A DNA stretch of 63,714 bases, filler included, from Collodictyon triciliatum (GCA_043381765.1; 6 parts of 5 records of this genome joined end to end with filler, not necessarily neighbours in it), one strand, 5' to 3'; shown: positions 1-63,714, counted from the whole stretch's first letter. Notes: a model not told the origin generated them from the sequence alone. Numbers and translations: made by a program.

Positions 1-1523
1 AGGTCACTCTCAAGTTCCGTCTCACTATGACTGACCGGTACAGTTTGTGCATATTGTGCCAAAGCATGAATATTAGGCCTTAAAGATGGCGTATAAACAG
101 ACGGATTACTACTGATATTGGGATTTGCAAAAATACTGCTAATTTCTGGGCTTACGTTATATTTTACAATATCACTACCCGAACCTTGCGGCCATTCCTG
201 ATTCCTCTCTTCTTCAAATCTCTCCCGCCTCTGGTTTAACTCATCTTGCGTATTTAGCCATTTATCTACCCCGAGCTGATTCATTCCGCTAATCTTGCCA
301 AGTACATCCTGGTATTCAGATAATCCTTGCTGACCTAAACTATTTAACCGGTTTAAATCATTCATGTCGCTTTTATTTAAACTGCTCATTCTCCCCCGAA
401 GTACATCCTGTAGTAAGTTGTTTCTATTGCCAAAACGACTTTTAGCAATTCTATTTATAGCATCCTCGGTTTGTGATAAATGTGACTGTGACCCATACGT
501 ACCTTTTCGCTCATGATCCATACTGATTCTGGCTTTCTCCGCCTTTAAAAGACGTTTTGTCTCTTGGTCGAGCTTATCTGTTTGCGGATCATAAATTGTA
601 GGTAAATCGCCTATAGCCCGCGAGCCAACATTCTCTCTTCCCATTAACGAGCTATAGAGGTTATCTCTTTCTCCCCTTGAGGAATCATTATAATCATGAC
701 TCAAATCTCCAAGTAAGCGATGCGAGGTCGCTAATTCTTCAGGCACATTAGCAAGCTGCTCACCACTATATCTCGGAGTCGGGCTATTATAAAGATTTAG
801 TCCTTTTTCTAGTACCTTGATGCCGGCCGCTTCACCATAAGGCCCCATGTTATCAGGATTACCACCGCTATTTACTATATTGTATAACGCCTTCATCTTT
901 TGCTTTGGGGCATTTAATTCTTCGTAAAACTTATTCTTATCTGCCGAATTTGCTAGATGTGAGTATATATGCTGCTGATTGCCAAATTGCCCCAGCATAT
1001 TAGTAAGTCCTGCCCTCTTTGCCTTCTCGGCGTTACCTAGTGCATTTAAACTATTGCCAAACCCTGAATTAAATTCAGAATCAAGGCTTGAAGCATCATT
1101 ACTTAAGGCATCTATACCAACACGGGATAAATCAAGACCCTTATTCAGGTTCTTGTCAAACTTATTATAAAAACCGGTTTGTCTACTACCGGTTCTATCT
1201 CCAAACTGTTTTCCCATCAGCTTCCATCCGGTATCGCCTACCCGTCTTTGACCGGATGAGAGTATATCCAGTAAAGAGGTTTTCTGTCCCTCATTAAAAC
1301 CTTGTGGCGTTCTACTTAAAACACCGCTTGCTTCCACAGAATAAGGAGCAGGAGAATTATTAAACTGCTCTTCCAATGCTCGTTTCTTCTGCGTTAAAGC
1401 AGACATCGGAACACTAGTCTTTCCTCTATATACCGGTACCCCGCTATCTACCATTCGCCCTATATCACGATTAATTAGGCTAAGTGCCTGCTCTCTTAGG
1501 TCATTTAAGTTGTGTGTTTTCAT
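1..1523 (-). CDS. Putative phage virion/DNA-ejection protein, >=507 aa, runs off the window edge (not in ORF track)
   Basis: Manual translation from ATG at 1523 (MKTHNLNDLREQALSLINRD...) stays open to position 1. It starts 1 nt after the stop of the 1525-3027 gene and is helical and G/N/Q/S-rich, like podophage ejection proteins. The function is inferred from context. Confidence 0.5.
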   Translation of the reverse strand, partial: MKTHNLNDLREQALSLINRDIGRMVDSGVPVYRGKTSVPMSALTQKKRALEEQFNNSPAPYSVEASGVLSRTPQGFNEGQKTSLLDILSSGQRRVGDTGWKLMGKQFGDRTGSRQTGFYNKFDKNLNKGLDLSRVGIDALSNDASSLDSEFNSGFGNSLNALGNAEKAKRAGLTNMLGQFGNQQHIYSHLANSADKNKFYEELNAPKQKMKALYNIVNSGGNPDNMGPYGEAAGIKVLEKGLNLYNSPTPRYSGEQLANVPEELATSHRLLGDLSHDYNDSSRGERDNLYSSLMGRENVGSRAIGDLPTIYDPQTDKLDQETKRLLKAEKARISMDHERKGTYGSQSHLSQTEDAINRIAKSRFGNRNNLLQDVLRGRMSSLNKSDMNDLNRLNSLGQQGLSEYQDVLGKISGMNQLGVDKWLNTQDELNQRRERFEEERNQEWPQGSGSDIVKYNVSPEISSIFANPNISSNPSVYTPSLRPNIHALAQYAQTVPVSHSETELESD

Positions 1524-1524
1524 C

Positions 1525-3027
1525 TTATCCTCTTAAATAACTCTCTAAAGACTTTACTTTTGGGGGAAGATTTACTTTTCCACCTCTCTTATGTTTGCGG
1601 ATATTTTCTCTGAAAACATCAAGCTTGCGTGCTCCAGCTGCATTATTACCATCCCCTAAATCAGATACTGTCGAGGCGTCAAATACATATTCGCCGTCGC
1701 TAAGCCTTGCATCAATTAAATCATCCTGCCCGCCGCTATCGCCGCTTAAATAACCTATAGGGCTTAGAGGGTCATAAATTTCTTCCGTCAAATAAGCATA
1801 AGGGTTACGGGCACTCCCGCCGCCTTTCATTCTAAGCGGCCGCCCTTCCTCATCCGTGTACTCAAGCCAGCGACCGGTTCTTGCAAACTCCTCAGGTGAT
1901 ACAACTCGCCTCTGGACAGAACCCATGTTCTTTATATCTTCTTCCAGCTGCTTGTTTTTTCGCTTTTTTTGTAAATCGGCACGTGCAGTCTCAAGTAGCT
2001 CGTCAGCTTCAACCTCGGCAATAGTCTTACGGCTTGCGTTGCGATACCTTCGCTCTTCCTCTGCTATTTTCTCTGGACTTTTTGGCTTCTGCCGACCTGC
2101 ATACTGTGCCGCTACAGTGCCAAGTGTTAGTAAATTCCCTGGCTGAGTTAGATAGTCTTTTGCATTATCACCAAACTTTTCTAAAAAACCCCTATTATCT
2201 ACATAAGGATAACCGGGATATTGCATTTGCGGATATTGTCCATACTGGGGCGGTACTCCTCCCACTCCTTGCGAAAGTGCAGTCGCAGCGCTAAGACCAC
2301 CACTTACATAAGGATTACTTCCTCCAAGCCCAAACAATCCACTACTACCGCTTGAACTCCCCATGCCTAAAGCAGGTAATATCGCATTAGTACTGCCATA
2401 ATTGCTAAGACTAGAGCCAAGAGCTGTGCTACCTAACTTACTTGCTCCCCATCCAAGTCCTGAAGCAATAGAAGGAAGAGCTGCCCCCATACCTGCTCCT
2501 TTTAAAGCTCCACTTAAAGCACTCTTGCCTCTTGCTGCGTGTTGTGCTCCTTGACCAATAGCGCCGCCAATAATACCGCCTATTCCGGGCGCAATCATAT
2601 TACCGATAACTGCTCCCGCTCCACCCCCTATTACACTTCTTATTGCTTTCCATGGTTTTTTCCAAAAACTGTACTCACGAAGACCCGTATCAGGGTTTAT
2701 CGTCCCGCTTCCTCCTAGACTTTTTAATATATGAGCTTCAATAGGATTAATATGGGCAAGCTCAGTATCGCCATTCCTTCCGTGTCTTCTAATCAGATCG
2801 GCAAGCCTAGGTAAATCTTCTTCTTTAACCGAACCTCCTTCTTTAAAAGCATACTGCGCTCCCGTAGTATCGTAAGGATTACTGTAAGACATATAAGGAT
2901 CACCATACCCAGCGTCTTCATAGCGAGGATCAGGCATCTGATTATCGCCATCAGAAGCTAAGTTATAAGGATCGGAGTTGTTATAAGGATAGTTGTAGGT
3001 ATTTAAATATGGATCATAATTTTGCAT
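1525..3027 (-). CDS. Phage virion DNA-transfer/pilot-like protein (500 aa)
   Basis: Motifs 'EGGSV...GRNGDTELAHINPIEA...GGSGTINPDTGLREY', a Gly/Ala-rich hydrophobic middle and C-terminal 'GGQDDLIDARLSDGEYVFDA...G' resemble Caudoviricetes ejection/tape-measure-type proteins. The N-terminus is Y/N/P/D-rich. Confidence 0.6.
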   Translation of the reverse strand: MQNYDPYLNTYNYPYNNSDPYNLASDGDNQMPDPRYEDAGYGDPYMSYSNPYDTTGAQYAFKEGGSVKEEDLPRLADLIRRHGRNGDTELAHINPIEAHILKSLGGSGTINPDTGLREYSFWKKPWKAIRSVIGGGAGAVIGNMIAPGIGGIIGGAIGQGAQHAARGKSALSGALKGAGMGAALPSIASGLGWGASKLGSTALGSSLSNYGSTNAILPALGMGSSSGSSGLFGLGGSNPYVSGGLSAATALSQGVGGVPPQYGQYPQMQYPGYPYVDNRGFLEKFGDNAKDYLTQPGNLLTLGTVAAQYAGRQKPKSPEKIAEEERRYRNASRKTIAEVEADELLETARADLQKKRKNKQLEEDIKNMGSVQRRVVSPEEFARTGRWLEYTDEEGRPLRMKGGGSARNPYAYLTEEIYDPLSPIGYLSGDSGGQDDLIDARLSDGEYVFDASTVSDLGDGNNAAGARKLDVFRENIRKHKRGGKVNLPPKVKSLESYLRG

Positions 3028-3104
3028 TTTTGCCTCTAGTTATAACAAAAATAAAAGCTTTATTTTTATCATAGCAGAAACAATCTTAATCCATGTTTTT
3101 TCGT

Positions 3105-3138
3105 AAAAACAAAAAAGGAGCTAAAAAACTTAGCCCCT
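3105..3138 (-). terminator. Rho-independent terminator downstream of bet
   Basis: Minus strand reads AGGGGCTAA-GTTTT-TTAGCTCCT followed by a U-run. Confidence 0.55.
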
Positions 3139-3221
3139 AAAAACAGAAAAAACAATGAGTAATTGATCGTGTGTTCACTTTAACATATTTAAACAAGCAA
3201 TTCTAGGTGTATTTTCTAAAC

Positions 3222-3596
3222 TTACGCTGCCTCCATATCTTGTGAATAGTTATACTGCTCGTTAATATATTTTATACAAGCCAATTGCCTTTCTTCCCCT
3301 AAATCGGCAATACTTTCAACACCAGCTTTGCTACACCACTTATTTATTATCTCGCTTGATACATTATGCAGTTTAATAAGTTCTATTAATTCGGCTAGAG
3401 TTTCACTCGGCTCTAGGTTTTTGACCTCTTCTTCCTGATGAGATAAAACAGAGTCAAGCTTGCTACTTATGCTAGCAGATTTTGGTGTGATATTTTTAAC
3501 TTCCATCTCAAGATCGTTAAAATTCTTCCCCTCCATTTCCTCAGCTGTCGGATGCTGACTTACTATCTCAGGAAAAGCCTTACGCAAGGCTTGTGC
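3222..3596 (-). CDS. bet: Phage single-strand annealing protein Bet/RecT, C-terminal part (5' end lost in gap)
   Basis: The frame reads AQALRKAFPE next to the gap, the conserved end-of-core motif of Red-beta/RecT proteins, followed by an acidic tail. Confidence 0.7.
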   Translation of the reverse strand, partial: AQALRKAFPEIVSQHPTAEEMEGKNFNDLEMEVKNITPKSASISSKLDSVLSHQEEEVKNLEPSETLAELIELIKLHNVSSEIINKWCSKAGVESIADLGEERQLACIKYINEQYNYSQDMEAA

Positions 3597-3952
3597 NNNN
3601 NNNNNNNNNNNNNNNNNNNNNNNNNNNNNNNNNNNNNNNNNNNNNNNNNNNNNNNNNNNNNNNNNNNNNNNNNNNNNNNNNNNNNNNNNNNNNNNNNNNN
3701 NNNNNNNNNNNNNNNNNNNNNNNNNNNNNNNNNNNNNNNNNNNNNNNNNNNNNNNNNNNNNNNNNNNNNNNNNNNNNNNNNNNNNNNNNNNNNNNNNNNN
3801 NNNNNNNNNNNNNNNNNNNNNNNNNNNNNNNNNNNNNNNNNNNNNNNNNNNNNNNNNNNNNNNNNNNNNNNNNNNNNNNNNNNNNNNNNNNNNNNNNNNN
3901 NNNNNNNNNNNNNNNNNNNNNNNNNNNNNNNNNNNNNNNNNNNNNNNNNNNN
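3597..3952. other. Assembly gap (N-run)
   Basis: 356 N. Confidence 0.99.
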
Positions 3953-4028
3953 TATAATGGTACCCAAAAACTGGACTACTAAAATTGGAAAATGAGATAT
4001 AATTTCATAACAAGAAAATGGAAATTAT

Positions 4029-4328
4029 ATGTCTAAAAAAGCTAAGCAATATAGTGCAACAGAAAAGACAAAAATTGTTTTAGAAGCGATAAAAGCTGAA
4101 ATGACAATAGCACAAATAAGCAGTAAATATGGGGTTCATGCGACTCAAATACAAGCATGGAAAAAAAGAGGTATAGAAAATTTAGTTAGTGGCTTCCAAG
4201 TTAAGCCTACGACAAAAGATCCAGACAATCAAGAATTGATCAAACAATTATATGAACAAATAGGACAGTTAAGCGTTGAGCGTGACTGGCTGAAAAAAAA
4301 ATCTACAATGTTTGGACTTGGAAACTAG
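4029..4328 (+). CDS. IS3 transposase OrfA (HTH)
   Basis: YSATEKTKIVLEA...YGVHATQIQAWKK...LSVERDWLKKK. Confidence 0.9.
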   Translation: MSKKAKQYSATEKTKIVLEAIKAEMTIAQISSKYGVHATQIQAWKKRGIENLVSGFQVKPTTKDPDNQELIKQLYEQIGQLSVERDWLKKKSTMFGLGN

Positions 4329-5154
4329 GAAAAGTATGATTGATAATCATTGTAGGAATTTAGCTATTAGCAGGCAATGCGATCTACTTTTAATAAATAA
4401 ATCTACTTATTATTACAAGGCAAAAGGGCTAACTACAAGAGACTTAGAAATAATGAAGGTAATTGATGAAATCTATACAGATCATCCGTATTTTGGGGCA
4501 AGAAGAATGTCTAAGCATTTAGTACCTTTTGGAATTGTTATAGGTCGCAAAGCGGTAAGTCGATATTACAGAATCATGGCGATTGAAGCTGTTTATCCTA
4601 AAATGAATTTAAGTAAGCGCAACCAAGCTCATAAGATATATCCCTATCTTTTAAAAGGAGTTGAGATTACCAAGATAAATCAGGTGTGGAGTACCGATAT
4701 AACTTATATTAGGATGTCCCAAGGATTTGTCTATTTAGTAGCCATCATTGATTGGTTTAGTCGTTATATTCTGAGCTGGAAGGTGTCTATTAGTTTAGAT
4801 AGTGATTTTTGTATTGAAGCACTAGAAGAAGCTATAGAACAGCACGGTCAACCGGAGATTTTTAATACGGATCAAGGTTCTCAATTTACGTCAAATAATT
4901 TTATAGGCGCACTTGCTAAGCGTGAAATCAAGATCAGCATGGACGGTAAGGGAAGAGCTTTGGATAATATATTTATTGAAAGATTTTGGCGTTCATTAAA
5001 ACAAGAAAAAATATATTTGATAATTTTAAATACTGTAAAGGAGGCAAAAAATGCTATAACAGATTACATAACTTTTTATAATCAGAAAAGAATGCACCAA
5101 TCTTTGGATTATTTAACTCCAGAGCAGGTGTATTTAACAAAAATTATTGGCTAA
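4312..5154 (+). CDS. IS3 transposase OrfB (rve/DDE)
   Basis: NQVWSTDITYI, IFNTDQGSQFTS and DNIFIERFWRSLKQE DDE motifs. Confidence 0.95.
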   Translation: MDLETRKSMIDNHCRNLAISRQCDLLLINKSTYYYKAKGLTTRDLEIMKVIDEIYTDHPYFGARRMSKHLVPFGIVIGRKAVSRYYRIMAIEAVYPKMNLSKRNQAHKIYPYLLKGVEITKINQVWSTDITYIRMSQGFVYLVAIIDWFSRYILSWKVSISLDSDFCIEALEEAIEQHGQPEIFNTDQGSQFTSNNFIGALAKREIKISMDGKGRALDNIFIERFWRSLKQEKIYLIILNTVKEAKNAITDYITFYNQKRMHQSLDYLTPEQVYLTKIIG

Positions 5155-5215
5155 AATTATAACGAAAATTATATCTCTAAATTTTGATTTTTTAGTCTAG
5201 ACAAATTGGGCCACC

Positions 5216-6019
5216 TCATACTGCCTCGCAAGCTTTAAATACTTCTCTAGTAGTAATAACCTCATGACGATGTGGCCATAATTCGCCTTTTACTCGCATT
5301 TCACCATAGTAGAAGGGATTCTGGATCATCCTATGTAAAACTGTCTTATTTATGTAATGACCATTTTTACTACGTAAACCCCATCTTTTCGCTTTTAATA
5401 CCATTTCAGATAAAGTATATGCTCCTGTTGCGTACTCTTCAAATATTTTTGTGATTAAAGGGGCCTTGATGGGATCAACTATAATTAGTCCCCTACCGCG
5501 TTCATCTCTTTTATTCAAATAACCAAGTGGTGCACTACCATACCATTCCCCGTGAACCTCAACTTTCTGTTTAAAACTTTTTTTGACATTTTCACTTAAG
5601 AGATCAGTATGACATTTGGCAATAACAACTCCCATGCCCCACATCATTAATTCATGGGCAGTAGATTCCTGATGTATAACGTAACTTTCACTATTAAAAT
5701 GTAATTCCAGTTTACCTTTTCTAACTAATTCATCAAGTAAGGGAGTTTCTTTCTGGCTTCTTTGAATGCGATCTACCTTATCGGCAACGAATGCTATAGG
5801 CTCACGATACTGTTTTATAAATTTGATAATTTCCATAAATTCCTTTCGATCACCCTTAGTTGAAGATTCAACTATTTTAAACTTCTTTAAAATATGCAAT
5901 CCTTTTCGATCACAATATTTTTCCAATCTTTCAGTTTGTACTTCAAGAGAATAGCCTTCCTGTTGATCTTTAGAGGAAACTCTGGATAAAATAACTGCTT
6001 TTATTGCTTTCTCTGCCAT
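5216..6019 (-). pseudogene. Large serine recombinase/integrase, C-terminally truncated by IS3
   Basis: Resolvase catalytic motif SRVSSKDQ, DKVDR and a recombinase domain (APLGY...NPFYYG). The stop codon (5216-5218) is supplied by the IS3 end, before the usual zinc-ribbon/coiled-coil region. Confidence 0.85.
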
Positions 6020-6189
6020 AGTGTTTTTATTAAATTGATTTTTAATAATAAGTTATAAGCTAATTTGTAAATGTTAAGGTTGTTTTTATCCACGTTTTTT
6101 ACATCAGAAACTAATTAATGGTCCTAAGAACCTCTCTTGAAAGTTTTTTTAAGGATCAGTTAGCGCTTTCAACGTAATAGCAATCATAT

Positions 6190-6754
6190 CGAATGTTCAT
6201 AGTCCCTTCATTTGCTTAAAATTATTAAACCAACCAAGAGTACTTTCAACTATCCAACGTTTAAGAATTACCTAAAAATATATTTGATCAATAATTTTAC
6301 GAGCAATTGCAAGTAAACTTAAAGTTAAGTAGGATATTTTGCCCTAGTTTTTACGAGCACTTCTTTTGGTGCCATCACGATCCTGGACGTTAAATACCTG
6401 TATTTCACATGATAATGCTAAACCAAGAATATTTGTAGTTATATGACGATTTCTACCCTTAACTTTTTTACCGGCATCATATACTATAGATCCCCTTTTG
6501 ACTAGTCTTAACAGATTGAATCTCGATAATTCTTACAGTCGGCGTTGACTTTTTAGCAACTTTCTCTCTGATCTATGTATCCATATATCATGAATCTCTT
6601 TTTTTTCTTGGGTAACAACAGGTTTTTAAAAACCATTCTTGATCCCTTATATTCGTAGGGTACATGCCTCCACGTATTAAGCTTAAGCATTTTACCTTAA
6701 TGCCTGCAGAACTTTTAAAATAGGTTCTAAGAATTAATCCCAATTCTGATACAT
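6190..6754 (-). pseudogene. Degenerate IS5-family (IS1031-like) transposase remnant
   Basis: Broken minus-strand fragments IEIQSVKTSQKG, YDAGKKVKGRNRHI, NVQDRDG and KRWIVESTLGWFN match IS5 motifs (DSQSVK, GYDAGKKIKGRKRH, RWVVERTFAW). Boundaries are approximate. Confidence 0.75.
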
Positions 6755-6905
6755 GATGAATAAAAGTAATAACGAGTCAAGTTTTTAGTTAGAAAAATTG
6801 AGATGGTTATTATAGGAGTTTATAAAGTGGAAAGTAATTGATGGATACTAACTAATTTATAATATAAACGGTATTAATAAAGGACAAATAACTGATTTTG
6901 TCTAT

Positions 6906-7211
6906 TTAATCCAGCAAATCCTGTTTTATTTGAAGATCAATAATTTTTTGGCAAAAACCTATCAAGTTACGTGCTAATTTTCTTGATTCTTTTTCGTCTA
7001 TTTGATCCGGACAAGATGCCAGGATACTAGCTGCTATCCCATTAAATATTTCATGTTGTGACCTACCGGTTTTTATTGAATCAAGAAAATGCTCTTCTGT
7101 TACCGATAATGTTTTGGCAATAGATGCCCTTTGTTTATGAGTTAAAGTAATTGTTGTAGTAGATTCGGTATACCTGATTTTTTTCATATTGTTTATATCA
7201 CTTATATACAA
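6906..7211 (-). CDS. Hypothetical protein, divergent from the Cro-like gene
   Basis: ORF track, 101 aa; no recognised motif. Confidence 0.45.
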   Translation of the reverse strand: MYISDINNMKKIRYTESTTTITLTHKQRASIAKTLSVTEEHFLDSIKTGRSQHEIFNGIAASILASCPDQIDEKESRKLARNLIGFCQKIIDLQIKQDLLD

Positions 7212-7366
7212 TTTCTTTAGTCAATAGTTCAATAGGTTAATAGTCTTTGCAATCGGTATTTACGGCACGCAACCAAAATACCGGTAAGTTGCCCTGTTTT
7301 AATTAATCTCAATGCTAGTATTTATAAGGATTTATGGGTTTTATTTCCTTTAATTATTTAATGAGG

Positions 7367-7387
7367 TGGTTGCGCTGCTCGCAACCA
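7367..7387. promoter_or_regulatory. Operator-like palindrome TGGTTGCG-N5-CGCAACCA
   Basis: Perfect 8-bp inverted repeat upstream of the HTH gene. A related site, GGTTGCG-N5-CACAACG, lies at 7727-7745. Confidence 0.45.
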
Positions 7388-7460
7388 TTGTAAAATTCTT
7401 TGTAATTATCATCACCACGTGGTTTTCTATAGGGATAATTAACTTAAGATTCAGCATTTT

Positions 7461-7724
7461 ATGCGTCTAGAAAAATTTCTTAAACTAGAGAAATTATCAA
7501 TTCCAGAATTTGCAGAAATAATAGGTGTAAACAAGAGCGCAGTTTTTAGATACATACATGAAGGTTCTATACCAAAAGCCCCTGTTATGACAAAGATTTA
7601 CCTTGTAACAAGAGGAGCAGTTTCGGCAAATGATTTTTATAGACTGACTGATCAGATATTTGATGTGGAACTTGAAAAAAATATTCTTGCTAGAGAAGAA
7701 TTACATGCTGATTCTTTTAGATAA
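7461..7724 (+). CDS. Cro/XRE-like HTH regulator
   Basis: LSIPEFAEIIGVNKSAVFRY...IP...TRGAVSANDF, typical of alphaproteobacterial Cro-like proteins. Confidence 0.8.
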   Translation: MRLEKFLKLEKLSIPEFAEIIGVNKSAVFRYIHEGSIPKAPVMTKIYLVTRGAVSANDFYRLTDQIFDVELEKNILAREELHADSFR

Positions 7725-8045
7725 AAGGTTGCGTCCGGCACAACGATTTAAAATAATTTTTGGCTTGTTTTAGGGAAGTCGATAGAATTTGCGGTTGCTT
7801 GTTATAAATCGGGGTTTTCAAGTATCAGTTGTCCGGATATTCTTAAGAAATCACTTATAGGTTTTTATGGACTTATAGTTGTATAAAAAATTAGAAACAA
7901 ATCAAGTACAAGTAAAAATTATGACCTAGTTAAATAAACACGATAAATGCCCGCCCGGTATCTTACTTGAGTCCTACAAAACCTGAAAGATATCTATGGC
8001 GAGCAAATAAGCAAACCTGAGTTTCAACCAAACAAGATTGCAGAT

Positions 8046-8435
8046 ATGACCATAACACAAAAAGCAGACGGGTGCAATAAAGCTGCTGACCCGACTAAAA
8101 ATAATTTACCTTTTTTTCAACCTTACGGCTCGATCCTTGCGCCATGCCAATTTGGATTGCCGGAAGCAGTAATTATAACCGAGCTTTTATCTTTAAGATA
8201 TGAGATCGGTGATTATAGAGAGGATTTCATATTAACAGACTGTTTCGCACATTTCCGAAAAAAGTTCGGTATGAGCAAAATAGATATGCAAAAAGCATCA
8301 TGCCATTTACACAGGTCAGGTATAATAACCCGCTTTTTTCGGGAAATTACCGTAGGCTATCAAATTCATAAAGAACTGGATATCAGGTTAAATATTACCG
8401 GTTTAACTGATTTATCGGAAGCGGAGGTATGTTGA
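8046..8435 (+). CDS. Hypothetical protein (possible winged helix), coupled to the rep gene
   Basis: 129 aa, ends 1 nt before 8437. FRKKFGMSK...L...GIITR resembles the N-terminal helix-turn-helix segment of the next protein. Confidence 0.5.
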   Translation: MTITQKADGCNKAADPTKNNLPFFQPYGSILAPCQFGLPEAVIITELLSLRYEIGDYREDFILTDCFAHFRKKFGMSKIDMQKASCHLHRSGIITRFFREITVGYQIHKELDIRLNITGLTDLSEAEVC

Positions 8436-8436
8436 T

Positions 8437-10029
8437 ATGGAAATGTTATCGCTTGATAATCAGTACAATTTCAGAGGAAATATTATACCTGATGAATGGT
8501 ATGTAAGGTTTACTAACGGTAGGGGATCGCCTGATCTGCCCTTGATCTCGATACTCTCTGAAATAGTTTACTGGTATAGACCTAAGGAAATCAGAGACCC
8601 GATCACCGGTCAGATATCTTACGCACCTAAATTTCCTGAAGATATATGGCAAACTTCATACGCCCATTTTGAACGCAAGTTTGGGTTTAACCGGGAGAAA
8701 ATTCGTAAAGTTCTTGTCAAACTTGAAACGATGGGAATTATTACCCGAATATTCCGCAATGTAACTTTAAGGGGACAAGAGTATAATAACAGGCTTTTTA
8801 TTGATTTGAATAAGGATTCGTTACAGCTATCTGAAAGTAAGAATCAGGATAGCTCAAACTCCTGTAAACCACTTTTTTTTAGTTCTAAGAAAGTTGATGC
8901 TTCCCACTTTTTAGTATCACCCTCTCCTCATTTGCAAGGAATAGATAAGAATAAAGAAGAGAATAATAAAGATAGATCCAGATCTACGGATTCAGGTACT
9001 ACTGAAAGAGGAGAGGTAAGGGCGCAAGAGAGCAAGTCCCAATCCAGAGAATCTACATCTAATTCTTGCAAAAATTCTTTTGATACAATATCCGACAAGA
9101 GCGCAAAAAGTCTGAAAGACTTTTATCCATTAACCCAGAAAGACTGTCATCAATTGCAGTCATTATCAAAACGTGAATTTTCTCTTCGGGTAATGAACGA
9201 AATACTGCAGGACATGGCAAGACGTCTAACTGACAGGTTTTTTAAAAGCAGGAAAGCTTTTTTAAACTATATGGGAAAGGTTTTTACCTATGAGAAAAGA
9301 CAACCGGAAAAAGTTAATAACGATAATTTTAGAATAAGGAACAATATGACAGAGGATGAAATCAGCTTTGAAACAAAAGAACAATACCTTACTGAAATAG
9401 AAAATAACCCGGAAGTATCACCGCAACAACATTTTAAAAAGCTGATAGCAGCGGTGCTGTCTCAAGACAAGGCCTATAACCTGCTTAAGGCTTATAAATC
9501 GATTAATGTCCGGGAAGGAGTCATTATCTTAAATCTTGATAAACATATGGAACTTAGCAAAACGGATGAGGAAATCATCCTGAAGCAGGCTCAATCTACT
9601 CATGACCGGATTAGTTTTGATGAAGCAGGTTCCAAGTTTATTAGCAAGTTACAAATCGTTACACCGAACGCAAAAGAAAAAAGCTTATCTGATTATGAGT
9701 TTAGTGATGCTGCCATTCGAGGTAAAACTAGCCAAACCGTTAATACCGGACAGGAACCGCAAATATCCAGTGATATCTGGGAAACTGTACGAAGCAAGTT
9801 TATTGATTTAGTACCTCAGGGCGAATTACTGGATCAGCATTGGATAAGCAAGCTGGAAGCAAGTATTGATACAAGTTCAAAGAAATTAACCTTAAAAGCT
9901 CCGAGCAGTTTTATCAAGGACTGGGTATCAGATAACTATATGCATCATATTGTGAGATTAGCAGGAGGGATGGGTTTTGCCGTAGGCCTTGGTTATGGAA
10001 ATGAAAAACCTTACTACAGCAAACTGTAA
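8437..10029 (+). CDS. Rickettsial plasmid-type replication initiator (N-terminal wHTH, C-terminal DnaA_N-like domain)
   Basis: N-terminal GNIIPDEWY...ILSEIVYWYRP...WQTSYAHFERKFG and C-terminal IWETVR...WISKLE...LTLKAPSSFIKDWVSDNY (DnaA domain I-like), as in the 'DnaA-like' proteins of Rickettsia plasmids. Confidence 0.8.
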   Translation: MEMLSLDNQYNFRGNIIPDEWYVRFTNGRGSPDLPLISILSEIVYWYRPKEIRDPITGQISYAPKFPEDIWQTSYAHFERKFGFNREKIRKVLVKLETMGIITRIFRNVTLRGQEYNNRLFIDLNKDSLQLSESKNQDSSNSCKPLFFSSKKVDASHFLVSPSPHLQGIDKNKEENNKDRSRSTDSGTTERGEVRAQESKSQSRESTSNSCKNSFDTISDKSAKSLKDFYPLTQKDCHQLQSLSKREFSLRVMNEILQDMARRLTDRFFKSRKAFLNYMGKVFTYEKRQPEKVNNDNFRIRNNMTEDEISFETKEQYLTEIENNPEVSPQQHFKKLIAAVLSQDKAYNLLKAYKSINVREGVIILNLDKHMELSKTDEEIILKQAQSTHDRISFDEAGSKFISKLQIVTPNAKEKSLSDYEFSDAAIRGKTSQTVNTGQEPQISSDIWETVRSKFIDLVPQGELLDQHWISKLEASIDTSSKKLTLKAPSSFIKDWVSDNYMHHIVRLAGGMGFAVGLGYGNEKPYYSKL

Positions 10030-20944: not shown

Positions 20945-21223
20945 ATGAGCGCAGTTAAAACTTTACAGGAGCGGATCAAGGAATTGGAAAAGCAGAGAAA
21001 AGAACTGGTTCAGTGGCGGAAGAATGAAATATTTGAGGTAATAAATGCCAATGGCGGCATTTGCCTGGACAATAGGTTACTTGCAGGTCTGGCGATTTAT
21101 GCTTCCATGGAAGAAAACAGGAACGATGCTTTTCTTGAAAAGCTGAAAGAGATTGGTTCAAAGGCAACGTTTCCCAGTAGGCGGAAGAAATCGGGTACGA
21201 AATCTGGTAACCAGAACGGATAA
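20945..21223 (+). CDS. Small coiled-coil protein, possibly Ti-type TraC-like
   Basis: 92 aa, N-terminal coiled coil, immediately upstream of Ti-type traD as in traCD pairs. Confidence 0.45.
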   Translation: MSAVKTLQERIKELEKQRKELVQWRKNEIFEVINANGGICLDNRLLAGLAIYASMEENRNDAFLEKLKEIGSKATFPSRRKKSGTKSGNQNG

Positions 21224-21242
21224 AAAAATAAGGTATTTTGCA

Positions 21243-21506
21243 ATGTTAAAAAAGAATGAATCCATTTTTGAGAGGAAGAGCGATGCCAGGAAAAAGATCA
21301 TGTTAGGCGGTTTGCTGGTTAAGGCCGGTTTTGATCATATGCACCCACATGATGCAAGCGTGCTTTACGGAATGCTCCTTGATTGCAAAAGAGCCTTAAA
21401 GGAGAAACCGGAATTGATGTCCAGGTGGAGGAAAATGGGAAAGGCGTTACTAACAGGTAAAAATGATAAATTTATGAAACCGGAGCAGAAAGGGAATGGG
21501 ATATAG
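21243..21506 (+). CDS. Ti-plasmid-type small TraD protein
   Basis: RKSDARKKIMLGGLLVKAG...LYGMLL...W...G, the signature of the small Ti-type TraD family. Confidence 0.85.
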   Translation: MLKKNESIFERKSDARKKIMLGGLLVKAGFDHMHPHDASVLYGMLLDCKRALKEKPELMSRWRKMGKALLTGKNDKFMKPEQKGNGI

Positions 21507-21567
21507 ACCGGAGATACCGGTCTATAAGCAGGGGAATCTTGGCGGATGCTTCCTGTTTATAGACCTT

Positions 21568-22608
21568 ATGGACCTAAAAAAAAGGCAGATAGCGATTTTA
21601 ATAATAGCTATTTTCATACCTGTTTCAGGAAATGCCAGTCTGACATGCAAAGGCCGGTTTGTCAATCCGATAACTGATGTTTGCTGGAGCTGTTTATTAC
21701 CTATTTCAATTGGAACTCCTCCAACCGGTGTAGAGATCGGCAAGGGCTCAAGTCCCAAGAAACGAGATACCAGAAACCCTAAAAGTCCCGTCTGTGTCTG
21801 CAGCAAAGGAACTCCTCCGATACCCATACCCGGTATTTCCATAGGCTTCTGGGAACCTGTACGCCTTGTAGATATTACAAGAACACCGTACTGCATGGTA
21901 AATCTTGGCGGAGTCATGCTTGGCTCTGATATGCGCAAGGTCAGCAGTTACAATAGAAGCTATGGGAATAGAACTGCGCATAACAGTTTTTATCATGTTC
22001 ATTATTACATATATCCGCTTATTTACTGGCTTGAACTGATTACCGATTTTGCTTGCCTTGAGGAATCGACTTTTGATGTTGCTTACATGAGTGAATATGA
22101 CGTTACCTGGAATGATGAAAAACTACAGAGTCTGCTTAATCCGGAAAGTATACTATTTGGCAATATGCTAGCTCAGGCAGCGTGCGGCCTGGACTGCGGT
22201 GCGGCTACGTTTAATTTACCTGATGATAGCATGTTCTGGTGTAGTGGGTGCTGGGGCAACATGTATCCGTTTTCAGGTGCCAACGCGGATCATATCGGCG
22301 GAGCCGGGAATAGTTCATTACTTACTACCAGGATACTAGCCAAGATGCACCGGATAGGTCTTGCTGCAGAAACTTCAACATCGGACGGCTCAATAAATGG
22401 AGCAATCTGTCGCAAATTCAGGGCTCCAAAAATTAAAAAGAGCCAATACAAATTACAGATGGTAAATCCGGTAACAACCTCTGCAGGTATAGGATGTTGG
22501 CCGATTGGATTATCCGACATGTTATATAGCAGTTTTAAGGAATACCCGTATGACGGGCAAGATTGGGGGTACTTGATATGGCGCAAAAAAAATTGTTGCT
22601 GGTTTTAG
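21568..22608 (+). CDS. traU: TraU
   Basis: C.GRFVNPITDVCWSCLLPISIG, GFWEPVRLV, FYHVHYY.YP, IWRKKNCC. Confidence 0.95.
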   Translation: MDLKKRQIAILIIAIFIPVSGNASLTCKGRFVNPITDVCWSCLLPISIGTPPTGVEIGKGSSPKKRDTRNPKSPVCVCSKGTPPIPIPGISIGFWEPVRLVDITRTPYCMVNLGGVMLGSDMRKVSSYNRSYGNRTAHNSFYHVHYYIYPLIYWLELITDFACLEESTFDVAYMSEYDVTWNDEKLQSLLNPESILFGNMLAQAACGLDCGAATFNLPDDSMFWCSGCWGNMYPFSGANADHIGGAGNSSLLTTRILAKMHRIGLAAETSTSDGSINGAICRKFRAPKIKKSQYKLQMVNPVTTSAGIGCWPIGLSDMLYSSFKEYPYDGQDWGYLIWRKKNCCWF

Positions 22609-23270
22609 CGGCACTAATTCCCATGTTTCTTATGGCAAACAGTAATGTAGAAGCCGGGAAGGGGCTATTAGCAGAGCACGTAGCGGAAGCAGATAGAGAC
22701 CGGCTTAAAGGTCTTATAGAGGAATCACGGGAAATTGTAATGAGTACTATCGCTGAAAAATACAGAGAGTTGCTTATGCTACGGCAGCAGCGGGATGGAG
22801 TAATAGAGAATAAGGATTTAACGGGCTCAGGTGGGCCAGGTAGAGATTACAGAGACTCGATTTTGCTAAAAGTTTTTATCAGTAGCAGTATGAGCCCTGA
22901 GATACTTAAAACTTATGTTAGGCAAGCAAAGCGCTACGGAGGGGTTCTGGTATTTAACGGCTTGCCTGGTAACTCCTGGGTGAAGCTGAATAAGACGGTA
23001 ACGGAAATAGTAGGTGATGAAGAAGGAGTAGGGATACAGATTGATCCTGAGGAATTTGACAGATTCAACATTAAAACGGTACCTGCCTTTGTACTCTTTA
23101 AAGAAGATAACAGGGTCACCTACACATCGAAGGAAGCGGAAGAAAATAAGGTTATCTATGACAAGGTAACAGGAAATATCGGTATAGAAGCTGCATTACG
23201 TTTATTTGCCGAAAAAGGGGAGTTAAGCCTCGAAGCACAAACAAAACTGGAGAATACAAGGGATGAATAA
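22578..23270 (+). CDS. trbC: F-type TrbC
   Basis: VFISSSM...L, IQIDP..F..FNI..VPAFV, D.V.GNI...AL. Confidence 0.9.
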   Translation: MAQKKLLLVLAALIPMFLMANSNVEAGKGLLAEHVAEADRDRLKGLIEESREIVMSTIAEKYRELLMLRQQRDGVIENKDLTGSGGPGRDYRDSILLKVFISSSMSPEILKTYVRQAKRYGGVLVFNGLPGNSWVKLNKTVTEIVGDEEGVGIQIDPEEFDRFNIKTVPAFVLFKEDNRVTYTSKEAEENKVIYDKVTGNIGIEAALRLFAEKGELSLEAQTKLENTRDE

Positions 23271-24363
23271 GGTTAGAGTTAAATTAACAATAGTTTTTTG
23301 TATCAGGTTATTGGAAGCATCTGCTTATGGAGCTTACCGGGATCCGATTGCAAAAACCAATATTAATCCCAAAACGGATTTATTTGAAAAGGAGATAGAG
23401 GATTACGGTACTTTCCGGGATCATATGGGCTCTTTAAGGGAGCAGGCGGTTAACGGTATAGGTTCTCCAGATAATCTTGAATTGATATCGGATAAAACGG
23501 ACGATGAAATTAAGGCAGCTGCAAGTGATTTAAGTACCATCAGGGCAACCGATTTGCAGGTAAAGGGTCAGGAAGAGGTACTAAGAACAGGCATAATGGA
23601 GGAGTTGCATGTTGACTATACAAATCCGTTAAATACCGAGTATCAAAAAGATGCGTCCCGTATTGCAGATGCTTCAGGAAATCTACTTAAAAAACTGACT
23701 GAATTATTCAAGGAGTTTGGAATAGATTGCAAAGCCGTCAAGGGTAACATGGTAATTGAACCCGAATATTATATCGATATTAAAAAAGAGCAGATAAAAG
23801 ATACCGTTTATACCAAGGCAATATGTGAAGAGCCAAGGAACAGGTACAAATGTTATGACGTGCTAACTGCAAGTTGCAAACGAAAGGGAGCGGTAGGGGA
23901 GCTGAAATATGTATTTCTAGCAGTTGACGGTTTTGTAAATCAGTTGTTAGAGGGTACACGCAGGGTTGGTTATGATGACAGAGCGGTATTAGCGCAACTC
24001 GAAGGCCGTTTAGCTGATATGACTCCCTATTCCTCGGTAATTAAGGGCATTATCGGCAAAATATTTAAAAAAACCAACATTACAGTGCCGTCCTATCGTT
24101 TAGAAATAACACCAAAACGTATCTACCGTGGATACGAAGCCTTACGAAATCATTTTGCTTTGAGAAAGCTTATACAGATGTCGGTACAGGCAAGAACCGG
24201 AGAATGGTTTGATAATTGGATAGAGGCTATCCAGGCAAGTTCCATGAGTTGCCGGTACTCCTTAATTACTTATAACGGTCGGTTTATTCCGCTGTTCTAC
24301 TATGACGAGGGTTGTGTGGAATGGTCTGATGAATGGGATGAGGTATGCGGATTAGAATCATGA
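23263..24363 (+). CDS. traN: TraN N-terminal/tip module, copy 1 (366 aa)
   Basis: Sits at the traN locus, with a signal peptide, Cys pattern C..(CEEPRN.Y.C...L...C) and terminal CVEW.DEW.EVC. Confidence 0.7.
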   Translation: MNKVRVKLTIVFCIRLLEASAYGAYRDPIAKTNINPKTDLFEKEIEDYGTFRDHMGSLREQAVNGIGSPDNLELISDKTDDEIKAAASDLSTIRATDLQVKGQEEVLRTGIMEELHVDYTNPLNTEYQKDASRIADASGNLLKKLTELFKEFGIDCKAVKGNMVIEPEYYIDIKKEQIKDTVYTKAICEEPRNRYKCYDVLTASCKRKGAVGELKYVFLAVDGFVNQLLEGTRRVGYDDRAVLAQLEGRLADMTPYSSVIKGIIGKIFKKTNITVPSYRLEITPKRIYRGYEALRNHFALRKLIQMSVQARTGEWFDNWIEAIQASSMSCRYSLITYNGRFIPLFYYDEGCVEWSDEWDEVCGLES

Positions 24364-24529
24364 AAATATTAAATCCGGTAATGATGATTTGGATGTTCTC
24401 AAATAACAGTTTAAGCGATTTAGATGAGCCGGATAACGGTTTTAAGAATCAGGCTTTCCTTAAGGCATTTGCCGGTAACGGTATGGGCCGGATTTTATCT
24501 GATGAAACCGATAAGAACAAAATCGGAGA

Positions 24530-25582
24530 ATGGCGCAAATGATTAAGATTAGAGTTAAATTAACAATAGTTTTGTGTATCAGGTTATTGGAAGTACCTGC
24601 TTATGGAACTTACCGGGATCCGATTGCAAAAACCAATATTAATCCCAAAACGGATTTATTTGAAAAGGAGATAGAGGATTACGGTACTTTCCGGGATCAT
24701 ATGGGCTCTTTAAGGGAGCAGGCGGCCCAGGGTATCGGCGCTCCGGGCAACCTTGAACTGATATCGGATAAAACGGACGATGAAATCAAGGCAGCTGCAA
24801 GTAATTTAAGTACCATAAGGGCAACCGATTTGGAGGTAAATGGTCAGGAAGAGGTACTAAGAACGGGCATAATGGAGGAGTTACATGTTGATTATACGGA
24901 TTCGTTAATAGCCGGACATAAAAAAGATGCATCCCGTATTGCTGATAGCTCAGGCGAGCTACTTAAAAAACTGACTGAATTATTCAAGGAGTTTGGAATA
25001 GATTGCCGGACCGTCAAAGGAAACAAGGTAATTGAACCTGAGTATTATATTGATGTTAAAAAGGAGCAGGTAAAGGACACCGTTTATACCAGGGCTATGT
25101 GTGAAGAACCAAGGAACAAATATAATTGCCAAGACGTTCTAACTACAAAGTGCAAACGAAGGGGAGCGGTGGGGGGCTTGAAATACGTTGTACGTATGAC
25201 TTGGTATCATGCTGTTGGTGGTTTGGGCTTTTATGGTAGAACCAAACTTGGTTATGAGTATGATTTCTATCTCTCAAGAGACGGTGAAATTGATCTATCG
25301 CCTTTTTTTCCGGAAATTAAACGCATAATGAATAAAAGGCCTTTCTCATTATCACTGAGTGCTGCCTTTGAAACTATTGACGTAGATAAAATTATTCTGC
25401 CGCCTCAGCGTTATATTCCATACAAGATAACCTTGCAGCAAAGAACCGGCGAGTGGATCGAGAAGGATTTCACATTATTACCTCTTTTCCAAGGAGGTTT
25501 GCCTTTTCCTTTGTTCTACTACGATGAGGGTTGTGTGGAGTGGGTTGATGAATGGGATGAGGTATGCGGGTTAGAATCATGA
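24530..25582 (+). CDS. traN: TraN N-terminal/tip module, copy 2 (350 aa)
   Basis: First ~215 aa and last ~25 aa are highly similar to copy 1; the central segment differs. Confidence 0.7.
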   Translation: MAQMIKIRVKLTIVLCIRLLEVPAYGTYRDPIAKTNINPKTDLFEKEIEDYGTFRDHMGSLREQAAQGIGAPGNLELISDKTDDEIKAAASNLSTIRATDLEVNGQEEVLRTGIMEELHVDYTDSLIAGHKKDASRIADSSGELLKKLTELFKEFGIDCRTVKGNKVIEPEYYIDVKKEQVKDTVYTRAMCEEPRNKYNCQDVLTTKCKRRGAVGGLKYVVRMTWYHAVGGLGFYGRTKLGYEYDFYLSRDGEIDLSPFFPEIKRIMNKRPFSLSLSAAFETIDVDKIILPPQRYIPYKITLQQRTGEWIEKDFTLLPLFQGGLPFPLFYYDEGCVEWVDEWDEVCGLES

Positions 25583-25708
25583 AAATATTAAAATCGGTAA
25601 TGATAATTCGGATAACGGTTTTAAGAATCAGGTTTTTCTTAAGGCATTTGTCGGTAACGGTATGGGCAGGATTTTACCTGATGAAACCGATAAGAACAAA
25701 ATCGGAGA

Positions 25709-26779
25709 ATGGCGCAAATGATTAAGATTAGAGTTAAATTAACAATAGTTTTTTGTATCCGGTTATTGGAAGCGTCTGCTTATGGAGCTTACCGGGATCC
25801 GATTGCAAAAACCAATATTAATCCGAAAACGGATTTATTTGAGAAGGAGATAGAGGATTACGGTACTTTCGAGAAAGCTATGGACGCTTTAAAGGAGCAG
25901 GCAGTTAACGGTATTACTTCTTCCGGCAACCTTGAATTGATAACGGATAAAACGGACGATGAAATTAAAGCCGCAGCAGGTGATTTAAGTACCATCAAGG
26001 CAACGGATTTAGAGGCAAGGGGAAGGGAAGAGGTACTAAGAACGGGTATGACGGAGCTACATGTTGATTATATAAATCCGTTAAATACACAGCATCAAAA
26101 AGATGCGGTCAGTATTGCTGATAGCTCAGGCGAGCTGCTTGGAAAAGTACTTGTGCTATTTAAGGAATTTGGAATAGATTGCCGGGCTGCTCAGGGGAAC
26201 AAGGTAATTGAACCCGAGTATCATATCGAGATTAAAAAGGAGCAGATAAAAGACACTGTTTATACCAAGACGATGTGTGAAGAGCCGCGAAACAAATATA
26301 ACTGCCGGGATATTCTATCGATGCGCTGTAGTAAACGTGGGATTAGGTGGGGATTGTGGCAAAGCCGTCAGATAGTTATCTCAGGTAGCGAGTTATTTCG
26401 CTCAGGAAAAACCGTATTCTAGGTAGATCATACCGGAAGAAGCTGTTTTGAATACAAACTCTCAGTGGGGCCACGAACTATTGGCGGTTTCTTCAGCGCT
26501 CCTCGTACTATCCCGCCTAATTCCTATCATGTTGCACTGATGAGAGAGTTTCTAGTTACTAAACACCCCGGGAGCACTCTTGATAATATCAGTACCGAGA
26601 TGAGTTCATGGTGGAGTGGCGGTCTGTTTTCGGTAGACGGTTGGTATTACGGCGGTAGGAGGCTCGGTCATAAAGATTATGGATGGAGAAGTTATACGGT
26701 AAATTACCAATATAGGGACGGTTATCCTGTATGTGAGCAGTGGTCAGAAGATTGGAGCGAGACATGTATACTCCAATAA
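25709..26779 (+). pseudogene. traN: TraN N-terminal/tip module, copy 3, with one in-frame TAG at 26420-26422
   Basis: ORFs 25709-26422 and 26465-26779 are in the same frame (…VF*VDHTGRSCFEYKLSVGPR…), and the read-through ends YQYRDGYPVCEQWSEDWSETC. Confidence 0.75.
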
Positions 26780-27870
26780 AAAAACTGAATTTTATTTTGG
26801 AAATCTCTACCTGCTGGCTAATCCTGATCTTTGGCAACATGGAAGTTGCAATTGCAGGCAAAAGATTCATCTCAAGTCATCCTTGTAGTGATACGGGTAG
26901 GGTTTGCGTAAGCGGCGGCGGAACACGCAACATAGACGGCTTTGACGTATACCGTGATTGCTGGCAGTGGTCATATACTAAAACCTGTAATTATCCAAGT
27001 AAGAATAACTGCCGGAGTTATAGCGGGTGCTATTTTGTAGCAAACGGTAACTGCCTGCTTTTTGATAGTCAGGATAATTGCGTTAATCAGGAGCGGGAAT
27101 TTTCCTGTAAAGCCTGGGAGCCCGGAGTAATTGAAAACAAAACCGTCAGGTATGATTTAACACACAAAGACGGTCAGGAAGGACTGATCTGTAAGGGTAT
27201 TCCCTGTATGGACGGGAACTGTATAGATAAAAGTTATTTAACAAACGGTGAAATGATGGATTCAATATCGAAGCTTTATGCTTTTAGCAAGATGAAGCCT
27301 GATAGGGATGGAAATTTCAGTTTATTTCAGGGGTCGGGCTTACACTGCTCTAAGAAAATGGCCGAATATACGAATTGCTGCCGAATAAACATGAAGGGCT
27401 GGGGAAAAGAATTCGGGGCAAGGTGTAATAAGGATGAACAACTGCTTGCAAGAAATAGGTCAAAGAATTTATGTGTTTATGTAGGTAAGGAAAAAATAAA
27501 GTCGCTAGGGGTAACCACCGTTGTAAAACATCATTTCTGCTGCTTTGGCAATATGCTCGATAAAGTGGTGCAGGTACAAGGAAGAAAACAGCTTGGGTTA
27601 AACTTCGGTAGCGGAGGATCGCCAAACTGTCGTGGACTGACATTAACGGAAATGCAGAGGATAGATTGGGAACTGGTGGATTTTACGGAGTTCATTGAGG
27701 ATTTCAAAGGAAAGTTTTTTGGTAAATATCAGTCACCTAATCCTGATGAGATTGCAGGAAGAGTGAATAGCTCAATGCCCAGCATTAGAAAAGGCAATGA
27801 TGATCCATTAGATCCGCCGAGTAATATGACCGGCTGGAGTAGCAATATACCTGATGAGCTGGAGGAGTAA
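26764..27870 (+). CDS. traN: TraN C-terminal Cys-rich module
   Basis: GGTRNIDGFDVYRDCW, LFQGSGLHC, NCC...GWG, LCVYVG, FCCF...L...Q.QGRKQLG..FG....PNCRGLT..E.Q.IDW..VDF.EF; has its own signal-like N-terminus. Confidence 0.92.
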   Translation: MYTPIKKLNFILEISTCWLILIFGNMEVAIAGKRFISSHPCSDTGRVCVSGGGTRNIDGFDVYRDCWQWSYTKTCNYPSKNNCRSYSGCYFVANGNCLLFDSQDNCVNQEREFSCKAWEPGVIENKTVRYDLTHKDGQEGLICKGIPCMDGNCIDKSYLTNGEMMDSISKLYAFSKMKPDRDGNFSLFQGSGLHCSKKMAEYTNCCRINMKGWGKEFGARCNKDEQLLARNRSKNLCVYVGKEKIKSLGVTTVVKHHFCCFGNMLDKVVQVQGRKQLGLNFGSGGSPNCRGLTLTEMQRIDWELVDFTEFIEDFKGKFFGKYQSPNPDEIAGRVNSSMPSIRKGNDDPLDPPSNMTGWSSNIPDELEE

Positions 27871-27880
27871 GGGGGACGTG

Positions 27881-28705
27881 ATGAGAAAAAGAACCTGCAA
27901 TATTCCGATGTTTTTACTGATTGGCTTAATGGTATTGCCCTCTAGGGCTATAGCTGAGCCGGGGTTTTTTGAGCAACGTTACCGTGGCTGGTTATGGTTT
28001 GAAGAAAAGGAAGAAGGATCTAATTCAAAACCCTATTCCGGTAGCAAGAGTAATGAAGTGCCTGATGAAGAAATTACGGTAGAAGAGGCAAAGGGCGAAG
28101 TTGAAAGCATAATAAAAGAGCTGGAAGATTTGCGTTATGTCTATTTGGCCAGGCCAAATTACAAGACGCAAAAAGCCTATCGGGATAAACTCGGTGAAAT
28201 CATGGATAGGGGCATAAGGATGCAGGAATTATGGGACGAGCAGAACTTTATCGAACCGGAATATCGTGATCTGGTTAATTCCCCGGAAAATGTATTTGCC
28301 GTAAAACTGAATAGAAAAATCAAGGCGGAGGCCGAGAAGGAAATAATCAAGCAATTTGCAAGAGATTATGAACTGGTATTTTTCTATCGTAAATCTTGCC
28401 CACGGTCGAGTGAATTTGAACCTGTACTGAAATCCTTTGGAGATACGCACGGGATTAAAATAGAAGCCGTTAGTGTAGACGGCTCAGAATCAGAATATTT
28501 TAGGGGGAGTAGCACAGTTAGTGGGGACCTGATTAATAAACTCGGTATATCGGCAACACCGACGGTAATAGCCATAAGAAAGGATGCAAGAAAAGCGTTT
28601 GAGCTGATTCGGGGATTTGTCACTTTATCGGAGCTGGAGGAAAATACTGTCAAAGCCTGGCATATTATTGAAGAAAAAGGCATTAATGTTGGAGTGGGTA
28701 GATGA
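27881..28705 (+). CDS. traF: TraF (thioredoxin-like)
   Basis: RGWLWFEE, LVFFYRKSCP, AVSVDG, LGISATPT, G...L.EL. Confidence 0.9.
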   Translation: MRKRTCNIPMFLLIGLMVLPSRAIAEPGFFEQRYRGWLWFEEKEEGSNSKPYSGSKSNEVPDEEITVEEAKGEVESIIKELEDLRYVYLARPNYKTQKAYRDKLGEIMDRGIRMQELWDEQNFIEPEYRDLVNSPENVFAVKLNRKIKAEAEKEIIKQFARDYELVFFYRKSCPRSSEFEPVLKSFGDTHGIKIEAVSVDGSESEYFRGSSTVSGDLINKLGISATPTVIAIRKDARKAFELIRGFVTLSELEENTVKAWHIIEEKGINVGVGR

Positions 28706-30099
28706 TACGAGATCTGAAAACATTAATTGCCGGCGTCATATTAATTTTAACTTTTGCTACAAGGGACACCTATGCTAGCGGGCTGAACAAGCTGCTTAAA
28801 TTCATCGATCAAAGCGGCGGCATGTCCAATTATAATGCCCCTGCTATTATCCGGGATCAGCAGGGAGGGTTTATGACCGGCGGTTCTTTGCAGATCCGCG
28901 GCGCAAGACCCAAAACATTACAACCGGCACATGTTCAGTTACCCAGTTTTAACTTTGACGCCTGTAGAGGATCGGGTGATTTCAGGTTTGGAGGATTAAG
29001 TTTCATCAATTCTGCCGAGTTCTCAGCTTTTATGAAAAAACTGACGGCCAGTACCGGTGCTTATGCGTTTAAAATGGCGGCAAAGAGTTTCTGTCCGCAA
29101 TGCGAGAACATCATTGCCGAGTTTGAAGCAATAGCAAGAGACATAAACAATTTCAATCTGGAGCAATGCGGGCTTGCCAAACAGCTAGCCGGTGGATTAG
29201 TAGGGCAGCTTGAGGCCGGGCAAGGACAGAGCTGCCTTATGCATAATGCGGTGAAGAAAAACGGTAAGGATTTATCGGAAGCACATAAGCTTTGCGCAAA
29301 CGGAGCTTCTCCTTACGGCGATCCCGGCGATACGGAAGAACTTGCATCATTACTAGGGGATAATTTCAATCTGGTCTGGAAAGCGCTCAGCAAGGGTAGT
29401 TCCGATTCGGTAGAATTCAAGGAGTTGATGATGAGTGTTGCAGGAAGTCTGATTGCAACAAAAATAGAGGGTGGACTTAGTCTTAAGCCTCTACCTTCCC
29501 TGATTGTTGATTCATCTTTTCTTGAAAAATATATCGGTACCAAAGGGGAGTCAAGCAGGGTAGAGATGTATGTTTGTGATGAGAAGAAGAAATGCCTTGA
29601 TCCTAAGGTAGTGGTAACAACATTAACGGTGAAGGATACGTTATACGGTAAAATCGGTACTATACTGGATAGCCTTGTTGACAAGGTAGAGGAAGATGCC
29701 AAGGATCCCATTTTAAGTGACGAGGAAATGGCTTTAATTGAATATTCCTCAATTCCGATCATTCCTCTTATCCAGCAGGAGCTTTCCAGGCACGGTGATA
29801 AGACAAACATTTTCCTGAGAAATGCGGAATTCATCGATGTAATCTGTTATGAGGTGATGAGCGGATTTTTTGAAGGAATCCTGCATAAAACACTGAAAGA
29901 AGTAAGAGCTCTGGAATTTGCCCAGGTTGATAGCGGAAAAATAGAGAGATACCTTGATACGGCGCAGGAAGTACTATCGATGCTGCGTCATACTAAAGAA
30001 CATGCTTACAGTAGGTTGGTAGTGATCATGCAGGCTAAAGAGAGATTACGCCAGCAGGAAGCTGAATTTGATCTTATTTTTGAAAAACTGGGGGCTTGA
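28702..30099 (+). CDS. traH: TraH
   Basis: N.PA....QQGGFMTGGSL..R, LPSF...C...D..FGG.SFIN. Confidence 0.92.
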   Translation: MIRDLKTLIAGVILILTFATRDTYASGLNKLLKFIDQSGGMSNYNAPAIIRDQQGGFMTGGSLQIRGARPKTLQPAHVQLPSFNFDACRGSGDFRFGGLSFINSAEFSAFMKKLTASTGAYAFKMAAKSFCPQCENIIAEFEAIARDINNFNLEQCGLAKQLAGGLVGQLEAGQGQSCLMHNAVKKNGKDLSEAHKLCANGASPYGDPGDTEELASLLGDNFNLVWKALSKGSSDSVEFKELMMSVAGSLIATKIEGGLSLKPLPSLIVDSSFLEKYIGTKGESSRVEMYVCDEKKKCLDPKVVVTTLTVKDTLYGKIGTILDSLVDKVEEDAKDPILSDEEMALIEYSSIPIIPLIQQELSRHGDKTNIFLRNAEFIDVICYEVMSGFFEGILHKTLKEVRALEFAQVDSGKIERYLDTAQEVLSMLRHTKEHAYSRLVVIMQAKERLRQQEAEFDLIFEKLGA

Positions 30100-30101
30100 A
30101 T

Positions 30102-32960
30102 ATGACGCTTGATCTATCGATTTTTACATACGGCTACGGAGATGCCATGTATTATATTCTAAACGGTATTGCGATGATCATGAACAAGAAAGGCTTTATG
30201 GTGATGATCAGGAGTGTTGCCGTTGTAAGTATCATGATATCGGCAGTAGTATGGTCGACTAATCGTAGTATGGGAATCAGTGAGCGACCGGTGATTATAA
30301 GAATCATGGCGTTATATTTTGTTATTAACGGTTTACTTACACCAAAGATGAGTATAAAGATGGAGGACAGGGTTTCAAAGAATATTGAGGTAGTAGATAA
30401 TTTACCGTTTTTGTTTATTCCGGTCGGTTGGCTCGAAGGAGTAGGGGATATGCTAGCGGGCGCTTTAGAGCAGGCAATAAGGCCGGTAATGAAGTCAGAC
30501 AGTTTTGAGTATCGCAATTATGGACTGGCATTTGGGGCCCAGATGCAGAGGGAAGCAAAACACTGGCGCATCAGATCGCCGGAGTTCAATCGAAACATGC
30601 ATAATTTCCTGGATAAATGCATAAAATATACTGCCGGGATTGGTCACAAATATACGATAAACGATTTACATAACGCCCCGGATGTATGGAAACTGGTTAG
30701 TGAAAATGCCGGCGGTATGTCAAGGGTAGGTTTTGTTGTGGGCGGTAAATATCAGAGCATGAAGTGTCATGAAGCAGCAAAATTAATAGAAGAAAGATAT
30801 TTTCCGGAGGAATATGAATCAATAATCGGTAGGTATGCAAATTCTTTATTTGCAAGAGCCAGCGGTAGCGAGCCAAGTAAAAGGCCATATGATAAGGAAC
30901 TTGCCAAAAAGACCTTTGCCTCAAATCTGGAAGCGGTATTTTCAGGATTTGCCGAAACCGGAAATGCCAAAGATATTATTATTCAGCAAATGATGCTTAC
31001 TGCTATGGCTAATAAGAATAGCGTCAGTAAATACGGAGTAGCAACGGCAAGAGCAAGTCAGGATACGATCTGGGCAATTACGGCGGAACTGGCGCAGGAT
31101 ACGCTACCGATACTGTTTACTCTGGTAAAATGCATGCTTTATGCATCGGTAGTACTTTTGGCACCGATGATGTTACTACCCGGAGGACTTCGTTATTACC
31201 GGACATTTTTGCTCGGGGTATGTTCGGTGCAGTTATGGCCGTTTTTCTATGCAATACTGAATATGTTTGTAGAGATGTATACTAGCATCAGCGTTTTCGG
31301 TCTTGATAACGGGATAATAAATTATACGACTTACAGTCAGGTAGGTCATAGTGCCGATAGGATAGCAGCAATAGCAGGTAGCATGCAGATAATGATACCC
31401 TATATTGCATATCAGGCAGTTGCCGGGTCTGCAGGCGGTCTTATGCATTTAAGCGGTCAGGTAATGGGGCAAAGCGCTGCTTCAACTGCGGCAGAAGAAC
31501 ATGTCAAAGGTCGTATAAGTATTAATACCGTAGCTATTGATACGATGCAACGGGCTACCCAAACGGCCCTCAAAACTGATTTTAACAGGCAATTATCGGC
31601 GGGTAGTTCGGTAATCAGTCAGTTAGACGGCTCGCAGGAACGTATTACGCCGGACGGTCATATCCATCATTTAACGGGAGCCGGTCTTAACCTTGGTAGT
31701 TATACAAATAAAATAGACTTCCGCGGTGAGAAACTAAGTTCCGATCAGCGTGCATTAAACGAAGAGCAGCGGTATATCAGCAGTAAAGGTATGCAGTTAA
31801 ATGACGTACAGGCTACCCAGGAGACCTCAATGGAGAGTTATATTACCCAGCTGGCAAAACGTGTTGATAGCGGCGAGAAGATAAATTTCGGTACTCTCGG
31901 TAAAGACGGTCTGGTTCTTGAAAAAGCAGTCAATTATGAACTGACCCATGGTGAGGGATATAGCTATGATAAGGCTCAATCTAATGCGTTAAAAGGTGAT
32001 ATTACCGGTAAATTGGATGCAGGTACGGCTATCGGTAGTATGGTTAAGAAATTACCGATTCCTAATAAAGTGGGCGAATATGCCGGTAAGCTTCTGTCTA
32101 AAACCTTGCCTTTTGATCTTAGTGCTTCGGTTACGGGGAGTGCCGAGCTTAGTAGTACCAATACTCAAGTGCTGCAAAAAAACTCTAATGTCAGCGAAGG
32201 CGATCACTGGCGCAGTAATAAGGACGCCATAACGGAAGTTGCCAAAAATACCGACTTTAATAAAAGTATCGGTATAAATCATGAGTTAACCGACACTATT
32301 ACTTCTGCTTCCGAGAAGGTCAAAAATCTAACATCGGAGATCGGGGTACACCATGAAAGAGCAGAGAATATATCAAATCAGATCCAGCAAGTAGAGTCAT
32401 TTGGTGAGACCTTTAATATAGACGGTACTCATAAGGTAGAAGAGCGATTAAAAGCAATGGGTTTAAAAAGTAGGGAAGCACATGATTTAATAGAGAACCC
32501 GACATCGGCAACTCCGCATCAACGCCGGCAATTAAATCAAGCGAAGAGAGAGGTTGCCGATCAGTTATTCGGTAGCTTATACGGGGTACCAAATAGGGTA
32601 CCGGAAGTAATTAGTGCAAAGGAACAGAACCTCGAAACAAAATATGACAACGAATCTGCTGCTTTAAAGAAAAAAGGAGAACAGGAGATTGCAGCAAGAA
32701 AAACTACAGAGCAGGCCGCATTAAATAATAGGGCTCAAGCAGAAGGACTTGATAGAAACAGAGTGCAGAATCAGCTTGATATAAATGAACTAGAGCTAAA
32801 CAGGAAGCATAAGAAAATGACCCAGGAGGTACAAAGTCAAGCGGGTAAGAAATTGACACAGCTCAAAGACAGGCAAACTAAACAAGCCCAAGCAGTGCAG
32901 GAAGCTGATAAATCAAGGTGGTTTAGAAATTATGTAGGTAAAAAACCACCAAAAGAATAA
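30102..32960 (+). CDS. traG: TraG (mating-pair stabilisation)
   Basis: IFTYGYG...ILNGIA, VDNLP, GLAFGA, QLWPFFYAILN TM block and a long hydrophilic C-terminus. Confidence 0.92.
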   Translation: MTLDLSIFTYGYGDAMYYILNGIAMIMNKKGFMVMIRSVAVVSIMISAVVWSTNRSMGISERPVIIRIMALYFVINGLLTPKMSIKMEDRVSKNIEVVDNLPFLFIPVGWLEGVGDMLAGALEQAIRPVMKSDSFEYRNYGLAFGAQMQREAKHWRIRSPEFNRNMHNFLDKCIKYTAGIGHKYTINDLHNAPDVWKLVSENAGGMSRVGFVVGGKYQSMKCHEAAKLIEERYFPEEYESIIGRYANSLFARASGSEPSKRPYDKELAKKTFASNLEAVFSGFAETGNAKDIIIQQMMLTAMANKNSVSKYGVATARASQDTIWAITAELAQDTLPILFTLVKCMLYASVVLLAPMMLLPGGLRYYRTFLLGVCSVQLWPFFYAILNMFVEMYTSISVFGLDNGIINYTTYSQVGHSADRIAAIAGSMQIMIPYIAYQAVAGSAGGLMHLSGQVMGQSAASTAAEEHVKGRISINTVAIDTMQRATQTALKTDFNRQLSAGSSVISQLDGSQERITPDGHIHHLTGAGLNLGSYTNKIDFRGEKLSSDQRALNEEQRYISSKGMQLNDVQATQETSMESYITQLAKRVDSGEKINFGTLGKDGLVLEKAVNYELTHGEGYSYDKAQSNALKGDITGKLDAGTAIGSMVKKLPIPNKVGEYAGKLLSKTLPFDLSASVTGSAELSSTNTQVLQKNSNVSEGDHWRSNKDAITEVAKNTDFNKSIGINHELTDTITSASEKVKNLTSEIGVHHERAENISNQIQQVESFGETFNIDGTHKVEERLKAMGLKSREAHDLIENPTSATPHQRRQLNQAKREVADQLFGSLYGVPNRVPEVISAKEQNLETKYDNESAALKKKGEQEIAARKTTEQAALNNRAQAEGLDRNRVQNQLDINELELNRKHKKMTQEVQSQAGKKLTQLKDRQTKQAQAVQEADKSRWFRNYVGKKPPKE

Positions 32961-32965
32961 GAGTT

Positions 32966-33553
32966 TTATTTACGCATTCGGTGATAAATATTGCTTAACA
33001 GGTAACTACGTGAGGGGGAATAATACATCTTTTTATGTAAATCACTGCTAGAGGGGGTATGAGAAATTTTTTTATCGTTTGGTGTAAATAAAACCTCATA
33101 ATAATCCCAGGCTTTGGCATTAAAGAAAGCTGAGACAGGAATGTTATTTTTTATAAAGTATGACATTGGTAATCCAAGGAGAGCAAATATGATTAAAGAA
33201 GTAACAATTTCACCAGGAGCAAATACGTTACCTATAATTACCATGATAATGACAGATATAATAAAACAACTTTTAACATAATCAAATTCAAAAGGTAAGT
33301 GCATGGAAAGTGATTTTCCCCGTTTATTAAAAACTTTTACTTCATTTAAAGGAGTATCTCCTTTGCTAGAAGGATCAAAATATATGTTATTAAATTTAGC
33401 TAGTATGTACGGGACTAAGGTAAAAGAGCTAATAAGGCCGCAAAAACTACCATATTCAGAAGATATATATACGGATACAGGCATGGCAATCCAAGTCAAG
33501 ATGTTCCAGAAATTATCGATTGATATTATTGATCTTTTTGGAGAATCACTCAT
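32966..33553 (-). CDS. Multi-TM membrane protein convergent with traG (candidate entry-exclusion protein)
   Basis: 195 aa, about 4 hydrophobic segments, stop 5 nt from the traG stop; AT-rich. The function is inferred from position only. Confidence 0.55.
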   Translation of the reverse strand: MSDSPKRSIISIDNFWNILTWIAMPVSVYISSEYGSFCGLISSFTLVPYILAKFNNIYFDPSSKGDTPLNEVKVFNKRGKSLSMHLPFEFDYVKSCFIISVIIMVIIGNVFAPGEIVTSLIIFALLGLPMSYFIKNNIPVSAFFNAKAWDYYEVLFTPNDKKISHTPSSSDLHKKMYYSPSRSYLLSNIYHRMRK

Positions 33554-33641
33554 AAGCGCCTTCTATTACTTTAGGTTCAAATTGTATGATTTTATTGTCT
33601 CAAAATTTCTAATTTTTTGCAAATGGATTAAGTTTACCTGC

Positions 33642-34136
33642 ATGAGTTTTCTAGTTCTGTTGTGTGCTCATTGCGCTAATGCGGATGAGACTGAGATTAT
33701 GCCCCTAAAAAATGAGCTCAAACGATTAATTGCCGAGCAGGAAGAACTAAACAAGATCCCTTCAGGATTACTGCTTGCAATTGCTACGGTAGAATCGGGT
33801 AGTGAGCCTTATGCCTTAAACATTCAAGGTAAGTCTGTAATTGGGAGGAATAAAACGGAAGTAGCAAATTTAATCCACGAGGCCCTAGCTAAAGGCATAA
33901 CGAATATTGATGTGGGAGTAATGCAGTTAAATATTAGATGGCACCAGGAGAATTTTGGGTCAATAGAAGAAATGCTAGAGCCGAAAAAGAATATAGAATA
34001 TGCGGCTAGTTTCCTTTTAACACTCTATAAGAAATACGGTGATTGGCATAAGGCGGTAAGATTCTATCACTCAAGTACGGCGGAGTATTACAGGAAATAT
34101 TCAAGGAAAATAACTTTAGCATGGATAGGTGGGTAG
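33642..34136 (+). CDS. Lytic transglycosylase (SLT/VirB1-like)
   Basis: LLAIATVES catalytic Glu, DVGVMQLN, NIEYAA.FL, AV..YHS. The start was reset to MSFLVLL because the longer ORF overlaps the opposite gene. Confidence 0.9.
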   Translation: MSFLVLLCAHCANADETEIMPLKNELKRLIAEQEELNKIPSGLLLAIATVESGSEPYALNIQGKSVIGRNKTEVANLIHEALAKGITNIDVGVMQLNIRWHQENFGSIEEMLEPKKNIEYAASFLLTLYKKYGDWHKAVRFYHSSTAEYYRKYSRKITLAWIGG

Positions 34137-34185
34137 AGCAGTAGTATGTTAGAGGTATCCCTAATAAAAGAAAAAGGAGTTATTT

Positions 34186-35319
34186 ATGATGATAGATAAG
34201 GTACAAAAGACAAAGAAAGTGAATATGAAACAGGAAAAAGCCGGTGAAGCTGGCTTAGAATTAACTACTGATATAGCTAGTATAGATAATATTTATCAAC
34301 GCATAGCAAAATATTTGCAAACAGTTCAATATACAATATTACAGACTATTAATACAGAAATGGTATTGGTTTATTGTAAAATTGGAAAAGAAATCATTGA
34401 GCATGAACAGTATGGTGAATCAAGAGCAGCTTATGGAGAAGAATTAATCCGTAAACTTTCAGAAAAACTTACCAAAGAGTTTGGTAAGGGTTATTCTGTT
34501 TCGAATTTACGTAATATGAGGCAATTTTATCTAAGTTATCAGGATGAGATTCACCAGACGGCGTCTGGTGAATTGTTGTTTATTCCAAAAGTATCATGGT
34601 CAAAGTACTGTTTATTGACGCAGGTAAAAAATAGGGAAGCAAGAGCATTTTATGAGCAGGAAGCATTAAATAACAAATGGTCAGTAAGAGAATTAGACAG
34701 ACAAATAGGTAGTTTGCTTTACGAAAGACTGGCAAAAAGCAAGGATAAACAAGGGTTAATGAATCTTAGCATTAAGGGGCAAGAAATTGAGAAACCGGAA
34801 GATGCCATAAAAGATCCAATCATTTTAGAGTTTCTTAATATTCCGGAAGCTTATCAAATGGTCGAAAGTAAACTGGAGGAAGCTTTAATAACAAATCTCC
34901 AGCATTTTTTACTTGAGCTTGGAAAGGGGTTTGCTTTTGTAGCAAGGCAAAAGCGCATTACTTTAGACGGTAATAATTTTTATGCAGATCTGGTTTTTTA
35001 TCACACTATCCTTAAATGTTATATAATTACTGATATCAAGACCCATAAGCTTAATCACGGAGATCTTGGGCAGATACAATTTTATGTTAATTACTTTGAT
35101 GAGCACATAGCTACAGAAGGTGATAATCCAACAATTGGTCTTGTTCTGTGTACAGATAAAAGTGATGCCATGGTTAAATATACTTTGGGAACGCAGAATA
35201 CTCAGATTTTTGCTTCCAAATATCAATTTCATTTACCTACTGAAGCTGAATTAGCAGCGGAACTTAAAAAAGAAATCAAGGACATAAAATTGCGGATGAA
35301 AATCCCGAATTTAGAATAA
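34186..35319 (+). CDS. yhcG: YhcG/DUF1016 PD-(D/E)XK nuclease-domain protein
   Basis: FGKGYSVSNLRNMRQFY, WSVRELDRQI, IKDP.ILEFL, FLLELGKGFAFVARQ, GQ.QFYVNY, DNPTIGLVLC. Confidence 0.92.
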   Translation: MMIDKVQKTKKVNMKQEKAGEAGLELTTDIASIDNIYQRIAKYLQTVQYTILQTINTEMVLVYCKIGKEIIEHEQYGESRAAYGEELIRKLSEKLTKEFGKGYSVSNLRNMRQFYLSYQDEIHQTASGELLFIPKVSWSKYCLLTQVKNREARAFYEQEALNNKWSVRELDRQIGSLLYERLAKSKDKQGLMNLSIKGQEIEKPEDAIKDPIILEFLNIPEAYQMVESKLEEALITNLQHFLLELGKGFAFVARQKRITLDGNNFYADLVFYHTILKCYIITDIKTHKLNHGDLGQIQFYVNYFDEHIATEGDNPTIGLVLCTDKSDAMVKYTLGTQNTQIFASKYQFHLPTEAELAAELKKEIKDIKLRMKIPNLE

Positions 35320-35338
35320 GCAAGTAATTAAAACGGTT

Positions 35339-37201
35339 ATGAGTAAAGTAGTTGGAAACCTGATCAGCGGCGGTCAAATATTCATCCATCAGATTGCCAT
35401 GTTCAAGCAGATAGCAAACAAGGCGGTAAGCGTATCGTTTTTATTATCCCTGGCCTTAAGCAGCTGGTTTATCCGGGATCAGTTCAATAATGTTTCATGG
35501 CATCCTGCTCTAACATACTGGCGGGGTATTATCATGTACGAAACAGACAAGGCTGTTGATCTGTTATTTCCAGGCAGGCCGATTGGTAAAATTGATATCA
35601 GTACCGATCATCGTCAGATAAGAGAGGTAAGGCTTGATTACTTTGTAAGGGATGGATACTACATCAGACATGGAGAGGCATTAAAATCCCTGGTAATAAC
35701 CTTTGTTATTTACAACCTGATAGGGATAAAGTGTTTTCTGATAATAATTTTCATTGGCTGGGGGAGAATAGGAAAATCAACTAAAAAAACCCTGCAGCTA
35801 AGCGGTAGTACAATCAAAACGGCTCAGGAAATAGCAAGTATATTAAGAAGTAAGAAAAAGGCAAGTGACATAATAATTGCCGGTATGCCATTGCTGAAGG
35901 ATTCTGAAACTAAAGGAATATTGATTACCGGTGCCAACGGTTCAGGTAAGACCAACTATTTACACGAGATATTGCCGCAAATCAGAAAAAGGAAACAACC
36001 TGCTATGGTAATTGATTTGGAAGGAGGGATGATTGCTCGATATTACCGCCCGGGATACGATATTATCATCAATCCTTTTGATGAGAGAACACATTGCTGG
36101 GATTTTCAGAAAGAGGTGCTGGAGAAGGAAGATCTTGACGCAATTGCCCATTCATTATTTGCCGGTGCCGGCAAGGATTCATCGGAAGTAAATAAATTAT
36201 TTGCCAACTGGTCTACGGATTTATTTATCTGTAGCGTAGAGCATTTAAAAAATAATTCCAGACTGACTACTAAAAATCTTTATGAAATGATTCACCTTGA
36301 TACATCTTCGGCACTCATGAAAAAACTGAAGGGAACATCTGCTGCTACCATAATGGATTTAAATAATGAGAAGAATGTTACTGCTCATAATATCAGAAGT
36401 ACGGCTATGGCATATACCAAGTGGCTTGAACTTGTTGATGAGAATGTAACGTCCGATAGAAAGATATGTTTCAGGGATTATTTCAGGAACCTTGATAGGG
36501 AAGGTGACCGCTGGATATTCTTAACTGCCGGTACAAAGCATGCAAGGGTACTACTTCCCTTGATTTCGTTACTACTTGATGTAGCTGTAATGTCTCTTAT
36601 GGAACAAGGTGAAGATTTAAACCGCAGGTACTGGTTTGTGATGGATGAACTGGCTGCGCTAAACAGATTGCCGGCTCTGGAGGTTTATATTACCCGCCTT
36701 AGAAAATACGGCGGATGCTTACTTGCTGCTACCCAGAGCTTCAAACAGTTTTATACAAAATATGGAAGAGATGCGGGTAACATAATGCTCTCACAGTTTA
36801 ATACCAATATTGTCTGCAGGATTAATGACCCGGAAGAAGCAGCAATGATTATGAAACAGGTGGGTAATATTGAATACAGCAAAAAACAGAAGAATATATC
36901 ATTTGGTGCTCATGAACATAGGGATGGAGAGAGCTATACCGATCAGGAGCGTACCAAGCCGCTGATTGATATTAAGGATTTTAAGCTTTTGAATCCTTTG
37001 GAAGCGTATGTACTGCTTCCGGAAGCAGAAGTTGCAATCGGTAGGATCAAGTCTGAAATACAGGTTATACCTAAAAATCTGCAACCGTTTTTTATTCCAA
37101 AATCAAATGAAGGAAAAATATTACCCGGTTCCAAAACTGCAAAAAAAACCTTAAAGAAAAAGGAAAAAGCTGTAAGTAAAAAAATAAAGGTATCAAAGTG
37201 A
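35339..37201 (+). CDS. traD: Type IV coupling protein TraD (F-type)
   Basis: Two N-terminal TMs, GANGSGKT, INPFDER, WFVMDELAAL, RKYGGC..A.QS. Confidence 0.95.
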   Translation: MSKVVGNLISGGQIFIHQIAMFKQIANKAVSVSFLLSLALSSWFIRDQFNNVSWHPALTYWRGIIMYETDKAVDLLFPGRPIGKIDISTDHRQIREVRLDYFVRDGYYIRHGEALKSLVITFVIYNLIGIKCFLIIIFIGWGRIGKSTKKTLQLSGSTIKTAQEIASILRSKKKASDIIIAGMPLLKDSETKGILITGANGSGKTNYLHEILPQIRKRKQPAMVIDLEGGMIARYYRPGYDIIINPFDERTHCWDFQKEVLEKEDLDAIAHSLFAGAGKDSSEVNKLFANWSTDLFICSVEHLKNNSRLTTKNLYEMIHLDTSSALMKKLKGTSAATIMDLNNEKNVTAHNIRSTAMAYTKWLELVDENVTSDRKICFRDYFRNLDREGDRWIFLTAGTKHARVLLPLISLLLDVAVMSLMEQGEDLNRRYWFVMDELAALNRLPALEVYITRLRKYGGCLLAATQSFKQFYTKYGRDAGNIMLSQFNTNIVCRINDPEEAAMIMKQVGNIEYSKKQKNISFGAHEHRDGESYTDQERTKPLIDIKDFKLLNPLEAYVLLPEAEVAIGRIKSEIQVIPKNLQPFFIPKSNEGKILPGSKTAKKTLKKKEKAVSKKIKVSK

Positions 37202-37371
37202 TTTAATTTAAGTACCCGTAATAGTAGTCAAGAAATTTTTATGAGTCAATCATAAACTTTGTGTAAGTTTTNNNNNNNNNNNNNNNNNNNNNNNNNNNNN
37301 NNNNNNNNNNNNNNNTTAATTAATTAANNNNNNNNNNNNNNNNNNNNNNNNNNNNNNNNNNNNNNNNNNNN

Positions 37372-37665
37372 AACCAATAACCAATAACCAATAACCAATA
37401 ACCAATAACCAATAACCAATAACCAATAACCAATAACCAATAACCAATAACCAATAACCAATAACCAATAGCCAAAAATGAAAAAAACCCCAAAAAAACG
37501 AAAAACAAAACAAAACAAAAAAACGAAAAACAAAAAACGAAAAACAAAAAACGAAAAACAAAAAACGAAAAACAAAAAACGAAAAACAAAAAACGAAAAA
37601 CAAAAAACAAAAACAAAAACAAAAACAAAAACAAAAACAAAAACAAAAAAACAAAAAAAAAACCA
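37372..37665. repeat. Microsatellite (AACCAAT)n followed by A/C-rich simple repeats
   Basis: Read directly from sequence; at a contig end. Confidence 0.95.
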
Positions 37666-37684
37666 AAGCAAAATAATATTCACC

Positions 37685-40600
37685 TTCACTAAATTTCCAC
37701 CGAGGAGTATTTGACCAGGTAACGCTAAGAAGCTCAAGATTTTGGCATGCTCAATCACCTTTTTTTTTATTACATAGTAAAAGAGGCGGATGTAATTTTT
37801 TTTTATTTTTGTGTTGAGTAAATTGAATATAATCTCGAAACAATGCACCAGTAAATCAAAAAACCTTTTCTGATGCATCAGAGGCCTTAAAGGGATTGGA
37901 TATCGCACATAGACCACTATCAATCCCCTAGATTCGAAATACAATATTTATTTTTGAATAAGATTGACATCAATATTAGCCACTGAAGTAAATCACAGAT
38001 TATTTTACCATAGAAACCAAAGAACAGCATGATTCTGTAAGATTGGATCCATTCATGGAGCTCAAATGTTTTACTACATTACATGGCCACACCACTTGTC
38101 TCAATTCTTTTTGAAGTTCGACACAAAAACTAATGTTAATTGTTTGTAAGATCTTAATTCAAAAATGACAGCAAATTCAAAAAATCCATTGAAATAAGTT
38201 GCTTACCGAATAGACGATAAGTGCGAAATAAATCTTGCCACCAAATGTATCGAGTTACGTCGAATCTCGAAGCCGTCCATTAATATTAGAGCCTAATCAG
38301 TTGTCGTTTGTGTTTCAGATGGTATGAAATTAAAAAAAGCTTTTTTTTTTTAAAAAAAAACAATAACATAGATATTACCCTGCTGATTAGATTATGTAGC
38401 AACAGTATCATCTCCATAACTTCATCAGGAAAATAGTGCCACAATTGTTCCAAATGGTTGAATTTTAAAACCAAGACATATATGCGATCTTTTCTTTTGA
38501 AATGATTAGCATCTTCGCTTCGAATACGAGGCTATTCGTATCAAAGACTGTGTTGAGTTTCAAATTAAGATGGATATTTTGGTATTCCTCATTTTCATAC
38601 TTTTATGTAGATTTTTTTTTAAAAAAAATAATTAAATCTGATTACTTTGAGTAACGATTTTTTCATCACTGATAGGTGCTCCTGCGATGAGTATTTAAAA
38701 TAATTAAGTTCATGATAATAGCAACATCACTATAGAATATGACTTGAGGCTTACAGACAGTTTTTCAACCACTAGGTCGAGGTGCATCCTTTTTGATGGT
38801 TCACGCACTATCAAAGCTTTAATTAAATCGTACTCTGTGCCAACTCCATCAAATTTGGAGAGGTCGATGCGGTCGGGAAGTTCATAAAAATTGTAAGGTT
38901 TGTTATCAACTGCCATATTCTTTGTCATAGTTTGAGTAATTATTTCCCAAAATACAACCCCTAGACTATACAAATCAGATTCGACCGAATAAATTCTGAG
39001 CTCCAAAACTTCCGGTGCTATCCATGTATTTGGCTTAAGTATGCCTCTTTGATCGGTGAATATGTCAACATCTTCGAGAGAGTTCCTATTTAGATATAGT
39101 CACACTAAGCACATTTTTTTAATTCCTTGCAAATAAAGTGTAAGATTCTCCCCTTCATTCGATTCAAAGTAAGTGAAAGATGAGGTTGACACTCATATAT
39201 ACAACCAACCATATCTTAGCTACGAGTTGAGAGCTAATCTATTTTTAAAACAGCATTTTAATTCTGTGAATATTGGCAAAAAAATCACTGGGCTGAAATT
39301 ATAGTTAATTTTATGCATTATTTCTTACAAATATAAAATAACTTGTAAGAATTTTCTGTAGTTTCAATGGTTGATACAAGTGCAAATATTTCAGGCCTAA
39401 ATTTTGCAAATTCCAAAGAGAAGTTCAGTTTTTTGTTTGTTTATTTGTTTGTTTATTTGTTTGTTTATTTGTTTGTTTATTTGTTTGTTTATTTGTTTGT
39501 TTATTTGTTTATTTATTTATTTGTTTGTTTGTTCGTTTGTTTTTGTTTATTTGCTTTTTTTAAAAAAAAATTATAGTGTACTGATCAAACAATTCAATAG
39601 CACAGAATACGATTAGTAAATTAAATAAATTAATCAAGTTACCTAATGAAATTTGGCGCATAAACTCTATTTTCTGGGATAAATGTACATATTTGCGAAT
39701 AGAAAGGTAACTGCGAAGGGTACCATACTCCATGCCTTCATATAGCATTGATATCGACTCTGGCTCGATAGATATGCCCAAGTAGAGCACCACGCATGGG
39801 TGTCGATAATTCCTATTTAAGTATATAAAGTTCTATACAATACAAAAATATATTCACCTATCATGATGCATTTGAATGGACGGGTACATCAACTCTTCAC
39901 TATTTCCTTTCAGTAAGTCCATTTGGGTTTGATTCAATCCTCTAATTTTGAATATTGTGGTGTATTGCTGTAAAGCTCTCCCTTCATAAACCTGTTGCAA
40001 TTTAAATATTAGGGGTTTACTAAGTTTTAATTCCTTAAAAAAAAAAAATAAGATGTACCTCTAGTAGCCTGGCCTCAAAAATTAGGGAGTGTATTTCTAT
40101 TTTATCTGGCTCAATAATTGCCAGTCTTTTTTCGGTTCTTATTTGGTATTGCTTCAAACGTCGGTAGTATTTCCACATTTTGATGCCCATAAAAATCGAA
40201 ATTACTCCCAAAAACCCGCAGGCAATATTTATGATTAATTTGCCTTCAACTCTATTTTTTTCTAATAATTATTTTCAATGAGGCTTTCGGTTGGTACTGT
40301 AGGTATCGAAATAGTATAAAATATATTTAATTACAGCTCACTTTTTTCCTCTCTTAGACCGTCTTCGCATGTCTTTGTATTTTATAGAAGTTAATATGAA
40401 TATATTTGGGTTTTCATGTTTCTATTAGCATGTGTCATTAAAATAAAAATATACATCAAAAGTGCACTTTTGGCATTCCCCAACAATCGTATCAAGGTAA
40501 GTCCCTTTCCTGCAGAAGCAGCCTTTTCTTTTATCAAAGAGGGCATCTTTAGCACACACTACAAATTAAATTTAATATAGTAAGGAGGATGAATTAAATA

Positions 40601-43600
40601 AAATAAAACAAATTGAAAGGCTTTTCTTCTATTATATCATTCGGGGAAATTACATGAATGGTAGACAGTGAATCCATCTTTCCCTAGAAAAGGTTCGTTT
40701 GACCCGGGTTCTAGGGTCAAATTAAAAAGGGGAAATAGAGCAAATTCTATATCAATAGACCCACATCCCACGAGGTTTATAACGTTTACTGCGTCATTGT
40801 TATTTGATGATAAGATCAACCTACAATAGCATCAGAGTTGACTTTAGAAAAATTGAATAATTGCATTCATTCTTTTTATGTACCTGTCTGTTTCTGAAAG
40901 GCAATATTCTACAATAGCCCTGTTAGAATTTAAAATACTCCAAGAGCATGATTGTCCTCTCAAGTATAAAAGACTTCCACTTCCATCATCAAAGACATTT
41001 AAATGTGAATCTCCGATGACCTGAACAGTTTTTTCGGAGTCACAAAACCCTAATTTAAGTTATGAAGTTTTTATTCGATGGTTTATCAATTCATGAAATC
41101 ATTCAAAAAAAAAACTTGCACAGTGGATATTTTACAAACCTAGTTTGTAGTAAGAAAACATATTATAGGATTTTGTAGTGGCACCGCCAAAGAAACCAAT
41201 CTGTGAGCCGATGAAAAAGGCATATGTTCCATCGAAAGATTCAATAGTTTCATGGGGTCGAATCGACAAAATATCGCAACTCGCTGCATGCATAGGTAGA
41301 ATATTTAAATTTTATCCTTCTTGTCATGTATTGTTCAGTGTTTTTAGAGGGCGTTACAACTTACTTTGATTGAGAAACCAATATCTGAAGGCACTAGGCT
41401 TTTGAATAGATATAGAGTATAGAAAGATAAGCCCATTTCCAAGTGAAATTCCAGAGAATGCTGCCGTAGGATCCACAAGATGGGATTTCTTCAAAGTCCA
41501 AGTAAAGTTGCCTTTTTGTTCATCAACGATTAGAAGAAAAAAGAATGCGTCAAAGAATGAAATTTCATATATGTAAAATAGAAAAGAACTATACCATGAA
41601 AAAAAATCCACAAGTCATTATGGAAGTAATCGTCAACATCAAGACCACCCATAAGCCATAAATCACCGTTGACAATAGTGAGAGTAGCCGAAAATCGATT
41701 TCTCTAAGATAAGATAAAAAGAACCATTAAAAATTGTTTTGGTCATGCATGTGAAAATAATTTAAGCTTATCAATTTACTCACCAGAATTTCGGGAGAAT
41801 TGAATCGTCTTGTGTCCCCATTCATAAAGTTAACGTGAAGGAAAGTATCTTGTTTTGTGTCATATTCTTCGCTTGAGTGCATCTGAATATGATATAAGTT
41901 AAAAATACTTCAAAATGAATCATTTGATATCAATATATCCCTAATATTAACTATATATCGATATCATCATTCATTTAACAAAGACCTTGCCGCCAAAAAT
42001 CCAACAAAATATGTCGGAAAAGACAAAAGCCATTCTTGACCTTGAACCAAGAACAGAGAACATGTTTGGTGATTTGTCCCATTCCACAATTTCCCAATAT
42101 CCAGTTGCTGATACGATATTTGATAAATAGCAAATACAGATAGTAAATTGTAAGAGTAAGAGTAAGAGTAAGAGTAAGAGTAAGAGTAAGAGTAAGAGTA
42201 AGAGTAAGAGTAAGAGTAAGAGTAAGAGTAAGAGTAAGAGTAAGAGTAAGAGTAAGATTTATAATGATAGTGATAATGATATATTACCTAAATAAAATCT
42301 CCACAAATGCTGGTCAACAGAATTGCCCATACTTTCCCCTCCAAAAATGTACAATACATAATTTATTGCACCAATTAGCATCGAATGTCGTGGCGAAGGG
42401 TTTGCGATGGAGGTTGTGAGTGGGCTATATAGAATCCATTTTTCTTGAACTATTTTCAAAATTTGAAATAAGAAAAGCTTGTCGTATATCAAAATAATTC
42501 TTCAACATCCAAATTGAATCAATGAAAAATATATGTCTAAATACCTTTGTCATATCCCCACAAGTCATTAAGGGTGATGAGTTGGTTTCTTATTGAAATA
42601 CCCCCAAAAATCAGATAGAAAGTCTCGTTTACCGTCACAAACCCAGCGTTTTTTCTCCTTGAAGGCTCAACATTCAGGCTACTATAAATCCAATCTTCCT
42701 CGTCTGTGAAGAAAATATACACAGATTTAGGTGCCGCGGAAATAGTGTCCCAAGACAAAACATATTACAAAAATTCAATCTTAATTTGATACATGAATCC
42801 CATATCCAAGCCTCATGCACTAGTAAGTTTCTGGGACCCACTCCTCCAATTATATACATCTGCTCGTTTAGGATGGCGTGGCTGGAACCATACGTAGGTG
42901 AAGGGGCTTTCATGGCTTCTTCTTGATCATCCAACTTGTAATTCATGATGGTTTTCGTCTCTTCAATAGGTATTTCAATTATCGTATTGTAATTTATACG
43001 AAGTATATTCCAATTAAATTTTTATGTTAAAATAGCTGCATGACATGGAACGAAAAATGAAAGAAAAAATATAATGTGGTTTTAAAAAAAGTATACTGAG
43101 TGATATCACCAGAACATCAGAAAGTATATTTCCACTATTTATTCCTCCAATTATGACCAACTTGTCATTGAAAACTGTGTTTGCAGCCATTTGTCTTCTC
43201 AAAGAGTAAGGAATGTGGTAAACACTTCTCGGCATGCACGTACTTAGGGGAGCCTCACCATAATTTTTCCAAGACTCTAGCACTAATCGAGATTGAAAAG
43301 TGCCGAATTAAAATCTAACCTTATTAAATCTGAGAAAACAGTAACTTTAGTAAAGTAATACAATACCTATGTCAAATTCCCATAAGTCTCCTGATTCAGA
43401 TATACCATCCCATCCCCCGAATATAAACATCGACGACTCGTAAATAGCACCACTTCCATAAGAAATCTTAGGAGAGATGGACTTTGTCCTAATCCTTTGA
43501 ATTCTCTTGTTTTCTGCAATGACCAAAAAGTATCGAGATTAGAAGAAAGCTATATGAATTGGTATAACATCGATTACGAATTTAGCTTCATATTAGTAGT

Positions 43601-46600
43601 TACCAAGATTAATCACCCACGTATCACTAAATACTTGGCCTCCCTAGGAAGCGTAAAAGAAAAAAGAAGTGAAAAGTAGCGTAAATTCATAATATATTTA
43701 ATCAATTTAATCGCTGAGTATTACCTTGATTCCTCCATGAATATACATGAAGTTCCTTTGGACTTTACATGTTCTTCCAGAGAGATAATCTCCTAATCCA
43801 GACATGTAGCTTGTCCATGTTACATTTTCAGTGTCAAAAAAGAAAAGTTTTGGCGGTATTAACGAAGCCCCTGATATTTGCCCTTCCAAATAAAAGAGTC
43901 CGTGATTCGAACTGACAAAGCAACCACCCAGAGATTGTTTGGGTATATCTCCATATGTTTCCATCGAATAGTACTCTAAATTGTTCCCTAAAATAATATT
44001 TCACCACTTTATAATTATTGATGGTAAAACACAAGACGCAAAAAGTAAAAAAAAAAAAAAATACCTGGAAGATGAATATCTTCTCTTTCAATATATATTA
44101 CTGATTTTTCTGCAAAACAGCTTTTTTCTTCGACATTAGGGATGTTTTCTACCATCCCAAATATGTATATTCTATTATTATGAGATGCTGCAGCACCGTT
44201 GAACATTCCAAATGTTGATGGAATACGACCTATTTGATTGGATTTAGAAATTTCAAATAAAAATAAATACTATGTAATTAAGTTAATTGACGTACAACTC
44301 TCGGGCTTTTTTGAGATAAGCATCTGATTTCTAGTAATTTTTTTGTTTTGACTTGAACAGGCTCCCTATGAATGAAGTGAGCTTATAGATCAACCAAAGT
44401 TATGTGTATTGGTAGATTCTCTAAAAGCATACAAAATAATTATATCCATCATCATATTTTGATAAGCAAGGCAAGCACAATCCACGGAAATTAACAAAAT
44501 GTCTTTGTGGGCAGACACACGACGAGTTTATCCATAAAAGGTTATTTTTGCAGCCTATGTCATAGTGTGATGAAAAGTGAGAAAATTATTGTGCGATGTT
44601 GGGTATTTTGACTTGTAAAGAGAAACATACGATTAATTTTGATTGTAAATCCTGGAACAAGTTTGCTGTCAGAAGGAATCTTTAAAGAAATGATGAGCTT
44701 TGCGGTGGTAAATGTAATGACTGTTCCTAAGGGCAATAATGACCATTCGATCTGAAGTGATGTATTCTTAATTCAAAATGAATTGCTATGGTGGAATGAT
44801 TATTTGAATATTTGATAGAATTTTTTTCCTTTATTCGATTCAAAGTATCATTTGATAGAATGTAAAAAAAAAAAAAAATTCAACAAAAATGTCAATAAAC
44901 CCCATGAAAAAAAAAAACTGAAAATTACGTTTTTGACATCGTCATCCGTAATATCGGTTTGAATTTCAGGGCATTGAAAGTTTGTAATATTTAAAATCGG
45001 TAGAGATAGTAAATCCATTTCTAGCACCTTTTTTTTTTTTTTTTTGAAAAAGCGTGATTATCTTATATTTCGGTTAATTAGAAAATTGTATGAATACGAT
45101 CGAGAGCACTAAATGAGATTAACTTTATACTTCGATGGATGAGGCGCTATCAATAATCCATGTACAATTCGTCCCTGGGAATAAACTTCCATCTTTACTT
45201 CCATCATTAAGAATTATGAAGTTATCCACCTTGACATAGGAGGTCTGATTGCAATACAAATTTTCTATGCCGTGAATATATTTTAGCTATTTCATTAATG
45301 TGCTCTAGACAAAATTGGAAAGGATATTGTTCCATACCCAGATTTAGTGAAAAGGCGTTGGGTGTTAAAATGCTGCCGCTTGTATGAACAAACATCAGTT
45401 TCGACATGTGAATGTAAGTGAAAGAAAAATCAGGCGTGACAATTCCAACTTTAGGCCCTGTAGTTTGTCTGATATTCGAATCTATTGACAAAGTTATCAT
45501 GAGGCTGAGTGAACCTCAGTTGCTTTTTTTTAAATTGGAGTGAATACCAAAATAAATCATCTACCTTCGATAAATAATGGTGATTTTAAAGATTGTGCGT
45601 CGATAGAACCACCAAACAAGAAGTCTCCTCCATAATAAAAATATGTTTGCCCGCGATATGATTTGTATGCATGGCTGCGTGAATCCGGAATCCAGATACT
45701 GGTACCTACAAAACATGCAATAATGTATACTTTTCTCAAAAAAAAAAAAAAAGAAGATAGTTTCAGTTTACCTTTATCGAAGCACCACTTAATGTCATAT
45801 TCTGTAACCAAGGTTAGCCCATTCATTATGCAGAACAGATTTTCTTGCATGAAAACAATTGGGATATTTTGCAATGGAGGACTGTTGGTCGATCTGAAAA
45901 CGGTCACATTCCCAAACTCCAAATCTATCAAGGACACAAAGTCTTTGGTTACCAGCTTCGGGTCGAAGTTTTGGACTCCACCCCATATCCAAATATGTTT
46001 ACCCACGGTGAAATATATAACTCCATAAGAGCATTTGTATACTTCAGCGAGTTCCCACCAAATATCGAGAGGCGACCATGTATTTTTATCTAGAGACATG
46101 TAAAGGATATTTAATTAAAATTACTTGAATATTGGTTAGCTTCTTCTTCTTTTTTTTTCCTAGTCTTTTTTGTGTGCATGTAATGATAGCGAATTCATGT
46201 GATAGATATGTTAGTACCGAGGCTGTATTTCATGAAAATACCGCAATTTTTATCTAAAAGTGGTGTCCCAGCAAATAGATAGACAGTTTCATTATGGTAA
46301 CCTAAGTTCTGCAGAAATATTAGATATGCTTTCTAGAAAATTTAGAATAAAGGAATAGTACAATATCATGGAGCAAAGGAATGCACGAGATATTAGCCAT
46401 GGAACAGTTAGATTCTCGTTGAATCAGATGCCATTTCTGTGTCGCTGACATAGAATTTTTGAATGAAATTTAGCGAGTAATTATTTATTCCTGTGTTTCA
46501 TTCCAGATATTCAAAGTTTGTTTGAATGCTAAGTTCAATCAAACCATTTGGCTACCTGAGCTAAATCTCCAAAAATCATTGATGAATCTAGGGAGAAAAT

Positions 46601-47300
46601 ATGACGAATATCCACCGATGAAATAAAAATCTCCATTACTACCAAGAACTGATGCTTTTGTGTTCCTTTTAATGGGATAGTGGTCGAGGCTACTCCAATC
46701 CCATGCGTTTGAATCTTGGGAGGTATTATTTTGTATTAATCATGTGAATTATGTATACCAAAGAATAAATTCCGTCACAAAATACCTATATTCAACCGCC
46801 AAATATCGTTCAATGGTCCATTGGACGCTCCAGAAAATAAATAGATATGTCTTCCAAAAGAAATCAAAACAGCACCAGACCTTGGAGGAGGCCTTAATAT
46901 AGGATACTCAATACTCTCTGTTGGAACTTCGTTATAGAGCATCGTCATGTTGTCTATGTACCCGAAACAAAATTGATCATAATTTTTTTGTTATAGTGGT
47001 ACTTTCACTATGGCCATAAATCCTTAAATAAAACAAACAAAAAGATTAAAGCGGTAAGGTAATAATAATTAAAAAAAATTGATTAAGCTAAAAGAAAAGG
47101 CTGTGTATATGATATTGAGTATTGAAATACTTAAAATTGCGCATATTACCTATATCATAAATCTTCAGCCCATGAACACTAACTAATCGACCTAAAACGA
47201 ACCCGCCAAATAAATACAAGTGATTGTCCACTAAATTAGCGGCTTGCATGTAAATGGGATAATCCAATTTGATGTCGGATCTACTCCACGCCAAAGTTTC
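37685..47300 (-). CDS. Eukaryotic multi-exon receptor: Kelch repeats, CUB, Cys-rich, TM, pseudokinase, degenerate class III nucleotide cyclase (partial at both ends)
   Basis: Kelch exons (YLFGG, NDLW, YIFGG), CUB-like FDDGSG..Y..GQSCSWSI...GFTVY, a TM near 40170-40240, kinase RHPCVVLYLG and WIAPEVL...SDLYSLGVVFWEI, and cyclase-like LW...M...LHNLI / LQKEL...WP / MGIDSG / A.PGQIL. Short GT-AG introns throughout. The single-gene model is inferred. Confidence 0.65.
42149..42257. repeat. Intronic microsatellite (GTAAGA)n
   Basis: Read directly from sequence. Confidence 0.95.
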
Positions 47301-47551
47301 TAGAACGAAAAAAGGTGAAGGGCAAGAAAAAAGTGGAGGGTGAGGAGGAGGAAGAGATGGGGGGGGGGGGGGGGGGGGGGGTGTTTTTTTTTTTTTTTTT
47401 TTTTATTTTTTTTTTTTATGGTGTTCTGAATGTCTAAATAACATTTTTTTTNNNNNNNNNNNNNNNNNNNNNNNNNNNNNNNNNNNNNNNNNNNNTTAAT
47501 TAATTAANNNNNNNNNNNNNNNNNNNNNNNNNNNNNNNNNNNNNNNNNNNN

Positions 47552-47593
<42 letters not shown>

Positions 47594-47639
47594 GAAATGT
47601 GGAAACGAGATATCAGCAAACTGGACGAAAAGAAAGAAA

Positions 47640-50150
47640 TAAAGGGGGAGACCATGTATCCCAGCAAAAGCTGTTCGAAATCTTTAAGGGATACATTCGC
47701 ATATACAGTATGCCTAGATCAAGTTTGAAACATGTAGATCAAAAAGGTTATGAATAACCAATCACCTTGTGTGGATGTGGATATCTTTGATGCGTCATTT
47801 TCGCCATATTTTGAAATATCCCTTAATTCTGAAGCACTTTCAGGATTCTAGGTGAAAATATGAGTCATTAATATTGGTGCATTAACATAATTCAGGCCGA
47901 ATATATCAGTTGAAAGAGCCTAAAAGTACCCGGTTCATATGATGCAAAACCTCTTTGACCTCTTCAGTAAGTGGAAACTCGATGGTATACTTCAATTCTG
48001 TTCCTTTTTTCCCCTTCGAATCACTTCCCATTACGCGACCAGAGAATGTCCCGAGTTTGCCTGTTATCACACGAAGGGGTCTTTTTTGGTTCATATTATA
48101 TCTTGATTTACTCACCATAGGGCATTGTGCTATTGGTTAAACGTTATTAAATTGAAACAGACTGGGAAGTGCTACAAGTTTTGCAGTTTTTATTTCAGGC
48201 CTTCCTTTTTCAGCGAGTGGCATAGGTAGAATTGATAGTCCTATAATCTAGATAATTGCAAATTCTTGACACAACTCCCAACATCAAAAGTCACACTAGT
48301 TCTCTCCAAAAATCAAATAAGATGAAATAAGAATACAAGAAGGGATGCGGGTATAGTTTCAGAAATTTTTTATACTTTCTCAAATTCCGAGACTTCAGAA
48401 GCGAGGTCGATGGGCTGTGACGTTCCGGGTTGTAGAACAGACATCGCCTCCTTCAACCCAGAGCACAAAACTGTCAACGGATCAAACTCGAGAGGGACTG
48501 AATATCCACTTCTAAATAGATTAAGAAAATCCTGCTTCACTGCAATGCATCGATTTTATTCGTACACGAAATATGAAAGGATTTAATACGAAAGATCGAA
48601 ATATGGAATTATGAGTGTTGTCAAACTCTGACTTTTCTGTGCTTTTAGGAGCCCAAAATCTGCGTTGCATATAATCAATAAATTTTTACATAGTTGAATT
48701 TAGAATTGAAGGTTCCTCACAAAAACAAGAATAATGGTTTTTGGTATAAACATAGTTATAATGAAAATAGTGAAGGTTTTGAAATAACATACGCAATAAA
48801 TTCAGTGGCTTCTTTAACACTCTCTGGTATCCCAGTTTTCTTCATTTTTAGTGCGATGTGTGAAAATATAGGCCAAATAGTCTGAGAGAGTTCTCTTGTT
48901 CGAAAAACCTAGGTTAAATTCATTCATCTATTGTAAAAAAAATATGGTATTGAATCATTTTAAAGACATCTTATTATGCAGGATATTGATGTGCGTTTTT
49001 TGAATACCCCGCGATTTAATGCACGAATGATGGCGATCTTCATAAATGTGTTCTTCTTGAAATAAAGTGACGATTCTATGCAGTATTAAGTGGAATTTTG
49101 TATCAGTGGAGCGAATTCTCATAATATTTGTCTATGGTCAAATTTCAAGCATAATTGAATACGCCATTAGTCCCCTTAAACTTTCAAAAGAAAAAGAAGA
49201 GAAGAGAAGAGAAGAGAAGAGAAGAGAAGAGAAGAGAAGAGAAGAGAAGAGAAGAGAAGAGAAGAGAAGAGAAGAGAAGAGAAGAGAAGAGAAGAGAATA
49301 TATTGAAATATGAAATAACCGTGCAAAAGGTAGATTAGTTTATTGAAGGCACCATCCAGGAAAGCAGAATCTCCGCTTGATATGTAAGAATCTATATTGA
49401 AATGTGTTATGCAAAATGCCGATAGTACTTTGTCTGTTAGTTGATTTATGGGATGTATTTGCACTGCGGTATAATGTAATACATGAATATCCGGTAATGG
49501 CCACCCATAGGTATATAACCTCTTCCGACAGACTGTATTCATACTTTCCACTTTTCTTTTTCTGGGTGCATTTAACCCGAGTTGTTTTAAGGGATAAAGT
49601 GAATAGAGGTTGTGATTGAAAACGAAATGTATTATAAGTCAGAATAAAAAAAAACATGATGATGATGAAGAAGAAGAGGTGATTCAGACACCTTAACTTC
49701 TAGGTTCACTTGCTTGGACCGGTATTCGCACACAAGACATGATATTCGGTTGAGGATTGAATGACATATCTTAATAATAATATAAATATATAAAAATAAA
49801 AAGAGAGTTTCAGTTCCCCTAAATCCGTGATAAAACAAACTATATTTTGTTGGCGGTTTGAACTAGTGCAAATACCTGGCCGTGCATGGGCCTGGGCACA
49901 TGGTGGCATAATCTTCCCACGATATATACTAAACAAAATATGCAATTCCTTATATAACGACCCAATAAAACGTACATGAAAAATCAGATTTCTTGATAAC
50001 GTTTGTATTGTAGAAACCTGATAATGTCCTATTTTTTACATCTTCATCTCCATTTATAATATCAAAAAGAACAAGCACCAGTTCCTGATTGCAAGTGAAT
50101 ATATGGAATCGTTATGAACTGTACTTCAGGTAAAGAATATATCCTGGTTT
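47640..50150 (-). CDS. Probable eukaryotic multi-exon gene, product unknown
   Basis: Exon-like, higher-GC blocks bounded by GT/AG on the minus strand (e.g. ORFs 47906-48118, 49138-49551); no family recognised. Confidence 0.35.
49195..49297. repeat. Microsatellite (GAGAA)n
   Basis: Read directly from sequence. Confidence 0.95.
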
Positions 50151-50371
50151 CGAAAAAATAAAAATAAAAATAGAAAAAGAAAGGAGCATATATTTTCATG
50201 CACGCACATGAATCGGCTGCACGTATTCCGACAATGACTTTGATTGGACGCGCTGCTTCAGAAATCGCAATGCAGCCGAGCGCACAGCAGGCTTACATTA
50301 TTGAACCAATGAAGGGCGTTCGTGTCAAAATAAAAAGTAAAATGAAGCGATGAAAGATATCAAAATGAAAA

Positions 50372-50626
50372 AAATCAAAAATCAAAAATCAAAAATCAAA
50401 AATCAAAAATCAAAAATCAAAAATCAAAAATCAAAAATCAATCATCAATCATCAATCATCAATCATCAATCATCAATCATCAATCATCAATCATCAATCG
50501 TCAATCATCAATCATCAATCATCAATCATCAATAATCAATAATCAATAATCAATAATCAATAATCAATAATCAATAATCAATAATCAATAATCAATAATC
50601 AATAATCAATAATCAATAATCAATAA
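50372..50626. repeat. Compound 7-mer satellite (AATCAAA/AATCATC/AATCAAT)n preceding gap 50627-50999
   Basis: Read directly from sequence. Confidence 0.95.
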
Positions 50627-51035
50627 NNNNNNNNNNNNNNNNNNNNNNNNNNNNNNNNNNNNNNNNNNNNNNNNNNNNNNNNNNNNNNNNNNNNNNNNNN
50701 NNNNNNNNNNNNNNNNNNNNNNNNNNNNNNNNNNNNNNNNNNNNNNNNNNNNNNNNNNNNNNNNNNNNNNNNNNNNNNNNNNNNNNNNNNNNNNNNNNNN
50801 NNNNNNNNNNNNNNNNNNNNNNNNNNNNNNNNNNNNNNNNNNNNNNNNNNNNNNNNNNNNNNNNNNNNNNNNNNNNNNNNNNNNNNNNNNNNNNNNNNNN
50901 NNNNNNNNNNNNNNNNNNNNNNNNNNNNNNNNNNNNNNNNNNNNNNNNNNNNNNNNNNNNNNNNNNNNNNNNNNNNNNNNNNNNNNNNNNNNNNNNNNNT
51001 TTTTTTTTATTTCTGCCGATTTTTCCGCCCCCCCT

Positions 51036-51080
<45 letters not shown>

Positions 51081-51499
51081 TTCATCTTGTTTTCCTTTCA
51101 GATTTTTCTGCACTCCTTTCATTTTTTGTTTCTACTGTTTGTTTGATGCCTATCTTTATTTTTTTTTAATGATTATTTTTTTTTCTGGTTTTATGTCTTT
51201 TCTTTTCTTTTTCTTCCCTTTTCTATACAACAGGAAGACAAAGGCGACGGAACAGGCCGCAGAACTCGCAGGCAGAAGTCGAGAGTTGGCAAGCGGAAAA
51301 GGCGCGCCGGTCTTCAATGCTCAAACCGCTCAGTCTGCACGTCGATGGCGATGGACTTTGGAATGCCTCCGGACGATTATCTGTTTCAGTCGCTGATGGG
51401 TGTAAAGAAGCTTTGTGTTAGAGTAGTCCAGAGTACAAATAAAAGGAAAAGAAAAAGGAAAAAGCAAGAAGGAAAAAGGAAAAAGGAAAAAGGAAAAAG

Positions 51500-54400
51500 G
51501 AAAAAGAGGATTCTGTATCCAACCAATCGCTCGTCAATCCATATTATGTGGGTAAGTCACACACAGAGTATGCTTTTTAAACAATCACACAGCACTGATT
51601 CCCTTACTTTCATAAATAGCGGCACATCAATAGCGGATATCGGGAAAGTATCCAAGTCGCCCAGGAAAACCTAAGTAAAGATGGTCGTTGGCAAAGTGAT
51701 TTTGTTTCATTAAGGTATTAGAATTACGTAGTTTTCAGGTAATACAAGAGCCATATGTGCATCTCCACAACACAACACAACAAAACAAAACAAAACAAAA
51801 CAAAACAAAACAAAACAAAACAAAACAAAACAAAACAAAACAAAACAAAAAAAGAATGCAAAAGAACGTCAATTTCTTATCTATTTATATTTGCATTTTG
51901 TTTGCTTATTTATCGCTCGTTTAAATGACAAGGACAAGGAAAAGCAACATACTTCGAATCCTACAGCGACATAATTCTGGATAACATCGATAGGGGCATC
52001 GGGATCCAATTTTTGTAGCACTGTCATTGCCTGGATGTCAGATTTTTATGGAAGAGATAGAAAAAATAGAATCCTTAAAATTGGAGAGAAAGAGAAAAAA
52101 ACCAAACGAAGAAGACCAGTTTTATTTGCATTCGGTTCGTAAGAACATTCAGATAACATATGCAGAGAAACTACAGAGAAACTGTTTGACAAATATACAT
52201 GAGAATGCAAATAAAGTTTTAAAGACCTGTGTTGGGGTTATCCCGAAATCTGAAGATGAAGATTCGAGTTCCTGCTCAATATTCCTAATAAACTCCTCCA
52301 TATCCAGGACAAATTGATCTTGAAGCAATTCAAGAAACGGCGACTGGACGAATGTACGCATGGATTAAAGATATCGACCATTAAACCAGAGTAAGAAACC
52401 GTTTGGAGAGCACATAAGTTCTTCAAATAGATTGAACTGAGAGTTGTTCATCACGTAGATATTGAACAGCATGGAAATTGGGAAAACAGCATACCGTTTT
52501 TCCTGCAGAACTGTCAAACAATTCATCACATCCCATCATGCCCTCGTTGAATTCCGTATTCAGGGTGTGTCGAATCATCTGTAATCAAAAGATGGCGAAT
52601 ATTGAAACATAATGCATGCGAAACACATTTTTATAAAGACAAAAAAATTGAAATAAAAAAATGAAAAGATAAAAATAAACATGTCTCTTACGTGTAGGTC
52701 TTCCTCCGATTTGGAAGGGAAAACCTGACACACGGATGATATTATGTCATCGAGTTTAAGGCATCTAATGCCCATCCCCTTCGAGCTTTTTGATTTCTCT
52801 AAGGACTCCTACGAAATATCAAGAAGAAGAGGACGAATAAAATTTCGAGTTCCAGCAAGGTAGTGTCGAGCAAGAATAACAATCAAATATCCCTCCATGT
52901 TTGTTGTATCATACAAGCGAGTTCCGCATGATGTGAATCAGCTCATGGATTTCAAAATATGTATCTTCGCAGATCGTCTTTGTCAAAGTCTTGTAGAAAA
53001 TGAGAAACACAGGCTCAGAGCGATAAAACTCGGTAGATGTATATATGTTATGTCCCCACTCTAATGATGAATAGTCAAATTTAACTGCTTCGATATTGAA
53101 AAACTGAGTGCCAAATCAATTGAAATGCGTGTAGTTACTATTTTGGAACAAACCCAGTGCCAAAGACTGATATTTGGACTTAAGATATGAATGAAAGAAT
53201 TCGTCAAAAGACGTCCGAGCTTTCAGATGGTGGCTTCCGGCCGCGTATCTGGTCTCTCTAAAGACAGTTGTTTTAAGGTTTGATATAGAGTCAAGAACAC
53301 CTTTTCCTATGTATAATCAAGATTTCTTTATTTTGGATACAACATATGTGTCGAACCGGTTTATATTCCCATTCAATTTTGATAACTCCTCGTGTCTTTT
53401 CGTGAAGATGTCTTTGATGACCGTCTCTAAAGTATTCCTTCCCACAAGTCTGTATTCAGCGCGCGCTAATTGCACGAATTTTTTTCCCTCAAAAATACTG
53501 GAAATGTGACTTTCTTTGTTCATAATTTCGAAGCGTCATATATATACCAAGTCAAGATGAATGGTTCACAATAAGGTGTTGGCAGACTTCGAGAAGGGAT
53601 AATGGATGGAATAAAAAGACTGTATAAGACTCACCAGAGGAGAACGAGCTTCTAAAATAAACAGGGACGGACGCACTGGATTTCAAAAAAAAAATTCGTA
53701 AGTTAGCTTCATTGCGGTGTACTTTATCTTTTCAAATCTTGAACAAAAATGACTTTCTATATATTGCGTTTCTCGGGCTCCTTAAACCCACCTTTCGCCC
53801 ATATTAGCATAAAACTTTTTCAAGGACGAAAAAGTTGGGTTTATCTGTGGGGAGGAAAGGGTGTCGGTATTAACTCTCCTCCTTGTTATTCTTGCGTGCT
53901 CAGCAATCTCTGTACTGGACACATTGGGACTTTGATGGACGGAAGTCTATTAAAAAGACATTTGTGAATGAGATAGAAAATGTTGATTGGATATATACAA
54001 CTGCTAGTATAAAGAACATCAGACTCCATTTTCTTGTACGCTTTATCAAATTGTTAATGCGTATGCACTGCTGAGAGACTTACATGCTTTGAGCCTTCCT
54101 GGCCCTTTTCATTTTGCTCTGAGTCTTTTTTCTCGTCCTCAGCCTTGATTGTTACTAGCTATTTGTTTGTTTTATTGTATATAATCATCATTTATAAATA
54201 AAAAAAAAAAGGAAAAGGAATTTTTTTTGCATAATTCGTCTTCGCAGTTGAAATGACTCGCCAAGAAAGTCAAAACTGCTTTTTTATGGATTTTGACAGA
54301 ATAAAACACCTGGTCGATAAGTAATTCCACAGCCTCCCTAGTTGATTCTAGGTTCTCTATTTCTCCAATCACATCCTTTCCGGCGATAAAATAAAAATGA

Positions 54401-56640
54401 ATATGGTATAATACAACATGTAATAAATGTTAGTTTGCCAAGAGGGAATTTTTTTCTTCATCATCTATCATTCAATTGAGCCCCTAAAATGTTTCATGAG
54501 ATACTTGTTCGATTACCTCATACTTCTTGAAATCAGGTCGTGGGGTCATCGTTTTCTGAAGAGATTCCATACTACTTTCCAGTGCCGCAATCCGGTCGAT
54601 CGCCTCATTATACATTGTTTTCAATTTATTGTTCGTTGTCTGCAACTGCGTATTCATAGAAAATGCGTTAATACATATGACTTTCACAAGACTTCCTTCA
54701 AGCCACAAAAGATGTTTACAGGTCGGTGAAAAAAAAAAGGATGAAAAATGTAAACTCAACAAGGTGAGTCAGAGGATGGTGTACCGTAAAATATTTTGAC
54801 TTTAGAATCGACAGGGCTTCTTTCTTTTGGTTCAACTCCGCTTGAGCATCTCGCAAGACAGTTTTTGGGACAGAGTCAACTATTCTAAAAAAAAAGTAAG
54901 GCCAAATGAGCCCGTTGATTAGTTCTAAAGGGGAAGTATATGAATCATTCTAACGTGTTGAATGTGAACCTTGATTGCATATCTCGCAGACGGTTCCAAT
55001 GGTCAGTAAAATCGAAACGTGTCTCTTCGTCTAGATTACTAGCTAGGTGCTTTTCCATGCCCATTTCTTTAACTTGGACAGTCACCTTTACAGAGGGTAT
55101 TTATTCTTGACTTCAGAATCGCAGAATATTTCGCATGACAGATCTTTAGAATTCTTAATATATGGAATGATTGTCAATTTGCATATAAAGACAAGAACGA
55201 AATATAACATATACGGATTAAGAAACTATGCCTTGGATGTATAGATAACACAATGCCACGGTGAAACGTTGAAATCTTACCTTTGAAAGGATATCAAGAA
55301 GTTTGACAACACGCAGTCGATAGGCTTCGCATTCACTTTCTGCAGCTTCGACGTCGCCGTAGAGTCCGAAAGTCCTTTCAGATTCTTAAATATAAATTTC
55401 GGTGCTTTAAAAAAATTCAAAGAATAAAAAGACACAACACTTAAAAAAAAAAGAAAGTGATCAATCGAGTAAAATAAACTCAAAAACCTCTTTCTTGCTC
55501 AATTTCAAATCTTTTCCGTTGCTCTGACATTTCTTCGTCTTTTGCTTGTAATTGGGTCCTTTTGTGAATGTGAACCGCATAAGACAGTGGGGAAAAAGTC
55601 TTTTTTGTTTCCACCAAGTGCAAGGTTCTTGTGTCCACAAAAAAGTGCAACTTCGCCATGAAAAATAAACATATTGTAACGAAAGCACTTCTCCTTTACT
55701 TTAATTTCGAAATTTCACGATGCAGGGCTTCGATTTCGTCATCTCTGCTGCTGAATCTTTCGTCAATTCTCATCAATTCTTCGTTTTTGTATTCTCTGTT
55801 TTGATTAAAAAAATTTATTCAACAAATTCTTTTTAAATTAGAAGCGTTTGAATATTATTGTATTTAAAAGTATTTGTAATTGCGAAAACATGATTGCTAG
55901 ATAGATATGTCTCAGCTTTAAAAGTGGTTTGGCATTGAGTGGGCCCACATTTCGTTCTCCAAATGGCGGATGTGTTGGAAATAGGCTGAACAAGGATCTA
56001 CACAACATCGAGCTATACACCTGGTCTGACTAAAAATCGCAGAAATAATGTATCCATGTATAGACAGTAGAGAATCTTCAAATAGCCCGCTATGCTTGAA
56101 GTACTCCTCTGATTTTTTAAATAGTGTTTAAATACACGATGCCAAAGGTATTTATCAGAGAAGACTTTTTTCGAAGGACACGCCCACACTAGTTTACATT
56201 TGAGGTGGGCATACCAAACAAGAAAAAAATGATAGTGTGTAGATACCGAGTAAACCCAGGCATTGCTGAATGAGCGTGTAATCTGGTGATTCATTCCTGG
56301 GCTTCTTTGTAATTGAACTGGCTATTTCGGTGAGCCTTACTTGAAACTGAATGACTGAAAATTAAGGGGAAATATTATCCACTGCAATTAAAGCTACGAG
56401 AACTAAATGAGACACGCGATATATGAATATGCATATTTTCAACAAGGATAGTGATGCCATGGGTGAGTTAATAATGCGAGCACCGACAGAATTGGTGGGT
56501 TCATGAAAAAAAAGGTAGATATCATAAATATATGATGGGATATACTAAACAGTATGTATTCAAGAAATATTACACTGAGAGTTATGCTTCCCTCCATTAT
56601 GGAGTGTGCTGTGGTCCTGGATTGTTGATTTCGAAATTGA
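51500..56640 (-). CDS. TSNAXIP1-like (translin-associated factor X-interacting) multi-exon gene, partial
   Basis: Coiled-coil exons, MTPRPDF, EWGHNIY....Y......IF.K.L...I.ED.Y, FPSKSEEDL and QSPFLELLQDQ resemble conserved TSNAXIP1-family blocks. Boundaries are approximate. Confidence 0.5.
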
Positions 56641-56689
56641 ATCGACTCATCACGCAAAAGAAAACATAACAAATTAAAAAATATATAAG

Positions 56690-56838
56690 AGAGAGAAAGA
56701 GAAAGAGAAAGAGAAAGAGAAACAGAAACAGAAACAGAAACAGAAACAGAAACAGAAACAGAAACAGAAACAGAAACAGAAACAGAAACAGAAACAGAAA
56801 CAGAAACAGAAACAGAAACAGAAACAGAAACAGAAACA
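56690..56838. repeat. Microsatellite (GAAAGA/GAAACA)n at contig end
   Basis: Read directly from sequence. Confidence 0.95.
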
Positions 56839-56939
56839 NNNNNNNNNNNNNNNNNNNNNNNNNNNNNNNNNNNNNNNNNNNNTTAATTAATTAANNNNNN
56901 NNNNNNNNNNNNNNNNNNNNNNNNNNNNNNNNNNNNNNG

Positions 56940-56970
<31 letters not shown>

Positions 56971-56995
56971 TTGTGTTAAACTGTTGCGTGGGTAG

Positions 56996-57240
56996 ACACC
57001 GAACCCTGCTCCTGACTGGCTGGTGAACAAGAACTGGGCTCAAGTACTAGAGCTTTCGAAGCTTTCCGCTTTTGCTGGATTCGAAAAATATTTTGTTTCG
57101 CATGTCAGTGGGTTCAAGCGCATTTTTGACAGCGCTGAGGCACACAAAGAAAAAATTCCAGACCCATGGGGTAGCAAGCTGACGCCATTGCAAAAGATGC
57201 TTGTAAGTACAATCAAAAAAAAAAAAAAAAAAAAAATAGC

Positions 57241-57289
<49 letters not shown>

Positions 57290-60200
57290 CATTATTCATA
57301 AGAAAAGCTTCATGTATTCACCTTTCTCCTTGATTGTGGTTTGGTCATGCTCAATTCTCATCCCCTGATTGGTTTGATTTTTATGAAGAATACGTCTATT
57401 AATCTTCAAACTCCTCTCAGGTTCTTCGATGCTTGCGATTCGATTGTATAGTCGACTCTATTCAAGACTTTGTTACCCTGAATCTTGGCCAACAGTTTAT
57501 TGAACCTCCTACCTTCAATCTTGCCAGCTCTTTCAAAGATGCATCACCAGTCACACCGCTCATCTTCATTCTCTCCGCGGGCGCCGACCCTGCCGCGGAG
57601 TTGTTTAAGTTTGCTGAAGAGATGAGGTTTGGAAAGAAGCTGAATTCGATTTCACTCGGGCAAGGACAAGGTGAGCTCTACGAAGATTCCCATTAGAATA
57701 TTATTCGTTCAAATATTTTTCGATAGAGCCGCAATTCTGAACTCTTTCTTCATAACGTCTATATTATATTCTAACTGATATTGATTGATGCCTAGGTCCC
57801 AAAGCGAAAGAGATGATACACGAAGCTATGGAACACGGGAAGTGGGTAATGCTCCAGAATTGCCATTTAGCATCTTCATGGATGCCAGTCTTGGAGCAAA
57901 TTGTGGATTCGGTGTCGCTTGAAAAAGTACATCGCGATTATCGATTATGGCTGACAAGGTGAGTATATTATTACTTTTGATTATCCATTTCTTCTCCAAT
58001 TATCCTAGAGGTATGCGGTGTGTGTGTGTNNNNNNNNNNNNNNNNNNNNNNNNNNNNNNNNNNNNNNNNNNNNNNNNNNNNNNNNNNNNNNNNNNNNNNN
58101 NNNNNNNNNNNNNNNNNNNNNNNNNNNNNNNNNNNNNNNNNNNNNNNNNNNNNNNNNNNNNNNNNNNNNNNNNNNNNNNNNNNNNNNNNNNNNNNNNNNN
58201 NNNNNNNNNNNNNNNNNNNNNNNNNNNNNNNNNNNNNNNNNNNNNNNNNNNNNNNNNNNNNNNNNNNNNNNNNNNNNNNNNNNNNNNNNNNNNNNNNNNN
58301 NNNNNNNNNTTTTTTTTTTGAAGCAGTCTAACAAATTGTCTATGCAGGAACCTATTCGAGCTTTGATGATAATTTCCTCAATCTGACGAAGAAGACATTT
58401 GTATGGAGAAAGCTGCTCTTCAGCTTATCATTCTTCCACGCCATCATTCTTGAAAGGCGTAAATTTGGTGCCTTAGGTTGGAATATTCCTTACGAATACA
58501 CAACTGGTGATTTGGACATATGCATCCGTCAGCTCCAGGTAATTTAGCAATATTATTCGAAAGTGTCGAAAAAGTAATAGAAACTCTATTAAGGAAAAAG
58601 TGTGATATGATATTTTCTCCAACATGATAGTTACAATTAAAGTGTGTATTTCTATCATGAATGACAGTAATAAAATAAAATAAAAAAACGCGTCAAAAAA
58701 CTCAGATGTTCCTGGATGAATATGAGCAAATTCCATACAAAGTCTTGAAAGAGCTTACCGGACACATAAATTATGGAGGACGTGTCACAGATGACCTTGA
58801 CCGGAGAACCTTGATGAATTTGTTGGAAAGTCACTACAGTCAGGAAGTCCTGAGTGATGACTTCAAGTTTAGTCCAAGCGGGACTTACATGTCTATCAAC
58901 GCTGAGACTAGAAAAGGATACTTGGTAAGCAATTTATGTTATTTTTTTCGGAGCAGATTAATGACGTGTTGTTTCAATCCATCGTAGCAACTACCAAACG
59001 TTATGTAAACCTCTTCTTTTCCTTCTTTTTCACTCTGTGTAGGATTATATTCGTGGCCTTCCCATCAACGATTCTCCTGAGGTCTTTGGACTGCATGAAA
59101 ATGCAAATATCACTTTCGCACAGAACGAAACACGGGTTATATTCGAGGACCTCCTCGCTCTTCAACCAAAGGTTCCGCCCCTAGAAACACACCTTATATG
59201 ATGCTTATATACATACCTAATCTTTAAAATGTCATCGCTTTAGTGCGGATTCTGTTCCTTAAATGGTGTTTGTTTATTTAATTTCCTTCTCTGATAGACT
59301 TCATCTGGCTCTGGACGCAATCGTGATGTCGTCATCAAAGAAACTGCTACGGACATTCTCCAGCGCCTCCCAAACAAATTATCAGAGGAAGAGTCCATTC
59401 GTCGTTACCCCATCTCTCACTTGGAGTCTATGAATACAGTGCTGACTCAAGAGATTATTCGATATAATAAGTATGTATCGATTCACATATACTGATATTC
59501 TTGGAAAATGTAGAGGAGTAACTGAACTGTTTTTTGAAGCACTTATGTCAGTTTTTATGCTTTGCCTCTTTTTTCCATTTTTTTATTTTTATTTTTTTTT
59601 ACTAATCATATGTACAGGCAATCCTAATTCTTCGAATTGAACATAATAGAATCCTTGTAATAATTCGTCGAAGCTTGAATGATTTGCTGAAAGCCCTGCG
59701 CGGCCTTGTAGTGATGTCTCAGGCTCTTGAACAAATGTCCACATCTCTTTACGACAATCAAGTTCCCAAAATGTGGTCAGAAAAGTAAGGCTCAAGTTGC
59801 GTCTACCCTCTGGGCAACTAAACAGTTGAAGTGTTATTAACTTATGTTCCTTTTGATTTTTTTTTTTTTTTTTGTTTGCCTCATTCGTGTTGCTCGTACA
59901 ATTACAAATGACGACATTAAAACAAAGGACGTTAATTCTAGGGCATATCCATCTTTGAAGCCTTTGTCATCATGGGTTGTGGACCTCAAAGAGCGATATG
60001 CATTTATCGAGAACTGGTACAACAAAGGTGTTCCATCAGTATTCTGGATATCTGGATTTTACTTCCCACAGGCTTTCCTCACAGGTTCGTAGGTTGATTT
60101 AGAAATCATCCATCTTACCTGCATATGTGCCGGTGGTTCATTTAGCTGCGACTCCTTTTTTTTCTTTTCCTATTTCGTAATTAAGTATTTCTTGATTATC

Positions 60201-60632
60201 ATGAAAATATATAATCTAATTTATTTAGTGTTGAGACATTTAGGCTAACTAGACCTTCCCTTTTCTTTTTTTCTTTTTTTCTTTTTTCATTTTTTCTTTT
60301 TTTCTTTTTTTTCTTTTTTTTTCTTTTTTTCTTTTTTTCTTTTTTTCTTTTTTTCTTTTTTTCTTTTTTTCTTTTTTTCTTTTGATTCCATTTTGTAATA
60401 CATCTATTATAAAGGAACTCTGCAAAACTATGCCAGAAAGCACTTTGTCCCCATCGACTCGATTGTCTTTACCTTCCGCGTCATGCACTCTGCCGATCCG
60501 ATCTTCTTTACAGAGAAGCCCGAAGAAGGCTGCTACATCAACGGGCTCTTTTTGGAGGGGTCTCAATGGGACTATGAGAACAAATGCCTGACCGAGTCCA
60601 AGCCCAAGGAGCTGTACAGCCCCATGCCTGTG
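56996..60632 (+). CDS. Axonemal inner-arm dynein heavy chain (DNAH1-like), AAA6/C-terminal exons, partial
   Basis: PLIFILSAGADP, ISLGQGQGP, WVMLQNCHLASSWM, INYGGRVTDD.DRR, PEVFGLHENA, FWISGFYFPQAFLTG, GCYINGLFLEG; about 10 exons. Confidence 0.93.
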
Positions 60633-60664
60633 GTAAGCATCCGTGCGATATCCTGTTTTGCAAG

Positions 60665-61251
60665 TGTCTGTCTCTGTCTATGTCTGTCTATGTCTATGTC
60701 TATGTCTATGTCTATGTCTATGTCTTTGTCTCTGTCTCTGTCTCTGTCTCTGTCTCTGTCTCTGTCTCTGTCTCTGTCTCTGTCTCTGTCTCTGTCTCTG
60801 TCTCTGTCTCTGTCTCTGTCTCTGTCTCTGTCNNNNNNNNNNNNNNNNNNNNNNNNNNNNNNNNNNNNNNNNNNNNTTAATTAATTAANNNNNNNNNNNN
60901 NNNNNNNNNNNNNNNNNNNNNNNNNNNNNNNNTAGTTCTTTTAGTTCTTTTAGTTCTTTTAGTTCTTTTAGTTCTTTTAGTTCTTTTAGTTCTTTTAGTT
61001 CTTTTAGTTCTTTTAGTTCTTTTAGTTCTTTTAGTTCTTTTAGTTCTTTTAGTTCTTTTAGTTCTTTTAGTTCTTTTAGTTCTTTTAGTTCTTTTAGTCC
61101 TTTTAGTTCTTTTAGTTCTTTTAGTTCTTTTAGTTCTTTTAGTTCTTTTAGTCCTTTTAGTTTTTTTAGTTCTTTTAGTTCTTTTAGTTCTTTTAGTTCT
61201 TTTAGTTCTTTTAGTTCTTTTAGTTCTTTTAGTCCTTTTAGTCCTTTTAGT
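60665..61251. repeat. Microsatellites (TGTCTA/TGTCTC)n and (TTAGTTCTT)n flanking the 60833-60932 linker
   Basis: Read directly from sequence. Confidence 0.95.
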
Positions 61252-61312
61252 TATTACTTATTTTCTGCTATAATATATAAATATGTATTCATTTTGTTCG
61301 CTCCTGGTTTAG

Positions 61313-63689
<2,377 letters not shown>

Positions 63690-63714
63690 GTATATGTGTT
63701 TCTTTTTGGGGGTG

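Follow-up and report, generated by a model that had tools for sequence, protein, structure and literature searches.

A Candidate Split TraN with a Tandem Array of Tip-Bearing Modules in an F-Type Element of the Rickettsiales

Introduction

To our knowledge, nothing else that a donor encodes is known to decide which species an F-type element mates with than the tips of TraN, and these have so far been studied as one, and once as two, per protein, on enterobacterial and Acinetobacter plasmids. In Rickettsiales, we know of hardly any observation of conjugation. Recipient choice by alternative adhesin segments is found in the R64/IncI1 shufflon, in which alternative C-terminal segments of PilV determine the recipients mated, and site-specific inversion by Rci acting on sfx repeats picks one tip at a time. 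In F-like plasmids, recipient specificity is described as being set by the variable tip of TraN (PMC9246713; PMC13104618). The F-like TraN types alpha to delta are those of R100-1/pSLT, pKpQIL, F, and related plasmids (Low et al. 2022, PMC9246713), and TraNV of Acinetobacter baumannii plasmids is described as carrying two tips in one 891-aa polypeptide (He et al. 2026, PMC13104618).

We analyzed a stretch of 63,714 nucleotides from the Collodictyon triciliatum assembly GCA_043381765.1 (the window), a draft in which several contigs are joined by N linkers. A sequence-only reading of it had proposed a tandem array of TraN N-terminal modules with different central tips, followed by one common C-terminal traN gene, and had offered co-expression or exchange of the tips as alternatives.

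Results

The Module Array in the Window

The three-copy tandem array was borne out by ORFs, direct repeats, and a common scaffold and end motif (Table 1). The three-copy direct repeats fall into two families, one of 300 nt, in which two copies match the reference copy at 93% and 89%, and one of 270 nt, with corresponding values of 83% and 79%; their spacings are 1276 and 1179/1176 nt, and the pattern is far beyond chance. The shared scaffold extends for about 205 aa (about 210 in the sequence-only reading) to an invariant Cys205, the tip runs from Cys205 to Cys351 at positions close to those first proposed, and the motif CxxWxxxWxExC closes all three copies. The middles had been called largely unrelated, which holds for tip 3, resembled by neither tip 1 nor tip 2, and not for tips 1 and 2 (alpha and beta), which share 28% identity along their entire length (E 5e-8). 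A single C-terminal traN follows the modules, as had been proposed.

Table 1. Coordinates of the modules, spacers, and neighboring genes in the window.
Feature	Position	Strand	Evidence and remarks
trbC	22563..23270	+	PF09673 3.6e-26; stop overlaps module W1 start
Module W1 (putative TraN-N paralog, alpha tip)	23263..24363	+	Intact, 366 aa; 99% identical to G001 copy A1
W1 parts	Predicted signal peptide ~1-21; scaffold to Cys205 (nt 23877); tip 23878-24312; CVEWSDEWDEVC 24313-24348	+
Spacer 1	24364..24538	+	Homologous to spacer 2 and to G001 locus B spacer
Module W2 (beta tip)	24539..25582	+	Intact; ORF opens 24530 (350 aa), likely start 24539
W2 parts	Tip 25154-25531; CVEWVDEWDEVC 25532-25567	+
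Spacer 2	25583..25717	+	Spacer alignment; bridging contigs
Module W3 (gamma tip)	25718..26779	+	ORF opens 25709; in-frame TAG 26420-26422
W3 parts	Tip 26330-26731; CEQWSEDWSETC 26732-26767	+
traN-C	26764..27870	+	PF06986 6.9e-46; C-terminal domain only
traF	27854..28705	+	PF13728 7.2e-31; downstream neighbor, as in F-like operons

GGAG, a putative Shine-Dalgarno sequence, precedes each module ATG, and the likely starts of W2 and W3 both read MIKIRVKL. The last ~45 nt of trbC, GGAG included, are duplicated at the end of each inter-module spacer, and no terminator-like sites were found on the plus strand of these spacers. N-terminal signal-like sequences are visible in the modules and in traN-C, and none of the copies has lost its Shine-Dalgarno sequence, signal peptide, end motif, or any invariant Cys. 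Since the copies are thus complete genes with their own initiation and secretion signals in one operon with no terminator-like sites between them, the three modules are most likely produced together, and the idea of silent cassettes finds no support. Each of the three tips is represented in contigs from RNA libraries, a kind of library that may also hold DNA.

W1 and W2 stand as intact module genes, but W3 is interrupted: it appears as two ORF pieces (25709-26422 and 26465-26779), which form a single frame broken by the TAG. All 25 related locus rows have TGG at this position, the TAG being private to the window. This nonsense codon knocks out copy 3, so that in the window complete products would be expected from the alpha and beta modules alone.

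Recurrence, Selection, and Tip Exchange

Metagenome loci were collected via Megaira-like peptide patterns, several being near-duplicates of one another, and 16 of the 34 contained at least two tandem modules, in arrays of two to three. Module copy number varies from one to three among elements, and the combination of tips varies as well; the array is no peculiarity of this element. Some arrays are built on scaffold lineages that share only 31-42% identity with W1, and natural two-module arrays combine alpha with gamma (L049, L050) or beta with gamma (L055). In all eight measured arrays, scaffolds were 71-98% identical and tips 17-30% (array L072, whose second module lacks the end motif, was left out). 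Damaged copies also occur: an IS element splits module A2 of G001, where the traN-C of locus A and the trbC of locus B are interrupted as well, and both L018 modules and one L048 module carry frameshifts.

Scaffold dN/dS was 0.15-0.29 in 14 of 15 paralog pairs, at dS 0.2-0.89; the remaining pair differs at just 4 sites. These values indicate that the scaffolds are under purifying selection. They bear on the possibility that the extra modules arose neutrally, through unequal recombination among the many RAGE copies of these genomes, and are decaying with no function added to that of one TraN-N. The private nonsense codon of W3, the IS-cut and interrupted genes of G001, the frameshifted modules, and a copy number of one to three, as unequal crossing-over predicts, all fit such decay. 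However, paralog scaffolds that have diverged to dS 0.35-0.89 keep dN/dS at 0.17-0.29, each copy keeps its start and secretion signals, invariant Cys, and end motif, and the arrays on strongly diverged scaffolds carry unlike tips in every measured case, which counts against simple duplication because duplication would yield like tips. We consider a neutral origin unlikely.

The tips follow a different course from the scaffolds that bear them. Between a chromosomal and a plasmid copy, the gamma tip shows a dS of 0.15, whereas the scaffold is saturated in dS with a dN of 0.49. Gamma tips 96-98% identical sit on scaffolds 32-35% identical to W1, and a scaffold of 68% identity bears an alpha tip that is 99% identical. 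Near-identical tips on scaffolds 31-39% identical thus imply that tips were exchanged by recombination. On the scaffold tree (FastTree; 27 of 124 inner branches strongly supported), the tip classes require 42 changes versus a shuffled mean of 44.6, and at least 17 changes are required for the largest tip class when strongly supported branches alone are counted. Recombination between the conserved flanks, one of the two routes first suggested, is visible in natural variants with two modules, from which copy 1 or copy 2 is missing, and in near-identical tips on distant scaffolds. Taken together, these comparisons document copy gain and loss and the transfer of tips between diverged scaffolds via homologous recombination in the conserved flanks.

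The invertible segments and dedicated recombinase of a shufflon-type switch were not found here. All module copies are direct repeats, and the inverted pairs around them number five, short and only 70-85% complementary. No recombinase gene was found by Pfam among the ORFs searched from 11142-37271 (several smaller ORFs fall outside this set), and the sole resolvase-type gene in the window, at 5216-6019, sits on another of the joined contigs.

Evidence for TraN in Two Parts

The traN-C product covers the whole PF06986 profile (positions 1-240 of 240) and aligns with TIGR02750 over positions 291-571 of 572 at 189.4 bits, under the cut-off of 422.45. It has no N-terminal or tip domain and begins with its own hydrophobic signal-like segment. 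Gene order in the window is trbC-[module]n-traN-C-traF, while five enterobacterial F-like plasmids have trbC-traN(602-651 aa)-traF, so that the modules occupy the exact place of the 5' half of traN. The tip-bearing module and the C-terminal part are separate ORFs whose stop and start overlap in different frames; the ATG of traN-C falls within the final codons of W3, in the -1 frame, and module and traN-C also overlap in G001. A programmed frameshift joining W3 to TraN-C was rejected, as no slippery heptamer (X XXY YYZ) was found before the W3 stop in the overlap 26737-26779 and an A-run lies after the stop. Of 47 sources, 29 have traN-C immediately after a module, and in 16 the contig or locus ends too early to tell; of the remaining two, one shows traN-C only at the threshold used and one is an odd fusion. 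Wherever sequence beyond the last module is present, traN-C comes directly next (29/29).

The modules belong to a family of 195 clusters, at E<=1e-3, among 1.84 billion proteins. No fusions were found among the best 150 of these clusters, with lengths of 69-460 aa. Source names exist for six members of one cluster, all "hypothetical protein"; nine other checked clusters carry none. W1-W3 matched nothing in Pfam or NCBIfam, five modules searched against NCBIfam at E<=10 gave one irrelevant weak match, and an ESM Atlas search gave no usable match. Throughout the family, the Cys-bracketed middles vary and the flanking Cys are invariant.

Profile comparison connects the modules to TraN. By hhalign, the module profile (221-321) aligned with residues 165-276 of a 603-aa single-chain TraN from a genome of the same bacterial family (Prob 98.5%, E 2.5e-15), in which PF06986 occupies 302-543, and with residues 165-281 in 17 Rickettsia TraN (Prob 97.9%, E 5e-13). 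Because the variable region of the modules is homologous to the center of single-chain Rickettsia TraN, and given the gene order, TraN appears to be encoded in two parts in this element. Against the N-half of enterobacterial TraN (F, R100, pKpQIL-type), the profile reached only Prob 1.2%, a comparison that cannot discriminate, because bona fide Rickettsia TraN itself aligns there only over its C-terminal ~280 residues (Prob 100% between the C-halves). Local hhalign of the scaffold with the Rickettsia TraN N-terminus gave Prob 4.8%, confined to an LSxIxAxDLxxxG-like stretch. The scaffold thus shows no detectable similarity to the TraN N-termini compared.

The scaffold was predicted to be helical in the W1 and gamma models. 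The gamma model, built from an intact W3 ortholog, had a pLDDT of 84.3, rising to 90-98 for residues 200-357, and in it long paired strands (198-215 and 339-356) flank the variable insert; the alpha tip was modeled at low confidence (pLDDT 38-76). Foldseek of the W1 model against the PDB returned 0 matches at E<=0.001, and a wide VIA-align search with the gamma model returned 0 chains at Z>=5, with generic coiled coils or small beta domains ranking highest. A PDB sequence search with TraN-C retrieved no TraN entry and 3 irrelevant matches (E 0.4-0.55). A co-fold of TraN-C (32-368) with W1 (22-366), run without alignments or controls, scored 0.00 and is evidence neither way.

These results also bear on the reading that the modules are free-standing secreted or surface proteins sharing a TraN domain and acting independently of TraN-C, for example as adhesins to the eukaryotic host or to other partners, or in exclusion. 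It would suit the absence of detectable similarity between the scaffold and TraN N-termini, the helical domain and disordered linker, which depart from the published description of F-like TraN, the separate gene in all of the best 150 of 195 clusters, and the end motif missing from single-chain Rickettsia TraN. On the other hand, free-standing proteins would not explain the unbroken association with traN-C, the start/stop overlap in the window and G001, the location at exactly the traN 5' half, the homology to the TraN center (Prob 98%), or a TraN-C that has neither N-terminal nor tip domain of its own. We regard such independence as distinctly unlikely.

Evidence That the Array Is Real

Concatenation of strains or alleles had been named as what would undo the proposal. 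The array lies within a single contig (11142-37271) with zero Ns. The order alpha-beta-gamma is also present in the closed Megaira genome L016, a complete chromosome that is collinear at 96-97% bar one IS insertion, and metagenome contig L048 is collinear with window positions 22600-26463 (94.9% over 3872 nt). L047 spans trbC-W1-W2, and the junctions W2->W3 and W3->traN-C are covered by Logan contigs of other studies, the former by DNA contig X1 record 4 (24989-25824) and RNA-library contig X15 record 13 (25450-25842). The array is not an assembly artefact: that an assembler joined alleles of different strains, as the draft state of the window and ~100-nt identical stretches common to the scaffolds might suggest, is extremely improbable in the face of these independent sequences. 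Separately, read joints 25592->26956/26958 were seen in two runs, one side spanning only 25-30 nt.

Discussion

We assign this F-type element to the Rickettsiales amplified genetic elements (RAGE), and its bearer is a relative of Candidatus Megaera/Megaira polyxenophila. Megaira is an endosymbiont of algae and ciliates. TraN-N is predicted to be a secreted protein of ~350 aa, helical at its N-terminus, in which a flexible linker leads to a beta-rich, Cys-bracketed domain with a hypervariable middle, and TraN-C would comprise the conserved PF06986 domain plus a signal sequence. Tandem amplification of the TraN-N gene would have given three paralogs having one scaffold, one CxxWxxxWxExC motif, and three tips. 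Each TraN-N may pair with the single TraN-C at the donor surface, and each tip may recognize a different recipient surface receptor; if so, the array would widen or hedge the recipient range. Docking of the two parts and a role in recipient choice are inferred. On balance, we think it probable that TraN here is a two-part protein whose tandem TraN-N paralogs, bearing different tips, pair with TraN-C and widen the range of recipients. A more specific proposal, which we put forward tentatively, is a hitherto unrecognized two-component mating-pair stabilizer in which one TraN-C base is served by co-expressed, combinatorial, detachable TraN-N subunits whose tips circulate among unrelated elements. 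The sequence-only interpretation of alternative tips for one TraN base is partly upheld, in position, tip homology, and recombination, and needs amending in that the scaffold is predicted to be helical, the copies are not silent, and the arrangement is not unique. Its author knew of no such array, and we likewise found no published account of a split TraN with tandem tip modules (supplementary tables of TraN papers lay outside the search); the further literature matches were only gene lists naming traN.

If true, a split TraN with an amplified and exchangeable tip subunit would be a modular route to recipient range, by which an integrative conjugative element of intracellular bacteria could combine several recipient specificities and reshuffle them. 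This reasoning would extend to the unnamed family as a whole, with its at least 195 protein clusters, giving a likely role to the "hypothetical protein" genes that annotation leaves beside a "short" traN, and would provide a testable handle on RAGE-type movement among Rickettsiales sharing eukaryotic hosts.

Comparison with Known Systems

The proposed TraN-N/TraN-C pair resembles F-like TraN, an outer-membrane mating-pair stabilizer, in being encoded between trbC and traF, in the common Cys-rich C-terminal PF06986 domain, and in a hypervariable middle between conserved flanks, which sets specificity in F-like TraN as described in PMC9246713. F-like TraN is one gene, whereas here there are two, with the tip-bearing half tandemly amplified. 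The N-terminal domain of F-like TraN is described as mostly beta (Low et al., PMC9246713), in contrast to the helical prediction here; homology to the enterobacterial N-half was not detected here, and the TIGR02750 whole-protein cut-off was missed. TraNV shares the principle of multiple tips per TraN base, suggesting multi-receptor recognition, but in the account given in PMC13104618 both its tips are on one chain, whereas here there is one tip per paralogous gene, in number and combination dependent on the element. The single-chain TraN of Rickettsia RAGEs (590-605 aa) comes from the same bacterial family and element type and has the same C-terminal domain and a homologous center (165-281), but is fused, without CxxWxxxWxExC at the junction, and single copy in the genomes seen. 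Finally, the R64 shufflon is likewise a case of several alternative adhesin tips carried by a conjugative element; it inverts segments, whereas the modules here are complete genes in direct repeat, with only short, imperfect inverted repeats around them.

Organization of the tra locus

An F-type tra operon lies on the plus strand of the window, with Pfam matches to traE, traK, traB, traC, traU, trbC, traF, traH, traG and a TraD-type coupling protein, and its GC content is ~42% compared with 31-36% in the flanks. The trbC-traF interval holds three ORFs of the same orientation (the modules W1, W2 and W3) and then a 368-aa gene, traN-C; two direct-repeat families, of 300 nt and 270 nt, each recur in three copies of 79-93% identity at ~1.2 kb spacing. 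The traN-C product has a full PF06986 domain (6.9e-46), while its match to the TraN equivalog model (572 positions) is confined to positions 291-571 and scores under that model's cut-off; judged by sequence, it is a TraN without its N-terminal half. The ORFs, repeat families and PF06986 match confirm the sequence-only reading, which had described three direct-repeat paralogs followed by one common C-terminal traN gene. None of the W1, W2 and W3 proteins matched a Pfam or NCBIfam family. W3 is one frame broken by a TAG codon, which we consider private to this assembly because all 25 related locus rows covering that codon carry TGG; it could reflect either a genuine mutation or an erroneous base.

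Two genes are probable cargo: an autotransporter beta-domain ORF (Pfam), found at the tra contig's left end, and a YhcG/DUF1016 PD-(D/E)XK nuclease gene, which has the SLT transglycosylase gene on one side and that of the TraD-like coupling protein on the other.

Features of the window
Feature	Position	Strand	Basis or remark
trbC	22563-23270	+	Pfam
W1 (alpha tip)	23263-24363		
W2 (beta tip)	24539-25582		
W3 (gamma tip)	25718-26779		TAG at 26420-26422
CxxWxxxWxExC ends	24313-24348, 25532-25567, 26732-26767		
traN-C, 368 aa	26764-27870	+	PF06986
traF	27854-28705	+	Pfam
Autotransporter beta-domain ORF	11803-12771		Pfam
YhcG/DUF1016 nuclease gene	34186-35319		
Two ~500-aa ORFs	3-1523, 1525-3027	-	
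IS element	3953-5220		rve-type transposase 4312-5154
Microsatellite-rich part	37372-63714		
Linkers	11042-11141, 37272-37371, 47452-47551, 56839-56938, 60833-60932		
Further N runs	3597-3952, 50627-50999, 58030-58309, 63052-63609		

Relation of the modules to TraN

A profile of five modules, searched against 1.84 billion proteins, retrieved 195 representative clusters at E<=1e-3. The best 150 of these were 69-460 aa long (mostly 320-450 aa), and none of them was long enough for a fusion to TraN-C. Names were present in one of ten clusters looked up (24 members), whose six named members were all "hypothetical protein"; RefSeq gives the same label to the plasmid module of the nearest genome compared, Candidatus Megaera polyxenophila (Megaira; G001), and calls the adjoining gene "traN". 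Across 127 members, Cys 156, 188, 197 and 205 (W1 numbering) are invariant and C351, W354, W358, E360 and C362 nearly so, and the variable tip between C205 and C351 spans 100-235 aa and falls into 15 BLAST clusters.

Comparison of the module profile with five enterobacterial TraN sequences found nothing (Prob 1.2%). In a control, Rickettsia and enterobacterial TraN aligned with each other only over the C-terminal ~280 residues (Prob 100%), so that this miss is expected even for true TraN N-terminal halves. An order-wide genome search yielded a 603-aa single-chain TraN in Rickettsia, another genus of the same family. The module profile aligned to its residues 165-276 (Prob 98.5%, E 2.5e-15), which directly precede the PF06986 domain at 302-543, and 17 aligned Rickettsia TraN sequences were matched with Prob 97.9%; the scaffold, the N-terminal ~205 aa of the module, gave only a weak local match to the Rickettsia TraN N-terminus (Prob 4.8%). 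The kinship of the modules with TraN, asserted earlier, was thereby upheld: the TraN middle has its counterpart in the variable region plus the strands that follow it, and the module and traN-C genes together make up a split TraN. In this family the split form is the norm: of 47 sources, 29 have traN-C immediately after a module, 16 stop at a contig or locus end, and one each has traN-C alone at the threshold used and an odd fusion. Synteny, start/stop overlap and homology all weigh against the modules being free-standing proteins without a link to TraN function, an explanation that is thus weakened.

In metagenome locus L080, one ORF (199-1143) fuses the last part of a module scaffold (HMM positions 127-181) straight to TraN-C positions 190-313, an apparent deletion-fusion with the tip removed. 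Single-chain Rickettsia TraN offers no Cys opposite the nearly invariant CxxWxxxWxExC end of the modules, the aligned stretch there leading into KIKEFREKGEYWQ. This motif may be confined to the split form, as a candidate element for docking or disulfide formation.

A structure model of an intact gamma module (G001 locus B; 74 aligned sequences; mean pLDDT 84.3) comprises a helical domain (residues 43-154), a low-confidence linker (162-183) and a beta-rich domain (198-356, pLDDT 90-98) in which the variable insert lies between long strands 198-215 and 339-356. The W1 model (mean pLDDT 71.5) has the same overall plan, with an alpha tip of low confidence. The predicted bracketed-insert topology is compatible with a tip. 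Neither model matched a solved fold, and a sequence search found no TraN in the PDB.

Tip exchange and array forms

Sliding identity between W3 and the G001 plasmid module was 40-55% (nt) in the scaffold and 93-100% in the tip, falling again inside traN-C; dS was 0.15 in the tip and saturated in the scaffold. Metagenome loci L078 and L070 likewise carry gamma tips 96-98% identical to those of Megaira on scaffolds only 32-35% identical to that of W1, and L052 has a 99% identical alpha tip on a 68% identical scaffold. On a FastTree scaffold tree of the 127 members (representatives clustered at 50% identity, tips clustered by single linkage), tip classes were placed nearly at random: they required 42 changes, the mean over shuffles being 44.6 (24 of 200 shuffles were as low). 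Even when only strongly supported branches (27 of 124 inner ones) are counted, the largest tip class requires 17 or more changes and the second largest 14 or more. The five scaffolds of Megaira type group in a single clade with full support, and this clade contains three tip classes.

Two or three tandem modules were present in 16 of 34 metagenome loci, a fraction valid for this sample only, which was recruited by Megaira-like peptide patterns and includes several near-duplicates. In all eight measurable arrays scaffolds were 71-98% and tips 17-30% identical; a ninth was dropped from this comparison because it lacked the end motif. The forms observed were alpha-beta-gamma, alpha-gamma (L049, L050), beta-gamma (L055), delta-gamma, delta'-alpha plus one more, delta'-gamma and gamma-other. 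The forms with two modules resemble the three-module array after loss of one unit through recombination between the conserved flanks. Comparison of traN loci thus revealed one to three modules per locus, with unlike tips in varying combinations, and the proposed recombination between flanks is supported by near-identical tips on diverged scaffolds and by the forms without one unit. No shufflon-like inversion system was found; the repeats are direct, with only short imperfect inverted pairs.

In L070, L074 and L079 (~4744-4968 in each), a 75-aa fragment covering the first ~50 TraN-C positions lies between two modules, which implies that the duplicated unit of this lineage included the start of traN-C.

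Maintenance and expression

In 14 of 15 paralog pairs the scaffolds had a dN/dS of 0.15-0.29 (dS 0.2-0.89); the fifteenth pair differed at four sites only. Decay is evident in the stop codon of W3, IS insertions in G001 and frameshifted modules in L018 and L048, and the extra modules might on this account be neutral, decaying duplicates; dN/dS in the purifying range and the always-unlike tips weigh against this explanation and weaken it. The 3' end of trbC is repeated at the close of every spacer, where a GGAG ~8 nt upstream of ATG suggests that the true starts of W2 and W3 are at 24539 and 25718. The spacers contain no plus-strand terminator-like sites, and terminator-like and promoter-like sites are no more numerous across the region than expected by chance. 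Contigs of an RNA library (X15) cover all three tips and the W2-W3 junction, a hint at most since such libraries may hold DNA.

Authenticity of the array and composition of the window

The window is a string of contigs, not one molecule, with N44-TTAATTAATTAA-N44 (six-frame-stop) linkers between them, and inference across linkers or N runs, such as on the borders of the element, is unsafe. The array lies within the single N-free contig 11142-37271. G001 has three module loci. Locus A, collinear with the window at 96-97% (blastn), has the same alpha-beta-gamma order, with the middle copy cut by an IS element, the gamma copy intact and traN-C interrupted; locus B has a delta module, then gamma and an intact traN-C; and the 173-kb plasmid has one module followed by traN-C. 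Window 22600-26463 is also collinear by blastn with L048, a metagenome contig of 15.7 kb and independent origin (94.9% over 3872 nt), and L047 spans trbC-W1-W2 at 97.3%. Logan contigs from other public runs bridge W1 tip to spacer 1 (X2 record 19, X6 record 28), W2 to W3 (X1 record 4, 24989-25824, one difference) and W3 to traN-C (X1 record 6, X6 record 31). The shared order and these bridges exclude concatenation of strains or alleles by the assembler. Contigs of two runs (X1, X6) join 25592 to 26956/26958, skipping ~1364 nt with only 25-30 nt on one side, possibly a repeat artefact.

The part from 37372 onwards is rich in microsatellites ((AACCAAT)15, (GTAAGA)18, (AGAAG)21, T41-42 runs, (TAGTTCTTT)36) and has few N-free open frames longer than ~170 aa, no tRNA and no Rfam match; over 19.7 kb searched, it shared only a 30-nt match with G001. 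It looks like eukaryotic DNA, possibly of the host, binned with the bacterium. GC is 42% across the first 2 kb of the window, and two ~500-aa ORFs within positions 1-3596 had no Pfam match and no DNA match in G001. The nearby IS element has >20 copies in G001 at ~91% identity.

Interpretation and comparison with known systems

Most likely, TraN is encoded here by two genes, and the one for the tip-bearing subunit has been amplified into paralogs that differ in their tips and are presumably transcribed together; homologous recombination in the shared flanks adds, removes and replaces tips. We infer that the modules dock on TraN-C. Recipient specificity of F-like TraN is set by the tip and reversed by a tip swap, according to two reports (PMC9246713, PMC13104618); by analogy, the tips described here would recognise different recipient surface receptors.

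Our searches of the literature on TraN in Rickettsia/RAGE, tips/OmpK36, Megaira and tandem paralogs brought up neither a split TraN nor arrays of such modules; supplementary tables might list short TraN, and the passages seen in RAGE and Torix Rickettsia papers only list traN. He et al. 2026 (PMC13104618) found that 2.5% of plasmids carry two or three copies of TraN, and describe TraNV, a single-chain TraN with two tips. According to Low et al. (PMC9246713), the N-terminal domain of F-like TraN is mostly beta and is connected to a tip that forms a beta-sandwich, and the C-terminal domain folds back; the module scaffold, unlike that N-terminal domain, is predicted to be helical.
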